Translations under genes and position numbers: made by a program
In this document: piece after piece, positions 1 to 64,000 of the stretch
Layout of the letters: the number at the start of each line of letters is the position of its first letter
Position numbering within the stretch: position 1 is the first letter of the stretch
The notes under the pieces: generated by a model
The model's input: the letters and a program-made list of their open reading frames with translations, nothing else
Database searches by the model: none
Told to the model about the DNA's origin: nothing
Assembly (NCBI GenBank): GCA_963815095.1
Contig: CAWFFH010000008.1
Location: 1 to 64,000 of the forward strand
DNA length: 64,000 nucleotides
Reading direction: 5' to 3'
Origin: Candidatus Bathyarchaeota archaeon
Lineage (GTDB): Archaea > Thermoproteota > Bathyarchaeia > Bathyarchaeales > Bathycorpusculaceae

Positions 1-98
1 GGCCGCTGCATTTGTCCTGTTTTTGCTTGGCTCGTTACTGTTGTTTGGTTTGTCCTTATTTTTGTTTTCGGAACGCTTTTGCAGTAAGCTTTGCCTTT

Positions 99-848
99 TT
101 ACAGTACAAACAGCAAAATTACACCTATTAGAAATCCGGCGGATATTGCTAGGTCTTCGGCATGTCCGATTGATTCCCTGTAGGCTCGAGCTATGAGTTC
201 TCCTGCAATAAACACAATTAAGGTTCCAGTGGCAAAGCTTAACACAACTGCCAAGACGTCATTGTTTACTGCTCCAGCAAGGAAGTAGCCCAAAGGAGCG
301 GCCAAACCAACAATCAAGAAGTCCATAATCCAGTCGCGCATAATATCTCGCTTTGACATACCCTGATTACGCATAATTCTCGCACCCTCCAGAGTAGTTG
401 CTATGTTTCCCAGAAAAAGCACTACCACGGCAGCGTAAAGATTTGGTTGCCTTAGGGCAGCGATGATTCCAACAAAGAGTGTTTCGGGCACGCTGTCTAA
501 GATTGTTCCAACGACTGACAGTTTTCCCTCTGTTTTTTGTCGTTTAACTTTTCGTTCTTCTAGTGTGCAGGCTTTGCAGCGTCTGATATAGTTTTGGGCT
601 AAACCAAACGCGGTGGCTCCTAGACCAAAACCTAAAACCAAATCAAAAACGTTCCCCAAAATCAAAGTTTCTTGTGTAAGAAGCATCACTGCAGCGAAGA
701 ATATGCCTGCGCCAAACGCTGCGAAAAGAGCTCGCTTGGAAGGGGAATAGTTTACGTAGATTGCAATTAGGGCGCCAACCGGGAAGGCTACAGCTACCAC
801 AAAACCTGCGAATAGGGTTTCTAACAATGTGGGGTCAACGAGACTCAT
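99..848 (-). CDS. ZIP (ZupT/GufA-like) family divalent metal transporter
   Basis: 249 aa, multiple TM helices; AFGAG in TM2, LDSVPE and FLGNI..LEG in the two metal-binding helices, FATG near C-terminus. Confidence 0.7.
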   Translation of the reverse strand: MSLVDPTLLETLFAGFVVAVAFPVGALIAIYVNYSPSKRALFAAFGAGIFFAAVMLLTQETLILGNVFDLVLGFGLGATAFGLAQNYIRRCKACTLEERKVKRQKTEGKLSVVGTILDSVPETLFVGIIAALRQPNLYAAVVVLFLGNIATTLEGARIMRNQGMSKRDIMRDWIMDFLIVGLAAPLGYFLAGAVNNDVLAVVLSFATGTLIVFIAGELIARAYRESIGHAEDLAISAGFLIGVILLFVL

Positions 849-1003
849 AATTGCATCTCTTTATTGGCTCAGTTAAAACCGTCTAAATATCTTAGTGGTT
901 GTGCTATAAAAGCTATAGGCAGGAACGAACCGATCTTAAGATCCATTATGCCAGCCTAAAGTCTTTAAACTTATAATGCATAATTAGCGACTAAGGTGAA
1001 ACT

Positions 1004-1153
1004 GTGGACAAGACTGACGTAATACTTTGTCAGCTTTTGCTTGCAAACTCGAGACTTTCTTACCGTGAACTAGCAGAAAAACTTGACCTATCCGTAACCG
1101 CCGTTCATAACCGTATTCAAGACGATGAAAACTTTTATGAGGCGTTAACTTGA
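1004..1153 (+). pseudogene. Truncated Lrp/AsnC family regulator (HTH only)
   Basis: Manual translation from GTG1004: MDKTDVILCQLLLANSRLSYRELAEKLDLSVTAVHNRIQ, then unrelated DDENFYEALT and TGA at 1151; no effector domain. Confidence 0.7.
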
Positions 1154-1506
1154 ATCATAAACATGCCCTTAAAAAAACTCACATTTCAATTATTGAATTT
1201 GATGATGTGAATGTCAATAAATTGGCTAAAGACACAAAATATTTTGGTGAAGGCAACTCTAAAGACAGGCTCTTAGAGTTTGATTTTGAATATTGTCTTA
1301 ACTGTGACTTAAGATTGTTCAACGGAAAGCCAATTATGATCAGGGATATTTTAGAGAATGAGTTCGAAAGATTAGTGATCCAAGCAAAAAATAACAAGTA
1401 TGTATGCTCTGAGCAAACAACTCTGCAGCACACTGATTTTGAAACGTTTGAGCGATTAATTGGGCATGCTTTAGAACTAGGCAAGCTTAGAACCTGCAAA
1501 GATTAG
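1150..1506 (+). CDS. Hypothetical protein (possibly a fragment)
   Basis: 118-aa ORF in AT-rich sequence, no recognised motif. Confidence 0.35.
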   Translation: MNHKHALKKTHISIIEFDDVNVNKLAKDTKYFGEGNSKDRLLEFDFEYCLNCDLRLFNGKPIMIRDILENEFERLVIQAKNNKYVCSEQTTLQHTDFETFERLIGHALELGKLRTCKD

Positions 1507-1689
1507 ACATTACAGAAGAAAGACATATTGGTGCTCTGTTTGAACCTATAGAATTCTGAAGAATGGGTCCCTGTTGGAGCTTTTTCAAGTAGTCAACAAA
1601 TTATAAATCAAGTTATACATGTTGAGCTTTTAACATCGTGAAGATGATTGTCCTTGTTTAGTTGTAGGTTTTTATTGTGGCTCGGCTAA

Positions 1690-2898
1690 ATGTATAGCTA
1701 TTCAAGAGGTATTGTTGGTTTGAATGGGAAACCACTGGTCAGCATAATCAGCGCTGGCATGTCCAAATTCGGTAAACACGAAGGCCTAATGGCAAGAGAA
1801 ATCTTCTCCCAAGCTGCATACGAAGCATTCACACGTTGCCCCAAACTGGAACCAAAAAAAGACATCAAATCCATGTTTATTGGTCACATGGGTGAAGCCT
1901 ATGAGCATCAAGGTCACACTGGTAGCGCTATTGCAGATTGGGCAGGCCTAACTGGTATCCCAGCCACGCGAACTGAAGCTGCTTGTGCTTCCTCAGGAGC
2001 AGCTCTTAGATCAGGTATTTATGCAGTATTATCAGGGTTAGCAGATGTTGTAGTTGTTGGCGGTGTTGAAAAGATGACGCATCGCACGACCGCTGAAGTC
2101 ACTGAGTACCTAGCTATGGCTTCTGATTATCCATTTGAGCAGTGGCACGGTATCACTTTTCCAGGATTGTTCGCTTTGATGGCAACTGCTCACATGCATG
2201 CTTACGGCACCACCGAAGAGCAGATGGCTTTGGCAGCAGTCAAAAACCACTATCACGGAAGCATGAACCCCAAAGCCCACATGCAAAAAGAAATCACCCT
2301 CGAAACTGTTATGAAATCGCGTTATGTTGCTTGGCCACTCAAACTCTACGACTGTTCGCTGATTACTGATGGCGCAAGCTGCATAATCTTAACCAAACCC
2401 GAACTCGCCAAAAAATACACTGACCAACCAGTCCACATCGTTGGTAGCGGACAAGCAAGCGACACCATTGGTCTTTACCAACGCAAAAGCTTAACCTCGC
2501 TTAACGCAACAAAACTGGCGGCAAAAACAGCCTATGACCACGCACAATTAACGCCTAAACAGATAGATTTGGCGGAAGTTCACGACTGCTTTACATTCGC
2601 CGAATTAATGGCTTATGAAGACCTCGGCTTCTGCAAGTCAGGTGAAAGCGGAAGACTAATTGAAAGCGGCGCAACACGACTTGGCGGAAGAATACCCGTT
2701 AACACAAGCGGCGGCTTAAAAGCCAAAGGGCACCCAGTCGGCGCAACAGGAACTGCTCAAGCATACGAAATCTACCTCCAACTTACAGGTCAAGCGGGTA
2801 AACGCCAAGTAAAAGACGCCAAAGTTGGCTTAACTCACAACGTCGGCGGCTCAGGCGCCACCGCAGCTGTCCACATCTACAGGAGCGCACAACAATGA
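1690..2898 (+). CDS. Archaeal thiolase / acetyl-CoA C-acyltransferase
   Basis: EAACASSG catalytic Cys, EVHDCF, GHPVGATG, HNVGG. Confidence 0.92.
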   Translation: MYSYSRGIVGLNGKPLVSIISAGMSKFGKHEGLMAREIFSQAAYEAFTRCPKLEPKKDIKSMFIGHMGEAYEHQGHTGSAIADWAGLTGIPATRTEAACASSGAALRSGIYAVLSGLADVVVVGGVEKMTHRTTAEVTEYLAMASDYPFEQWHGITFPGLFALMATAHMHAYGTTEEQMALAAVKNHYHGSMNPKAHMQKEITLETVMKSRYVAWPLKLYDCSLITDGASCIILTKPELAKKYTDQPVHIVGSGQASDTIGLYQRKSLTSLNATKLAAKTAYDHAQLTPKQIDLAEVHDCFTFAELMAYEDLGFCKSGESGRLIESGATRLGGRIPVNTSGGLKAKGHPVGATGTAQAYEIYLQLTGQAGKRQVKDAKVGLTHNVGGSGATAAVHIYRSAQQ

Positions 2899-3293
2899 GC
2901 ACTCAACCAGAATTTACTATAGAGCAATTTTACAAGTTTTTGAGCCAGCAAAAATTGATGGCTGGAAAATGCTTAAAATGCGGTAAAATTCATTTGCCTC
3001 CAAGACCATTGTGTGATAACTGTTTCTCGCAGGATTTCGAATGGGTCAATGTCTCAGGAAAAGGCAAGCTGGTAACTTACACGGTAATCCATGTTGCGCC
3101 CCAACAATTTCAAAACTTAACTCCCTATGCTGTAGGCATTGTGGAACTGGAAAATGGCTTAAAAATTCCCGGCATGATACAGGGCACAATACAAGAGCAC
3201 TTGAAGATTGGCATGGAGTTAAATTTGGACTTTGGCACATGCAGCATGCCTCAGCAATGGCCACAATGGCCCAGGTACTGCTTCAAACCTTGA
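2895..3293 (+). CDS. DUF35 Zn-ribbon/OB-fold thiolase partner
   Basis: CxxC..PPRPLCxxC, GKGKLVTYTVIH, PYAVGIVELE; ATGA overlap with the thiolase stop. Confidence 0.9.
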   Translation: MSTQPEFTIEQFYKFLSQQKLMAGKCLKCGKIHLPPRPLCDNCFSQDFEWVNVSGKGKLVTYTVIHVAPQQFQNLTPYAVGIVELENGLKIPGMIQGTIQEHLKIGMELNLDFGTCSMPQQWPQWPRYCFKP

Positions 3294-3527
3294 ATTATTG
3301 AACAAAATTTCTTAAAACTTGTTCTTAACGAATAGAAAATAAAATCTCAATTTTCAGGAAAGAGGGAAACCCAATAGCCATTAAGCGGGTGTTAATCACC
3401 CACAAGCTTAGTGATTGCTTGGTTAACATTAATTATGTATATTCTAATCACTAAACCTATTTTTAGCATCACAGCAAAACTTTATTGGCAATTGAGCAAT
3501 ATTTTTCTTATAGAAGTTGAAGTCCCA

Positions 3528-4148
3528 GTGGTTGAAAAACCCAAAGTTTGCTTGGTTTCCTGCAGTGTTCTAAGAGAGGAACTTGAACAATTAGTCAAAC
3601 AAGGTGACCTTGACGCTGAACTAGTTTTTGTTAGCAAATTTTTCCATATAGACTATTCAATATTAGAAAGCAATTTGAGAAAAGTTCTAAAACAAACTCT
3701 CAAAAGATTCAAGGGCAAAGTTGTACTCGCTTATGGTGACTTGTGCCTTGGGCAAGATGACGAAATGAAAAAGTTAGCTCAAGAGTTTGGGGTTAATAAG
3801 ATTGATGCGGTGAACTGCATAGACTGTCAACTCGGAGGAAAGGGCAAATTCTTCGAAGCGGACCCCAAGCACAACTTGATGTTTATGGGTCCAGGCATGA
3901 TAGGTTTTTTTAGGCATGCTAAGGAGCAGCTGCGCAGGGAAGGCGTGGACGATGCAGCTTTTGCAAATATGTTCAATGGGATTAAAGGTGCCGTAATATT
4001 GGATACATGTGACAACGCAGAAAAATGCAGAAAAGAACTGGAAGAGTCAGGTATGAAGCTTACAATTCTTGAAACAAGAAAAATAGGATTAGAGAATGTT
4101 AAGCAAGTAGTTTTGGATGCAATAAACTGCGAAAATGGAGTCAATTGA
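3528..4148 (+). CDS. DUF1638-like protein
   Basis: SCSVLREEL, LAYGDLC, AVNCIDCQLGG pattern; likely start GTG3528 rather than 3411. Confidence 0.65.
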   Translation: MVEKPKVCLVSCSVLREELEQLVKQGDLDAELVFVSKFFHIDYSILESNLRKVLKQTLKRFKGKVVLAYGDLCLGQDDEMKKLAQEFGVNKIDAVNCIDCQLGGKGKFFEADPKHNLMFMGPGMIGFFRHAKEQLRREGVDDAAFANMFNGIKGAVILDTCDNAEKCRKELEESGMKLTILETRKIGLENVKQVVLDAINCENGVN

Positions 4149-4249
4149 CTCTTTTGGAGCTAAAAATTTAACAACCCAATTGTTTGACGTAGTCGAAACA
4201 ACCGTAAGTATTAAACAACCATACATACAATAATGCTGACTAGTACCGC

Positions 4250-7200
4250 TTGGATGTGCCTTTAATGACTGAAACTACTCCCTCATCGCCCATGAAACGG
4301 GTCGAAGATTGGAAATCTCGACTAATCGACCTTTCCAGAAAAAACAATTTATTATACTTTCATAAGTCTAAACGTGGAAACCTTGCCATATCCCAGCCGG
4401 AACCACAAAAAATCTTCGACGTACTCGTCTTGAAGAAGAATCATTTAGAATTTTGGGAACCTCAAGAAACCAAAACAACCGAAATGCTTGAGAAGTCAAA
4501 ATTAAAAGGTAAGGGCAAAGCCAAATCTGAAGCCAAAACCGCAAAACCTGAAGTCAAAACCGCCATCGTCCCTGAAGAACCCAAACGTCCGACTGCAAAC
4601 CAGCTTGTTTGCGGTAATTTAAGTCGAATGGAACTTGAGCGCAACCTCAAAAGTTTGCAGGGTCGTTCACTTCTGGATTATATGGAGCGCGGTGTCCGCA
4701 TTTTGCATGCAGCTTTCGGGACACTCAATTGGGTAGATGCGGAAACAAAAGAAAACGTTCAGTCACCCCTAATTCTTGTGCCCTTAGAACTAACACGGGA
4801 TACCATACGTCAACCCTACAACATCTCAGTTCCGCCTGTAGAAGATGAAGCCGTTCTAAACCCAGCGCTGCAGGCTAAACTGAAGAATGACTTTAAAATC
4901 GAGTTGCCACCACTGCCCGAAGAGTGGGAAGAACAAAAATTAACCGACTACTTCAATTTGGTCAACGAAGCAGTTGCTGAGATGGGTTGGAAAACGGAGT
5001 CGTCTATCGATTTGGGCCTTTTTTCCTTCCAGAAACTGGTTATTTACAAAGATTTAGAATCCAATGCCGCCTTGGTTACTCAGCACCCCATCATTAAGGC
5101 CATCGCGGGCATAAAAGAGGACAACCTTATCCTAAGCGGGTTACCCGACGAGAAAGATGTTGATAGGATTGAAATGCCAGCAAAAACCTACCAGGTCCTC
5201 GATGCAGACAGCAGTCAGCGCGTATCCATTGAATATGCTCTTCGCGGCCAAAGCTTCGTCATGAAAGGACCCCCAGGTACAGGGAAGAGTCAGACAATTG
5301 CAAACATAATCGCCGAATGCATCGCAAACGGCAAAAGCGTACTGTTTGTCAGTGACAAAATGGCTGCCCTCGAAGTAGTTTACAAACGGCTAAGCGAAGT
5401 TGGTTTGGCTCATTTCTGTCTTGAACTTCACAGCAGCAAAGCAAACAAACAACAGGTTGTAGCGGAACTCAAAAGGAGCTTAGATGAGAACCTCATTCCA
5501 CGTAAATTGCCCTCGGCGCACGAGTTCGAGAGGATGGCGGAGTACCGCGAATCACTAAATGGCTACGTTGCGGCATTGCATGAGAAACGACCGTATATGC
5601 AAAGAAGCGTCTACGAAGTCCTAAGCATAATTTCAAGTTTAGAGCGAGTTCCATTTGTTCCTGTCGGCTTGTCTGAACTGGGAACGTTAACTCCTCAGAA
5701 AATTCGTGAACTCGAAGACCTCGTTTCTCAACTTAGCAAGGTTTGGCAAGTAGTCGAGGAACCAGATTTTCCATGGATAGGCTATCGCGCAGATAAATAT
5801 AGCCTTGAAATCCGTAGCGAACTCCTCACTGCCCTTGAAAAAATAAACGAAAAACTCCGTGGTTTGCAACAGGAAACCGAAGACTTCTCAGCTAAGCTGG
5901 GCGTGTTTCCGCCTGAAACCTTTGTACAAATACAATGGCTCCTTGACGTAAGCAAATTACTGTTTGAGAGCCCAAAACCGGAAGCATACTGGTTAACAAA
6001 TCAGGGTATTGATATACTGCTGAGTGAAGCCCACGGTTATTTGGACACGAGTATCTGGATAAAGAATACCCGCGCAAGCCTGATAGAACGTTATCAGCCG
6101 TCTTTGTTCACTCTGGTTCTTAATAGGTCGGTGGAAGTGCAACAAGCAGTTTCAACGCTAAGCAAAATGTTGCCAGGAGTCGGTGTGGAAGAAGGCGAAT
6201 TGTTATCTAAACGGGAAAAACTATTGGCGTTCATTCGGAACACTGAGTTAATTTCACGTAAGTGGCGTGAAACTTCTCAATCTCTTGCCCAACTCCTCGG
6301 TATAGATGGCGCCGATTTGACCGTTACACAATTAAAACAGCTCTCCCGAATGGCGCTGCTGTGTTTCTCAGAAGATAAGCCTGAGCCAGAATGGTTCGAT
6401 GCTAAATATCTCGAGCAAGTCCAAGAAACCGTCGGCAATGCCAAAGAGCTCTATCAAGAACACAACCTCATAAAAAGCCGAATAGGAGAAACCTACAGCG
6501 ATGGTATCTACGACTTAGATTTGGACGGGATGATTGAAAGGTACAGCGGTGAATACCAGAGTGGCTTGAAAATTTTCAATGCAACTTACCGTAACGACCA
6601 AAAGGCGATTGCAAGGTTAACAAACGATGGTAAAGTCCCAAAAATAATCCAGCAAGATCTAATCGACGCACGCAAAGTCAAAAAGCTACAAGCAAAGATT
6701 GAGGCTTCCGCTGAAACTGTCCGAACATTGATGGGTCACTACTACCGCAAAACTCGAACAGACTTCCAAGGTGCCGAAAAAGCCCTCGCATTAACAGACG
6801 AAATCAAAAAGTTATCGTGGGGGACTCAAATTCCTGAGACTCTGCTCAAACTACTCACAACCTCGTCAAGTCCTTCTCCTATGATTAAGAATTTGGGTAT
6901 GGAATTGCAAGCTTCCGTGGCTAAATGGGAAGAGCAAGGCAAAGAAGTGGAATCAATTATTCCACTGAGTTTGCCCAAGTCAGACGCAGCCATAAACTGG
7001 ACGCCGCTGTCAATGCTTGAGGAATGGACAAACGAAACAGAAAAACAACTCAACCTCCTGAGCACCCTCACCAAAGACACCTTAACAACAAGTAAACAGG
7101 AACCCCAAAACTACAAACAACTCATCGAAGACCTTAAAAACGCCGAAGAAATACGCAAAAAAGAAGCCCAAATCGTCGGCGAAAAAGTTCAACTTCAAGA

Positions 7201-9925
7201 AAAATATGGTAACCGCTTCCAAGAATTAAAAACCAACTGGCAAGACATCGTCGCGGTGCTTGAATGGTGCAAAAAAGTTCAAGAAGCGTTTGGCGATATT
7301 CCAGTGCCACAAGCATTCGCAGACCTCGCCGCCCAAGGACCAACAGCAGCACCTTCAAATACAGAGTTAACCCAGCAAAACGAGGCTTCACTTAAGATTC
7401 TGGCAGATTTTGACAAACGATTCGAAACCGAAATGAAATACCAAAACCAGAAGCTAAAGGATTTAGAAATTAAAGTCATTAGTGAACGAATCCAAGCGCT
7501 TCGAGATCGTGTGGATGACGTTCAGGTTTGGATTGACTTTAAAGACGCCAAAAACCGCTTCAACCTGCGAAACTTGGACCAATTCTTTAGCCGATTAGTA
7601 GAGCAGCACATTTCAGCGGCTGATTTGGGTTATGTTTTCCGAAAGGGCGTTTATCAGGAGTGGATAAACAACCTATACAATGAAGACCAAAAGTTGGGCA
7701 TGTTCCGCCGTGAGAATCATGAGCAGTTGATTGCTGACTTCCGAAAACTCGACCAAGACCTAATCCGCTTAACCTCCAGCATGGTTATTGAAGCAGCAAA
7801 CAGCAGAAAACCCCAAGACATTCTCATCCAAGCAGCCGACTCCGAAGCCAACGTCCTTCTAAAAGAAGCCGCAAAGAAACGTCGCCTCATGCCGATTAGA
7901 ACCCTGATGCAGAAAATCCCCAACCTACTCGTTAAACTCAAACCCTGTCTTTTAATGAGTCCCATATCAGTTAGCCAATTTCTGCCTCCAGACAAAAAGT
8001 TTGACTTAGTACTCTTCGACGAGGCTTCCCAACTTGTTCCTGAAGACGCCATTGGCGCTATTTACCGTGGAAAAACCGTTGTAGTTGCAGGCGATAACAA
8101 GCAATTGCCGCCAACCTCTTTTTTCCAAAAAAGTCTAATGGACAATGTAGACTGGGACGAACTAAGCGACGAAGACGTCGAAGTCTTCGACAGTATCCTT
8201 GACGAATGCCTCGGCATCGGACTGCCAGTTAAAACGCTAAGGTGGCACTATCGCAGCAAACACGAAGACCTTATTGCATTTTCAAACCACCGCTTCTACG
8301 ACGATACCATGATAACGTTCCCAGCTGCCAAAAATCAAACCGAAAGTTTAGGTGTAAAACTCGTCCACGTGCCAGAGGGTGTCTATGATCGAGGCGGCGC
8401 AAGAAACAATCTTAAAGAAGCCGAAAAAGTCGCCGACTTGGTCTTTGAGCACTTCAAAAACTACCCGCACAAAACCCTTGGAGTTGTAACCTTCAGCATA
8501 GCCCAAATGAACGCGGTGGAAGAAGCAATCGAAAATAAGCTCCAAGATCAACCAGACTTTGAACCCTTCTTCAAAGAAGACCGTTTAGAAGGCTTTTTCG
8601 TGAAAAACTTGGAGAACGTTCAAGGAGACGAACGTGACGTTATATTTTTCAGTGTAGGCTATGGTTTTGATCAGCAGGGACAGATGGCGATGAACTTTGG
8701 TCCCTTAAACAAGCCGGGAGGCGAGCGGCGCTTAAATGTTGCCGTAACCCGCGCAAGGGAAAAAGTAGTGCTGATTACTTCTATTAAAGCCTCGGACGTT
8801 GACAAAGACGCTCAAGCACTCGGAGTACAAACTCTGCGCACCTACCTCGACTATGCCGAGCACGGACCCGAAACTCTATCAAATAACCCGAAAGGCACGT
8901 TTGATTCAGCCTTAGATGAAGATGTAGCAGAAGAAATCAAAAAGCTGGGTTATGAGATTATTCCAGAAGTTGGTTGCAGCGGATACAGAATCGACATAGG
9001 CGTAGTTGACCCAGTTAACCCCGGAAGTTTCCTGCTTGGCGTAGAATGCGACGGCGCAACATACAGATCAAGCAGCAGTGCAAGAGACCGCGACCGACTC
9101 CGTGAACAGGTCCTACGGCAACTGGGCTGGCGAATCCATCGCATCTGGTCACCCGCGTGGGTTGCAAGACGCGACTCAGAAATCAGACGGCTAAAAGAAA
9201 CACTAGAACAATCCCAGAAAATCCAACTTGAAAAAGACGCTCAAAAACCCATAATTGATATCGAAGAAGACTTTGCACCCCAAACCGACATCCAAAAAAA
9301 CACATTTGCTGGTATCGAAAAAATCGGCGTCCCATACAAAATCTACCCACTAAAAGCCACATACAATCCATACATCAAAGTTGCCACAGCCAAAACCACC
9401 TACGACTCCAAACAAAAAAACGAGTTCCACTTTCCAGAAAACCGAGAAAACCAAACCAAACTCCTTGCCGAACTCATCCAAAACGAAGGTCCAATCCACT
9501 TTGACTATGCCGTTGAAAGGTTAGCAGCAGCTTGGGGAATAAAGCAGGTAACACCAAAAATTGCTCATGCTGTAAAAGACGCCCTGAACAACTTGATACG
9601 CGAACAGAAAGTAATAATCAAAGGCAGTTTTCTATGGCCAACTGGACTAAAGGAAACCCCGATTCGCGTTCCAATGCAAGGTGTTCCAGAATCCAAACGT
9701 AAACCTGACTACATTGCGCCAGAAGAGGTCGCTTCGGCTATGATGATAGTTGCTCAGTATGCTTTAGGTATAAGCGATGATTCGTTGATTGCTGAAACCG
9801 CTAAGGTTTTCGGGCTTAATCGTTCAGGTGAGGAAGCCAGATCTGTTTTCTCTGAAGTTCTTAAAAGGTTAGTTAGGGAAAGAAAACTTATCCGCCGAGA
9901 CGACGGCGTCGTAACCGTCGCTTAA
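4250..9925 (+). CDS. DUF4011 + SF1 (UPF1/DNA2-like) helicase + Vsr-like nuclease + DUF3320 protein
   Basis: WKSRLIDLSRKNNLL N-terminus; GPPGTGKSQT, FDEASQ, GDNKQLPPT, HYRS, VQGDERD, RLNVAVTRAR; C-terminal YRIDIG..ECDG..RDRDRLR..LGWRIHRIWS. Confidence 0.9.
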   Translation: MDVPLMTETTPSSPMKRVEDWKSRLIDLSRKNNLLYFHKSKRGNLAISQPEPQKIFDVLVLKKNHLEFWEPQETKTTEMLEKSKLKGKGKAKSEAKTAKPEVKTAIVPEEPKRPTANQLVCGNLSRMELERNLKSLQGRSLLDYMERGVRILHAAFGTLNWVDAETKENVQSPLILVPLELTRDTIRQPYNISVPPVEDEAVLNPALQAKLKNDFKIELPPLPEEWEEQKLTDYFNLVNEAVAEMGWKTESSIDLGLFSFQKLVIYKDLESNAALVTQHPIIKAIAGIKEDNLILSGLPDEKDVDRIEMPAKTYQVLDADSSQRVSIEYALRGQSFVMKGPPGTGKSQTIANIIAECIANGKSVLFVSDKMAALEVVYKRLSEVGLAHFCLELHSSKANKQQVVAELKRSLDENLIPRKLPSAHEFERMAEYRESLNGYVAALHEKRPYMQRSVYEVLSIISSLERVPFVPVGLSELGTLTPQKIRELEDLVSQLSKVWQVVEEPDFPWIGYRADKYSLEIRSELLTALEKINEKLRGLQQETEDFSAKLGVFPPETFVQIQWLLDVSKLLFESPKPEAYWLTNQGIDILLSEAHGYLDTSIWIKNTRASLIERYQPSLFTLVLNRSVEVQQAVSTLSKMLPGVGVEEGELLSKREKLLAFIRNTELISRKWRETSQSLAQLLGIDGADLTVTQLKQLSRMALLCFSEDKPEPEWFDAKYLEQVQETVGNAKELYQEHNLIKSRIGETYSDGIYDLDLDGMIERYSGEYQSGLKIFNATYRNDQKAIARLTNDGKVPKIIQQDLIDARKVKKLQAKIEASAETVRTLMGHYYRKTRTDFQGAEKALALTDEIKKLSWGTQIPETLLKLLTTSSSPSPMIKNLGMELQASVAKWEEQGKEVESIIPLSLPKSDAAINWTPLSMLEEWTNETEKQLNLLSTLTKDTLTTSKQEPQNYKQLIEDLKNAEEIRKKEAQIVGEKVQLQEKYGNRFQELKTNWQDIVAVLEWCKKVQEAFGDIPVPQAFADLAAQGPTAAPSNTELTQQNEASLKILADFDKRFETEMKYQNQKLKDLEIKVISERIQALRDRVDDVQVWIDFKDAKNRFNLRNLDQFFSRLVEQHISAADLGYVFRKGVYQEWINNLYNEDQKLGMFRRENHEQLIADFRKLDQDLIRLTSSMVIEAANSRKPQDILIQAADSEANVLLKEAAKKRRLMPIRTLMQKIPNLLVKLKPCLLMSPISVSQFLPPDKKFDLVLFDEASQLVPEDAIGAIYRGKTVVVAGDNKQLPPTSFFQKSLMDNVDWDELSDEDVEVFDSILDECLGIGLPVKTLRWHYRSKHEDLIAFSNHRFYDDTMITFPAAKNQTESLGVKLVHVPEGVYDRGGARNNLKEAEKVADLVFEHFKNYPHKTLGVVTFSIAQMNAVEEAIENKLQDQPDFEPFFKEDRLEGFFVKNLENVQGDERDVIFFSVGYGFDQQGQMAMNFGPLNKPGGERRLNVAVTRAREKVVLITSIKASDVDKDAQALGVQTLRTYLDYAEHGPETLSNNPKGTFDSALDEDVAEEIKKLGYEIIPEVGCSGYRIDIGVVDPVNPGSFLLGVECDGATYRSSSSARDRDRLREQVLRQLGWRIHRIWSPAWVARRDSEIRRLKETLEQSQKIQLEKDAQKPIIDIEEDFAPQTDIQKNTFAGIEKIGVPYKIYPLKATYNPYIKVATAKTTYDSKQKNEFHFPENRENQTKLLAELIQNEGPIHFDYAVERLAAAWGIKQVTPKIAHAVKDALNNLIREQKVIIKGSFLWPTGLKETPIRVPMQGVPESKRKPDYIAPEEVASAMMIVAQYALGISDDSLIAETAKVFGLNRSGEEARSVFSEVLKRLVRERKLIRRDDGVVTVA

Positions 9926-10644
9926 TCTTTATTTATTTTTTTTATTAGAATAGGCAAATCGTTTAGTGATGTTATAATGTAGTTTGCGCCATTACTCATC
10001 AACTGCTCTGTTGTGGACAAACCCGTTGGCATTCCGACTGCGATGGCTTTTAATTCCTTAGCACTTTGCATATCAACAACGTTGTCCCCAACTATTAGTG
10101 TGGCTTTTGGGTGAACTCCTAAGGATTTGAGTGCTAATTCGAATTGTTCAGTATGGGGCTTTACATATTTCACTTTGTCCCGTGGAACAACCACTTTGAA
10201 GAAACCGTCAATTTTGAAGCGTTGCAGAATGTAGTTTGAGGCTTTTTCGCTGCTGGTTGTGCATAAACCTATTCTCAGGTTCATTTTCTGTATGTCCTTG
10301 AGTGTTTCAACCGCTCCAGAAAGCAGGCTAGTAGATGTGGCGGCTTGCATCTCGTATTTCTCAGCAATCGACAAAGCATGTGTGCGAATTTGTGTAAAAG
10401 CTTCCGTAGATTTAGAGTTGTTTTTTACGAAAATCTCAGCTTTTTTTAGCATTTCAAAGATGTTCTCGTTAACGTCGAGAAGGGACGCTGGAATGTGTGC
10501 GCTCATTAGGTAGGTTCTGACTTCTGAACGTAAGGTTTTGTAGTCTAAGTTGAAATGGGCAAGTGTTCCATCTAAATCGAATATTACTGCTTCTAACGGC
10601 AAAATTGTTAGCTCCGATTCCATGGGGTAGTTTGGGGTTAACAC
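9922..10644 (-). CDS. HAD family hydrolase (phosphoglycolate phosphatase-like)
   Basis: FDLDGTL motif I, KP motif III, VGDNVVD motif IV. Confidence 0.85.
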   Translation of the reverse strand: MLTPNYPMESELTILPLEAVIFDLDGTLAHFNLDYKTLRSEVRTYLMSAHIPASLLDVNENIFEMLKKAEIFVKNNSKSTEAFTQIRTHALSIAEKYEMQAATSTSLLSGAVETLKDIQKMNLRIGLCTTSSEKASNYILQRFKIDGFFKVVVPRDKVKYVKPHTEQFELALKSLGVHPKATLIVGDNVVDMQSAKELKAIAVGMPTGLSTTEQLMSNGANYIITSLNDLPILIKKINKD

Positions 10645-10690
10645 TTCTCTAACAGAAATATACCTTGTGGTAAAACCCCTGCTCAGAGTT

Positions 10691-11662
10691 TTACTGTGTT
10701 ATCACAACTTTGAGAGGCTTCTCAGCTGGATTATCCACTATTTGCAAAGCTTTCTCAAAGTCGTCCAGCTTGAATTTGTGTGTTATCAGCCCCTTCACAT
10801 CAACCAGTTTTCGAGCAATTAACTCAACCGCTGCAGGGTACTCAATTGGTGAAATGTAAATCGTGAAAAACTGTGCTTCATCTGCATCTTCTAAGTTCAA
10901 GTAACCCTTAGATTCCCCGACTAACGCGACTTTGCCTACTTTTCGCACCAAAAACGGCGTCTGCTCCACAGCAGTTGTGTTTCCTGCGGCTTCAATTACA
11001 AAGTCAGAACCAATCTTGGTTAGTTTGCGGACAGTTTTGCGCACATCTGATTTTTTGGCGTTGATAACAGCGTCAGCACCGTACTTTTCTGCAAGCTCCA
11101 GTCTGTAATCCTCAAAATCCACCGCAATGACTCGGCACCCCTTCATCAACGCCACCTGCGTCATAAGCAAACCGATAGGCCCTTGCCCAATTACAGTCAC
11201 CCAATCACCCAAATTAGGCTTCAAGTGGTTTAACACTCTAAGCGCCAAAGCTACAGGCTCCACAATAGCAGCTTCTTCATCAGTTAGATTGGCGGGGATG
11301 GGAATAAGGCTTCGAGGAAGCATCGCTTTGGATTCCGCGAAAAAGCCATCTCTGGTCAAACCGTAGAATTTACCACGGACACAGTACGTTGGCAAACCTC
11401 GCAGACAGAAGTAACAATGCCCACAGTTTACGATTGGAACCATAACGGCCCGTTCGCCATTGTCTCCTCTTACTCCGCAAGCATCGTGCCCAATGATTCT
11501 TCCTTTCTTCATCCATTTCCAATCGCCTCGATAGAAATGCATGTCGGTTCCGCAGATGCTACCTGCTTTAAACTTGACAATCGCCCTGGCTCCTTTAACC
11601 ACGGGCTCAGGGACATCTTCGATTTTGATGGCCAGTGGTCCACGATAAACAGCAGCTTTCAA
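10691..11662 (-). CDS. Zn-dependent medium-chain dehydrogenase (sorbitol/threonine dehydrogenase-like)
   Basis: ICGTDMH, GHD (usually GHE), structural Zn CGHCYFC..C, VEP, GQGPIG Rossmann motif. Confidence 0.88.
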   Translation of the reverse strand: MKAAVYRGPLAIKIEDVPEPVVKGARAIVKFKAGSICGTDMHFYRGDWKWMKKGRIIGHDACGVRGDNGERAVMVPIVNCGHCYFCLRGLPTYCVRGKFYGLTRDGFFAESKAMLPRSLIPIPANLTDEEAAIVEPVALALRVLNHLKPNLGDWVTVIGQGPIGLLMTQVALMKGCRVIAVDFEDYRLELAEKYGADAVINAKKSDVRKTVRKLTKIGSDFVIEAAGNTTAVEQTPFLVRKVGKVALVGESKGYLNLEDADEAQFFTIYISPIEYPAAVELIARKLVDVKGLITHKFKLDDFEKALQIVDNPAEKPLKVVITQ

Positions 11663-11768
11663 AAAGAGTCAACCTCAAATAACTGAATGGTAGTTGGCTG
11701 GGTATTAAGATTGTTGTGATGTCCTTCTGGCTACGGGTAGACTAATAACTGCTACGGCATATCAATGG

Positions 11769-11999
11769 GTGATACTTATGAACTTGGATGAATACCCCAA
11801 AGAGAAACTCTGGCAGTTACTAGTCGAAGCCGTCCACGCATCTGTAATGTACCCAACTCATAAGGCCTATACTCGCGATTGCATTTTGCCCCAGAAAGCA
11901 GATGTTTCGGCAGTTGAGCTTGCTGAGCGATTAGGGATGCCGCTTGGTGAAGCACTAATTATTTTGGAAGAATTAACTCAAGTTAAAAAAATGAGTTAA
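11769..11999 (+). CDS. Small hypothetical protein, possible HTH
   Basis: 76 aa; SAVELAERLGMPLGEA helix-turn-helix-like segment. Confidence 0.5.
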   Translation: MILMNLDEYPKEKLWQLLVEAVHASVMYPTHKAYTRDCILPQKADVSAVELAERLGMPLGEALIILEELTQVKKMS

Positions 12000-12100
12000 A
12001 CGGTTTTCGAGGTTTTTTATTATATTATATGTTTTTGATTGCTGCCTAGTCGATATTCTTATATATGCATAACGGCTCACTTGGAAAACAGTGAAAAAAA

Positions 12101-13498
12101 ATGAAAACAACAACGATAGCCGCAATCATACTGATAATCATAATTGTAGCTGGAATAGGCGCGTATGCAGGCTACAATTATGGTCAAAACAATAACAATA
12201 ATCAGCAACCAACCCCCACGCCCGCCCCAACGACCTCTCCCTCTCCGTCGCCATCCGCAAGCCCTTCTCCCACTCCCCGCGCATCATCTTCCCCAACTGC
12301 CTCCCCAACCCCCACTCCGAATCCCACAGCTTCTCCCACTCCATCCCCAACTCCATTGCCTAGCCCAGTAACGCTTAAGGTTGCATCAACCACTAGCCTC
12401 AAAGACACTGGACTCGAAGATGTGCCTGAAATTTTCGCTAACGGAACCGTAGTTAGAGATGACCTCAAAGATGCTTTCCAAGCTAAATATCCATGGATAA
12501 CCGTTAACTTCCTCTATTATGGAACTGGACCCGCTATACAGGCTGCACAGAGAGGAGACGCAGACATGCTACTAGTTCATTCACCCTCACAAGAGCTTCC
12601 TTTCCTAACAGGAGGATACGGTGTTGACCGAAAAATAGTAGCATACAACTTCTTTGTGATTGTTGGTCCAGCAAGTGATCCTGCAGGAATAAACGGTATG
12701 AGTAACGTAAGCCTAGCACTGCAGAAAATATACAACTGCACACAACCAAGCAATCCACAATACAACTCTAACGTTCTTTGGTTCTCAAGAAACGATGCAT
12801 CAGGAACAGCAACAAAAGAAATTTCACTTTGGACCAATGCAAGCTTCACCTACAGTCAACTAGCAGCTCAGACGTCATGGTTTAAAGTTACAGGTTCAGG
12901 AATGGGACCAACCCTTCTAGCCGCGAACTATTATGGCAGCATCGGTGGATACACAATCTCAGACATGGGCACATACTTAGCTTACTACAATAGAGGCGAC
13001 ATACAACTTAAGATACAGATTCAAGCCCAACAAAGCCTTCTTAACGTTTACAGCGCAATAATCGATAACCCGCAAAACGCAGCTTTAACAAACACAAAAT
13101 TTGACGCTTCACTATTATTCGTTAACTTTTTGGTCTCTGACGAAGGACAGCAATTGATCGGTAACTATGGTAAAATAGCCTACGGCCAATCACTCTTTAC
13201 CCCCACCGTACCCTTAATGAGTGGCGCAATCTCCAACGACACTTTGCTCGGATGGATAAAAAGCTACGCTTACATGACCTCCGATACACCTCCAGTGATT
13301 GGGGCTGCCGGAACCGAATGTCCCTCACAGTACCGATACAACGCTGGCAACCTCTACTCAGCAACTTACGACACTGTAGCTAACTTCAACCTTAACATCT
13401 CAATAAGCACACCAAACTACTACATAGCTGACAAACCAAAAATTGTTCCAGCGCAGACGACGGCAAACCCGTTCAGCACTAAAACCTTTTCTGCATAG
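12101..13498 (+). CDS. tupA: Tungstate ABC transporter substrate-binding protein
   Basis: N-terminal TM anchor and P/T/S linker; [56 protein letters not shown]. Confidence 0.85.
12208..12366 (+). repeat. Pro/Thr/Ser low-complexity linker within tupA
   Basis: [23 protein letters not shown]... C-rich coding stretch. Confidence 0.8.
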
Positions 13499-13536
13499 TT
13501 TTCGGAAAGACAAAATTTAATTCCCTTCTTTTCTTT

Positions 13537-14301
13537 GTGATATGTATGGCTGATATAATCGTTCCAGCGCTTCAGCAAGCAATTAACTTAATCACTAGCG
13601 GAAACCCAGAAGTTTACGCTACAGTCTATAGAACAATCTATGTTGCGGGATTAGGAACTTTTCTTGCATGCCTCTGGAGCATTCCAATAGCTGTCCTTTT
13701 GGGTCTTTACAATTTTAGGGGAAAATGGTTCATCAAAGGTGTCTTTAACGCGTTAATAGGGATACCCACCGTGGCTTTAGGATTACTTTTGTTTCTGCTT
13801 TTGTCCAGACAGGGCGAATTGGGCTTTTTGAATCTGCTTTTTACCTTAAACGGTATCGCATTGGGGGAAGCAATACTGGTCACTCCAATCATTGTAACTT
13901 TTACTGCTAATGCCTTAAACACAGCTGATGCTCAGCTAAAAGATTTGGCGAAAACCCTTGGCGCATCAGGTTTTAGAACAAACTTGACTCTTGTTCGCGA
14001 AACAATCTGGTCACTGGTGCTTTCTGTGACAGCTTCTTTTAACCGCTGTTTCGGAGAACTCGGCATAGCGTCGCTTGTAGGTGGAAGTATACTTGGGGAA
14101 ACACGGGTCTTAACGACTTCGATAGCGGTTTGGACCAACTTTGGCAACTTCAGTTTGGCAATGGCTTATGGCATTGTCCTTATGGTAATCGTGGTAGCTT
14201 TAGCGGTTACCATAAGTCTGGTTGAACGTGTCAAAGATGAACGTGGGGAACTTAGAAAATTCATTCTGTTGCGCGGATTATTTTCAGGGGTTAAAAAATG
14301 A
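13537..14301 (+). CDS. tupB: Tungstate ABC transporter permease
   Basis: NALIGIPTVALGL, TLGA, FNRCFGELG..LVGGSI.GETRVLTTSIA. Confidence 0.85.
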   Translation: MICMADIIVPALQQAINLITSGNPEVYATVYRTIYVAGLGTFLACLWSIPIAVLLGLYNFRGKWFIKGVFNALIGIPTVALGLLLFLLLSRQGELGFLNLLFTLNGIALGEAILVTPIIVTFTANALNTADAQLKDLAKTLGASGFRTNLTLVRETIWSLVLSVTASFNRCFGELGIASLVGGSILGETRVLTTSIAVWTNFGNFSLAMAYGIVLMVIVVALAVTISLVERVKDERGELRKFILLRGLFSGVKK

Positions 14302-15014
14302 GTGTAATCCTAAAATTATCCGATATTAAGAAAAGTTACCGAAACGTCAAAGCGCTTAATTCAGTGTCATTTGAAATGGAAGGCGGCAAATTGATTGTTC
14401 TGCTCGGAGTCAACGGTGCAGGCAAGAGTACTCTTCTGAGAATTTTGGCTGGTTTAGAAGAGCCCGATTGCGGAACAATACAATTCAATGGTCAAATCTC
14501 AGACTCCAAATCGATTCGTCGATTTTCAACTTTGGTTTTCCAGAAAACCGTCATGTTTACCCTGAATGTCTATGATAATTTAGCATATGGTTTAAAAATC
14601 AGAAAAGTTCCGCATGAAGAAATCGCTAAAATGGTGCCTGAAGCGTTGGCAGCAGTTAGGCTTTCAGGGTTTGAGAAGCGGAAGGCGAAAAAACTTTCCG
14701 GCGGTGAACAACAGCGAATTTCGTTAGCGCGGGCTTTTTTGCTTAATCCTAATGTTTTGCTTTTAGATGAACCCACAGCCAACTTGGACCCAAATAGCGC
14801 AACCATAATCGAGAAAGCAATCATCGATAAAAAAAGCAGCCACCGAATCATAGTGATGGCTACTCATAACTTAAACCAAGCTCGAAGAATGGCAGATGAA
14901 ATCGTGCATATTCACAACGGAGAAGTCGTTGAAGTTGCGAAATCTGAAGATTTCTTTATGAACCCAAAAAGCGAGGTAACCCGCAAATTCATCAACGGAG
15001 AACTCGATTTCTAA
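14298..15014 (+). CDS. tupC: Tungstate ABC transporter ATPase
   Basis: GVNGAGKST, LSGGEQQR, LLLDEPT, H-loop; operon context. Confidence 0.85.
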   Translation: MSVILKLSDIKKSYRNVKALNSVSFEMEGGKLIVLLGVNGAGKSTLLRILAGLEEPDCGTIQFNGQISDSKSIRRFSTLVFQKTVMFTLNVYDNLAYGLKIRKVPHEEIAKMVPEALAAVRLSGFEKRKAKKLSGGEQQRISLARAFLLNPNVLLLDEPTANLDPNSATIIEKAIIDKKSSHRIIVMATHNLNQARRMADEIVHIHNGEVVEVAKSEDFFMNPKSEVTRKFINGELDF

Positions 15015-15018
15015 AGGC

Positions 15019-15621
15019 TTGTTAAGTAGCTTTATATGGACTTTGCCACATAACCCTATTAGAATGCTTAGCAACAAAAAACATACCCTGTCCTGCAAAG
15101 CGTGGATTGAGTACAAAGGAAAACCGTTAATCGGCAAAGGCGGCGCAGAAATCCTCGAAGCTATCGGCAAGGAAAACTCAATTTCTAAAGCTGCGGAAAC
15201 CCTGAGCATGTCCTACCGTTACGTTTGGAACTACATCCAAGAAATCCAAACCGTTATGGAAGAACAGATTGTGGAAACCTACAAAGGCGGAAAATCGGGC
15301 GGAGGCGGCGCAAAACTGACTGATTTAGGCAAAAGTTTGCTAAGCGAATACAAGCAGGCTGAACTTTATTTAGATAAAATTTTATCTAACCCGGGAAGTT
15401 TGGAGGTGAAAAATTTGAAGTTAAGTGCACGCAACCAGTTTAAAGGAAAAGTCTTAGCGGTTGAAAAAGGTGTCATAACCGCCAAAGTTAAAGTCGAAGT
15501 CAAAATGCCCGTAACCGTTACTGCAGTTATAACAAAAGAAGCAGTTGACGAATTAGATATTAAAGTGGGCGACGAAGTAACCGCGATCGTGAAATCAACA
15601 GAAATCATGATTGCAAAATAG
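15019..15621 (+). CDS. modE: ModE-type wHTH fused to TOBE/Mop domain
   Basis: SISKAAETLSMSYRYVW, GGKSGGGAKLT; C-terminal KLSARNQFKG..IT..AV.ELDIKVGDEV.AIVKS; start may be ATG15064. Confidence 0.85.
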   Translation: MLSSFIWTLPHNPIRMLSNKKHTLSCKAWIEYKGKPLIGKGGAEILEAIGKENSISKAAETLSMSYRYVWNYIQEIQTVMEEQIVETYKGGKSGGGGAKLTDLGKSLLSEYKQAELYLDKILSNPGSLEVKNLKLSARNQFKGKVLAVEKGVITAKVKVEVKMPVTVTAVITKEAVDELDIKVGDEVTAIVKSTEIMIAK

Positions 15622-15636
15622 AAAATTTTTATTTTT

Positions 15637-16191
15637 TTATTCTACTACATACCTGTATGTTATGTGTTCGCCTGCTGTTACGCTTTTTCGTGTGATTTTT
15701 AGTATGTCGCCTGGTTTTGCACCTATCGCTTTAACCGCCGGGTCGCCCGATTTGACTTGTGGCATCTGGTATGGTTTAACTTTGAACTGTGCGAGCAATT
15801 GATTCTTTTCTTTTTCGCTTAGGATTTCGTGGAATGGCACTAGAGCGTGCTCAAAGATATCGAACACTGGGAACGATTTAGGTAGCAGTTCCACTTTTTT
15901 CTTCTTTGCGCCTAATTTGACGGCGTGGGTGTACCGTCCTTCGGTGACTACGATGGCTCGGTCAAGGTCTTTTTCCTTCATAATTTTGTAGAGAGTGTTC
16001 ATGGCTGCAATTCCGACGGTAGCTTCACCTAGAATGCACCAGACGATTGCTTTCTCTTTATCCTGTGGAATATCGATAATGTACGCATATGCGCCTTCAA
16101 ACTTTTCTTTTTCGATAAGCTTGTATTTTCTTAATTTGATTAGAACTTCTGCTTTCCGTTCTTCGATCGTTTCAACTTTAGTAGTGCTCAA
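15637..16191 (-). CDS. rpoH: RNA polymerase subunit Rpo5/H with RPB5-like N-terminal domain
   Basis: HALVPFHEIL, QMPQVKSGDPAVKAIGAKPGDILKITRKSVTAG..YRYVV; about 110-aa N-terminal extension; likely start TTG16191 (track ORF starts 16236). Confidence 0.92.
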   Translation of the reverse strand: MSTTKVETIEERKAEVLIKLRKYKLIEKEKFEGAYAYIIDIPQDKEKAIVWCILGEATVGIAAMNTLYKIMKEKDLDRAIVVTEGRYTHAVKLGAKKKKVELLPKSFPVFDIFEHALVPFHEILSEKEKNQLLAQFKVKPYQMPQVKSGDPAVKAIGAKPGDILKITRKSVTAGEHITYRYVVE

Positions 16192-16552
16192 ACCACAAAC
16201 CTCAAAGGTAGAATACTCGCAACCTAAAACAAACATTTGCCCTTAAACTTTATGGTTTCTTCTGTCCAGAGTTGAATTCATACTTTGATTTCCCCTTCTT
16301 TTTTGGTATAAAAACGGTTTGGTGGCTCTTTTTTTGGCGGTAGCGGGACAGTGTTTTTCGAGAATGTCCAAGTTTACTTTAGTTTGAAGAGGTTTTTTAG
16401 GTTCAATGTTCAAGTCGGTTGACGGTGAGCAGTTTGTTTCTCTAAGCAACGACGTTTTGATTCAACCTGTTTTGCCCATCGTGGAGTTGATGTCGAGGAA
16501 ATTCCTACTTCTGAAGGTATAAGTTTAGATAGCGATGAGGAGAGGGTTTAGT

Positions 16553-16746
16553 TTGGGTTTGACTGAGCGTGAGAAGCAAATTTTGCGCCTGAAAAAAGTG
16601 AACTATCAGATTACAAGATTGCTCGAAAGCTACGAGTCGAGGCCAAGAATGTCACTCGATCAAGGAAAACTGCCTTGCGCAAGATCGAGCGGGCACAGGC
16701 AGATTTAGACTTTGCTCTCCAGGTTGGAATCAAATTTAAGGTTTAG
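16553..16746 (+). pseudogene. Frameshifted small HTH protein (sigma region 4/Tfx-like)
   Basis: MGLTEREKQILRLKK, then after a one-base shift in an A6 run SELSDYKIARKLRVEAKNVTRSRKTALRKIERAQADLDFA. Confidence 0.55.
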
Positions 16747-17850
16747 TGTTTGTCTGTTTTGTTTCTGTGGTAGACCAACAACCCAGCAGTTGTCAGCATG
16801 AGACTAAGAAGTAACTGAATTGTCCATATTGGAAACTCTGGAATGGTCGGTGTTGAAGTAGGCGTTGGATTTGGCGATTGTGTTGCGATCGGTGTTAAAT
16901 CAGGAGTTCCATAACCCATGGGAAATATTGCTCATTAGCAGAAGTTGAAGAAATATAAAGTGGATTTCCACCAATCGCAAATATCGCATCATTAACAATC
17001 GCAAGTGCGACACCAACACGCCCCGTTGGCATCAAAGCTCCAAAAGTCCATGAATCATTCTCAGGATTATACACTCTGTTCAGATTTGAACCGGAAAGAA
17101 CATCCTCTACTGACCATCCTCCTAAAAACATAGATCCTTCTCAATGATAATGAGCCTGATGTTGATGCTGCTGAAATTGCAATATTCTCTTGTTCGTCTT
17201 GACTTTTAGTAGGAATGGGCGCACCTAAAGTCCAAGTGTCAGTTGTCGGGTTATAAATCTGGGTATAGTTTACGTATATGGGAATTCTAGAACTGCCGCC
17301 AAAGAAGTAAATTTTATTTTGAAAAACAGCAGACCCATAACCGGAAACAGGATGAGGCATTGATGTAGCGTTATTCCAAGAATCATTCAATTCATTATAA
17401 ACTAAATTTTCGCTGCCCCAAATAACGTATATTTTTTGTCCAAATACATTGGCATCCATATCCCTTCCAGCAACGGGCATAGACTTCTTGGCTGCCCAAC
17501 TGTCATTTGAAGGGTAATAGACTTCATTTAAAGAATAAGTGGAATTAGCATCACTTCCACCAATTACATAAATTGCGTCTTGAACAACAGCTATGGCAAA
17601 AAACTCTCTTGGAGTTGGCATAGACGTTTTGCCAGTCCAACTATCAGCTGCAGGATCATACATATAATTGGCTGAATTACCAATTACGAATATTTTTCCT
17701 TCATAAACAGCAGCCTTGCATCCCGTGACTGCTTGAGGCATATTTGCCTTAGTTACCCAAGTATTCTCAACTGCCAAACTAGCAATAACAGTAAGCATTG
17801 ACGAAGCAATTAAAGAGCAGGACAACAAGGAGCACTAAACTTTTTCTCAT
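16743..17850 (-). pseudogene. Secreted Kelch-repeat protein with PEF-type C-terminal sorting signal, about three frameshifts
   Basis: ATG17850 signal peptide; Kelch repeats (IYVIGG..YYPSNDSW, MPTPR, MPTGR); final frame ends PTPTSTPTIPEFPIW-TM-HRNKTDKH stop at 16743. Confidence 0.75.
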
Positions 17851-17861
17851 ACAGTTTTCTC

Positions 17862-18608
17862 TTAGAACCATATCAATAAAAGGTTTTTCGTCAAGGTTTC
17901 TTGACTAAACCACTGCTTACCCTTCCTACAGTAGAACAACAACCAAGCAGCTACAACTATTGAAGTAAGCAACAATAGTGAAGCCCATAAGGGAAACTCT
18001 GGAACGGTAGGAGTGGGCGAAGTGGAACTTTCAGGTATTGTTATTGTTTCTGTGCTGCTCCAATCGCTGTAATTACTCATTATTAATTGCCATCCACCGC
18101 CAAACTGCGAATTGGGATTGTCGCTAAGGACATAATGCCATATTTGTGCCTGAACTTGAAAATCTGCTGAACCGCCAGAGGAAATTTCTAAACTACTGTC
18201 AAAATGTCCAGAAGCATTGTTTCCCGGCAACCCATACGTCAATACGGTATATTCTGATAGGGGGTTTGCCTGAATAAAAGTTATGTTGGTCCATTCTTGT
18301 GAGAAGTGACCTTTCATTTGAATTTCAAAATACAGGTAATCTGAGCTATTGATTGTTTGGTTTTTTATGGAGATTTGTATTGTTTGGTTTTCGATATGTT
18401 GGGCAGGATTTGTTATAGTCTTGCCCGTGAATGGGTCTATTGAAGTGTTTGCTAGAACATCATAAGAGTGGTTAGCATAGTTTACGATGAATTCTGGTAC
18501 GGACGGCTTTGGGATTGTTTGCGCAGAAGCAGACTTCACTATAATTAGGTTTGAGACAACCATCATAGTTATCAGGAATATTGAGAAACTCTTGCAGATG
18601 TTACCCAT
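17862..18608 (-). CDS. Secreted surface protein with PEF-type C-terminal sorting signal
   Basis: Signal peptide ending ASA-Q, PKPSVPEF, C-terminal PTPTVPEFP-TM-RKGK. Confidence 0.8.
   Translation of the reverse strand: MGNICKSFSIFLITMMVVSNLIIVKSASAQTIPKPSVPEFIVNYANHSYDVLANTSIDPFTGKTITNPAQHIENQTIQISIKNQTINSSDYLYFEIQMKGHFSQEWTNITFIQANPLSEYTVLTYGLPGNNASGHFDSSLEISSGGSADFQVQAQIWHYVLSDNPNSQFGGGWQLIMSNYSDWSSTETITIPESSTSPTPTVPEFPLWASLLLLTSIVVAAWLLFYCRKGKQWFSQETLTKNLLLIWF
17890..17905. repeat. GTCAA-N6-TTGAC palindrome, copy 1
   Basis: gtcaaggtttcttgac; 14/16 identical to 18671-18686. Confidence 0.55.
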
Positions 18609-18670
18609 ATTTAGTATTTGGGTTAGTTGGCGATAAAAGGCTATTCGTAAAGAAAGCTTGACTAATCCCA

Positions 18671-18686
18671 GTCAACATTTCTTGAC
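18671..18686. repeat. GTCAA-N6-TTGAC palindrome, copy 2
   Basis: gtcaacatttcttgac. Confidence 0.55.
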
Positions 18687-18721
18687 AAAAAGAAGGTAAT
18701 AGAAGCAGGTAACACCTTGCT

Positions 18722-18735
18722 GTGGGAAAAGGTCT
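18722..18735 (+). repeat. 14-bp direct repeat GTGGGAAAAGGTCT, copy 1
   Basis: Exact second copy at 19549-19562; degenerate GCGGAAAGGTCT at 20545-20556. Confidence 0.75.
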
Positions 18736-18748
18736 TATGATAAAATTT

Positions 18749-18973
18749 CTAAGAAGGGGTTAGTTGCTTAATTCCTTGTTTTTGTTCATATCGTTTTACC
18801 AAAAAAGGCAACAGAAAAACGAAAAGAGCAATTATAACCAGATTGCTCAAGGCATACACGTTTTCATTAATAATCTTAGAAATTACCAAAATAAAGCAGA
18901 CCACTAACAAAACTAACCCAACGATAACTAACATTATTCTTGATTTTGAAGGAAATATTTTCCCATTATACAT
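18749..18973 (-). CDS. Small two-TM membrane protein (cassette 1)
   Basis: 74 aa, two hydrophobic helices, ends KQLTPS. Confidence 0.65.
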   Translation of the reverse strand: MYNGKIFPSKSRIMLVIVGLVLLVVCFILVISKIINENVYALSNLVIIALFVFLLPFLVKRYEQKQGIKQLTPS

Positions 18974-18985
18974 AGTTATTAGTAT

Positions 18986-19010
18986 TGTTTTGACTTTGCT
19001 TAAAAGATTT
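18986..19010 (-). promoter_or_regulatory. 25-bp repeated promoter-like element, copy 1
   Basis: tgttttgactttgcttaaaagattt; minus strand carries TTTTAA about 27 nt upstream of the start; 12 nt from the start codon. Confidence 0.75.
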
Positions 19011-19016
19011 ACAGGT

Positions 19017-19238
19017 CTAAGAAGAAGGGGTCTGTTTTGCTTGCCTATTCCTTATATTCATTAACATACCTGCGACTCCAAGCAACATAGCTACGATAAT
19101 TATCGAGCTTGGAGGTATAATGGTGCCAACAGTTGCAAAAATCGCAATTAAATAATAAAGTAACATTACGAAGCCAATTAAAGCTAAAACTATACCCATT
19201 TTACCGACTAATGTTAAATTGCGTCTCATTTTTTTCAC
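19017..19238 (-). CDS. Small two-TM membrane protein (cassette 2)
   Basis: 73 aa, two hydrophobic helices, ends KQTPSS. Confidence 0.65.
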   Translation of the reverse strand: MKKMRRNLTLVGKMGIVLALIGFVMLLYYLIAIFATVGTIIPPSSIIIVAMLLGVAGMLMNIRNRQAKQTPSS

Positions 19239-19250
19239 TAATTCTATATT

Positions 19251-19275
19251 TGTTTTGACCTTGCTTAAAAGATTT
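19251..19275 (-). promoter_or_regulatory. 25-bp repeated promoter-like element, copy 2
   Basis: tgttttgaccttgcttaaaagattt; 12 nt from the start codon. Confidence 0.75.
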
Positions 19276-19283
19276 TATAAGAA

Positions 19284-19484
19284 CTATGTAGGGGTCTTTT
19301 TTGTTTTGGGCGTAATCATAAGAATTAACCAGCCTAAGATGGCAAACACAAATCCAAATGCTTCAATCAAGTTGTATAAAAGTGAATTATAAGGTACACC
19401 ATTATTCTGAATAAGCAAATAACATATTAATGCCATACCTAATAAAAAAAAACTGTTACCAACCAATTTCAAATTGGGTTTCAT
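19284..19484 (-). CDS. Small two-TM membrane protein (cassette 3)
   Basis: 66 aa, two hydrophobic helices, ends KKTPT. Confidence 0.65.
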   Translation of the reverse strand: MKPNLKLVGNSFFLLGMALICYLLIQNNGVPYNSLLYNLIEAFGFVFAILGWLILMITPKTKKTPT

Positions 19485-19496
19485 ATATCTTTTTTA

Positions 19497-19521
19497 TGTT
19501 TTGACCTTGCTTAAAAGATTT
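19497..19521 (-). promoter_or_regulatory. 25-bp repeated promoter-like element, copy 3
   Basis: tgttttgaccttgcttaaaagattt; 12 nt from the start codon. Confidence 0.75.
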
Positions 19522-19548
19522 AGCGTAATAGGCAGGGTATCTTCAACC

Positions 19549-19562
19549 GTGGGAAAAGGTCT
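19549..19562 (+). repeat. 14-bp direct repeat GTGGGAAAAGGTCT, copy 2
   Basis: Identical to 18722-18735. Confidence 0.75.
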
Positions 19563-19699
19563 AATTACTCAATTTATGTGTTTTTCGATTCAGAATAGAA
19601 AGGGAGCAGAGAGATAATACGTTAAAACTTGATGTTCCTCTCTTGGAACAGTTTGTTCGATAGATAGAACTAAATTTTACTTAAACCAAAATATTTTAC

Positions 19700-20482
19700 A
19701 TGGAACAAACTAGCAAGCCAGCACTTTCAAACACACTCTCAAAAAAGAGAACTATAGGCATTATCGGGATATTGGTGGCAATATTATTTCTTGCATTTCT
19801 TCTCAGTCTTAGTTGGAATGGTTTGTTCTCATCAAATAATCCAATTAATAACAATCCAACACCCGCTTCTACACCCTTTGATTATAACTTAAGCGTCCCG
19901 AAAATGGACACTACAGTCATGCAAGGTAATACAGTACCGATTGATATCCTCATAACCTATATTCAAGGCTCACCTGAAAACGTATTGTTGAATGCAACAG
20001 GCATTCCCAAACAAGCAACCTATAGCTTTACTCAGGTCGAAGGTGTACCAACAAACAGTAGTTCCTTTAACAGTACCTTGACAATATTTGTTACAGAATT
20101 GGTTCCTTCTGACCAATATAAAATAACAATAACTTCAACAGCAAACAATGGAAAGACCTACTCCTCACATTATGATTTATCGGTTATAGACTCTAAGATT
20201 TCAGTTTCGGGTAGAGTCACCACAAATGAAGGAATTCCGAATCAAATAATTTTTGAACAAATGTCATCATATGGTTCGCTGACTGGCAAAGTATATAGTT
20301 CACCTATCGTTTCAGGCAATTATGCAGTTGTTCTTCCAAGCGAAGAGTATTTTGCAGTAAGCGTCAATTGGGAAAAAACTGATGGGACATCTGGAACGCA
20401 CCATTTTATTTTTCCATATGGCACACTTGCTGGAGTTGGTGTAAATTCAATAACCTGTCCTTTCGAATGGGAAATTGCTTGA
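19700..20482 (+). CDS. Membrane-anchored extracellular beta-rich (Ig-like) protein
   Basis: Single N-terminal TM, N/P/T linker, S/T-rich beta-strand pattern. Confidence 0.65.
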   Translation: MEQTSKPALSNTLSKKRTIGIIGILVAILFLAFLLSLSWNGLFSSNNPINNNPTPASTPFDYNLSVPKMDTTVMQGNTVPIDILITYIQGSPENVLLNATGIPKQATYSFTQVEGVPTNSSSFNSTLTIFVTELVPSDQYKITITSTANNGKTYSSHYDLSVIDSKISVSGRVTTNEGIPNQIIFEQMSSYGSLTGKVYSSPIVSGNYAVVLPSEEYFAVSVNWEKTDGTSGTHHFIFPYGTLAGVGVNSITCPFEWEIA

Positions 20483-20657
20483 TTAAAATAAGACCCAAGT
20501 TTTCTCAACCTAAAAATAACTACAGGGCTGATACACTCAGCCAAGCGGAAAGGTCTCAGCTTAGTCTCCAATTTTGAAAGACCACTGCGTTTTCTTTTTG
20601 TGCTGTCGTGTTTGCGACAATAAGCCATTAGTGCAGTTTACAAACAACGAATGGAGC

Positions 20658-20876
20658 ATGTCAGTTGGAGGTAGTCGGCATCCTGATTTCGAGAAGATTC
20701 ATGCAGCATTTTTGCAGCATTACAGCAAAGACACTGCTTTTGGTGAAGCTCGCTACGCTGAATAGGTGAAGCTTTCAGGTTTGGATGAAACCCAAAGTTA
20801 CTATGCCCAAGGCGCCACAAGAGCTGTGAAGTCTAAGCAGAGTTTTGAATGGGCTAAGTGTGGGAATTTTATTTGA
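20658..20876 (+). pseudogene. Gene remnant with in-frame TAG
   Basis: MSVGGSRHPDFEKIHAAFLQHY..RYAE*VKLSGLDETQSYY..SFEWAK; frame continues past TAG20763 to TGA20874. Confidence 0.4.
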
Positions 20877-20933
20877 TGGTTAATGTTTACCAAATTGGAT
20901 CTCATTGATGTCCTTCGAGCTGAAAGTTTTCGG

Positions 20934-21515
20934 TTAGGCTTTTGCAAGTTTGTAGCCCATCTTGTTTCCCATTCCATAATTGTAGGCTAAGTTAATTATT
21001 AAATTTCCCATGGCCTCTAAGTTGCGTGCTGCTTTTAGGGGTCCACAATCCACTGGGTCAAAACCGATGTCTTTGGTTAATTTAGCTACGGTTTGTTTAG
21101 CTTTCAAATTGTCTCCAGCTATGAAAGCTGTTAATTGTTCATTGCCAACTTTTGCGGTGCTTTGGTTTGTGGCAAATACGGTGTTGAATGCTTTAACTAC
21201 ATGAGCTTTGGGAAGTTTTTTCTGGGTCTCTTCTGCGGTGGAAGTTGTGCAGCTGATTCCTAAGTCCATTTTTGGTCCAATGGCGTTCATTACGTCGATT
21301 ACGATTTTTTCGTCAGCATATGGTTTTATTTTTTCTATTGCGTCGTTTGCGTTCTCGTGGGGCACTGCGAGGATAATTACTTCTCCCCATTTTGCGGCGT
21401 CAGCCACTGGTTCTGATGGGTCGCGGTGACCAAACTTTGTTTCATGCCCTGCTTTGCTTAAGCCTTTGTTGAGTGCGGTGCCGACGTTGCCTTTTCCAAT
21501 AATAGCTACTTTCAT
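20934..21515 (-). CDS. NADPH-dependent F420 reductase-like (F420_oxidored family) oxidoreductase
   Basis: MKVAIIGKGNVG, VIILAVP, VVKAFNT, IGFDPVDCGPL. Confidence 0.82.
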   Translation of the reverse strand: MKVAIIGKGNVGTALNKGLSKAGHETKFGHRDPSEPVADAAKWGEVIILAVPHENANDAIEKIKPYADEKIVIDVMNAIGPKMDLGISCTTSTAEETQKKLPKAHVVKAFNTVFATNQSTAKVGNEQLTAFIAGDNLKAKQTVAKLTKDIGFDPVDCGPLKAARNLEAMGNLIINLAYNYGMGNKMGYKLAKA

Positions 21516-22072
21516 GTTTTTAACCTCAAAATAGTAGTGTTTTGTCGGTGTTTTTAGAAGTTGTGACTGTACGATGCCTACAATAAGTCATTCTATAGGA
21601 AACCCAGGGGTTTATAGGCTGAAGTTCCTTTGCTCAAGCCTCTTTAATGTGTTCTCCAAAAAAAGCCAAAATAAATTACACAAGTAGTTAACGATAAAAG
21701 ATAAAAAAATTAAACAATTATAATCTAAATCTAAAATTCCGAAGAAAATCTAAACGTTGTACCACACGTATCACAGGTGAAACGGGCAACACAAAACGCA
21801 GAATTCTCTAACTTTCTGTCGGGTTTAATTAGTTCTTTTCCGCATTTTGGACAATGTACCTTGTGGAATGATATCACTAAATCAACTTGCTAAATAAAGT
21901 GAAAATACTATATGAAATCTTGTTGTCACATAAAGAAACAACAACCATCTGCATCAATTGTTGCAGCAAATCATTTCTCAAGAACTCAAAAAAAGAGCAT
22001 TAAAAACGGTTTAAATGAAGCCTAAGAAAAAATAAAAATTTGTCTGTTACTATTTTAGAACTTGGGATTAAT

Positions 22073-22106
22073 AGTAGTAGTCCCTAAGATTCAATAGACT
22101 ACTACT
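22073..22106 (-). terminator. 10-bp perfect inverted repeat downstream of the M16 peptidase gene
   Basis: agtagtagtc-N14-gactactact, about 45 nt past the stop; function inferred. Confidence 0.35.
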
Positions 22107-22150
22107 TCTAACACTTTTCGAAATAATTCCTCATTTTTTGTGAACTTAAG

Positions 22151-23395
22151 TTATTTTGGTTTTAAAACAACAGTTGATAAGCAATCTTCTTTGAGGTACA
22201 AATTTGCAACCTCAAGTATATCTCCGCTTGAAACAGCCTTGATCTTAACAAGATGATCAACCAACCCTTTTTCACTCTTAAACTGCATTTCCATATAAGC
22301 AAGAATCTCTGAACAGTCTTGCGGATCATCCATTCCCCTAAGACTAGCACCCATAATCAGATTCTTAGTCCGATTAAGTTCATCCACTTGAACCTTTTCT
22401 GTCCTTAGTTTAGTTAATTCTTTTAGAATCACTCGGTGAGCCTTTTCAAAATTTTTGTCCTTCACAGCACAGTTAATTCTAAAACAACCGAAATCCACAC
22501 CTTTGTTGTGACTAGAGTCAACATCGTAAGTTAAAGCGTGCTTTTCCCGCATTTCCACAAATAACCGGGAACTAGTACCTCCACTAAGTAGAGCACTCAT
22601 CAAATCTAACACGGGCGCATCAGGGTGACTTGAATTAACCGTTCGCGCACCTACGCTAAGATATGTTTGAACTATTCCAGCCTTTTTTTCTACAACAAGA
22701 GGCTTAGGCTTAACGGTTTCAACTGGAAACACCATCTTTGAAGATACTTTCTCAAAGGCTCTATCAGTGAAGTTTTTCAGAACAGCCTCCGCTGTTTCTT
22801 CTGAGAAATTACCTGTCAAAATCAGTACCATATTTTGGGGAATATAATTCATTTTATGGGCATTACACAGTTGGTCTAAAGTTAATTGTTTAACGTTTTT
22901 CGGAAGGCTTCCCACTGGGCGATTTACAGGATGGTTCTTGAATAAGCTCTTCATGAGTAACTCCTCAATTCTTTCAGTCGGATCATCAAGGGCTTCGGCT
23001 AGCTCGTTAAGAATTATTTTGCGTTCTTGCAGGAATTTTTCTTCTTCAAAATCCGAGTTAAAGAGCAATTCCGAAATAATCGCGGAAGCTTCATGCAACT
23101 CGCCTGGTAAGATGTCCATCATACTCATTGTGTGCTCATGGTCCGTATAGAAATCCATGATTCCCCCAGAATTTTCGACGCTTCGGGACAGCTGAATTCG
23201 TTTATTTGAGCCTCCTGCCAGCATATGCTCTAGAAAATGGGCGGATCCAACGATTTCTGGAGGTTCTTGATTTGATCCATATTCAACGGCAACTGATAGT
23301 TGCGTTGTATTTGCGGATTCACGGGGAAACTGTAGCACCGTTAAACCGTTTGGGAAGATTTTTCGGCGCCAAAACATGGCATTTGTCATATTCAA
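22151..23395 (-). CDS. M16 (pitrilysin) family zinc peptidase
   Basis: GSAHFLEHML (HxxEH), ERKIILNE, SSRLFVEMREK..LTY. Confidence 0.9.
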   Translation of the reverse strand: MNMTNAMFWRRKIFPNGLTVLQFPRESANTTQLSVAVEYGSNQEPPEIVGSAHFLEHMLAGGSNKRIQLSRSVENSGGIMDFYTDHEHTMSMMDILPGELHEASAIISELLFNSDFEEEKFLQERKIILNELAEALDDPTERIEELLMKSLFKNHPVNRPVGSLPKNVKQLTLDQLCNAHKMNYIPQNMVLILTGNFSEETAEAVLKNFTDRAFEKVSSKMVFPVETVKPKPLVVEKKAGIVQTYLSVGARTVNSSHPDAPVLDLMSALLSGGTSSRLFVEMREKHALTYDVDSSHNKGVDFGCFRINCAVKDKNFEKAHRVILKELTKLRTEKVQVDELNRTKNLIMGASLRGMDDPQDCSEILAYMEMQFKSEKGLVDHLVKIKAVSSGDILEVANLYLKEDCLSTVVLKPK

Positions 23396-23485
23396 AACAA
23401 GTATGCGCTTCTAAAAAAGATTGACAAATCTGCTGCCACTTAGTCTAAGATTTACCATCTGACTTTTCATTGCTACTTTAGTGTT

Positions 23486-23843
23486 CTATTCTATTTGTTT
23501 TTGCTCACTTTCTAAATGGAAATTGTGAAGGAACCTATGGACAATTGGAGCGGCAAAAACGCCGATTGCTACCAACTCGATTGTTCCGCAGTAAAGTGCA
23601 TATATTCCAGCGAATACTTTTCCCGCATCCGTATGGAGAACATTTACAGGACCCATGCCGCCCATCAGCATAGCGGCGTTCAGAAATGAGTCAACCCATG
23701 AGTAGCTTTCAAACGCATGGTAACCAGCCATGCCAATTAATAATGAAACAATAATTAGGCTTGAGGGATATGAGTGCGTACTTAGCTAAGCGCTTGAGGA
23801 AAAGGCTTCTTGGTAGAAGTTTTTCTTCGTGATGCTCAAACAT
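23486..23843 (-). CDS. Small two-TM ion-channel-like membrane protein, one frameshift
   Basis: ATG23843 MFEHHEEKLLPRSLFLKRLAKYALIS, shift near 23760, then LIIVSLLIGMAGYHAFESYSWVDSFLNAAMLMGGMGPV. Confidence 0.65.
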
Positions 23844-23981
23844 TCCTGTTCATCGCTTTCTAAACCTTTAGTTCCTAAGCCTACGTTTGCCTTTATACCT
23901 TTTTACCAACTTCATCAAAAACCACTTTTTTCAAAACAAACCTTTTAATCGCCAATCTGCACTTTACAAGACTCGATTAAC

Positions 23982-24248
23982 ATGGCCAGAGTAAAATGTA
24001 AAAAATGCGGCAACGTCTTTGAGCAAGGACTAGGCGGAGCAGCTTTGGCACCCCATATAGGTCCTCTACATTACGTTAAATGCCCCGCGTGTGGAAAAAG
24101 AAGCTGGCTTAACATTTACTCTTCTGTAAAAGACCCCCTAACTTGGCCTCCAGAAGAAGCAAAACAGCAACAGGTAGTCCCGTCAGAGTTGACTGAGGAA
24201 GAACTGGAAAAAAAACGCATCGAAGAATCCAAATACGAAAAAGCCTAA
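23982..24248 (+). CDS. Small Zn-ribbon protein
   Basis: CKKC and CPAC pairs; charged C-terminus. Confidence 0.65.
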   Translation: MARVKCKKCGNVFEQGLGGAALAPHIGPLHYVKCPACGKRSWLNIYSSVKDPLTWPPEEAKQQQVVPSELTEEELEKKRIEESKYEKA

Positions 24249-24276
24249 ATAATAAAAACCTCGGGTAGTCTGCGGC

Positions 24277-25207
24277 ATGATTGATACCAACAACCTCACC
24301 CGAAAATTCGGCAACCTAATAGCCGTAGACAACGTCACCTTGCACGTTGAAGAGGGCGAAGTTTTCGGTTTCTTAGGTCCCAACGGAGCAGGCAAAACCA
24401 CAACTGTGCGCATGCTTTGTTGCTTAATAGGCAAAACCAGTGGCGAAGCCAAAATAGGCGATTACTCAATAGACAACGAAAATGATTGCCTTAAAATCAG
24501 AAAAATGGTGGGTTTTCTGCCGGAAAACGTAGGGTTATACGACAGCCTAAGTGCTTATAGGAACCTAGATTTTTATGGGCAACTCTACGAGGTTCCCGAA
24601 AACAAACGCAGAGATAAACATAGAACGCCTACTAACCTTGCTGGGTATTTGGGAACGAAGGGAAGACGCGGTTGGAACATTCAGCAAGGGTACCAAACAG
24701 AAAATCGCAATTGCACGCGCCTTAATTCATGACCCGCAAGTTCTATTCTTGGATGAACCAACAGCGAACCTTGACCCTGAAGCCTCAAAAACCGTGCGAG
24801 ACTTCATTTTAGAACTTAAAAAAGAAAAACGAACAATTTTTATCAACACTCATAATTTGGATGAGGCAGAACGGCTCTGCGACCGAATTGCCATCTTAAA
24901 AACAAAGCTTGTTGCTGTTGACTCGCCTAAAAACTTGGAACGCAGTTTGTACAATCGCAAAACTATAGTTCATTTGGTCAGCGTTAACAGTTCTATAGTG
25001 ACTGCTGTACAAAGGCTGAACTCGGTTAGAAACTTGCGCACAAGCGACAACAAATTAATTCTTGATATTGATAATCCTGAAAAAGACAACCCTGACGTTG
25101 TGAGGGCAATTGTGGAGGCAGGTGGGAACATCCAGTACGTTACTGAGTTGAGAACATCCCTTGAGGATGTCTATTTGAAACTTATCCGGGAGGCTTCCGC
25201 TCAATGA
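24277..25207 (+). CDS. ABC-2 type exporter ATPase, split by one frameshift near 24615
   Basis: GPNGAGKTT in the first frame; FSKGTKQK and LFLDEPT in the second. Confidence 0.85.
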
Positions 25208-25965
25208 GGCTTTGGAAATCATGGATTGTAACCAGAAAAGACCTTAGTGTTTTCCGCAAAAACAAGTACGTCCTTTACTCTTTAATCGCGATGCCCATAA
25301 TTCTAGGCGTCGTGCTACCTACAATTTTCATATTTGCTCTAAACTCCCAAATTGGTGCCGGAACCCTCACACATGACCAAGTCTTAGCCGCCGTAAACCA
25401 AATCGTAGGTATCGCCACAATGTACTTTGTCCTCATCCCGGCTATTCTTCCATCGATAATAGCTTCCTATAGTTTTGTTGGCGAAAAAATCGAGAAAAGC
25501 CTCGAGCCACTGCTGGCAACTCCAACCACAGACGGCGAATTGCTGCTTGGCAAAAGCCTAGCCTCCTTCATCCCCTGCATGGTCGTGACTTACGTTGGAG
25601 CCGCCATATCTGCCGGAATCATCGATTTCTGGTCCTACACTACCCCTCAAGTACACACGTTCCTAATCCCTAACCCGTACTGGCTCTTGGTAATCGGTGC
25701 AATCGCGCCCTTAGCCTGCATAATGAGCGTCGAAGCCAACATAATCGTGTCGTCCAAGGTTAACGATATTCGGGCCGCTCAGCAGCTGGGCGGATTGGTT
25801 GTGCTGCCGCTTGTGTTCGTGGTGATTTTTGCTTCAACAAGCGCTCAACTCTCAACTTGGTTGGCTCTTGCGGTTGTAGCGGCGCTGGCGGTCGCAGACG
25901 TAGCCTTGTTCTTCCTGAGCAAAGCAACGTTCCAAAGAGAAGAAATCCTGACAAAATGGAAGTAA
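25204..25965 (+). CDS. ABC-2 type exporter permease
   Basis: SFVGEKIEKSLEPLLATP..ELLLGK; six TM helices. Confidence 0.85.
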   Translation: MRLWKSWIVTRKDLSVFRKNKYVLYSLIAMPIILGVVLPTIFIFALNSQIGAGTLTHDQVLAAVNQIVGIATMYFVLIPAILPSIIASYSFVGEKIEKSLEPLLATPTTDGELLLGKSLASFIPCMVVTYVGAAISAGIIDFWSYTTPQVHTFLIPNPYWLLVIGAIAPLACIMSVEANIIVSSKVNDIRAAQQLGGLVVLPLVFVVIFASTSAQLSTWLALAVVAALAVADVALFFLSKATFQREEILTKWK

Positions 25966-26055
25966 CCTCCTGTTTTCTGAGGGTTTAAATCATTAATTTT
26001 TAGAAACGCCTTTAAGAGCAGTATATTCTATTGTACGGTTTAAGGCGGTGAGCTA

Positions 26056-29000
26056 ATGGCTAAAGCAGAGCAGAATAGAGGTGACCTAAACGATTCCTCA
26101 GTTGCCTTGACGCTGCCGCTATTGACTTCAGAAGACATGGTGAGTCTTCCAACTGAAGAACTCATGGTTCGCTTGAAGAGTTCACCGCAGGGACTCAGCA
26201 CTGAGCAAGTTGCTGAAAGCCTAGAGTTTTACGGCAGAAATGAACTTGCACGTGAACACCGGCACAGTGCCCTCAAAGAATTCCTTCAGCATTTCAAAAG
26301 CCCATTGGTAATCATACTTTTGATAGCGGCGATTATTTCGGGTTTTTTCGGGGAAATAGCCAACACCGCCATAATCTTAAGTATAATCTTCATCAGCGTT
26401 ATACTGGATTATTATCAGGAGAGCAAAGCTGAGAAAGCTGCTCAACTGCTCAAACAAAAAGTCACCTCGACAGCTACGGTACTCAGGGACAATGTTAAAC
26501 AGGAAATAAAGTTCCCTGAAATAGTTCCTGGAGACATGATCTATCTTTCAGCCGGCGACATTACACCCGCCGATGCACGAGTCATAAACGCCAAAGATTT
26601 GTTTATCAACCAGTCTTCTTTAACAGGCGAATCTTTTCCAGTGGAGAAAACCGCGGGCGCCGTGAAGGGCAAAGAAGGCTCGATTACTGAATGGAGCAAC
26701 TTCTGTTTCATGGGCACCTCAGTAGTAAGCGGAACCGCAACCGCAATGGTTGTTAAAACTGGAAGCGCGACAGAATACGGTAAAATCGCCAAGAGACTCA
26801 TCGAGAAAGCCCCTGAAACTGAGTTTGAACGCGGCATCAGAAGCTTCGGTTTTCTTATCATGCAGGTAACCTTCCTTTTGGTTATCTTTGTCTTCTTAAC
26901 GATTTCCCTGCGAAACCCCACCACAAACGGTGTTGTAACTGCCTTGCTCTTTGCCGTTGCGTTAGCTGTAGGGTTAACCCCTGAGCTTTTGCCCATGATT
27001 ATCACCATCAACCTCTCAAGAGGTGCAATGGCTATGTCCAAGAAAGGCGTTATCGTAAAGCGGTTGTCGGCGATAGAGAATTTTGGCAGTATGAATGTGT
27101 TATGCACCGACAAAACAGGAACTTTAACCGAGAACCGAATTAAACTAATCTTAAACGTAGACATCGAGGGAACAGAAGACGAAAAAGTATTCCTATACTC
27201 ATTCCTCAACAGCAACTTCCAAACAGGGTTAAAAAGCCCGCTTGACGAAGCCATTCTGAAACACAAGGAAATCGACACCACAAAATTCCTGAAAATAGAT
27301 GAGGTTCCTTTCGATTTTATTCGAAGACGCGTTTCAGTAGTGGTAGAACGTGAAGGACTCAGGTTCTTCATAGCTAAAGGCGCACCAGAAGAAATCCTCA
27401 AAGTCTGCTCTTACTACGAGCTGCGAAGAGGAGTAGCAGACCTCACAGACGAGACGCGAACAAAAATTGAACAAAAATACCATGATTACAGCGCAGAAGG
27501 CTTAAGAGTTTTAGGAATTGCCTACAAACGCATCAAAGAAGACAAAGCCGTCTACTCCACAAACGACGAAAACGACATGGTGTTCTTGGGTTTTGTAGCT
27601 TTCCTTGACCCACCCAAAGAAACAGCCAAACAATCAATTCAAATGTTAACCAAAGCAGGCATCGAACTTAAAGTTCTCACAGGCGACAACGAGCTGGTCA
27701 CGCGGAAAGTCTGTGAGGAACTAAGTTTTGAAGTGAAGGGTGTCACGCTTGGAAATGACATAGCCAACATGTCGGATGAAGCGTTGACAGCAGTGGTTGA
27801 AGAAACAAACGTTTTCTGCCGAGTTAACCCCATTCAAAAAGACCGCATAATCGCCCTGCTAAAACGCAACGGTCACGTGGTCGGCTACATGGGCGACGGC
27901 ATCAACGACGCGCCATCTCTGAAAACAAGCGACGTCGGAATCTCAGTTGACAATGCGGTAGATGTGGCAAGAGAATCCGCCGACATCATCCTCTCCAAAA
28001 ACGATTTGACGGTTTTGGCGGAAGGAGTCTTTGAAGGACGCAAAACCTTCGGCAACACCATGAAATACATCATGCTTGGAGTCAGCTCCAACTTTGGAAA
28101 CATGTTCAGCGTTGCAGGCGCTGCAATATTCCTGACTTTTCTACCAATGGCTCCTGTTCAGATTCTCTTAAACAACCTGCTCTACGACGTTTCCCAATCA
28201 ACAATCACAACAGACCACGTTGATGACGAATACGTCGAGCGGCCCAAGCGATGGGATATTGGTTACATCCGCCAGTTCATGCTGTATATGGGTCCAGTTA
28301 GTTCTCTTTTTGACTTCTTAACCTTCTTCATCATGCTGCTGGTCTTCAGTATTCCATTGGTCGGCTACACATCCCATGACGTTTCCCTATTCCAGACGGC
28401 GTGGTTTATCGAATCTCTCTGCTCCCAAATCATAGTGGTGTTCATAATTAGAACGCGGCGAAAACCATTCTGGAAGAGCAAACCCAGCAAATACCTGGTA
28501 ATCAGCGCTATAATAATTCTTGCTTTTGCATTAATCTTGCCTTTCACGCCGCTTGGCGAAGTATTTGGGTTTGTTACACCTCCTCCCCTATTCTTCCTAA
28601 TCTTGCTGCTTCTGCTCGGTGCATACATAATGCTTGCTGAAATCATAAAGAACTGGTTCTACAAAAGACATGCATACCGCATCGAGCAAACCTTGGTGCC
28701 GAAAAGAGCGTTATACGTTACGAGAACAGCTAAATTGATGCAGGACATGATTGCAGCCATTAGTCTTCGAGTCGAGGATGAATTCTCAATCGAATCGTTG
28801 AACGAGGACTTAAACAGTGCAATAACTTATCCTATTAACTCAAACCAGATGGCGCGCAACCTACAGTATCTCATGCGCTCAAGACTAATCAGCGTCGACT
28901 GGAACAAACGAACGATAAAACGTGAAAAATCACTGGGCGACTACGTCAAGAAAAGCATCATTGGTGGTCCGATCTGGCCAAAAATAAGTGATGAATGGCG

Positions 29001-29076
29001 CAAAATAGACGCAGCCATACTCAACAAACGAGGAAAAGTTAACCCAGAATACCAACAACTACTAGCACAACAATAA
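26056..29076 (+). CDS. mgtA: Mg2+-transporting P-type ATPase with C-terminal extension
   Basis: TGES, VGLTPELLPMI, DKTGTLT, MGDGINDAP, SSNFGNMFS, QILLNNLLYD, FQTAWFIES. Confidence 0.9.
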   Translation: MAKAEQNRGDLNDSSVALTLPLLTSEDMVSLPTEELMVRLKSSPQGLSTEQVAESLEFYGRNELAREHRHSALKEFLQHFKSPLVIILLIAAIISGFFGEIANTAIILSIIFISVILDYYQESKAEKAAQLLKQKVTSTATVLRDNVKQEIKFPEIVPGDMIYLSAGDITPADARVINAKDLFINQSSLTGESFPVEKTAGAVKGKEGSITEWSNFCFMGTSVVSGTATAMVVKTGSATEYGKIAKRLIEKAPETEFERGIRSFGFLIMQVTFLLVIFVFLTISLRNPTTNGVVTALLFAVALAVGLTPELLPMIITINLSRGAMAMSKKGVIVKRLSAIENFGSMNVLCTDKTGTLTENRIKLILNVDIEGTEDEKVFLYSFLNSNFQTGLKSPLDEAILKHKEIDTTKFLKIDEVPFDFIRRRVSVVVEREGLRFFIAKGAPEEILKVCSYYELRRGVADLTDETRTKIEQKYHDYSAEGLRVLGIAYKRIKEDKAVYSTNDENDMVFLGFVAFLDPPKETAKQSIQMLTKAGIELKVLTGDNELVTRKVCEELSFEVKGVTLGNDIANMSDEALTAVVEETNVFCRVNPIQKDRIIALLKRNGHVVGYMGDGINDAPSLKTSDVGISVDNAVDVARESADIILSKNDLTVLAEGVFEGRKTFGNTMKYIMLGVSSNFGNMFSVAGAAIFLTFLPMAPVQILLNNLLYDVSQSTITTDHVDDEYVERPKRWDIGYIRQFMLYMGPVSSLFDFLTFFIMLLVFSIPLVGYTSHDVSLFQTAWFIESLCSQIIVVFIIRTRRKPFWKSKPSKYLVISAIIILAFALILPFTPLGEVFGFVTPPPLFFLILLLLLGAYIMLAEIIKNWFYKRHAYRIEQTLVPKRALYVTRTAKLMQDMIAAISLRVEDEFSIESLNEDLNSAITYPINSNQMARNLQYLMRSRLISVDWNKRTIKREKSLGDYVKKSIIGGPIWPKISDEWRKIDAAILNKRGKVNPEYQQLLAQQ

Positions 29077-29085
29077 AAAAGGGCG

Positions 29086-29418
29086 TTATGGGTTAGAAGT
29101 AAGCTCTTTTAGTTGTTTTTTGGTTAACCCTTCGCCTGGTGTGGCATCGAGTCTCTTCTCAACTGCTCCCTTCCTGAAAAGCAACACTGTCGGGTAGTAG
29201 TCAATTTCGTATTTTTCGCATAAGTCCGGTCGGTCATCTATCACGACGCGCACGCACTCCTGGGGGTTGCTTTTAGCGTATTCTTCAAAAATCGGCAAGA
29301 ATCGCTGCGAATATGGACACCATGAAGCATAGAAGAGGACAAACGCTTTCTCCTTAGATTTTAACAAATCATCAACTTCATTTACAGGTTTTGCCTTAGG
29401 TTTTTCTCTTTTACTCAT
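29086..29418 (-). CDS. Thioredoxin-fold protein with CxxS site
   Basis: FYASWCPYS, YYPTVLLF. Confidence 0.8.
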   Translation of the reverse strand: MSKREKPKAKPVNEVDDLLKSKEKAFVLFYASWCPYSQRFLPIFEEYAKSNPQECVRVVIDDRPDLCEKYEIDYYPTVLLFRKGAVEKRLDATPGEGLTKKQLKELTSNP

Positions 29419-30129
29419 TTACTTCACCTCTCGATCTTCTTCGGGGTAATGACTGCTATCACAAAACGGCTTGTTAGTTGATTTTCCACAACGACAAAGG
29501 GTCACCCGATTCCTAACCTCATAGAGTTTTCCATCCGCCGAATAGATAGGGATTCCACCTCGAACCCAAATCGGACCATCAACACCGATGGCGGGATCTT
29601 CAATTAAACCGATTGATTTCTCAAGTAATGGCTCAATTGATTTTCCCGAATCCTTATCAATAACAACCAGCCGACCTGAAGGGCAATCACTGGCATTTTC
29701 AATCACGTTTTGCTTTGCCCATAGTTCATCTGATTTAGTAACAACCTGCCAGATGTCACCCCCCCGATGACAAAAACGTGCTGAAGCGCACAATATCTCA
29801 GCATCTTTCAGTTTTAATTTGGGACCATCTATCTCTTTTGCCATTTTTTCGTAGGGTTCATTATCGCTGGTTTCTGTTCCATTAAAGTCTACTTTCATGT
29901 GGGCGCCATCACAGAACGGCTTATTTTTAGATTGTCCACATCTGCAAAGGGCATAAGTTGCAGGCGTTTTTAGTTTTTCACCCATCCGCCATTTCGCCGG
30001 GACGTCTTCGTGATCGCATTGAATTGTCATTTTGACTAAAGGAATGTTTCCAGAAACAAGGTAAGGTCCGTTTTTTAAAACTCGCACCTTTGCAGCATCA
30101 TTTTCTTTTAAAGTTTCTTTATTTTCCAA
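29419..30129 (-). CDS. CDGSH iron-sulfur protein (two CDGSH domains plus central Fe-S domain)
   Basis: LCRCGQSKNKPFCDGAH, LCASARFC..CPSGRL, LCRCGKSTNKPFCDSSH. Confidence 0.9.
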   Translation of the reverse strand: MENKETLKENDAAKVRVLKNGPYLVSGNIPLVKMTIQCDHEDVPAKWRMGEKLKTPATYALCRCGQSKNKPFCDGAHMKVDFNGTETSDNEPYEKMAKEIDGPKLKLKDAEILCASARFCHRGGDIWQVVTKSDELWAKQNVIENASDCPSGRLVVIDKDSGKSIEPLLEKSIGLIEDPAIGVDGPIWVRGGIPIYSADGKLYEVRNRVTLCRCGKSTNKPFCDSSHYPEEDREVK

Positions 30130-30354
30130 ACAGGTTCATCTCGCTTCAACAAGTGAGCACTAAAATTATTCTTTAACTGCTTGCTGCTTCAACAGAACCG
30201 TTTTCGATTAGTTAAATTTTTTGTTATTTTCATTTTTTCACATTGAAAAATAATCTATTGCATTAAGTAAAATATGGAATGTGATGAAATGTAATCTTGT
30301 TGCAGATCGGTAGCAACCACATATTCATATTAACCAAAAAAAGAATTAATTGTT

Positions 30355-30606
30355 GTGCGAATTATAAATTTTAGAAAATATTTTTGGTTGAAACAAAGTT
30401 TGCCTAAACTCTCTTTTCAAAATACTTGGCAAGTAATAAAGATCATAATGTTAATTCAAGTTTCTAATATTGTGATAAACTATTTCGTGTGGCTGGTTTA
30501 TCGAGATTGGGTGGAAGGTTGGACAATTGCAGCATTATCTATTGGTTACACGGTTTTAATTTTGGTCATCAAGAAAGCTCAAGAAAACGTCAAAAAATTC
30601 CCTTAA
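30355..30606 (+). CDS. Hypothetical small membrane protein
   Basis: 83 aa, two hydrophobic segments; AT-rich context. Confidence 0.4.
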   Translation: MRIINFRKYFWLKQSLPKLSFQNTWQVIKIIMLIQVSNIVINYFVWLVYRDWVEGWTIAALSIGYTVLILVIKKAQENVKKFP

Positions 30607-30922
30607 ATAAATTAGAAGATTATTGCCCGCTTATTTGAATAATCTTATATTCCCCTTGTGTCAAATTGACCTTAACACACCCTCATTTTTAACATAGTGC
30701 TATTGAAACAATTTTTTTTTGGCTTCATGTTACTATAATTCAAAGCCGCGAAAACTTTTATAACACTTCAACCATAGAATTTAATGCAACTTTTAGATTA
30801 AAATCATTCAACTGAGCACTGTTTACACGCTCGCAGTTCTCATACCTGGCTAATGCTATCAACACAACTCGTTAATGTAAGTATCAAAAAAGAAATCAGT
30901 TTTAGATAGGAGGTGAATAGAT

Positions 30923-31486
30923 TTGTCTGAAGAAAAAAAGAAGAAAATGTACTATTATTATGGCGGCAAAGAGAAAAAAGCAGGAGAAATCAAAAAACAC
31001 TCCGAAGAAATTATTCCATATGCTTCCAGCGATATTCAACGTGATTTTGACAGAATGATGAACAGTTTCCAACATGAATTTGACGATTTCTGGGAAACAC
31101 CTTCACGATGGGGTCATGGAATGCGATGGAGGCACGGTTTTCCGATGATGCCTTTCAGAGACACAATGATGCCTTCAGTAGACATTGAGGATCGTGGAAA
31201 AGATTTTCGTTTGACTGTAGATTTGCCAGGCTTTAGTAAGGAAAACGTGGAAATCGAGGTCAGCGATGATTCAGTTGTTATTCATGCCAAAAAAAGTGTT
31301 GAAGACGAAGAGAAGAAAAGAAACTATGTTCGTCGTGAAAGAGCCGCCCAAACTTTCTACAGAAAAGTTCCATTGCCTGAAGTAGTTAGGTCAGATGATG
31401 CGAAAGCAAACCTCAACAACGGCATACTTGAGGTTACATTGCCAAAGAAGGAACCTAAAGAAACCAAAAAACTATCAATAGAATAA
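30923..31486 (+). CDS. Hsp20/alpha-crystallin small heat shock protein
   Basis: PSVDIED, VDLPGF.KE, ANLNNGILEVTLPK; GGAGGTGA RBS at 30909. Confidence 0.92.
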   Translation: MSEEKKKKMYYYYGGKEKKAGEIKKHSEEIIPYASSDIQRDFDRMMNSFQHEFDDFWETPSRWGHGMRWRHGFPMMPFRDTMMPSVDIEDRGKDFRLTVDLPGFSKENVEIEVSDDSVVIHAKKSVEDEEKKRNYVRRERAAQTFYRKVPLPEVVRSDDAKANLNNGILEVTLPKKEPKETKKLSIE

Positions 31487-31489
31487 GCG

Positions 31490-31519
31490 GGAAAGGCTTT
31501 TGCCTTTCCTTTCTTGTTT
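31490..31519 (+). terminator. Hairpin plus T-rich tract after hsp20
   Basis: ggaaaggc-tttt-gcctttcc followed by tttcttgttt. Confidence 0.6.
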
Positions 31520-31606
31520 CATTATATGCAAAAGCCAAATCAGCCAATGACTTTATGTTTCAGAAACACTTTATTAATATAAGCATGTTATAGAAAAGCG
31601 ATAAAC

Positions 31607-31963
31607 ATGGATCCTCAATGTGAAGTAATCGGCAAATACGTTCTGCCCATCTTTAGGTCGATGCTTGCCAAAGAGCTCGTGCAAACATACCATCTTTCCC
31701 AGACGGAAGCAGCCAAAAAACTAGGAACTACCCAAGCTGCTGTAAGTCAGTATCTCAGCTCAAAACGTGCTTACAAAGGTATTGAACATGTAGAGCAATA
31801 TTTGCCAAAAATTCAGGAAATGGCATCTGAAACCGCCCAGAAACTCGTGAATCAAAAGATTGCGGCTAAGGATGTTACTTTTGATTTTTGTCGACTCTGT
31901 GCTACTTTTTGTACTAAAACTTCTGTGAAAACAGGGGTCTTAAACCCAGATTACTACATTTGA
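31607..31963 (+). CDS. Archaeal HTH transcriptional regulator (COG2522-like)
   Basis: PQCE..LP..RS.LAKEL, LSQTEAAKKLGTTQAAVSQYLSSKR, C-terminal CxxC. Confidence 0.8.
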   Translation: MDPQCEVIGKYVLPIFRSMLAKELVQTYHLSQTEAAKKLGTTQAAVSQYLSSKRAYKGIEHVEQYLPKIQEMASETAQKLVNQKIAAKDVTFDFCRLCATFCTKTSVKTGVLNPDYYI

Positions 31964-32005
31964 CTCAAAAAAGCAAAGCTCCAAGAAAAGCCCTAAATAT
32001 TGAGT

Positions 32006-32560
32006 CTAGAGCATTCGTAACAAGTCTGCCTTTGTAATGATGCCTATTACGATGCCTTTCTTCGATACTAAAACAGCTGAGTAAGTCTGCAAAAGACTAG
32101 TTATCAACGATAGGGGAGCATCCTCGTTTATCTGTGGGAACGATTCTTCCATAATGTCTTCCGTTGGCAATTTGGAGATTTGCTCTAAATCTTTTCCAGA
32201 AAGGATTTGGTGAAGAATTGCCTTTTCTGATATGCTGCCTACAGACTGTTTCCCATTAAAAACCGGTAGTTGTGAGTAACCGTGGTCTTTCATTATTTTT
32301 ACGACTTCTGAGATTGGTTGATTTTTTTGGATGCTAAGGACGTCGTTGTGGACTATTTTTTCTGTTTGGACTTTAGTTTTGAATTCTAAACGTTCAAGCA
32401 CGTCAAAGATGGTTTTTACTTTGGTGTAGGATGAATCTATGGTTCCTGCTTCAAGTTTGGCGATTAAGGATTGGCTGACGCCTGCGGCTTTGGCTAGTTC
32501 TGATTGTTTTAGACCTAGTTGTCTGCGGCGTTTGGCAATGTCTTGCAGTGTCGGGACCAT
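32006..32560 (-). CDS. XRE-HTH + CBS pair regulator (COG3620-like)
   Basis: LKQSELAKAAGVSQSLIAKLEAG; YSQLPV, GSISE, GIITKADL. Confidence 0.88.
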   Translation of the reverse strand: MVPTLQDIAKRRRQLGLKQSELAKAAGVSQSLIAKLEAGTIDSSYTKVKTIFDVLERLEFKTKVQTEKIVHNDVLSIQKNQPISEVVKIMKDHGYSQLPVFNGKQSVGSISEKAILHQILSGKDLEQISKLPTEDIMEESFPQINEDAPLSLITSLLQTYSAVLVSKKGIVIGIITKADLLRML

Positions 32561-32585
32561 GGTTTAATGATTGTTTTTATGGGCT

Positions 32586-32605
32586 AATATTCTTTTTGGA
32601 ATATT
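32586..32605. promoter_or_regulatory. Candidate operator palindrome between HTH-CBS gene and metY
   Basis: AATATTC-N6-GAATATT perfect 7-bp arms; function inferred. Confidence 0.4.
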
Positions 32606-32672
32606 TTTTGCAAGAACCCATATAACGCCGTTATCCATATTTTGTTTCAACCAAAACAAGAGGCAACCAAAA

Positions 32673-33974
32673 ATGCCAAACAAAAAAATAGACACAATCG
32701 CCCTCCACGCAGGGCAAGAAACTCCTGATCCAACTACAGGATCAAGAGCCGTCCCAATCTACCAAACAAGCTCATTCGTGTTCAAGAGCACAGAGCATGC
32801 AGCAAACTTGTTTGCTCTAAAAGAGCTCGGAAACATTTACACAAGAATGATGAACCCCACAACTGATGTCTTCGAAAAAAGAGTTGCTGCAATCGAAGGC
32901 GGAACCGGAGCCTTAGCTGTAGCATCAGGCCAAGCAGCAATATCATTGGCACTGCTAAACATAACACAAGTCGGCGACGAAATAGTCGCAGCCAACAACC
33001 TGTACGGCGGAACCTACAGCTTACTTCACTATACTTTCCCCAAATTAGCTAGAAAAGCAACCTTCGTTGATTCCCAGAAACCAAGCGAATTCAAAAAAGC
33101 CATTACACCCAAAACCCGTGTCATTTACGCTGAAACAATCGGCAACCCCAAACTCGATGTCCCAGACTTTGAAGCATTAGCAAAAATAGCTCACGAAGCG
33201 GGTGTCCCACTGGTTATAGATAACACGGTAGGGGTGGGTTTGGTGAAACCCATCGATTACGGTGCAGACATCCTAGTTACTTCAGCCACCAAATACATCG
33301 GTGGACACGGCACAAGCATCGGCGGAATAATAGTGGATTCTGGCAAATTCAAATGGAATAACGGCAAATATCCAGAATTTACCGCGCCAGATCCAAGCTA
33401 CCATGGAATAAAATATTGGGATGCTTTTGGAAACTTCCCAGATTTAGGAAACGTTGTATTCATATTCAAAGCGCGAGTCCAACTTCTACGAGATTTGGGA
33501 CCTACTTTGAGTCCATTCAATTCCTTCCTATTCCTTCAGGGCTTAGAAGATTTGCCCCTAAGACAACGCAGACACTCCGAAAACGCTTTACAAGTTGCAC
33601 AGTTCCTCAAGAATAATCCCTTGGTTAGCTGGGTTAACTACCCAGGCTTAACAGACAACCCCAACCACAAGGTTGCCTCAAAATATCTCAAAAAATACTA
33701 TGGTGGCTTAGTTGGGTTTGGCATAAAAGGCGGCTTAAGCTCAGGCAAAAAATTCATCGAATCAGTAAAACTGCTCTCGCACTTAGCAAACATTGGCGAC
33801 GCAAAAAGCCTAGTAATTCATCCAGCATCTACGACTCATCAACAATTGACTCCACAGGAACAGGCTACAACGGGAGTCACACCCGATTTTATCAGGCTCT
33901 CAATTGGCTTAGAGGACCCTGAAGACATAATCTCTGACATAGACCAAGCCCTCAAATCATCAGCCAAACCGTAA
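32673..33974 (+). CDS. metY: O-acetylhomoserine sulfhydrylase
   Basis: [32 protein letters not shown] lysine, [20 protein letters not shown]; start ATG32673. Confidence 0.92.
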
Positions 33975-33996
33975 ATACCTCACCTTTTCCTTTTTT

Positions 33997-35136
33997 ATGG
34001 AGGCAAACACGCTAATAATCAACGAAAAAACTAACCCAACGCAAACCTACACTTTCGCCAGTCCACCAGACGAGTTAACGTTGGAATCAGGCGAAAAACT
34101 AGGTTCAATTACGCTCGCCTACGAAACATACGGCAAGTTGAATAAACAAAAATCAAACGCAATTCTAATTCTTCATGCTCTCAGCGGCGATGCGCATGTT
34201 TCAGGACCAGGCGGTTGGTGGGAGAACCTCATAGGTAAAGGATATGGTATTGATACAGACAAGTACTTTGTCATATGCAGCAACGTTATTGGCGGCTGCA
34301 AGGGTTCAACTGGTCCATCTTCAATCAATCCAAAGACGGACAAGCCTTATGGTCTTAGTTTTCCATTGGTTAGCATAGGCGACATGGTTGAAGCACAAAA
34401 AAAACTCATAGATCATTTGGGTATTGAGAAACTTTTGGCTGTGGTTGGGGGCTCGATGGGTGGTATGCAGGTTTTGCAGTGGATGATCACGTACCCAAAC
34501 AGAATACGCTCGGCCATTCCTATAGCAACTACACTTAAGCATACTCCTCAGCAAATAGCTTTCAACGAAGTTGGTCGGCAAGCGGTGATGTCTGACCCTG
34601 ATTGGAAAAACGGCGACTACTACAGTCACAATCCACCAGCGAAAGGATTAGCTGTGGCTAGAATGATTGGGCACATAACCTACATGAGCGACACTTCAAT
34701 GACTGAGAAGTTTGGTCGAAAAACTCGAATTGATAAAGAACCCTTCAAATTCAGCGCTGACTACGAAGTCGAAGGATACCTACGTTACCGAGGAGACAAC
34801 TTTGTCAAACGTTTTGACGCCAACAGCTACCTATATCTCACCAAAGCCATAGACAACTTCAACATCCTAAACGGCCACAGTTTAGGCAAGGTCTTTTGGG
34901 GCTTAAAGGCAAAGGTTCTAGTGTTAGCTTTTAAATCGGATTGGCTCTACCCAGCTTATCAAAGCCAAGAAATCGTAAAAGCCTGCAAACTCGCCGATAT
35001 AGAGGCAAGTTATTGCGAAATAACTAGCACTTATGGACACGACTCTTTTCTGTTGGAAACTGAACAAGAAGCGCAGCTTATCGGGGGTTTCTTGAAGGCT
35101 GTGACAGCTGGAAATGGGGGCAGCGACCAAGCATGA
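33997..35136 (+). CDS. metX: Homoserine O-acetyltransferase
   Basis: [14 protein letters not shown] nucleophile, RFDANSY, SDWLYP, YGHDSFL. Confidence 0.92.
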
Positions 35137-35726
35137 CCAAGCAAACCCACGTGATAGAGCATAAAGTCATTTCAGGGTGGATAAGTAGCGGAGCATCCGT
35201 GTTGGATTTGGGGTGTGGCGATGGTGAATTGCTTTCTTTGCTGATTAGAAACAAGCAAGTGCATGCCCAAGGTGTGGAGCTAAACGATCAAGCTATCCAC
35301 AATTGTGTTACAGTGGGCTTAAGTGTGTTTCAACAAGATATTGATACGGGATTAACGGAATTCGCCGACAAAAGTGTCAATTACGTAATTTTGAACCAAA
35401 CGCTTCAACAAGTTAAGAAGCCTGATTTTGTCATAAAAGAAGCATTACGCGTAGGTAAAAAAGTTGTAGTTGGTTTCCCAAATTTCTGCTACGTTACTGA
35501 TCGCTTCCAGATTTTCTTCCGGGGAAAAGTTCCAGTTACACCCTCACTGCCCTTTGAATGGTATAATACCCCAAACTTGCATTTCTTAAGTATCTCAGAC
35601 TTCAAGGAATACTGCAAAAAGAACCAGATAACCATTGAAAATGCGGCATTCATTTCAAAGAATAGGAATGTTACTATTTTGCCTAATCTGTTTGGTGAAG
35701 TTGGGCTTTTCTTGCTTTCAAAATGA
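35133..35726 (+). CDS. metW: Methionine biosynthesis protein MetW
   Basis: [31 protein letters not shown]; overlaps metX stop. Confidence 0.9.
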
Positions 35727-35947
35727 ATTGCCATATTTTCTGCGGTGTTAATAGTTTAGAAAAACTTCAATATGACCTCCCCTCTTAGGTTGCTGCATAC
35801 AGTTTCTAATTGGATTTAACAAAAGTCCATTCATTAGTGCAAAGCGAATGAGCTATACCCACCAAACATAAGGTGTACAAAAGGTATTTTCAAATGGGTA
35901 AAGGTTTAAGTGCAACATTCATTCTTATTCTGCCAAAGGTATGAAAT

Positions 35948-36109
35948 ATGCCAACTCACGGAAGTCTATCAAAAGCTGGAAAAGTCCGCTCTCAAACACC
36001 AAAAATCACAGCGCAAGAGAGAACTGCTCCGAGTCCAAAAGCACGAAACAGACGAAACTTTGAGAAACGCGTGACTCTGCAGCGCAAAGCCGGTCAAAAC
36101 TGGGTCTAA
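35948..36109 (+). CDS. rps30e: 30S ribosomal protein S30e (not in ORF track)
   Basis: Manual translation [42 protein letters not shown]... Confidence 0.95.
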
Positions 36110-36195
36110 GCAGAATATTTTTTCAAGCTCATTTTTTCATTTTAAGTTAGTTTAGTTTATTTATTTGTAATCTTAACCTATTCTGGTACTTTCCT

Positions 36196-37791
36196 TTGAA
36201 CGCCCAAGTTGCCCTCAGAGAAATAATTGCAACATTGCTTTCTATGCCCTCGCCCACGCATGAAGACGTAAACCGCCTAAAAATCAAGGTCGCAGCAAAG
36301 TACCATTTAAAAGCTGTCCCCGCCAACGCCGATTTAATAACCGCATTGACCCCGACGGAAGCAAAAAAACTTTTACCTATTATTAGACGAAAAAATACTC
36401 GCGCCATCAGCGGCGTAACAGTAATCGCCGTCATGACTAAGCCTTATCCGTGTCCACAGCCTGAGCCCTGTGCTTACTGCCCCGGTGGACCCACCCAAGG
36501 CAGCCCCCAAAGCTACACAGGATATGAACCAGCCGCTTTGCGTGGAACCCAAAACAGTTTCGATCCATATGAACAAGTTAAAAGCCGCATACGCCAACTC
36601 ACAGCTATCGGGCACAAGGTGGATAAGGTCGAGTTAATCGTTATGGGCGGAACCTTCCCAGCCACTCCGATGGAGTACCAGACCTGGTTTATCCAGCGTT
36701 GCCTAGACGCCTTAACGGGAAAAACCTCTGCAAACCTGGATGAAGCTAAAGCGAATGCTGAAGTTAGCAAAACCCGCAACGTCGGCATAACCGTCGAAAC
36801 GCGGCCTGACTGGGCAAAACAAGTTCACATCGATGCTATGCTTGGCATGGGTGTAACGCGTGTGGAGATTGGCGTGCAGAATCCCGATGACGAAATTTAT
36901 CATCTTGTTGGAAGAACCCACACCGTTGCAGACGTAATTGAGGCCACGCAAATTGCTAAAGATTCGGGATTAAAAATTGTTTATCACTTAATGCCTGGAA
37001 TGCCTGGTTCTAATGCTGAAAAAGATATCGCTGCGTTCAAAAGAGTTTTTTCCAATCTAGATTTTAAACCGGATATGATAAAAATTTATCCATGCCTAGC
37101 CATTGCTGGAACCAAAGCCAATGAGTGGTTTCAGAAAGGCACGTTTGAGCCTTATACAACTGAACAAGCCGCCAACGTAATCGCGGAAATCAAAAAAACC
37201 ATTCCGCAATGGGTAAGAGTGATGCGTGTGCAACGCGACATTCCAGCCAGACTTATTTTGGCAGGCGTAAAAAAGAGTGATGTGCGAGAGCTTGCCCAGT
37301 CAAAACTTAAAGCACAGGGTAACCAATGCCAATGTATCCGGTGCCGAGAAGTGGGACACCGTTTGGAAGTTGACCACGTAAGGCCTGATTTGGAAAAAAT
37401 CAAAATCCTAACCCAACACTACGAAGCTTCGGGAGGTAAAGAATTTTTCATATCAGTCGAAGATCCAGAAAACAATGTTTTGTTAGGTTACTTGCGTATG
37501 CGTGTTCCTTCTGTGAAGGCTCACAGACCAGAAATCACTGCTATGCCCTCTGCAATTGTGCGGGAACTCCACGTTTACGGACAGCTTGTCCCAGTCGGAA
37601 AACACACCGCTGGCGCTTGGCAGCACAAGGGTTACGGACAAATTCTACTAAAAGAAGCCGAACGCTTAGCAGGAGAAGAACTTGGTCTGAAAAAGCTTTT
37701 AGTTATCAGTGCGTTAGGAACAAGAAGGTATTACATGCGTTTCGGGTACGAACGCGATGGAGTTTACGTTTCAAAAAAACTGGTGAATTAA
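36196..37791 (+). CDS. elp3: Elp3 radical SAM/acetyltransferase (tRNA U34 modification)
   Basis: CPQPEPCAYCPGG, QSYTGYEP, MGGTF, ETRPD, RELHVYG, WQHKGYG, VISALG. Confidence 0.93.
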   Translation: MNAQVALREIIATLLSMPSPTHEDVNRLKIKVAAKYHLKAVPANADLITALTPTEAKKLLPIIRRKNTRAISGVTVIAVMTKPYPCPQPEPCAYCPGGPTQGSPQSYTGYEPAALRGTQNSFDPYEQVKSRIRQLTAIGHKVDKVELIVMGGTFPATPMEYQTWFIQRCLDALTGKTSANLDEAKANAEVSKTRNVGITVETRPDWAKQVHIDAMLGMGVTRVEIGVQNPDDEIYHLVGRTHTVADVIEATQIAKDSGLKIVYHLMPGMPGSNAEKDIAAFKRVFSNLDFKPDMIKIYPCLAIAGTKANEWFQKGTFEPYTTEQAANVIAEIKKTIPQWVRVMRVQRDIPARLILAGVKKSDVRELAQSKLKAQGNQCQCIRCREVGHRLEVDHVRPDLEKIKILTQHYEASGGKEFFISVEDPENNVLLGYLRMRVPSVKAHRPEITAMPSAIVRELHVYGQLVPVGKHTAGAWQHKGYGQILLKEAERLAGEELGLKKLLVISALGTRRYYMRFGYERDGVYVSKKLVN

Positions 37792-37792
37792 A

Positions 37793-39133
37793 ATGAGTCA
37801 AATTGAAGATTCAGGTTACAAAGGCGAGGCACTGCGCCTGCTAAAACAAGCCGACTGCAGCGTCGGAGACATTCTGAAAGTCATAAGCAAAGGCAAAACC
37901 TACGAGGGCATATTGATTCCCCGCTCAGGCGAGGGGACAGCCATCATTATCAAGATGAAAAGTGGCTATAATATCGGCATCCAAGCCTCCTCGGACATTG
38001 AAGTTGAAAAAATCGGGAAGGGCACCAAACCCACCTTCGCTTCACCGCCCATTCCCAAACAGAACCCTGCTTTACCCCACGTTGTTATCATGAGCACTGG
38101 CGGAACCATCGCTAGCCGAGTAGACTACCGCACAGGCGCAGTGCGCTCAGCGATTTCAGCCAGCGATCTATATGGCGTGGTTCCAGAGCTCGCTGACGTA
38201 GCAAGAGTTGACACAGAAATTGTTTTTAGTATTTACAGCGAAAACCTCACCCAGCAAAACTGGCAAGAACTGGCCATTAAGGTGGCAGAGCGCATCGAGC
38301 AAGGCGTGGATGGCGTTGTCATTGCGCATGGCACAGACACTATGGCTTACACATCAGCCGCTTTGAGCTTCGCACTGCAGAATTTGCCCGTTCCAGTTAT
38401 TCTCGTTGGGGCCCAGCGTTCTTCTGACCGCCCCAGCAGTGATGCAGCAACAAATCTGATTGGTGCAGTTAAAGCCGCTGGAGAAGCGCCCTTTGCCGAG
38501 GTTGGATTGGCGATGCATGAAACTGTCTCTGACACCGCAATCGTAGTTCATAGGGGAACAAAAGTACGCAAGTGCCACACAAGCCGAAGAGACACCTTCA
38601 AGGCGATTAACGGTTTTACCATTGCGAAAGTCAAAGATTTGCAAGTTACAATGCAAACTGACCAATACCCGCGCCGAGACCCCAAGAAAAAACTGGTTCT
38701 CAAACCTAATTTTAGCGAAAAAGTAGCGCTTGTAAAGTTCTATCCTGGACTCGACCCCGCTATCATTGACTTTTACGTTGAAAAGGGCATGAAGGGCATT
38801 CTGCTTGAAGGTTCAGGTTTAGGTCATGTCAGCAAATTCTGCTTTGACGCTATCAAAAACGCAGTGTCCAAAGGAGTAGTAGTTGCTTTAGCTTCCCAAT
38901 GCATCTGGGGTCGTGTAAACATGAACGTCTACGATACAGGACGCGATTTGCAATCATTCGGTGTTGTGCCGCTTGACGACATGTTCCCCGAAACCGGGCT
39001 TGTTAAACTCATGTGGGCTCTTGGACAAACGGATGATCCAAATGAAGCCGTCAAATTGCTGAAAACTAATATTGCAGGTGAATTCTCCCCCCGAACGCTT
39101 CCACAAGACAAAATCGTTGAAGGAGCACAATAA
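37793..39133 (+). CDS. gatD: Glu-tRNA(Gln) amidotransferase subunit D
   Basis: KMKSGYNIG, STGGTIASRVDYRTG, HGTDT, GAQRSSDRPSSD. Confidence 0.95.
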   Translation: MSQIEDSGYKGEALRLLKQADCSVGDILKVISKGKTYEGILIPRSGEGTAIIIKMKSGYNIGIQASSDIEVEKIGKGTKPTFASPPIPKQNPALPHVVIMSTGGTIASRVDYRTGAVRSAISASDLYGVVPELADVARVDTEIVFSIYSENLTQQNWQELAIKVAERIEQGVDGVVIAHGTDTMAYTSAALSFALQNLPVPVILVGAQRSSDRPSSDAATNLIGAVKAAGEAPFAEVGLAMHETVSDTAIVVHRGTKVRKCHTSRRDTFKAINGFTIAKVKDLQVTMQTDQYPRRDPKKKLVLKPNFSEKVALVKFYPGLDPAIIDFYVEKGMKGILLEGSGLGHVSKFCFDAIKNAVSKGVVVALASQCIWGRVNMNVYDTGRDLQSFGVVPLDDMFPETGLVKLMWALGQTDDPNEAVKLLKTNIAGEFSPRTLPQDKIVEGAQ

Positions 39134-39134
39134 A

Positions 39135-41033
39135 ATGACCATCGACTACGCTAAAGTGGGCTTAAAAGTGGGTTTAGAAATCCACCAACAACTCAACGTC
39201 AACAGCAAACTATTCTGTAGTTGCCCTCCTGAACTCTTCAAAGAAAAACCCGAAATCACATTCCTACGGAGACTACGACCAACTCAGAGTGAACTGGGAC
39301 AGGTTGATCCTGCAGCATATTTTGAGTTCCAAAAGGGTGTAAAAATCCTCTACGAAGCCAACCACAAAAGCTCCTGTCTCGTCGAGATGGATGAAGAGCC
39401 ACCTCACCCAATTAACTTGGATGCGGTCGAAGTGGTCTTGACTGCTTCGTTAATGATGAATATGCAACCCGTCGACGAAGTTCATGTCATGCGTAAAACC
39501 GTTATCGATGGCTCAAACACTACGGGCTTTCAGAGAACGTGCATTATCGGTTTGGACGGTTGGATTAAGGTCGGCGAGAAAATTATCCCTATGCAAGCCT
39601 CGAGCTTAGAGGAAGATGCTGCTCGCAAAACTGGCGCCCAAGACGAAGGCAAAACCATCCGTTACCGCATCGACCGTTTAGGAATCCCACTCATCGAAGT
39701 TGCGACTGCACCCGTAATTTATTCGCCGCAAGAGGCACAAGAAGTTGCATTTGCAATTGGTAGAATACTTCGTGACACAGGCAAAGTTATGAGGGGTCTA
39801 GGCACAATTCGCCAAGACCTCAACGTCTCCTTACCAAACGGTGCCTTAATTGAAATTAAAGGCGTTCAGGAACTCGAATTAATTTCTACTGTCGTCGAAT
39901 ATGAAGTTCAGAGGCAGCTTGAGTTAATCGAAGTTAAAGAAGAACTTGCCAAACGCGGAATTAAACCTGAATCGCTCAAGCCCGAATATGTCGATGTCAC
40001 AGCAATCTTCAAAGACACTAAAAGCAAAGTTATCCGCAAAGCGGTCGACAAAAACCATAAAGTCTTAGCCGTCAAACTTTTGGGTTTTGCAGGTTTAACC
40101 GGTCGTGAATTGATGCCAAATTTCCGGTTAGGCTCAGAGCTGTCTGACCGCGCTAAATTCTGGGGTAGAGTCGGAGGAATATTCCACACAGACGAGTTGC
40201 TTTCTAACTATGGCATAACGCCTGCAGAGGTTGAAGCTGTACGCGAAGCAGTCAGTGCCAATGAAGCCGATGCTGTCGTGTTTGTTGCAGACACAGCTGA
40301 AAACACCCAAGATGCCCTCAAAGCAGTTGTAGAGCGGGCGCAAGAAGCCTGCACAGGCATCCCCGCGGAAACTCGAACTGCCAAAGACGACGGAACTACT
40401 CGGTACATGCGTCCACGTCCAGGCGCTGCAAGAATGTACCCCGAAACCGATATCCCCGCGCAACCCATAACAGAACAGATGGTGAACAAAATCTGTTCAC
40501 ATCTTCCCGAACCAGCCGACAAAAAGCTTGCCCGACTCATAAGACAGTATGGCTTAAACGAAAAATTGGCCAAACAACTCATCGACTCCGAATACCTCTT
40601 GCTCTTTGAAGATACCGCCAAAGCTGGCGCCGTCGCAGCATCCACCGTTGCAGCATTCTTGACCGAAACTATCAAAGCGCTCAAACGTGAAGGGATCCAA
40701 ACCGAAAATGTGACAGATAACCAAATCAGCTCCATTTTCAAATCCGTCGGCTCAGGAGAACTCGCCAAAGAAGCAATTTCAGAAGTGTTTAGTTGGCTTT
40801 CTAAAAATGAGGGCAAAACCATGCAGGATGCAGGTGCCGCTTTAGGTCTCAAAATGTTTACTGAAGCAGACTTAGCGCTAATTATCGATCGGATAATCGC
40901 TGCCAACAGCCAGCAAATCGAAAAGTTGGGCAAGAATGCTCAGGGGATGCTTATGGGAGCGGCAATGAAAGAAGTTCGTGGAAAGGCTAATCCTGAACTT
41001 GTAGGTAGACTTTTGCGGGAACGTCTAAAATAG
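39135..41033 (+). CDS. gatE: Glu-tRNA(Gln) amidotransferase subunit E
   Basis: GLEIHQQL, MRKTVIDGSNTTGFQRT, RGLGTIRQD, RPRPGAARMYPETD; start ATG39135. Confidence 0.95.
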   Translation: MTIDYAKVGLKVGLEIHQQLNVNSKLFCSCPPELFKEKPEITFLRRLRPTQSELGQVDPAAYFEFQKGVKILYEANHKSSCLVEMDEEPPHPINLDAVEVVLTASLMMNMQPVDEVHVMRKTVIDGSNTTGFQRTCIIGLDGWIKVGEKIIPMQASSLEEDAARKTGAQDEGKTIRYRIDRLGIPLIEVATAPVIYSPQEAQEVAFAIGRILRDTGKVMRGLGTIRQDLNVSLPNGALIEIKGVQELELISTVVEYEVQRQLELIEVKEELAKRGIKPESLKPEYVDVTAIFKDTKSKVIRKAVDKNHKVLAVKLLGFAGLTGRELMPNFRLGSELSDRAKFWGRVGGIFHTDELLSNYGITPAEVEAVREAVSANEADAVVFVADTAENTQDALKAVVERAQEACTGIPAETRTAKDDGTTRYMRPRPGAARMYPETDIPAQPITEQMVNKICSHLPEPADKKLARLIRQYGLNEKLAKQLIDSEYLLLFEDTAKAGAVAASTVAAFLTETIKALKREGIQTENVTDNQISSIFKSVGSGELAKEAISEVFSWLSKNEGKTMQDAGAALGLKMFTEADLALIIDRIIAANSQQIEKLGKNAQGMLMGAAMKEVRGKANPELVGRLLRERLK

Positions 41034-41114
41034 CGTTTTTTATGTTAAAAGAAGCTATTAGCCGCAAATCCTAAATGTTTTCTCAGAGTATAGTTATAGA
41101 CGAGGCTTTAGCCT

Positions 41115-41591
41115 ATGAAACGTATTGAAGCACGCATAAAAACTGGTTTTGGTGAAGTTGTAATTGAAGGCGAAAGCCCCCAAGACATAATGAATATGCT
41201 GGAATCAATTCCAGAAAATTTTGTTGAGAAACTCTCCGATTTTGTATCTAACCGATTAACCCCTTCAGGCGCGCAATTAAAAGGCATAATTGAACCTACA
41301 ACTGAAGGCCCAATAATAGTCACACGCGAGAACCTCACACACTATGAAGCAGTAGGGCTTGTGTTGTATGCTTCGGATGAGCGAAAAAACACCGCTGCGA
41401 TGGTTCAGAAGCTTTTGGAATCCAGCGGCATAAAAAGTATGGTGCCCGCCCGGCTCAATGAGATGACTAAAAGGGGACAAGTCTTCAAACCGGACCCCAA
41501 CAAACCTGAGTTCAAACTGACAATTCAGGGCGAAAAATGGGTAGAACAAGACGTTCTCTCCAAACTTAGGGGAAAGATGAGTGAGCGTTAA
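41115..41591 (+). CDS. Hypothetical protein with probable C-terminal winged helix
   Basis: VPARLNEMTKRGQVFK..EFKLTIQGEKWV wing pattern. Confidence 0.65.
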   Translation: MKRIEARIKTGFGEVVIEGESPQDIMNMLESIPENFVEKLSDFVSNRLTPSGAQLKGIIEPTTEGPIIVTRENLTHYEAVGLVLYASDERKNTAAMVQKLLESSGIKSMVPARLNEMTKRGQVFKPDPNKPEFKLTIQGEKWVEQDVLSKLRGKMSER

Positions 41592-42093
41592 ACCCGAAAA
41601 AATCCACATACAAATAAAATACAAGGGCATTGAACAGCAATTTTCTGCTGAAACTCAAGAAGCGTGGTTATTGCTTAACCAATTCTTCAAAGACATGTTG
41701 CCTTCTTTTGAGATTGCCCAAAAACTCTGGCTAAACGTTGACGTTGCGCAGCTTGCAAGAGATCTAAATGGTATACTGGCTTTTTCTAGGGATGGCGTAA
41801 GTTTACTGGTGCCTAAAAATAAGTTGACTGATTATGAAGCCTTGTTGGTTTGGCTTGTTTCTTATTATCTTGGTCACCAGCTTGGCTTAGTTGGAAGCGA
41901 TTTGGTCTCGAAAAAGGAGTTGCAAACGAAGCTTGCCAAAAGCGGCAAGATAACTAGCACGCGGCTTGGTGAATTAGTTAAGGATGAATTAGTGGCTAAA
42001 ACGGGTGATGATTGCTTTAAGGTAACATCTTTTGGAATTATTCAAGTGCAGAAGGATATTATTCCAAAAATACGGGCTAAAATGACCGTTTAA
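41581..42093 (+). CDS. Hypothetical protein with probable C-terminal winged helix
   Basis: TSTRLGELVKDELVAK..FKVTSFGI; similar layout to the upstream ORF. Confidence 0.65.
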   Translation: MSVKPEKIHIQIKYKGIEQQFSAETQEAWLLLNQFFKDMLPSFEIAQKLWLNVDVAQLARDLNGILAFSRDGVSLLVPKNKLTDYEALLVWLVSYYLGHQLGLVGSDLVSKKELQTKLAKSGKITSTRLGELVKDELVAKTGDDCFKVTSFGIIQVQKDIIPKIRAKMTV

Positions 42094-42109
42094 GAGTTAA
42101 AAAGTAAGC

Positions 42110-42406
42110 GTGCAAAAAGCATATTACTTACTTAATCTTAATTTTATAGTAGGGATTCTATTGGATAATACAGTTTTAATGACCATTATTCTTTTTGTTT
42201 TGGGCAACTTTACCTTTGACCTTACAGCGCTGATTATATTAGTCATAATTGGCTTGATAATCATAGTTCTAATCAAACTTTTCTTAGTGCTGATTCCAGC
42301 GATTATAGTCGCCGCCATAGTTTGGTTTTTGACGGGGGGTAACTTGTTTTGGGCAGGCATTGCTTTCCTTGTGGTTGCTGCGCTGTCAATTCTGGCCAAG
42401 TTGTAG
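42110..42406 (+). CDS. Small hydrophobic membrane protein
   Basis: Almost entirely hydrophobic; start uncertain. Confidence 0.5.
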   Translation: MQKAYYLLNLNFIVGILLDNTVLMTIILFVLGNFTFDLTALIILVIIGLIIIVLIKLFLVLIPAIIVAAIVWFLTGGNLFWAGIAFLVVAALSILAKL

Positions 42407-42625
42407 GTTCCCAAAAAATCCTTTTTTCTTTTTGCAATTTTTCTTATACAGTTTTTGCGTTACTGATGGTTATGGAAAGTTAAATTTTTATAATTATTTC
42501 CCAAAGCAAACTTTCTTTATTGCTTATAGTAAATCCTTTTTGTTGAGAGCTGTGGCTCTTTCATAAGACTTTTATATTTGGGATGGAGTTCTTGCATAAT
42601 AACAGAAATGGACAGGGACCCTAAA

Positions 42626-42874
42626 ATGACGATGATGGAACCAAGTAAAAAACCGTTGAACGTTCTCATTAAACAGTTGCATGGCAACATTGAAGTTGTT
42701 CTGAAAAACGGCTATGAATACAAGGGAAAAATGATAAAGTGCGATGGCCACATGAACATTCTCTTGGAAGGCGCCACAGAATTCAAAGAAGACCAATTAA
42801 TGACTAACTATGGAAACGTGTTGCTTCGCGGAAACAACATTCTCTACATAGTTATGGACGCCAGCAAGCACTAA
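42626..42874 (+). CDS. Sm-like archaeal protein (Lsm/SmAP)
   Basis: KPL..L, VVLKNG.EYKG....DGHMNILL (Sm1), GNVLLRGNNI (Sm2); start uncertain. Confidence 0.9.
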   Translation: MTMMEPSKKPLNVLIKQLHGNIEVVLKNGYEYKGKMIKCDGHMNILLEGATEFKEDQLMTNYGNVLLRGNNILYIVMDASKH

Positions 42875-43770
42875 AAAACTAAACTTCTGGCCTTTCCAGT
42901 TACGTATTTGCAGGCTTCTTCTGCAGTTAATTCTATGTTAAATTTGCGGCTGAAATAAGTCAGCAAATTTTTAATGTCTCTTTCCAGCAGTTCTGGCGCA
43001 TTAGCATGATCTGTCTTTACAGCTTGAGGCCAATCAATTATGAGAATGTGGCCGTCAGGTTGTAGGATGATGTTGTATTCACTTATGTCTGCGTGGATGA
43101 GGTGGGCTTTGAGGTATGCTTTTCTGAGGTTGCGCAGGATTTCTTTTAGGACTTTTTCGGGTTTGCCTATGTCTTTGTATTTTGAAAGTTGGGCGCCTTC
43201 GATCATTCCCATAGCTACGACGTGGCGGTTTTGGCTTATGGGTTCGGGTACGGCTACGCCGTTTTCATATGCAAGTTTCATGGCGTTGAATTCTTTTTCT
43301 GCTGCTATGTGTGATTGGAAGAGCCATGTTGAGTGTTCTCTTGTGTAGCCTCTTGTACGTCTTGTTTGCCTAAAACTTATCCTTCCTAGTCTGTGAAATT
43401 TTACGGCTACGCGTTTGCCAGTTGAGTTTAATGCATCGAAAACGTCGGCTTCTTTTCCAACACCTAAACTTTGTCCAAAGGATTCGATTACTCCTGCTTT
43501 GACCAGAGCGTTTATGGCTAGGCAATCGTATCCTGCGTAGTTTAGGGTGTGTCCATTGTAGGTTTCTTTTGTTCGATACGTTAAGCCTAACTTGTTTATT
43601 TTGCCTAGCGTGAAGTCGATGCGGTCCATGGGCAGTTTGGCGTATCTTTGGATTTGATCTTTTGGGACGAATTCGTGTTTGCTCATGCCTGCTTCGATGA
43701 TGTTTAGTATTCGGAAATCTTCGGCTTCTAATTCTTTGAATACTTTGACGGCTACTTCTGCGCTTGACAT
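42871..43770 (-). CDS. rio2: RIO2 family kinase
   Basis: N-terminal wHTH with GYDCLA, GVGKEADV, KFHRLGRISF, IHADISEYNI, IIDWPQ. Confidence 0.92.
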   Translation of the reverse strand: MSSAEVAVKVFKELEAEDFRILNIIEAGMSKHEFVPKDQIQRYAKLPMDRIDFTLGKINKLGLTYRTKETYNGHTLNYAGYDCLAINALVKAGVIESFGQSLGVGKEADVFDALNSTGKRVAVKFHRLGRISFRQTRRTRGYTREHSTWLFQSHIAAEKEFNAMKLAYENGVAVPEPISQNRHVVAMGMIEGAQLSKYKDIGKPEKVLKEILRNLRKAYLKAHLIHADISEYNIILQPDGHILIIDWPQAVKTDHANAPELLERDIKNLLTYFSRKFNIELTAEEACKYVTGKARSLVF

Positions 43771-43927
43771 ATAGAGTTTAATGGTTGGTTTAATCTATTA
43801 AAACTAGTTTTTAAGTTGTCAGCGTTTTTTAAGTGGAGCTTATATGGGAGATTAGAGTTTTATTGGGTTATAGCCAAAATTGACGGTAAAAAAATGTAAT
43901 TAATTATTTAATGCATGATGTTGAAAT

Positions 43928-44662
43928 ATGGCAGTAGATCAAGCAAACGTTTCAAAAATACTTTCGGTTCTTTCGCATCCATTGCGAAGGGAAATATTAC
44001 TAGACCTAAGCCATAATGGCGAATCCTCTTTCACGGATTTGCTAAATTTGCTGAAGGTTGATACTGGAAAGCTTAGTTTTCACCTTCGTTCGCTTTCACC
44101 TTTCATTGAGCAAACGGCCAATGGCAAGTACAAGCTTAGCCGTGCTGGGGAGAGTGCTGTCCGCGTTATTCATGATGTCGAGGGTTGGGCTGAGGTTGCT
44201 GATGTGCAGGGAAAGGCAAGTCAGCTTCCCCTTGCATCTTTTAAAAATAGGGCTTTTGCTTTCCTTATTGATTTTGCTTTGATTTTGGCAATTACAACAG
44301 CAATAACTTATCTTCCTCAATTGTTTTCATTTTTATCAGGTATCGCTTTTGCAGAGAGCATTAGTCAGGTTCTTTTCATCACTGTTGGTCTTCTTTGGCT
44401 TTACTCCACTTTACTTGAGGGATTTAATGGTCAAAGCATCGGCAAACGCGTATTGGGTCTTAAAGTCGTTCGAACTGATGGAAAGAAAATGTCCTACGAC
44501 CATGCAGCGGTGAGAAACTTTGGCAAAGTTTTACCTTTACTACCCTTTGACCTACTGATCGGGTGGCGAATTAGAAATGACGTTTTCATGCGCTACTTTG
44601 ATAAGTTCGCAGGAACAACAGTTATTGATTTGCGTTTCCATCCTCTTAAAAAAACGGGTTAA
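43928..44662 (+). CDS. ArsR-like wHTH fused to RDD membrane domain
   Basis: LSHPLRREIL..TGKLSFHL; RAFAFLID, GQSIGKRVLGLKVV, DKFAGT.V. Confidence 0.82.
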   Translation: MAVDQANVSKILSVLSHPLRREILLDLSHNGESSFTDLLNLLKVDTGKLSFHLRSLSPFIEQTANGKYKLSRAGESAVRVIHDVEGWAEVADVQGKASQLPLASFKNRAFAFLIDFALILAITTAITYLPQLFSFLSGIAFAESISQVLFITVGLLWLYSTLLEGFNGQSIGKRVLGLKVVRTDGKKMSYDHAAVRNFGKVLPLLPFDLLIGWRIRNDVFMRYFDKFAGTTVIDLRFHPLKKTG

Positions 44663-44715
44663 TTTGGTGAAATCTTATTTGACTCCTTTACATAGGATGT
44701 AGCGGAGAGGTCAAT

Positions 44716-45180
44716 ATGAGTGATAAGGAGCTTAGAGTTTCCAAAATCAAAGATGGTACGGTCATCGATCACATCTGCGGTGGTTACGCTTTAGATGTTG
44801 TTAAAATTTTAGGGATAACTGGAAAGGAAAAAAGAGTTATGACTATCGCCATCAATGTTCCCAGTAAACGTTTTGGGGTTAAGGACATAGTTAAGATTGA
44901 AGGAAAAGCCCTCAATTCACAGGAAGTTAACCGGATTGCTCTTGTTGCTCCTCACGCGTCAATAAATATTGTTCGCAATTATGCAGTGGTTGAAAAACTT
45001 GAAGTCAAGCTGCCTAAAGCGATCGAAGGCATAGTAAAATGTGCAAATCCATGTTGCATAACCAACGCCAACGAACCCGTAGTCTCCAAATTCTACATAA
45101 AAAGTGAAGACCCCTTGTTATTGAAGTGCCACTACTGTGGAGTCCCACTTGAACAGGCAGATGTTCTGGGACAACTCTAA
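44716..45180 (+). CDS. pyrI: Aspartate carbamoyltransferase regulatory chain
   Basis: KIKDGTVIDHI, KDIVKIE, CANPCCIT, KCHYC. Confidence 0.95.
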   Translation: MSDKELRVSKIKDGTVIDHICGGYALDVVKILGITGKEKRVMTIAINVPSKRFGVKDIVKIEGKALNSQEVNRIALVAPHASINIVRNYAVVEKLEVKLPKAIEGIVKCANPCCITNANEPVVSKFYIKSEDPLLLKCHYCGVPLEQADVLGQL

Positions 45181-45602
45181 GGCAACCTTTCCTGAGCAAG
45201 CAAGAACAGAGCCTCAAATTCCTTTTTGGTCATCTTTTTTCCTTTGCTAATTCCTGGGCACTCAAGAGTAAAATCAAAGACATGCAGATCTTTTTCTGGG
45301 TCAAATTTTAGTTCAAACGGGTAAAACCTGCAGATTAAGGGTCTTAATGTGTAGATCGTGCATTGGTTGTCTTTGAGGAAATGACATTTGCCTTCGCTGT
45401 TCTTTTTTATTTCATAGCAATACGGGGTTTTGTCGACGATTGATGTGGTAAAGACTTGTTTTGGCAAATGGGTTTCTGTTGATATGGCATTTGTTTCTGT
45501 TTCTAAGAGAAGTACATGTCTTGTTTTCTGTGTGGTGTCTCCGCAGCATACTCCGCATTTGGTACATTCGAAAAATAGGTTGTTTGGGCAGGTGAATTCC
45601 AC
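45177..45602 (-). CDS. YkgJ/CxxCxxCC cysteine-cluster protein
   Basis: CTKCGVCC, CHFL..NQCTIY..RPLICRFYPF, CPG. Confidence 0.85.
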   Translation of the reverse strand: MEFTCPNNLFFECTKCGVCCGDTTQKTRHVLLLETETNAISTETHLPKQVFTTSIVDKTPYCYEIKKNSEGKCHFLKDNQCTIYTLRPLICRFYPFELKFDPEKDLHVFDFTLECPGISKGKKMTKKEFEALFLLAQERLP

Positions 45603-45649
45603 TTTGATTCAACACGTATTATTTCTGTAGGTTGCCATAAAAATGTTGG

Positions 45650-45982
45650 TTACAGGTTTTTGTTTTGTTCTGTTGGTTTGGTGCGGTGTCCTTCGCCATA
45701 TTGAAAGGGTCTGCCCAGGTTTTTTTCCAATTTCTTTTGGAAGACTTCATCCATGTTCATGTTTGGGCATGCTAAGCGACTTGCATCCAAAATGTAAAAG
45801 ATAGTGTCGATGAGTTCTTCTGCGATTTTTTCTTCCGGGTATCCTTTTTTCCATGCGTCGCTGGCTTCGCCAAGTTCAATGAATGCAAAGAGGAGTTTTT
45901 TTGGGATGTCTTCGGGTTTATTGTAGAAGCCTTTCGCTATTACTAGGGCTTCGATTTGTTTTTTCATCTCTTCGAGCTGCAT
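45650..45982 (-). CDS. MazG-like nucleotide pyrophosphohydrolase
   Basis: ELGEASDA..IAEELIDT (ExxE..ExxD); start ATG45982. Confidence 0.75.
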   Translation of the reverse strand: MQLEEMKKQIEALVIAKGFYNKPEDIPKKLLFAFIELGEASDAWKKGYPEEKIAEELIDTIFYILDASRLACPNMNMDEVFQKKLEKNLGRPFQYGEGHRTKPTEQNKNL

Positions 45983-46050
45983 CGTTTGTGCTCCTTGGTG
46001 TGTCTTTTGTGTTAGACTTCCCTTTAAATGTACTTTGAAGTGGTAAGTTA

Positions 46051-46455
46051 ATGAGTTATTTTTTGTTCTTTTTGTGTTGGGTGTGGTGGCTAAAATTGCT
46101 ACATTACACGTTGTTTTTGTTGATATATTTCGTTTTTTGCAATATCGCTTATATGCGTTTTTTGTTGATTCTGATGTATAAAGTATTGAGTGGGGAGAAA
46201 GGAATGACTTCAAAACTATCGTCCAAAAAAGGCAAACAAGCAACCTGTCTTGCGGGATACTTTGCACTGTTGGCATTAAGTATCAGCGGTTTAGTTCTTC
46301 AAGGCGGAATCTGGGTCCTCGTAGGCGTAGTTTGCCTCTTTGGGGCAGTAGCCGCTTGTTTTCTTCTGCGTTCAATAGATAGACATGCAAAAAACTTAAA
46401 ATATGTCGCATTAACAAGAGATGGCTATAAGGCTAAGAATTTTGGGGAGAGTTAA
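46051..46455 (+). CDS. Hypothetical membrane protein
   Basis: Hydrophobic helices; start uncertain. Confidence 0.4.
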   Translation: MSYFLFFLCWVWWLKLLHYTLFLLIYFVFCNIAYMRFLLILMYKVLSGEKGMTSKLSSKKGKQATCLAGYFALLALSISGLVLQGGIWVLVGVVCLFGAVAACFLLRSIDRHAKNLKYVALTRDGYKAKNFGES

Positions 46456-46467
46456 TTTTTGCTTCAT

Positions 46468-46490
46468 GTCCACTTCTGTCAGGAAGGGAC
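46468..46490 (+). repeat. 23-nt hairpin element, copy 1
   Basis: GTCC-A-CTTC-TGTCAG-GAAG-GGAC; counterpart at 52303. Confidence 0.45.
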
Positions 46491-46596
46491 CTTGCAGTGT
46501 TAACTTTGCTTGCAGATATATTTTATATTATTAAGCGTTTGTAATTTCGCTTAAAATTCAGATTGGCTTTTATCATTAACAAAGGTGTTTTTGTAA

Positions 46597-47313
46597 ATGA
46601 GAAGCGGAGAAAAATGGGGTAATCCTTCTACGCAGGTTATTATTGCCGCGTTGAATGAGGAAGAAGGAATTGGTCTAACCATCGCTGAGATGATTGATGC
46701 CCTAGGTGACCCGCAAGTGCTAGTGGTTGATGGCAAAAGCACCGATAGAACCGTGGAGGTGGCTAAGAATTTGGGTGCCCAACTCTTTGTCCAAGATGGA
46801 TTAGGCAAAGGTGACGCAATAGCCAAAGCAGTAGCAAACATAGATCCAACAGTTGATTATATTGTGTTAACCGACGCAGATTACACATATCCAGCAGTGT
46901 ATGTTCCTGAGATGATCAGGATTTTGGAGAAGTATCCTAAGGTAGGTATGGTCTGCGGTAACCGTTTTAATGGTTACGAAGAAAAAACGGCATTAAGCAG
47001 CATTTTTTATGTCGGTAATCGGTTTATAGCTTTTACCCACAACTTGTTGAATGGTGTCTCATTAACTGATCCATTGACTGGGCTACGTGTAGTGCGCGCG
47101 GGGATTCTTAGAAATTGGACGGTTCAGTCTAAGGGTTTTGATGTTGAAGTTGAGCTTAATCATTATGTAGAATGTGCTGGTTTTGGGATAGTGGAGGTTC
47201 CCATTAATTATCGAGAAAGACTGGGTCAGAAAAAATTAGGCATTAAAAATGGTGGCGAAATTTTTAAACGTATACTGCTAGAATTTGTTAATGAAAATAC
47301 TAAAATTGCATGA
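46597..47313 (+). CDS. GT2 glycosyltransferase (Dol-P-sugar synthase-like)
   Basis: ALNEEEGI, VVDGKSTDRT, GKGDA, DADYTY, DPLTG, EVPINYRERLG..KL. Confidence 0.88.
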   Translation: MRSGEKWGNPSTQVIIAALNEEEGIGLTIAEMIDALGDPQVLVVDGKSTDRTVEVAKNLGAQLFVQDGLGKGDAIAKAVANIDPTVDYIVLTDADYTYPAVYVPEMIRILEKYPKVGMVCGNRFNGYEEKTALSSIFYVGNRFIAFTHNLLNGVSLTDPLTGLRVVRAGILRNWTVQSKGFDVEVELNHYVECAGFGIVEVPINYRERLGQKKLGIKNGGEIFKRILLEFVNENTKIA

Positions 47314-47535
47314 GGCAATGTTTTCTCTTCTCTTAATTTTGGTTTTCTTATTCTACATCGGTGACTTCAAAGTATAACAACCAGTATGTTAGTTTAATTC
47401 TGAACATGACCAATAGATTATCTATTTTTGAAACTCCTTCGAAGAGAAATCACTAGAAATCATGTAATCAGTCCTAACCAAACCCAACAAAAAATATTTT
47501 CAGTGACCCTTATTTTTAGCGTTCAAGGTATCGGT

Positions 47536-48393
47536 TTAACGGGTTCTTGTTGCAAGGACAATGTATTGCGATCCGGTTGAGCGGAAAAATAGGTAGCCGC
47601 TGTCAGCGTATTCTTGCAGCTTCTGATTAATTCTTATTCCCACCCTGTCAGAGAACAACCGATAGCCAAAAAAAGTGAATGGTCCAAATCCTACACTTGC
47701 GCTTTTCACGACATTTAAACCTGCCTCGCAAAGATTATTGTTGAATGCTTTTGGAGTATATTGACTATAAGGTGGCGCATTGGTCCAGGGATTCCATGAA
47801 CTAAGTAACCCTGCTCTTTCAAGTTTACTCTTTATTAGCCATCGGACCTGTGCTATTGGTGGAAAAGTTTTGGGATCAAGTAATGTTGTGGCTCGTAATG
47901 CATTATCCATTGTCAGGACAATAAAACCGCCGGGTTTTGTGACTCTTATGATTTCAGTCAATGCCTTTTTGAAATCATGAAGCCAAGGGATTACTCCTAA
48001 AGCAATGATTAAGTCAAACGTTTGGTCCTTATAGGATAGCTCATGAATATCGCCTGTGCAAGCCCTGATCTTATCTAATAACCCCGTTTGTCTTGCATGT
48101 TCATTTGTTAGATCAACCATTGCTTGTGCATGGTCAATTCCTTCAATAAAAAATCCGCGCTTTGCAAGAGCGGCAGTCATGAACCCTGCTCCGCAACCGA
48201 TTTCAAGAACATGAGCAGTTCTTGGGAGCGATAATCCATCAATATAACTGAGGGCGACGGCCTGCCGCCTTTGATAAATTATTCCAGCAATGTCCTTCTT
48301 TTTGTACGTATCTCTCCAATATGTTGCCTGAGTATCGAAGAGTTCATCAACCAGCTTCTGCTGACGATCGTTTTGTGCTTTGGGTGAAGCCAA
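47536..48393 (-). CDS. Class I SAM-dependent methyltransferase
   Basis: VLEIGCGAG, FDLI, RVTKPGG. Confidence 0.85.
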   Translation of the reverse strand: MASPKAQNDRQQKLVDELFDTQATYWRDTYKKKDIAGIIYQRRQAVALSYIDGLSLPRTAHVLEIGCGAGFMTAALAKRGFFIEGIDHAQAMVDLTNEHARQTGLLDKIRACTGDIHELSYKDQTFDLIIALGVIPWLHDFKKALTEIIRVTKPGGFIVLTMDNALRATTLLDPKTFPPIAQVRWLIKSKLERAGLLSSWNPWTNAPPYSQYTPKAFNNNLCEAGLNVVKSASVGFGPFTFFGYRLFSDRVGIRINQKLQEYADSGYLFFRSTGSQYIVLATRTR

Positions 48394-48537
48394 TTAGCAA
48401 ACATCCCCTACTTCCCAACTATCGATAATCATCATGGCTTTAAACTATTCTTTGTTACTTCTTGACTCTATCCTTTTGTTCCTGAATCTATAGATAATTT
48501 TTTTGTAAATGCGTGTTTCCATCTATGGTGATAAAAC

Positions 48538-49371
48538 TTGATTGATTCTTTTCCTTCTTTAAATTTGCCACGAAAAGGGCAACTACATACCGATGCTTAT
48601 CTAAAATCGATCGGTGTTCCCGAAATAACTTCAGCGACCAGCCCGTTCGACCCTGGATATGATGCCTTAACGTTGGCGGGTCATCTTGAACAAAGTCACC
48701 ATCTTATATCGATTCTGAAGGTTTCAATGGCGTGTTGGATGATTGCAAACGAAGATGTTACTCGTCAGAAAATTGCAGTTGCTAAGAAATACCGCGTGCC
48801 CACAACTACGGGCGGCGGACCTTTTGAGGTAGCGTATGTGCAAGGTAAGCTACAGCAATACCTTGATCTTGTGGCCGATTTTGGATTTACGCGGATAGAA
48901 TGCGGGGAGGGGTTCACAGATATTTCCTTAGACGCTCGAGAGATTGTGAAAATGGCAAACGACCGTGGCTTAGAGGTTCAGTTTGAACTTGGGAAAAAAC
49001 ATACGGGCGCTTTTACTAAAAATGTAGTTGAAGCTTTGATTAGCCAAGGTGAGCGGTGGCTTGAGGCTGGAGCCGTTCAGTTGGTTGTAGAGGCGCGGGA
49101 GAGTGCGAAGGGCGTTGGGTTGTTTGATGATGAAGGGAATCTTAATGTTGGTTTCGCTGATCGTTTCGCAAATGCGTTTGGCCACAGTGTGGTCATGTTT
49201 GAAGCACCTAACAAGCCAAGTCAATTTGCTCTGTTAGATCACTTCGGTCGCCACGTTCATCTATGCAATGTTCGCCTTGAAGAGTTGTTGCGGGTGGAAA
49301 TTTATAGGCGAGGCCTTCACTCAGATGCTTTTAACAAAGAGAATTTGCGTCCCCATCTTCCGGTGGAATGA
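48538..49371 (+). CDS. comA: Phosphosulfolactate synthase (ComA family)
   Basis: FDPG, ILK, TGGGPFE, IECGEGF, ELGKK, VVEARES, MFEAPNK.SQ, FG..V.LCNV, VEIYRRGLHSD. Confidence 0.82.
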   Translation: MIDSFPSLNLPRKGQLHTDAYLKSIGVPEITSATSPFDPGYDALTLAGHLEQSHHLISILKVSMACWMIANEDVTRQKIAVAKKYRVPTTTGGGPFEVAYVQGKLQQYLDLVADFGFTRIECGEGFTDISLDAREIVKMANDRGLEVQFELGKKHTGAFTKNVVEALISQGERWLEAGAVQLVVEARESAKGVGLFDDEGNLNVGFADRFANAFGHSVVMFEAPNKPSQFALLDHFGRHVHLCNVRLEELLRVEIYRRGLHSDAFNKENLRPHLPVE

Positions 49372-49396
49372 AGCGGTATTAAGGAGAAGAGAGGTT

Positions 49397-50110
49397 ATGA
49401 GCAGAAAATCAGTTGCTATAGATTGTCTAAGCGAGAGTCTATGTCATTATGATGAAAGATGTGCGGTCATAGTTATCGATGTTATTCGTTCAATAACTGT
49501 AGCATCCACGATAGTTGAATCTGGAAGAAGATGTTTTTTTGCTCCTTCGATTGAGGCGGCATTTCTTTTTGCAAAACAGTTTGACAATCCGTTGCTGATT
49601 GGTGAAATGGGCGGGAGCATGCCCTATGGTTTTGACATTAATAATAGTCCGGTGGAAATTGAAAGCCGCAAAGATATTTTGCGACCTGCAATTCTGGTTT
49701 CTTCATCGGGGATACCGCTGCTTTATTCGTTGAGAGATTGCAATTCAGTTTACGTTGCTTGTCTTCGGAATTATAGTGCAACCATCAAGCATCTCGCTGG
49801 ACTTTACAATCGAGTAATAGTTCTTGGTGCCCCAACCCGGGGAGAGTTTCGTGAAGAAGATAAACTGTGTTGCGCACGGATTGCAGCTGGCCTCATCAAA
49901 GCTGGATATGCTTCTGAAGATGAAAAAACCACGGAGATTGTAAATCGTTGGGCAGAAAAGCCAGTTACGGTTTGTGGTGAAGGGAAAAGTGCTGAGTATC
50001 TCCGAAGATCTGGTCAAGCAAAAGACCTTGATTTTATTCTCAGCCACGTGAACGACCTTAACTCGCCACTTAAGATTAAGAACAATGAGATTGTTAAAAC
50101 ACCGGTTTAG
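49397..50110 (+). CDS. comB: 2-phosphosulfolactate phosphatase (ComB family)
   Basis: VIDVIRS.T, GEMGG..GFDINNSP, SSSG, ACLRN, EDKLC; start ATG49397. Confidence 0.85.
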   Translation: MSRKSVAIDCLSESLCHYDERCAVIVIDVIRSITVASTIVESGRRCFFAPSIEAAFLFAKQFDNPLLIGEMGGSMPYGFDINNSPVEIESRKDILRPAILVSSSGIPLLYSLRDCNSVYVACLRNYSATIKHLAGLYNRVIVLGAPTRGEFREEDKLCCARIAAGLIKAGYASEDEKTTEIVNRWAEKPVTVCGEGKSAEYLRRSGQAKDLDFILSHVNDLNSPLKIKNNEIVKTPV

Positions 50111-51365
50111 TCGCGGAGTGGAAAAGACGGTTAAACGTGAAAAGGTTACTGCAGAAGATACGAGCGTTCCAGTTGTCGTATTGTACACTTACCACTATGG
50201 TCAATTAGGCGTCTTGCGTAGTTTTGGAAGGCTCGGCATTGTAGTTCATGGTGTTGATCCAAATCCGCGGTCTCCCGGTCTGTTTTCCAGATATTGTCAG
50301 AAAAAATTCTTGTTTGATATAGACGCTGCACCCTCCCGCGCTTCTGTTCAATACTTATTAGATGTTGCCAAGAAAATTGGAAAACGTTCACTTCTGATTC
50401 ACACAACCGATAGTGGTGCAGGGTGGCTTGCAGACAACGCTGAAGCTTTGAGTGAAGGATACATTTTTCCGAAGCTATCTTCTCAGCTTGTTTTAGCTCT
50501 TGCCAACAAAAAAGAGATGTATTTTCTTGCCAAAAAGTATGGTGTTCCAACTCCCGAGGCGTGCTTTCCACTTTCGCTAAGCGATGTTGAAGAATACGTG
50601 AAGGATGCAGTTTTTCCGGTAGTTTTAAAGGAGCTTTATCGTGGAGGGTCACCCCGAGTTGGAAAAAGAATGTTCGTGGCAAAAACGAAAGCTGAACTTC
50701 TCAAGTTTTATAGCCAATGCGAAGATTCTTCGAACCCAAATTTTATGTTACAAGAGTATATTCCAGGTGGGGATGATTCGATTTGGATGTTTAACGGTTA
50801 TTTCGATGAAAAATCGGATTGCCTTTTTGGAATGACTGGACGAAAAATTCGTCAATCTCCCATTCATACTGGTGTGACCTCGCTTGGTGTTTGTTTGAAA
50901 AACCCATTAGTTGATGAAATGACGAGGCGCTTTATGAAAAGTATTGGTTACAAGGGGATTCTTGACATCGGATACAGGTACGATTTGAGAGATGGAAAGT
51001 ACAAGGTTCTCGATATTAATCCTCGTATAGGTTCAACTTTTCGGCTCTTTGTAGGCGCTAATGGGTTAGATGTTGCCCGCGCCCAATATTTAGATCTCAC
51101 TGGTCAATCAGTTCCTTCAAGTGAGCTTATTGAGGGGCGAAAATGGTTTGTTGAAGACAGAGATTCTGTTTCGAGTTTTCGGTATCACTATGAAAAAAGT
51201 CTAACCTTTAAACACTGGTTAGCATCATTTCGTGGCGTCCAAGAGAGTGCTTGGTTTGCTTGGGATGATCTTTTGCCGTTTTTCATGATGTGCGCCAAGT
51301 CTTCAAGAAAAGTGCTTTCTAAAGCAGACAATAATGCGTTAAATCCGTACAAACTTACTCCTTAA
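50085..51365 (+). CDS. ATP-grasp carboxylate-amine ligase (D-aspartate ligase-like)
   Basis: LRSFGRLG, SRYC, NKKEMY, FPVVLK, LQEYIPG, KIRQ.P, YKVLDINPR. Confidence 0.85.
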   Translation: MRLLKHRFSRGVEKTVKREKVTAEDTSVPVVVLYTYHYGQLGVLRSFGRLGIVVHGVDPNPRSPGLFSRYCQKKFLFDIDAAPSRASVQYLLDVAKKIGKRSLLIHTTDSGAGWLADNAEALSEGYIFPKLSSQLVLALANKKEMYFLAKKYGVPTPEACFPLSLSDVEEYVKDAVFPVVLKELYRGGSPRVGKRMFVAKTKAELLKFYSQCEDSSNPNFMLQEYIPGGDDSIWMFNGYFDEKSDCLFGMTGRKIRQSPIHTGVTSLGVCLKNPLVDEMTRRFMKSIGYKGILDIGYRYDLRDGKYKVLDINPRIGSTFRLFVGANGLDVARAQYLDLTGQSVPSSELIEGRKWFVEDRDSVSSFRYHYEKSLTFKHWLASFRGVQESAWFAWDDLLPFFMMCAKSSRKVLSKADNNALNPYKLTP

Positions 51366-51502
51366 ACTCTAAGGAAAACTCGCGAATCCTTTCTAAATGC
51401 TATAATTTAAGTTCTCTGTTTTCCTAATCTCTTCTTCTTATCAATTAAAGAACAAAAGTTATAATCCTCAACTAAGAATAATCTTTAACTTCAATTTATC
51501 TG

Positions 51503-52132
51503 GTGATTAAAATGGTATTTGCAAAAAAAGTTGTGTTGGCGGTGGGAGCCCATCCTGATGATATTGAATTAGGGTCTGGCGGGACAATCTATAAAGCGGT
51601 GCAAGCAGGGGCGCATGTTATTGCTTTGTATATGACAAGGGGCGGAAAAATCACTGACACTAATGTAAGAATGAGAGAAAGCACTGAGGCCATGAACGTT
51701 TTGGGCGTTAATGAAGTCTTTTTTGAGAATTTCCCTGACACGGAGATTCCAGATTCATTTGAAGCCATAAACTGTTTAGAACAATACGCCCTCAAATACC
51801 AACCCGATATCGTGCTAACACACTCAATTAACGATATACATCAAGATCACCGAAGAGTAGCTTGGCTTGCAATGTCTTCATTTAGGAACATACCGAAAGT
51901 TCTTGCTTTTGAAACCCCTAGAGTAAGACCTGCGGCTTTCTTGCCTACTTACTTTGTAAATATAACGGGCAGTGTTGACAAGAAATGGGAAGCCCTGCGA
52001 TGCCATGTTTCTCAAAACGAGAAAAGATATCTAGCATACGAATCCACAGTTAATCTTGCTTCTTTTAGAGGGAGCCAGGTTGGTATTGCTGCGGCAGAAG
52101 CCTTTGAAATTGTAAAATATGTAGAAGGCTAA
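51503..52132 (+). CDS. PIG-L/LmbE family N-deacetylase
   Basis: GAHPDDIELG.GG, R..E, D.HQDH, AEAF. Confidence 0.9.
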   Translation: MIKMVFAKKVVLAVGAHPDDIELGSGGTIYKAVQAGAHVIALYMTRGGKITDTNVRMRESTEAMNVLGVNEVFFENFPDTEIPDSFEAINCLEQYALKYQPDIVLTHSINDIHQDHRRVAWLAMSSFRNIPKVLAFETPRVRPAAFLPTYFVNITGSVDKKWEALRCHVSQNEKRYLAYESTVNLASFRGSQVGIAAAEAFEIVKYVEG

Positions 52133-52302
52133 ATAACATAGAAGACTATCGTAATGATGATTTTTTAATTCTCAATACAGAAGGTATTTCTTTCTTCTTG
52201 ACAATTTTCTATAGGTTTCATACTACCCTCTTGAGATGCCTTGCATAGAAAAAAAATGATGATTGGCGGAAAATTAATCTCTGAGTGTGGATCTCTTTAC
52301 GC

Positions 52303-52325
52303 ATCTGCTCCTGTCAGGGAGGGAT
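52303..52325 (+). repeat. 23-nt hairpin element, copy 2
   Basis: ATCT-G-CTCC-TGTCAG-GGAG-GGAT. Confidence 0.45.
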
Positions 52326-52471
52326 TTCAGAGAGATGAGCTCGGATTCCAGAGTTATATTTAGGGATTCGGGATCTTCAGTTTTTATATACATTGATCAT
52401 GATTTGATTAAGATGGCTAATTTGTTATTTGGTGTTGGTTTTCTTTAAATTAACTGATTGAGGTCTCATGT

Positions 52472-53467
52472 TTGCAAACGAATAAGTTGAAAGTGGCAGT
52501 GGTTGGAGTAGGTAAGATGGGCTTAGTGCATGCTAGTATTTTTAACACTCTGCCCAATGTTGAACTTGTTGCATTATGTGATAAGAGTACTTTGATACGT
52601 AAATTCTGTAGTAAACTATTGTCTGGAGTTCATATAGTGGATGATATAACGAAAATATCTGACTTAGACATTGACATAGTTTGTGTAACTACCCCCATTC
52701 CTTCTCATTACTCAATTATCAACAGCTTCTGTTCCACCAAAAAGGCACCAAATATGTTTGTTGAGAAAACCCTTTCTTCTTCCTATTCAGATTCTGCAAA
52801 ACTGTGCGAATTGGTTCGGAATTCAGTAAGCGTTAACATGGTTGGTTATATGAAGAGGTTCGCCGTTACGTTCATAAAAGCTAAAGAACTGTTAGAACAA
52901 GGTGCTATAGGATCTACGTATTCTTTCGAAGCACATGCTTATTCATCAGATTTTTTTGGCCTAAAAAATAATCCTTCACATGTGACGTCGAGCCGGGGAG
53001 GCGTTCTTAGTGATTTGGGTTCACATGTTATTGATCTTAGTTTATGGTTTTTCGGAGATTTACAGGTTCAAACCGACCAGATCGATGCAAATGATATTCA
53101 AAACGCAGTAAAGTTTAAAGTCGCAAGCGGTGCCTCTGTTGATGGAATTTTTGATGTATCTTGGTGCAAGGAAGGTTATCATGTGCCAGAATTTGGGTTA
53201 TTAATCACCGGTTCTAAGGGTAAAATAGAGGTCGATGATGATGTAGTTGAGTTGTCGCCCGCTTCAGGACAATCAATCCGTTGGCATAGACATGACCTTA
53301 ATGATAATGTAGGTTTCTTACTCGGTGCTCCGGAATATTTCCGAGAAGATGATTATTTTGTTAAATCAATTTTGAATGGCGCTACTGCTGAACCTAGTTT
53401 TGCTACCGCTTCAAAAGTTGATTATGTAATCGAAAAGGTATTTGATGGAGCTAAAAAAAATGAGTAG
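52472..53467 (+). CDS. Gfo/Idh/MocA family oxidoreductase
   Basis: VVGVGKMG, VTTP..H, VEKT, VGYMKRF, GGVLSDLGSHVID. Confidence 0.88.
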   Translation: MQTNKLKVAVVGVGKMGLVHASIFNTLPNVELVALCDKSTLIRKFCSKLLSGVHIVDDITKISDLDIDIVCVTTPIPSHYSIINSFCSTKKAPNMFVEKTLSSSYSDSAKLCELVRNSVSVNMVGYMKRFAVTFIKAKELLEQGAIGSTYSFEAHAYSSDFFGLKNNPSHVTSSRGGVLSDLGSHVIDLSLWFFGDLQVQTDQIDANDIQNAVKFKVASGASVDGIFDVSWCKEGYHVPEFGLLITGSKGKIEVDDDVVELSPASGQSIRWHRHDLNDNVGFLLGAPEYFREDDYFVKSILNGATAEPSFATASKVDYVIEKVFDGAKKNE

Positions 53468-54353
53468 GAAACAACCGATTTTGCTGGTCGGGGACAATCC
53501 ATTTCATGGTATTAGCCATCTTTCTCAACAAAATGTTAAAAATAGAGGAACTGACGTTACCAGGGCAAAATACGCTTCTGACATTGTTAAAACCTCAATC
53601 GAAAATGGCGCCAATGGATTCATGTTTTCAGTAAGCGAAACAACTCTCTCAATACTAAATATGCTCCCTGAAAAGGAGCCGAAAAAACGGCTGCATCTTT
53701 ATGCACTTGTCCCTTATGCTTACGAATATGTTAGACTGGCCACTCATGAAGGGGGTCTTCCAGGATTGGCAAAGCGCTTTGCTAAAGAGGTATTGCGATC
53801 GGGAAATTTGAAAACTGTTGGTGTTGGATTAAAGGGTGTCTTGACGTCTGATCCAATTGATGTTATGAAAGCCTATCTTTCATATGAAATTATTAGAGTT
53901 AAAGCTTCTGCAAAGAATCGAGGTGTTTTGCGTTCTGTTTTGCTTCACGAAGTAATTACTGATATGGCTATAGCTCTCAATCTTGAAAGCTTGGTTAAGT
54001 CCTACATTAAGTTTATGAATGACCATGGAATAGAACCTGGATTTGAGACGCGCAATTTTTCCTATCTTGTGAAGAAGTTTAAAGAATGGGATATAGATTT
54101 TAAGGGAATAGTTCTGGCAGCTCCGTTTAACAAAATAGGTTTCTACATGAACCCTTCTAAGGATGAGTGTGAAAAGTCGCTTGCCGATGTTTCTGGGGGC
54201 ACTGTGATTATGATGAGTATTCTGGCGGCAGGTTACTTGAAACCCAAAGAGGCTATAGATTACGTTCTTGGGCTTCCAAATGCTAATGCAGTTGTTGTAG
54301 GCGTATCTAATGAGAAGCAGGCGCGTGAAACATTCAGTCTTCTTGGAACCTGA
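53442..54353 (+). CDS. Conserved hypothetical protein, probable TIM barrel
   Basis: LLVGDNPFHGISH, PFNKIGFYMNP, MSILAAG, VVVGVS. Confidence 0.6.
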   Translation: MMELKKMSRKQPILLVGDNPFHGISHLSQQNVKNRGTDVTRAKYASDIVKTSIENGANGFMFSVSETTLSILNMLPEKEPKKRLHLYALVPYAYEYVRLATHEGGLPGLAKRFAKEVLRSGNLKTVGVGLKGVLTSDPIDVMKAYLSYEIIRVKASAKNRGVLRSVLLHEVITDMAIALNLESLVKSYIKFMNDHGIEPGFETRNFSYLVKKFKEWDIDFKGIVLAAPFNKIGFYMNPSKDECEKSLADVSGGTVIMMSILAAGYLKPKEAIDYVLGLPNANAVVVGVSNEKQARETFSLLGT

Positions 54354-54442
54354 ACAGAAATAGTTTCAAGGTCTCATTTGCTTAGAAATAATTTTACCAT
54401 AAAAGAAGAACAATTAACTTTACTAACATGTGATTTTTTCAA

Positions 54443-55669
54443 ATGACCTCTATTACTCTTTGCATGCTTGCTCCAGAATTTATTCCTGTCTGGGGCGGAA
54501 CAGGATCATATACTGTTGAATTGGTTAAGTCTCTCCCAAGCACTATGGATATTCATGTAGTTACACTGAAGCGTGACGTAGGTCTCTCCGCAAGAAACTC
54601 TTCTATCGATAATAATGTAGATGCAATAGTGAAAAGGTCTCTCAAAGTCCATTATTTGACCAAGTCTAGTGAGACATTTTTCTATAATCTTCCTTTTCAA
54701 CTTGCTTGTACCGCAAAAATTCCGGTACTTCACAAGAAGTTCGGCTTTGACATTATGCATTCGCATATGTGTCAGATGCCTGATGTATATTTAAAACTGC
54801 TAAATCAGCTGAAAATTCCGACTGTTGTTACTATTCATGGAACGATTCAAATGCTAAGAGATCATGCGATAATTGCACGCGATTTGTTTCATGATTTGGA
54901 ATCTGGTGAGAAATCTATTCTGCGTTTCTATCCAGTAATTAGTCAACTACAACAATTATACGTAAAAAGGGTATCCCGGTTTATTGCAGTTTCCAAAAAA
55001 ACTAAGGAGTTAGCTGTGGAACATTTTGGCGTTGACCCGAGCAAAATTAGTTTAGTATACAATGGTGTTGATGTTAATCTATTTCGAATGCCTGATGAAT
55101 CTGAACTTCTCAACAGGTATTCAAGCCCAAAAATTGTATACGTTGGGCGAATCATTTCCAAAAAAGGTATAGATATCCTCATCAAAGCGATGCCTGAGAC
55201 TTTGAAATCTTTTCCACATGCCTGTTTTGTATTTGTTGGAGGCGGTAACATTTCCCTCTACAAAGAAATGATAAAAAATAAAGGCATATCTGAGAAAAAC
55301 TATCTGTTTACAGGTCATATGGGTTATCTCGAACGAGCAAAAATATTCCGTGAAGCAACAGTATTTGTAAATCCTTCTTTTTTTGAGAACTGTTCCATTA
55401 GCATTCTTGAAGCAATGAGCAGCGGTTGTGCAGTCGTAGCAAGTAATGTAGGTGGCAATCCAGAGCTTATCCAATCTGGAAAGAATGGTTTATTGGTACG
55501 TGCATTTGATGATAAAGAGTTTGCAAGAGCGATAATTTCACTTCTAAAAGATGAGCATCTGAATAGAATAATTGGAGAGGAAGCAAGAAAAACCGTCGAA
55601 AGATCTTTTTCATCAACAAAATGTGCAAAAGACACATATGAAGTCTATAGACAAACCCTTGATTCATGA
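54443..55669 (+). CDS. GT4 glycosyltransferase
   Basis: PEF.P.WGG, NGVD, GRI..KKG, ENCSISILEAM. Confidence 0.9.
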   Translation: MTSITLCMLAPEFIPVWGGTGSYTVELVKSLPSTMDIHVVTLKRDVGLSARNSSIDNNVDAIVKRSLKVHYLTKSSETFFYNLPFQLACTAKIPVLHKKFGFDIMHSHMCQMPDVYLKLLNQLKIPTVVTIHGTIQMLRDHAIIARDLFHDLESGEKSILRFYPVISQLQQLYVKRVSRFIAVSKKTKELAVEHFGVDPSKISLVYNGVDVNLFRMPDESELLNRYSSPKIVYVGRIISKKGIDILIKAMPETLKSFPHACFVFVGGGNISLYKEMIKNKGISEKNYLFTGHMGYLERAKIFREATVFVNPSFFENCSISILEAMSSGCAVVASNVGGNPELIQSGKNGLLVRAFDDKEFARAIISLLKDEHLNRIIGEEARKTVERSFSSTKCAKDTYEVYRQTLDS

Positions 55670-55757
55670 TTTAAAAGTAATACAATAGAAATACTTTCGA
55701 AATTTGTCAATTTTGTAACAAAAACTCCGTAACATCCTGTAATTAGAATCCAATTAT

Positions 55758-56771
55758 GTGAGTAAATTAGTTATGGCTGAAAACAATAGCAATTCTCTTG
55801 AAACTCCAGCCATAAGCGTCATTGTGGCAACGAGGGGCGACAAGTTAGATTTCTTGAAAAACTGTCTTTTGTCACTTAAAAATCAGAAGTTCAGAAACTT
55901 TGAAATTATTGTAGTTTCAAAAAGGTTTCCAAAAGAACTAGAAGATTTGTTTGAAACCGAGAATATCAGATTTATTGAGGAAAAAGGATCGACATTAGGC
56001 GCCGCCAGAAATTTAGGGGTTATAAACGCTAAAGGCGAACTGGTTTCATTCATTGATGATGATGCAGAAGCCTCGGTTGACTGGCTTGGAAAAATATCTA
56101 AAACTTTTTCATCTTTCCCTTCATTGACTTCCTTAGGCGGACCACACTTTACACTCCAAGAAAAAACCAAAAAAAGTCCTTTAAATTATTTTGAAGGTTT
56201 GTTTTTTGAAGGTAATTCCCAAGTAACATATTTTGATAAATCAGCAATTGGGAAGATAGCTGGCTGCAATGTGACGTACAAGAAGTCTGTCTTTCTAGAA
56301 ACGGGCTGTTTGAACGAGCAATTGCGAACTTGTGAAGATTGGGATTTTAATAGACGGCTAGTTGAAAAAGGATACAGTTTACGTTATGATCCAGAAATTT
56401 GGGTTTTGCATCGTAGACAGGGCCTAAAGCATGCCTTCCAAGGCAGTTCAAGAAGTGCGCCGTTTTTCTTGTCAAGGAAGACTCTTAAACTTGCAAGATA
56501 CGAATCAATGATTGCCTACTTCTATGTAACGAATTTTCTTTTTATTTTGCTTCTTGTTATTCTGATCATTTCGCCATTGTTTTTTGTCTTGTTTTTCCTT
56601 ACAATTTTAGGTGGATATATAATATTTAATGCAGTGAGAACACATACTTATAACCGTAAAATTTTGTATTTTCCGTTAGTAATTTTATTTACAGGCGCGA
56701 GAATATTAGGTTTCTATTTTGGCTTGATCAAGTATGTGGCCTCAAAATTGCGTACTTCTTTTAAGCGATGA
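55758..56771 (+). CDS. GT2 glycosyltransferase with C-terminal TM helices
   Basis: ARNLG, FIDDDA, GCN, CEDWD. Confidence 0.88.
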   Translation: MSKLVMAENNSNSLETPAISVIVATRGDKLDFLKNCLLSLKNQKFRNFEIIVVSKRFPKELEDLFETENIRFIEEKGSTLGAARNLGVINAKGELVSFIDDDAEASVDWLGKISKTFSSFPSLTSLGGPHFTLQEKTKKSPLNYFEGLFFEGNSQVTYFDKSAIGKIAGCNVTYKKSVFLETGCLNEQLRTCEDWDFNRRLVEKGYSLRYDPEIWVLHRRQGLKHAFQGSSRSAPFFLSRKTLKLARYESMIAYFYVTNFLFILLLVILIISPLFFVLFFLTILGGYIIFNAVRTHTYNRKILYFPLVILFTGARILGFYFGLIKYVASKLRTSFKR

Positions 56772-56887
56772 TCTTCCCACAAATAAAATTTTTCTTCAAA
56801 TCGATAGTAAAAATTTCCAAGAGTTCTATTAATTAAAGAAATCCGACCAACGTTAATTTCTCCTTAAACTACATTAGTTGATCTCAC

Positions 56888-58015
56888 ATGCACGTTTGTA
56901 TGATTTCACGAGAATTTCCTCCTGTGACAGGTGGAATAGGCTATTTTGTTTATAATCTCTCAAAAGGGCTAGTCAAAAGGGGTCATAACGTTTCGATTAT
57001 TACTCGTGGATCTACTGGTAAAGTCGAGAAAAAATTGATAGACGGAATTAATGTATATAAAGCTACTTTCTTTCCGTTATATCCTTTTCATATGGCGTTG
57101 CATGGGTTCTTTGTTAATTCTCTTCTTAATTCTTTAAGTCCTGAGGTAAGCTTAGTTCATTTACACTCACCTTTAACTCCAAAAGTTAAGACTTCTTTAC
57201 CGGTAGTTATGACTGTTCATACCGCTATGAGGATTGACTCGAGGTATCATGAGGTAGTAGATCCTTACTCATTGGCGGAAAAAGTGCAATCGATGTATTT
57301 TTCGCCCCTTCTTGAATCTCAACTGTTAAGAATTTCAGATATAGTGACTGCTGTTTCTCCTTCCGTTGCTAATGAATTGACCGAATACGGAATAGATTCC
57401 AGTAAAGTTAAAGTAATGTGGAATGGTGTTAATGAAAAATCTTTTCCAACCAATAAAAATGAGAAATTGGAAAAATATGTATTGTACACTGGTGTATTGC
57501 GTGCTCGAAAAGGGCTTTTTGATTTAATTAAATGTGCAATCATAGTAAGTAAAATAATACCTGATGCAAAATTTGTTATTTGTGGTACCGGTCCTCTTCT
57601 TCAAAAGTTAAAGGAACAAGTTAAGAGCGCTGGGCTTGAACAGAAAGTAGTTTTCTTAGGTCGCGTAGATAGAAAGAAACTCATTAAAATATATCAAGGT
57701 GCTACGATATATGTTGTGTCTTCTATTTATGAAGGTCTTCCAACAGTTATTCTAGAAGCGATGGCTTGCGGTTTACCAGTTGTAGCCACTGATATAGGAG
57801 GCAATCGCGACTTGATTTCTTCTAATGTAAATGGGCTATTAGTTCCCCCCAGATCTCCTGAGATAATGGCACAAATGATAATGGAATTGTGGAATGATGA
57901 AAAATTGAGGAAGAAACTCGGCGATTGTGCTAGGAAAACTATTATGAAAAAGTACACATGGGATATGATAACTGACAATTTCATAAACGTTTACGAGTCC
58001 CTTCTCAAAAAATGA
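56888..58015 (+). CDS. GT4 glycosyltransferase
   Basis: EFPP..GG, NGV, RKG, EGLPTVILEAMACG. Confidence 0.9.
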   Translation: MHVCMISREFPPVTGGIGYFVYNLSKGLVKRGHNVSIITRGSTGKVEKKLIDGINVYKATFFPLYPFHMALHGFFVNSLLNSLSPEVSLVHLHSPLTPKVKTSLPVVMTVHTAMRIDSRYHEVVDPYSLAEKVQSMYFSPLLESQLLRISDIVTAVSPSVANELTEYGIDSSKVKVMWNGVNEKSFPTNKNEKLEKYVLYTGVLRARKGLFDLIKCAIIVSKIIPDAKFVICGTGPLLQKLKEQVKSAGLEQKVVFLGRVDRKKLIKIYQGATIYVVSSIYEGLPTVILEAMACGLPVVATDIGGNRDLISSNVNGLLVPPRSPEIMAQMIMELWNDEKLRKKLGDCARKTIMKKYTWDMITDNFINVYESLLKK

Positions 58016-58109
58016 ACTCTTATTGATTCCAAATGCATTATAAAATAAGACCTCACAGTAAAATGTTGAAATTTAGGATTCTTTTTTATATTTTGGTTGT
58101 GAAAATAGA

Positions 58110-58720
58110 ATGATTAAATCCAAAGAAGATTACGCATTCTATTTTGGCCCAGATCGACTTGCTCTAACTATAAAGCATAAGCGTCCACGGATATTTCAAG
58201 ATGAAATTTGGAAATTTGAACGTTTACTTCGAAAAGTCGAATATTTAGAAAACTGTGGAAATAATCGTTTAGATGCGATTATTCGTTTGCAGGCAAAATA
58301 TAGCCTTCAAAAGTTAAGTACACAATTTGGGTTTGCGATACCACGTAACGTGTTTGGGCCGGGCTGCAATTGCGCATGGAGGTCCCATAATAGTGCATTC
58401 AAAAGCCTTGGTAGGTGAAAATTGCAGGATTGATCGGTGCGTTTCTAGGTAGTATTCATTACCCTGCAGCTGCCCCCCAGATTGGTGATAATGTGTTTAT
58501 TGGACCCGGTGCGGTTATAGATGGTGATATTGAAATTGCAGCTGGAATAGCAATTGGAGCAAATTCGTATGTTAATAAATCTTTTAGAGAACCCGATATT
58601 ACAATTGCAGGTTGTCCAGCACGCAAGATATCCGATAAAGGTTCGCGCGAATGTTGGTTTCGATCTACTGAAATTTTGCGAAAGTTACGTTCAGAAGGTC
58701 AAATTAATAAGTTTAAATAA
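58110..58720 (+). pseudogene. Serine O-acetyltransferase-like hexapeptide acyltransferase, frameshifted
   Basis: GFAIPRNVFGPG / AIAHGGPIIVH..VGENCRI / APQIGDNVFIGPGA..IGANSYVNKSF..IAGCPA across three frames. Confidence 0.75.
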
Positions 58721-58958
58721 TTGCTTTGTTCGTAAAAGATTTGATGTATCTTTGCCCAGGTAAACATCAAATAATAATTGCAGATATCTAAAAACTATTA
58801 AATCAACTGTAAATTTATGTAATACATTATGTTGTCCCTCATTGAGAATGTTGGCGATTTTGTCCGCTTTTGAATTTTTGTTTAACAAAAAGAAACTAGT
58901 TACTATTAATACATATCGTTTATATTGAGGGTTAAGATATGAGATGCAAGTGTGTTGA

Positions 58959-60233
58959 ATGGCCAAAAAGCTATCGCTTGCATTGTGCATTTGTTTGATG
59001 GTCTGCTATTCATTTAATATGTATTATACTGAGGCGTCAGCTCAACTCAATCAACAATATCCTCTTTCGGAATTGTTTCGATCACCTCCGCTCCAACTTC
59101 TTTTATTTTTGGAAATTCAATAATCGGCACAAATCTCGGGCAAAACGATGCTAACGCTCAATCTATCTCGTACTTCACATGCACTGCAACGGGATCAATT
59201 ACTGACATAATAGCATATCAATGGAGTGTCATCAGGCAGTGCGATAGCAGCATTATATGCAGTTAGCGGAGGGTCAGCAGGAGTTTTACTGGTACAACCC
59301 ATCCCCTAAACGTAAGCACCGATTTTTCATGGAAAGACTTCCAACTACAAACACCGTATACTGTAACATCAGGCACGACCTACGGACTCGCAATAATGGG
59401 CAACATTGCCCTAAACATTATGGAGGGTGCAACAGGTCAACGAGACCACAATGCTGTCAGTTCCTACGTAAATGGCTTCAAAAATCCTTTCGGAACCATA
59501 TGGGGAACCGATAACAGTGGCGCTATGAGCATTTATGCAATAGGCGCTACTTTGTCTCCGACTCCAACGCCTACTTTGTCTCCGACTCCAACGCCTACTT
59601 TGTCGCCGATTCCAACGTCCAAACCATCTTCGGTAAACCTGGAACCTCTTAGCGCTTTCACCGAACAAGCCACTGATTACAGTTACTCACACGTTGACTA
59701 CTCGGTTACTCATAATGGGAATCCGAGCATTTACACTTCTTTGCCATCTATTCCTTTAGTGGTCGTGCCAACGGTGAAATTGATGGTGCTTGGGTTTTAG
59801 TTAATCCCGGGGACCATATAGATTTTGGATGTTGGATTTATGCACCAGACGATGCGCCTTATATTCGTGATCCAGCCTATTCAGGGGCAAGAACAGGCGT
59901 TGACTTCTATGTTTCCAGCGGATCAGCTAATTTAGGCATTGGGATTCCTTATTACAATGCTATTCATGCTGGAGGGCATCCTGATAATTACGTGGGTGAA
60001 CCAACCGCTCGGATGTGAATATTCAGTTTGGTACTGCTGGGTGGCAATATGTAGAGTGGGACTTCTACATTCCAACCGACACATTCACTTTGATGTATGG
60101 AGGAAATCCATGGGCGTTGCATACTATTCCTTCAACGCAAATCCAAAGTATTGTGCCTTGGTTAGACCTTTCAAATTATGATGATGCTTGCCATGCATGG
60201 TTCTTAGAGCCAACTTTATACATCAATCCATAA
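58959..60233 (+). pseudogene. Secreted S/T-rich protein broken into several frames
   Basis: ATG58959 signal peptide; successive ORF pieces 59396, 60015; PTPTLS linker. Confidence 0.55.
59547..59618 (+). repeat. 3 x 24-bp tandem repeat encoding TLSPTPTP
   Basis: ctactttgtctccgactccaacgc twice plus a third variant copy. Confidence 0.9.
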
Positions 60234-60465
60234 TACTTTTTCTTTTGAGTGAACTTCAAAAATTATAGCCAATTTTAGACTCGACAAATAGATAAAATAA
60301 CAATCGACCAATTTGGAGACCTAAGACTGAGCCTGGACTTAACCGAAGCACGCAGATATGCTAAGTAGCGTGGGGATTGATATGTCTTTTTCAATTCATT
60401 GATATTAAATTAGTTTAGGCGATTTCTGAAATGGTTAGTTGATAATCTTCAGCAAGGCGTAGACT

Positions 60466-62042
60466 ATGGAAAAAAATAAGCTCCTCTTAATCCCTTTTTT
60501 TTGTAGGCCTTGCGCTTTTAATATATTCATGGTACTTGAGTTTTCCTTTATCGGTTGATTTTGTCAGTGACTCAATTTTTAATCATATTTCAATTTTGTA
60601 TTGGTTCAGTATTCCTTTATTGTTTACGTCGATGTTTCTGATTTCTATTAGTTTCAAAAACAAGTATTGGATATGGATAGTAACTATCAGCTTTGTATTT
60701 GTACTCTATTCATTATCGTACTTCTATTTCACAATGTCAACCGCCGATGCAGCTTTTTTCAGAGGGCTGACAGAAAATTTCATTAAAACGAATAGTTTGA
60801 ACGCTTCACAATATATCCATAGTTATTACCAGTGGCCTTCTTTTTTCCTTTTAGCTGGAATAACCACATTAATCAGCGGATTAAATTTGGCTAATTATGA
60901 ATTCATACTCTATGCAATTTTAGGGTTTCTACTTGCAACTGCTTTGTATATTTACTGCTTCAAAGGCATACAATCGCGGTGCTTTTTTCGCTGTTTCGGC
61001 CTTCTTTGTTGTAATGTTTTTGTTCTTGAATTATCAAGCCGTTCCATTCTCGCTTGCATTTGCGCTTCTGCTTGTCATGTTAGTTTTGGAGACAAGAGAA
61101 AAGGGTGCTGGTACCATATTGGCAATGTTCGTCTTGTATGTAAGTACAGTAATTACGCATGCTTTTGTTCCCCTTTTTTTTGTAATCTATTTACTCATTC
61201 GGAGCATTATAGGCAGAAGTAGACAGTATTTCGAATTTTTTATGTTGACATTAATCATCTATGTCTTAGCGCAAATAACATTTGTTGTATTTTCTTTTAA
61301 GAGTAATATTATTAGCGTTTTTGCCGCACCGAGCGAATATTCCAATGTCGCGGGGGCTACTCTTGCATCAACTTCCGTTGAGATTGATGCAATCCCCCAT
61401 TTCTTTTCTAGATGGATAACAATTGCATTTGCAATTTTATGTATTGCAGGTTTCGTTTTCCTATTATATAGAAGAAAGTTAAGGAAAATAGACACTGCTA
61501 TTTTTTTAACGGGAATTGTTTATTCGGGTTTAGGTGTTGTTCTTAATGTCTTAGGAACACGTGCAATATCACTACTCTTTATTCCAATCACATTGGGGGT
61601 AGCTTATCTTTTTCAAAGCAAGTTTAGAAAATACCTTAAATTTTTGTTTGTTATCCTGTTAGTTTTTGTTGTTTTCATTCCAATGCATCCTTCATTTAGT
61701 AGTTATCCAATAACTTTTCAAACAAAAGAGGATATTGCGACATCTAACTTCATGATCGAGAAATACGATTGGGCATCCAAAAGCATAGTAATTACTGATT
61801 CTTATAGGAGTTGGTATATACTTCCACAAGTACAGGGAAATACAGAAATCGATTCCAACCTCATTTCGCGCTTTGGGATATTAAACATTACTAAGTATGA
61901 TTCCATAGTATATTCGGTGGGTTTGGCAGAAAGTCTATACGCGTCTAATATTTCAATTGAAGCTACATCTCAACAAATAATGGATAAATTTGATATAGTT
62001 TATAATTCAGGTTTCTCTTACATTGCAACCAAAAGCAGGTAA
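60466..62042 (+). CDS. Polytopic membrane protein (GT-C/polymerase-like), frameshifted
   Basis: Overlapping hydrophobic ORFs 60536 and 60933; YYQWPSFF motif; glycan-cluster context. Confidence 0.55.
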
Positions 62043-62135
62043 AGTAATACTATAACAAATCTGTATCATCACTGATTTGTTAGAAACTCCATAGTTGAAT
62101 TTACGTACGATTATTCATAGCTTGGTTGGTCAAAT

Positions 62136-63218
62136 TTGAACATTCTGTATTATGGTGAGCCTAATTTAGCAAAAGGGGGCGGCGTAAATAAAGTCGCTTA
62201 CTACCTTCCCGAAGCTTTGAGAAAAAAAATAGGTGTCACTTACTTGCCAAGTATTAAGTCAAATAAAAATTTTCTAGAAATTTACTTAAAAGTATTTAGC
62301 CAGTTTGTCAAAAAAGAATTCGATATTATTCATTTCAATGCTAATCCTGCCTGGATTAATGGAAGTTCTATGTTGTTGAGATTTGCAAAGTTGACCCAAA
62401 CTCCCACGATTCTCAATATTCACGGTATTCCTCAGTTAGAACGGATAGCTGAAAAGGTTAATGATTCTGTTTCATTTTCTGATTGGATGCCTACTTTAAT
62501 CTATTGCAACTTGGCAGACCGAATAGTTGTCAACTCAGAATTTATGCGAAATAATGTTGTTGCATGGTATAGAGTAAATCCCCAAAAAGTTGTAGTTATC
62601 CCTAATGGTGTGGATCAAAAGATATTTACCAACTGTGATAATAGAATGCCCTTAGACGGTGATCCTTCTGTGTTGTATATTGGACACTTTTCAACGCTAA
62701 AAGGCGTTGATATCTTAATTCAATCGATAGCCCACCTTAAGTCTCAATTTCCAAATATTAAACTGCATCTCGTTGGGAGTGGCAATGATCACTATTTTTC
62801 GCTTATTGCGAAGAAGGAAGGAATTGAAAAAAATGTGGTTTTTCACGGTTGGGCAAAGCAACCGGTGGCAGCTTGTTACTATAAATCTGCGGATATTTGC
62901 GTTTTTCCTTCAAGGCATGAAGGTTTTGGGTTAGTTGTTCTTGAAGCTATGGCTTCAGGAATACCCATAATAGCTTCGGATATTCCAAGTTTTAGGGAAA
63001 TAATCTCTGATGGAGTAGATGGCAAGCTATTCAAAACCGAGGATTCTGGTGCCTTGTCAAAGGCAATAGTTAATTTAAGCCAAGATCCTCAACTGAGAAA
63101 AGAATTATCTCTTAATGCATATCAAAAAGCTTCACAATACAGCTGGGAAAACATAGCCGACAAATACATTCTGTTGTACAAATCCTTACTCAATTGTGCT
63201 TCTATAAATTACAATTAA
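62136..63218 (+). CDS. GT4 glycosyltransferase
   Basis: IPNGVD, KGVD, EGFGLVVLEAMASG. Confidence 0.9.
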   Translation: MNILYYGEPNLAKGGGVNKVAYYLPEALRKKIGVTYLPSIKSNKNFLEIYLKVFSQFVKKEFDIIHFNANPAWINGSSMLLRFAKLTQTPTILNIHGIPQLERIAEKVNDSVSFSDWMPTLIYCNLADRIVVNSEFMRNNVVAWYRVNPQKVVVIPNGVDQKIFTNCDNRMPLDGDPSVLYIGHFSTLKGVDILIQSIAHLKSQFPNIKLHLVGSGNDHYFSLIAKKEGIEKNVVFHGWAKQPVAACYYKSADICVFPSRHEGFGLVVLEAMASGIPIIASDIPSFREIISDGVDGKLFKTEDSGALSKAIVNLSQDPQLRKELSLNAYQKASQYSWENIADKYILLYKSLLNCASINYN

Positions 63219-63322
63219 AGAGGGCCAAAAGGAAGTTTTCTGTTTTAATAATAGTTGGCTGACCTAAATGGTGCTTTTTCCTCAAAGAGAACCTGCGTTT
63301 GATTTTTTGGGAGTTTTAAGTA

Positions 63323-64000
63323 ATGGGAATAAATGTTAGCATTTTAATTACTGTTAGGAACGTTGAGCAATACATTGATCGATGTTTAAAATCTATATTA
63401 CAACAGACATTTACTGATTTTGAGGTTATTTTGATCGATGATTTGAGTAATGACAAAACGAAGGATATAATAGAAAAATTCACAGACAAACGAATAAGAT
63501 ATTTTAGAAACAAAGAATTACTTGGACTATCTCAGAGTAGAAATGAATGTGTGAAGCAGGCAAGAGGCGATTTTGTTTTCTTCACTGATGGTGATTGCGT
63601 AGTTTCCCAAATTGGCTTCAGGAAGGAATAACATATCTCAAAACCGCGGGTTACGTTGGTGTTGAAGGGAAAACTTACTACATTTCAAAAGAATACAAAC
63701 CCACTCGTTCAGATGATGTGGTTGAAAATAAGACCGGCGAATTATTCATGACCTGCAATATTGCCTACAAGAAAGCAATTTATCGAAAGGATCGGTGGTT
63801 TTGATAAAAGATTTACTTACCATGAAGATCGAGATCTTGCCCTTAGAGCACTTAAGCAAGGCCGAATCTTTTTTAACCCTAAAATGGTAGTGTATCATCA
63901 GAAAAAAACCTTAACACCCATACAGTTTTTAAAAAAAGGCAAAATACTTAGAAACAATGTATTGCTCTATAAGAAATCTAAAGAAAGACCTCTTTTCATC
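63323..64000 (+). CDS. GT2 glycosyltransferase, frameshifted, runs off the window
   Basis: IDDLSND, GLSQSRN, FTDGDC; later frames FMTCNIAY and GGFD..HEDRDL. Confidence 0.8.

Follow-up and report, generated by a model that had tools for sequence, protein, structure and literature searches.

In class I methanogens, coenzyme M is synthesized by a phosphoenolpyruvate (PEP)-dependent route in which ComA condenses PEP with sulfite to phosphosulfolactate and ComB then yields sulfolactate (PMC9457059). Homologs of both enzymes also occur outside coenzyme M synthesis, as with YitD/YitC of Bacillus subtilis (PDB ID: 1u83). To our knowledge, neither a ligase nor a glycan context is known for that pair. 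In bacillithiol and mycothiol synthesis (BshA/BshB/BshC and MshA/MshB/MshC), a GT4 glycosyltransferase is followed by a PIG-L de-N-acetylase and a ligase that acylates the amine of glucosamine. Among the ATP-grasp enzymes, D-aspartate ligase of enterococcal peptidoglycan, PylC and the L-amino-acid ligases couple a small acid to the amine of a larger acceptor. In the Arn pathway of lipid-linked sugar tailoring, the GT2 enzyme ArnC is followed by the deformylase ArnD, acting on undecaprenyl-phosphate-Ara4FN.

Here, we analysed a window of 64,000 nucleotides from the genome (98.45% complete) of an uncultured soil archaeon of the Bathyarchaeota. The preliminary description had placed genes for a SAM-dependent methyltransferase, ComA, ComB, an ATP-grasp enzyme and a PIG-L deacetylase amid GT2 and GT4 genes, and open reading frames together with family matches confirmed this set at positions 47536-52132. 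The features of the locus are as follows:

46597..47313, + strand, GT2 glycosyltransferase, AglJ-like or dolichyl-phosphate hexose transferase-like (PF00535, E 7.3e-16)
47536..48393, - strand, class I SAM-dependent methyltransferase (PF08241, E 4.2e-22)
48538..49371, + strand, ComA family, putative (2R)-phospho-3-sulfolactate synthase (PF02679, E 7.7e-49)
49398..50110, + strand, ComB family, putative 2-phosphosulfolactate phosphatase (PF04029, E 4.1e-30)
50085..51365, + strand, ATP-grasp, putative carboxylate-amine ligase and anchor of the cassette (PF02786, weak, E 1.4e-5)
51503..52132, + strand, PIG-L/LmbE-family de-N-acetylase (PF02585, E 2.4e-26)
52472..53467, + strand, GFO/IDH/MocA oxidoreductase, candidate sugar 3-dehydrogenase (PF01408 and PF22725)
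53442..54353, + strand, soluble protein, predicted TIM barrel (predicted model, pLDDT 74)
54443-55669, 55758-56771 and 56888-58015, + strand, three glycosyltransferases, GT4, GT2 and GT4 (PF00534, PF13439, PF00535)
60536-61222 and 60933-62042, + strand, two overlapping membrane-protein ORFs (4 and 9 hydrophobic segments by hydropathy count)
62136-63218, + strand, GT4 glycosyltransferase (PF00534, E 5.7e-41)

The longest ORF of ComB spans 49268-50110, but the ATG at 49398, which is preceded by GGAG and lies 26 nt past the ComA stop, is likely the true start. The ATP-grasp ORF overlaps the end of ComB by 26 nt. Upstream, the GT2 scored 138.7 bits with the AglJ model TIGR04182 and 93.9 bits with NF041391, both under the cut-offs; it is conserved in the Bathyarchaeota loci, and homologs (cluster 18) were found in 11 loci. 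The GFO/IDH/MocA gene reached 76 bits with the archaeal UDP-GlcNAc 3-dehydrogenase model NF040723, under its cut-off, and is paired with the following gene in 6 other Bathyarchaeota loci too. The product of that following gene (53442..54353) was assigned no family in Pfam or NCBIfam, its predicted model gave weak Foldseek matches (aldo-keto reductases, IGPS and DgpB-C; E 3e-5 to 1e-4), and its relatives in the Atlas are 'hypothetical protein' clusters only. The family search returned nothing for the two membrane ORFs, which belong to the region (60536..63218) where the glycan cluster ends downstream inside the window.

ComA matched PF02679 with 166.8 bits (cut-off 25.2) and ComB exceeded the cut-off of PF04029, which places both in the families of the coenzyme M route and makes the same chemistry presumable. 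However, both fall below their NCBIfam equivalog cut-offs (for ComA, 170.1 against 280 for TIGR03849). ComA aligned with the Methanocaldococcus jannaschii ComA chains 1qwg/24fo with 121 bits (E 4e-34) over 225-230 residues and retained long conserved blocks of the family, while the B. subtilis member, a far relative, scored only 52.8 bits, so that the window protein is nearer to the methanogen enzyme. It is the sole ComA of its genome, and a search of 11 congeneric genomes found no other ComA. Its identity to ComAs from equivalent cassettes in other phyla is 58-92%, compared with 24-31% to other ComA types in the class sample, and the cassette ComAs form their own clade on a long branch apart from these types. 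The absence of comC and comDE from the window and a ComA that does not serve coenzyme M had been put forward from the start, and both points held for the whole genome. The whole genome contained no match to Ldh_2 (ComC), the sulfopyruvate decarboxylase alpha subunit (ComDE) or MCR alpha; therefore, coenzyme M is not the product. A further difference from coenzyme M synthesis is that, within glycan loci, the comA and comB genes are joined in one operon to those for an ATP-grasp ligase and a methyltransferase.

The supply of sulfite is less straightforward. ATP-sulfurylase, PAPS_reduct and NIR_SIR had no match in the archaeal genome itself, nor was there a clear match to sulfite-forming genes in the Bathyarchaeota hosts G463, G464 and G465 or in the Bacteroidota-labelled host G202; a recognisable sulfite source is thus absent in 4/4 Bathyarchaeota hosts tested. 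Combined with the separate long-branch clade and the sub-cut-off equivalog score, this suggests that the cassette ComAs, at least in archaeal hosts, may join another nucleophile to PEP, whereby a different 3-substituted lactate would be attached. We regard this as improbable, because the protein aligns with M. jannaschii ComA with the family blocks retained and is closer to that enzyme than the B. subtilis member is, and because the Terriglobia host G201 does carry sulfite-forming genes. Moreover, methanogens with ComA or cysteate synthase likewise need sulfite while lacking the textbook pathway, a point covered in part by PMC9457059.

The expectation that comA, comB and the ATP-grasp gene stay together beside glycan genes elsewhere was borne out by a gene-neighbourhood survey anchored on the ligase. 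Among the best 80 loci of 369 ATP-grasp relatives, which carry nine phylum labels, ComA was present in 73, ComB in 72 and both in 71, with ComA within 4 kb in 72. In the Terriglobia class sample, 9/201 genomes contain a cassette-type ComA; an ATP-grasp gene is adjacent in 9/10 of the ComA-anchored loci, and in the tenth a divergent ATP-grasp gene lies about 1 kb away. Since adjacency recurs from both anchors, the arrangement is more than chance. Incomplete versions exist: a locus of G204 (L100) has the methyltransferase, ComA and ComB within a glycan locus with the ligase missing, and L022-type loci lack ComB. Genes of the 2-hydroxy-acid racemase family LarA_N occur in the cassettes of 5/80 loci and also in L098/L099, consistent with a free 2-hydroxy acid intermediate.

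These data also bear on whether the pathway could stop at free sulfolactate, serving as a solute or store, with the ligase, deacetylase and glycan genes as unrelated neighbours. ComA and ComB would suffice to make it, and sulfolactate accumulates in B. subtilis spores. Nevertheless, this is very improbable given the recurrent adjacency of the ligase across phyla, the overlapping or nearly abutting cassette genes and the congruent ComA and ATP-grasp trees.

The methyltransferase had been described as a divergent neighbour. The gene is indeed divergent from ComA in the window, but it is a cassette member rather than a mere neighbour: a homolog lies in the flanking sequence in 48/80 loci, usually immediately upstream of ComA, and is co-oriented with it in bacteria.

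The AlphaFold model of the ATP-grasp protein (pLDDT 77, pTM 0.79) matched PurK, biotin carboxylase, L-amino-acid ligases and PylC in Foldseek at E ~1e-15, among them PylC 4ffr/4ffl and the L-amino-acid ligases 3vot and 4wd3 at E ~1e-14. Solved structures share no more than 12-18% identity with it, and the predicted fold confirmed ORF 50085-51365 as an ATP-grasp protein. The likeness to D-aspartate ligase, PylC and the L-amino-acid ligases is one of fold, and sulfolactate and an amino sugar, as proposed here, would be new substrates for this group. Relatives at E<=0.001 numbered 3845 among 8000 scored candidates, and their source names read 'D-aspartate ligase' (many in JGI) or 'carboxylate--amine ligase'. 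No close ATP-grasp relative was found in 60 other genomes of the archaeal family. Close relatives are present in G406, G407, G408 and G203, genomes in which the search found no ComA, and so the ligase family is not bound to sulfolactate.

The deacetylase had been linked to the ligase as the enzyme that frees its acceptor amine, and this link was seen in Bathyarchaeota loci only. The motifs AHPDD and HQDH are readable in the PIG-L translation. A PIG-L gene follows the ATP-grasp gene in 13/14 Bathyarchaeota-labelled loci, including two (L012/L013) in which an opine-dehydrogenase-family gene and an Asp/Glu racemase take the place of ComA/ComB, an exchange that likens these sister loci to the D-aspartate ligase system. 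Therefore, ligase and deacetylase stay paired even when the genes that supply the acid are exchanged, and from this gene order both enzymes appear to act as a unit in Bathyarchaeota. Among the non-Bathyarchaeota loci of the best 80 of 369, PIG-L was found in 0/66 and a CE4 deacetylase in 12/66, and bacterial loci carry at most CE4. For this reason, de-N-acetylation to create an amine acceptor is not conserved in the cassette as a whole. The window resembles the Arn system in encoding a polyprenyl-phosphate sugar synthase-like GT2 and a de-N-acylase together; unlike in Arn, the latter belongs to PIG-L rather than CE4, and re-acylation by the ATP-grasp enzyme is proposed.

The best NCBIfam match of the PIG-L protein is BshB1 (TIGR04001, 92.6 bits), and the three GT4s have BshA and MshA among their better matches (101.9-125.2 bits). 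Every enzyme type needed for a bacillithiol-like soluble compound thus lies within one cluster: the GT4 would join UDP-GlcNAc to the hydroxyl of sulfolactate, which as a sulfonate analogue resembles malate in shape, PIG-L would deacetylate the product, and the ATP-grasp enzyme would add an amino acid to the amine of the glucosamine to give X-GlcN-sulfolactate, a thiol or solute rather than a polymer decoration. We consider such a product unlikely. The scores are far under the equivalog cut-offs (182.5 for TIGR04001; 273.7 and 462.5), the genome yielded no match for BshC, and the GT4 genes adjoining the cassette are not conserved among the Bathyarchaeota loci. Furthermore, the bacterial trio has no PIG-L and sits between priming transferase and multi-TM protein/polymerase genes of EPS operons. 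Compared with bacillithiol and mycothiol, the locus differs in its ATP-grasp ligase, its polymer-biosynthesis context and its presumed supply of a sulfonate hydroxy acid.

Polysaccharide genes stand beside the cassette in at least 59/80 loci, counted as homologs of reference glycan genes and given as a figure without a matched random-locus control. This setting recurs in lineages independent of each other. In Terriglobia, the cassette is situated in an EPS operon between the priming transferase (TIGR03025, 434.7 bits, above the cut-off) and a multi-pass membrane protein. Upstream lie Poly_export, Wzz, a Tyr kinase, a pepcterm-ATPase-like gene, a NusG-like gene, a UDP-sugar dehydrogenase, an epimerase and the priming transferase; downstream, the multi-TM protein is accompanied by an APH-like kinase, an FkbM methyltransferase, GT4, Wzy_C, a CE4 deacetylase and WecG. 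The neighbours are CE4, FemAB-like GNAT and GT2 genes in Ignavibacteria and Bacteroidota, and AglJ-like GT2, DUF1616, GT2/GT4 and RmlD genes in Bathyarchaeota.

UDP-glucose/ManNAc dehydrogenase genes (cluster 15) occur in 13 loci, and those in Terriglobia leave room for a uronic-acid partner. Sulfolactate might thus be attached in a way other than amide linkage to a deacetylated sugar, either as an ester, with its 2-hydroxyl on a uronic or amino-acid carboxylate activated by the ATP-grasp enzyme, or after prior conversion, for example to cysteate, with a new amine. ATP-grasp enzymes that form esters are known, such as the D-Ala-D-lactate ligases. In one locus (L016), an Ldh_2 (ComC-like) gene adjoins an extra ATP-grasp gene. 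Several loci have ATP-grasp genes in tandem or a second copy elsewhere, as well as FemAB-like genes, which suggests chains built in more than one step. These observations leave such an attachment a small but real chance; against it, no uronic-acid-forming gene was found next to the cassette in the window, the genome has no Ldh_2 match, and PIG-L is tightly tied to the ligase in Bathyarchaeota.

In the congruent ComA and ATP-grasp trees, the Bathyarchaeota cluster together (SH-aLRT 90 and 99), and their closest neighbours are labelled Ignavibacteriaceae, Bacteroidota, Chlorobiota and Methanomicrobiales. Rooting with a distant outgroup positions the Bathyarchaeota copies inside the bacterial ones, a topology that fits acquisition of the cassette from bacteria related to Ignavibacteriota/Bacteroidota. 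The methyltransferase-ComA-ComB-ATP-grasp set is an accessory, mobile module that moves horizontally and is inserted in otherwise unrelated polysaccharide loci.

Taken together, we hold with moderate confidence that sulfolactate is made and then coupled to a unit from which the glycan is built, probably to a glucosamine at the amine freed by PIG-L. ComA would join sulfite to PEP and ComB would take off the phosphate to release free 3-sulfolactate, a chemistry established for the families rather than for these proteins. The GT2 upstream may provide a GlcNAc glycoside, possibly linked to dolichyl phosphate, from which PIG-L would remove the acetyl group to expose the amine, the likeliest acceptor in the archaeon. 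The ATP-grasp enzyme would then activate the carboxylate of sulfolactate with ATP and couple it to this surface-glycan building block, giving N-(3-sulfolactyl)-glucosamine, which the GT2/GT4 neighbours could build into a cell-surface glycan; the methyltransferase would putatively add a methyl group.

Of the sulfolactyl-glycan pathway first proposed, the conserved trio, the absence of coenzyme M synthesis and the novelty stood, while PIG-L was confined to Bathyarchaeota among the 80 loci and the sulfite route was not recognisable in archaeal hosts. As to novelty, a literature search found no pathway describing the attachment of sulfolactate to a glycan. If this reading is true, sulfolactate on a sugar would be an undescribed decoration, produced by a cassette common to this archaeon and many soil bacteria.

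The preliminary description had placed comA, comB, an ATP-grasp gene and a PIG-L deacetylase gene, with a divergent methyltransferase gene, at 47536-52132 of the window, and the ORF listing together with family scans bears out these gene calls.

47536-48393, minus strand, class I SAM methyltransferase (family scan)
48538-49371, plus strand, ComA (PF02679, E 7.7e-49)
49268-50110, plus strand, ComB, longest ORF (PF04029, E 4.1e-30)
50085-51365, plus strand, ATP-grasp protein (PF02786 and fold model)
51503-52132, plus strand, PIG-L de-N-acetylase (PF02585; AHPDD and HQDH in the translation)

The real start of ComB is likely the ATG at 49398, which is preceded by GGAG and lies 26 nt past the ComA stop, and the start of the ATP-grasp ORF overlaps the end of ComB by 26 nt. 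ComA scored 166.8 bits against PF02679 (cut-off 25.2), covering profile positions 11-243 of 243, and aligned to 1qwg/24fo over 225-230 residues with long conserved blocks in a whole-alignment comparison. It stayed below the NCBIfam equivalog cut-off (TIGR03849 arch_ComA, 170.1 bits vs 280). On these profile scores, the protein is classed as a PF02679 member and not as an assured equivalog of the methanogen enzyme. ComB exceeded the Pfam cut-off (PF04029, 105 bits vs 26.4) and stayed under every NCBIfam equivalog cut-off (best 73.7 bits vs 235), which makes it a family member lacking equivalog status. PIG-L scored 93.2 bits against PF02585 (cut-off 28.2), and its AHPDD and HQDH sequences are what we take to be the metal-binding and catalytic motifs of this family. 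For expression, no RNA data set was listed over 47536-52132.

The ATP-grasp protein, hereafter the ligase, matched PF02786 with 25.1 bits vs a cut-off of 19.8. Besides this weak Pfam match, its assignment is based on an AlphaFold model (pLDDT 77, built from 13 aligned relatives), for which Foldseek returned at least 500 PDB matches at E ≤ 0.001. PurK, biotin carboxylase, L-amino-acid ligases and PylC were the top matches (E about 1e-15, identity 12-18%), and the fold predicted by the model is that of the ATP-grasp enzymes. These generic ATP-grasp neighbours at 12-18% identity gave no clue to the substrate, and a sequence search of the PDB returned weak carboxylase matches only.

Housekeeping genes (pyrI, RIO kinase, GatD/GatE and an Elp3-like protein) lie upstream of 46597, and the genes around the cassette from that position onwards are listed below.

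46597-47313, GT2, AglJ-like or dolichyl-phosphate-hexose-transferase-like, with scores below cut-off
52472-53467, GFO/IDH/MocA oxidoreductase
53442-54353, 303-aa family-less protein with a TIM-barrel fold in the model
54443-58015, GT4, GT2, GT4
60536-62042, two overlapping membrane-protein ORFs
62136-63218, further GT4

The protein at 53442-54353 matched no Pfam or NCBIfam family, and in the Atlas its matches were only 'hypothetical protein' clusters. The structural neighbours of its TIM-barrel model are weak and mixed, with a weak likeness to aldo-keto reductases and the C-glycoside-cleaving enzyme DgpB-C. Its gene and the GFO/IDH/MocA gene (52472-54353 together) overlap at their ends, and this pair, which is kept in 6 other Bathyarchaeota loci, may process 3-keto sugars. 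Further downstream, two abutting short ORFs of 102 and 101 aa occupy 58110-58720. The similarity of the second is confined to the C-terminal hexapeptide region of sugar or serine acetyltransferases (E 3e-9), and the two may represent a split or frameshifted acetyltransferase gene of the glycan cluster. Elsewhere in the window, a 1891-aa ORF at 4250-9925, unrelated to the cassette, combines DUF4011, AAA_11/AAA_12 helicase, MTES_1575 restriction-endonuclease-like and DUF3320 domains, and ABC transporter genes at 12101-15014, for a substrate that may be phosphate-like or another oxyanion, encode first a PBP_like_2 binding protein whose long N-terminus is of low complexity and then a permease.

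A scan of species-representative genomes yielded 369 ligase-encoding stretches, and the best 80 of these were searched by tblastn with the window proteins as queries (E ≤ 1e-8, at least 50% coverage). In these best 80 of 369 loci, ComA was present in 73, ComB in 72 and both in 71; ComA and the ligase were no more than 4 kb apart in 72, and 48 had the methyltransferase. Their labels were Acidobacteriota (43), Bathyarchaeota (14), Ignavibacteriota (6), Chloroflexota (5), Bacteroidota (4), Pseudomonadota (3), Gemmatimonadota (2), Methanobacteriota (1) and Chlorobiota (1), with one unlabelled, and the closest public locus to the window was the Bathyarchaeota-labelled L002, whose ligase is 97% identical, in keeping with the window's origin from a member of Bathyarchaeia/Bathyarchaeota. 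Two of the seven loci lacking ComA (L004 and L070) end at a contig edge just upstream, while L012, L013, L050, L075 and L076 have complete flanks. The genome of L012 carries a cassette-type ComA elsewhere; those of L013, L075, L050 and L076, for which completeness was not given, had no ComA match. When ComA was used as the anchor instead, a cassette-type ComA was found in 9 of the 201 genomes of a Terriglobia class sample, at 11 places, and in nine of the ten places fetched it is followed by ComB and then the ligase, or by the ligase without ComB in loci of the L022 type. Among them, L096 duplicates L022 and is not an independent case. At the tenth place, L095, a divergent ATP-grasp gene (PF15632, E 2.8e-7) lies roughly 1 kb downstream. 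The observation is real, with a cassette that is strongly non-random.

Several loci depart from this arrangement. In one Terriglobia lineage, with the loci L022, L092 and L096, the ligase directly follows ComA and a search of the locus detected no ComB; these organisms may rely on a phosphatase encoded at another site or do without this step. In a Bathyarchaeote, L100 (G204:C6:38800-55600) carries the methyltransferase, ComA and ComB without a ligase in a glycan locus with an RmlD-like gene, GT4 genes, two hexapeptide transferases and a GT2, and the sole close ligase found in that genome is in L012, on a different contig. In another Bathyarchaeota locus, L073:10052-11215, the ligase region is split into three short ORFs next to intact ComA, ComB and PIG-L genes, which may reflect a pseudogene or an assembly error.

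The preliminary description had found the trio embedded among glycosyltransferase genes, and this context recurs in several lineages. To describe the content of the loci, 1374 ORFs were clustered and the representatives annotated. In Terriglobia, the cassette follows the order methyltransferase, ComA, ComB, ligase and is preceded by Poly_export, Wzz, a pepcterm-ATPase-like AAA+PEGA protein, a tyrosine kinase, a NusG-like protein, a UDP-sugar dehydrogenase, an epimerase and an EPS priming glycosylphosphotransferase (TIGR03025, 434.7 bits, over cut-off). Downstream lie a family-less multi-pass membrane protein, which from its position we guess to be a flippase, an APH-like kinase, an FkbM methyltransferase, a GT4, Wzy_C, a beta-helix protein, a CE4 deacetylase, a further GT4 and WecG. 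In Ignavibacteria and Bacteroidota, genes for a CE4 deacetylase, an AMP-binding enzyme, FemAB-like GNAT proteins and a GT2 are among the neighbours. The other Bathyarchaeota loci have in common an AglJ-like GT2 and pieces of DUF1616 on the upstream side and PIG-L on the downstream side, beyond which they diverge (membrane GT2, RmlD-like reductase, GT4). Such a shared core with variable flanks is what a tailoring module should show when the glycan clusters around it vary. At least one homolog of a reference glycan gene was present in 59 of the 80 loci, a raw count without a random-locus control and a lower bound, since only homologs of a small reference gene set were counted. The fixed position of the cassette inside co-oriented EPS operons is the stronger argument, and in several lineages the cassette belongs to surface-polysaccharide or glycan loci. 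This outcome goes against the first refuting case named in the preliminary description, a trio lacking conservation near glycan genes in other genomes. One Ignavibacteria locus, L016:5129-11281, combines the cassette with a divergent second ATP-grasp gene, a dehydrogenase of the Ldh_2 (ComC-like) family (PF02615, E 2e-106) and a 903-aa protein in which a FemAB-like GNAT domain is fused to an ATP-grasp domain; its pathway may be extended via sulfopyruvate or cysteate.

The genome from which the window comes (2.69 Mb, 9 contigs, 98.45% complete) encodes one ComA. No match to ComC (Ldh_2, PF02615), the alpha subunit of sulfopyruvate decarboxylase (TIGR03845) or MCR alpha (PF02249) was found in it, while the same searches returned matches in methanogens as positive controls. 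The coenzyme M pathway (ComA-ComB-ComC-ComDE) was therefore rejected, in line with the earlier suggestion that sulfolactate is made here for another purpose and against the second refuting case of the preliminary description, a full CoM pathway in the genome. On balance, we lean towards sulfolactate, possibly methylated, being made and ligated to a glycan building block. A bacillithiol-type pathway is considered unlikely, because BshC (TIGR03998) has no match in the genome and all scores against the Bsh models are under cut-off (92.6 bits vs 182.5 for PIG-L against BshB1; 101.9-115.6 bits vs 273.7 for the window GT4s against BshA). A soluble, bacillithiol-like conjugate of GlcN and sulfolactate is given a low probability.

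The main weakness of the sulfolactate reading in the archaeal hosts is the sulfite requirement of ComA. ATP-sulfurylase, PAPS_reduct (PF01507) and NIR_SIR had no match anywhere in the genome of the window, while the PAPS_reduct control search gave matches in 14 of 14 control genomes, archaea included. No clear match to sulfite-forming genes was found in three further Bathyarchaeota hosts and one Bacteroidota-labelled host either; in G201, a Terriglobia host, PAPS reductase and sulfite reductase are both present. In the archaeal hosts, either sulfite is imported or made by an unrecognised route, or ComA uses another nucleophile. Some methanogens must likewise obtain sulfite by import or by an unrecognised route. 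A ComA-like enzyme working with a nucleophile other than sulfite, for which the missing sulfite-forming matches in archaeal hosts speak, is in our estimate improbable.

The acceptor proposed earlier, a de-N-acetylated amino sugar, was considered in the light of the deacetylase genes. Among the best 80 of 369 loci, PIG-L follows the ligase in 13 of the 14 Bathyarchaeota-labelled loci and in none of the 66 others, 12 of which contain a CE4 deacetylase. In two Bathyarchaeota loci (L012:10013-16946 and L013:9129-18272), the ligase, at 64-65% identity, groups as the sister of the other Bathyarchaeota ligases, with no ComA or ComB adjoining. It is followed there by an opine- (octopine/nopaline-) dehydrogenase-family gene, a different methyltransferase, an Asp/Glu racemase, PIG-L, GT2 and GFO, which may constitute a parallel tailoring pathway using a D-amino acid or opine-type acid. 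In the Chloroflexia loci L075 and L076, the ligase adjoins an ornithine-cyclodeaminase-family gene and a FemAB-like gene. Together, these neighbours indicate that the ligase-deacetylase pair stays while the possible acid-supply genes vary. The persisting pair fits a ligase that joins a small acid to a deacetylase-exposed amine, and the name that JGI gives to ligase relatives, 'D-aspartate ligase', points the same way. Against this, the ligase family is not tied to sulfolactate, and in the bacteria the role of PIG-L could be taken only by CE4, found in 12 of 66 loci. For the window archaeon, we tentatively name the glucosamine amine exposed by PIG-L as the most probable acceptor, a specific reading to which we give somewhat less than even odds. 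Attachment of sulfolactate via another linkage, or after conversion, seems unlikely, and that free sulfolactate is the end product is highly improbable in our view.

A gene of the LarA_N (2-hydroxy-acid racemase) family is present in the cassette in 5 of the 80 loci and in L098/L099, which fits a free 2-hydroxy acid as an intermediate. This lactate racemase family gene lies in or next to the cassette in L018:6554-7936, L035, L042, L045, L048, L098 and L099, and suggests that a 2-hydroxy acid is racemised in those organisms.

The cassette is accessory. In a class sample of 201 genomes, only 15 had any ComA, the 11 other genomes of the same genus as the window had no ComA, and in a family sample of 61 genomes a close ligase occurred in the genome of the window only. 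Among seven further ComA places of the class, only G146:C69 is cassette-type, with ComB and the ligase adjoining; the other six are 24-31% identical, with neither ComB nor ligase adjoining. A ComA tree was built from 70 rows, namely 63 clustered cassette ComAs (window included) and the 7 class-survey ComAs, leaving out ComAs that failed ORF clustering. Every cassette ComA lies on one side of a long starred branch, and the Bathyarchaeota copies group together (SH-aLRT 90), nested among rows that carry the labels Methanomicrobiales, Ignavibacteriota, Bacteroidota and Acidobacteriota. A midpoint-rooted ligase tree of 80 rows gave the same picture, with 99 for the Bathyarchaeota group, and the identity ranking is alike for ComA, ComB and the ligase. 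From this agreement it follows that the cassette moved as a unit. The rooted ComA tree fits a transfer from bacteria to Bathyarchaeota, a direction that is tentative with its distant, long-branched outgroup. One 8.9-kb Methanomicrobiales-labelled contig, L019, carries the trio with a ComA 79% identical and adjoins Bathyarchaeota and Ignavibacteriaceae rows in both trees; it may be a mis-binned contig or a second archaeal recipient.

The preliminary description knew of no pathway of this kind, and neither was a paper with such an arrangement, be it the ComA-ComB-ligase cassette or a sulfolactyl glycan, found in the literature searched, outside which lay subscription journals and supplements. 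PMC4000134 names an aminoacyl ligase of the ATP-grasp type for a glycan locus of Clostridium, but no sulfonate.

We consider it an evenly balanced proposition that a mobile methyltransferase-ComA-ComB-ligase cassette puts a C-bonded sulfonate, in the form of a 3-sulfolactyl group that is N- or O-linked and possibly methylated, on the surface glycans and EPS of microbes from soil and peat with nine different phylum labels, and that it crossed from Bacteria to Bathyarchaeia. The binding of water, metals, minerals and phages by the surface polymers of microbes depends on acidic groups. If the proposition is true, 3-sulfolactyl would constitute a novel class of anionic decoration for glycans, different from sulfate esters and from sulfoquinovose, and a sulfite sink not recognised before. 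It would give the coenzyme M enzymes ComA and ComB a second physiological role, beyond coenzyme M biosynthesis and spores, and would define substrates for a large uncharacterised ATP-grasp family with at least 3845 relatives (E ≤ 0.001) among the 8000 candidates scored. The organosulfur cycle would gain a new sulfonate, and a permanently charged, hydrolysis-resistant C-sulfonate on the EPS of abundant soil and peat Terriglobia, Ignavibacteria and Bathyarchaeia would matter for how soils aggregate, for metal binding and for pools of organic sulfur.
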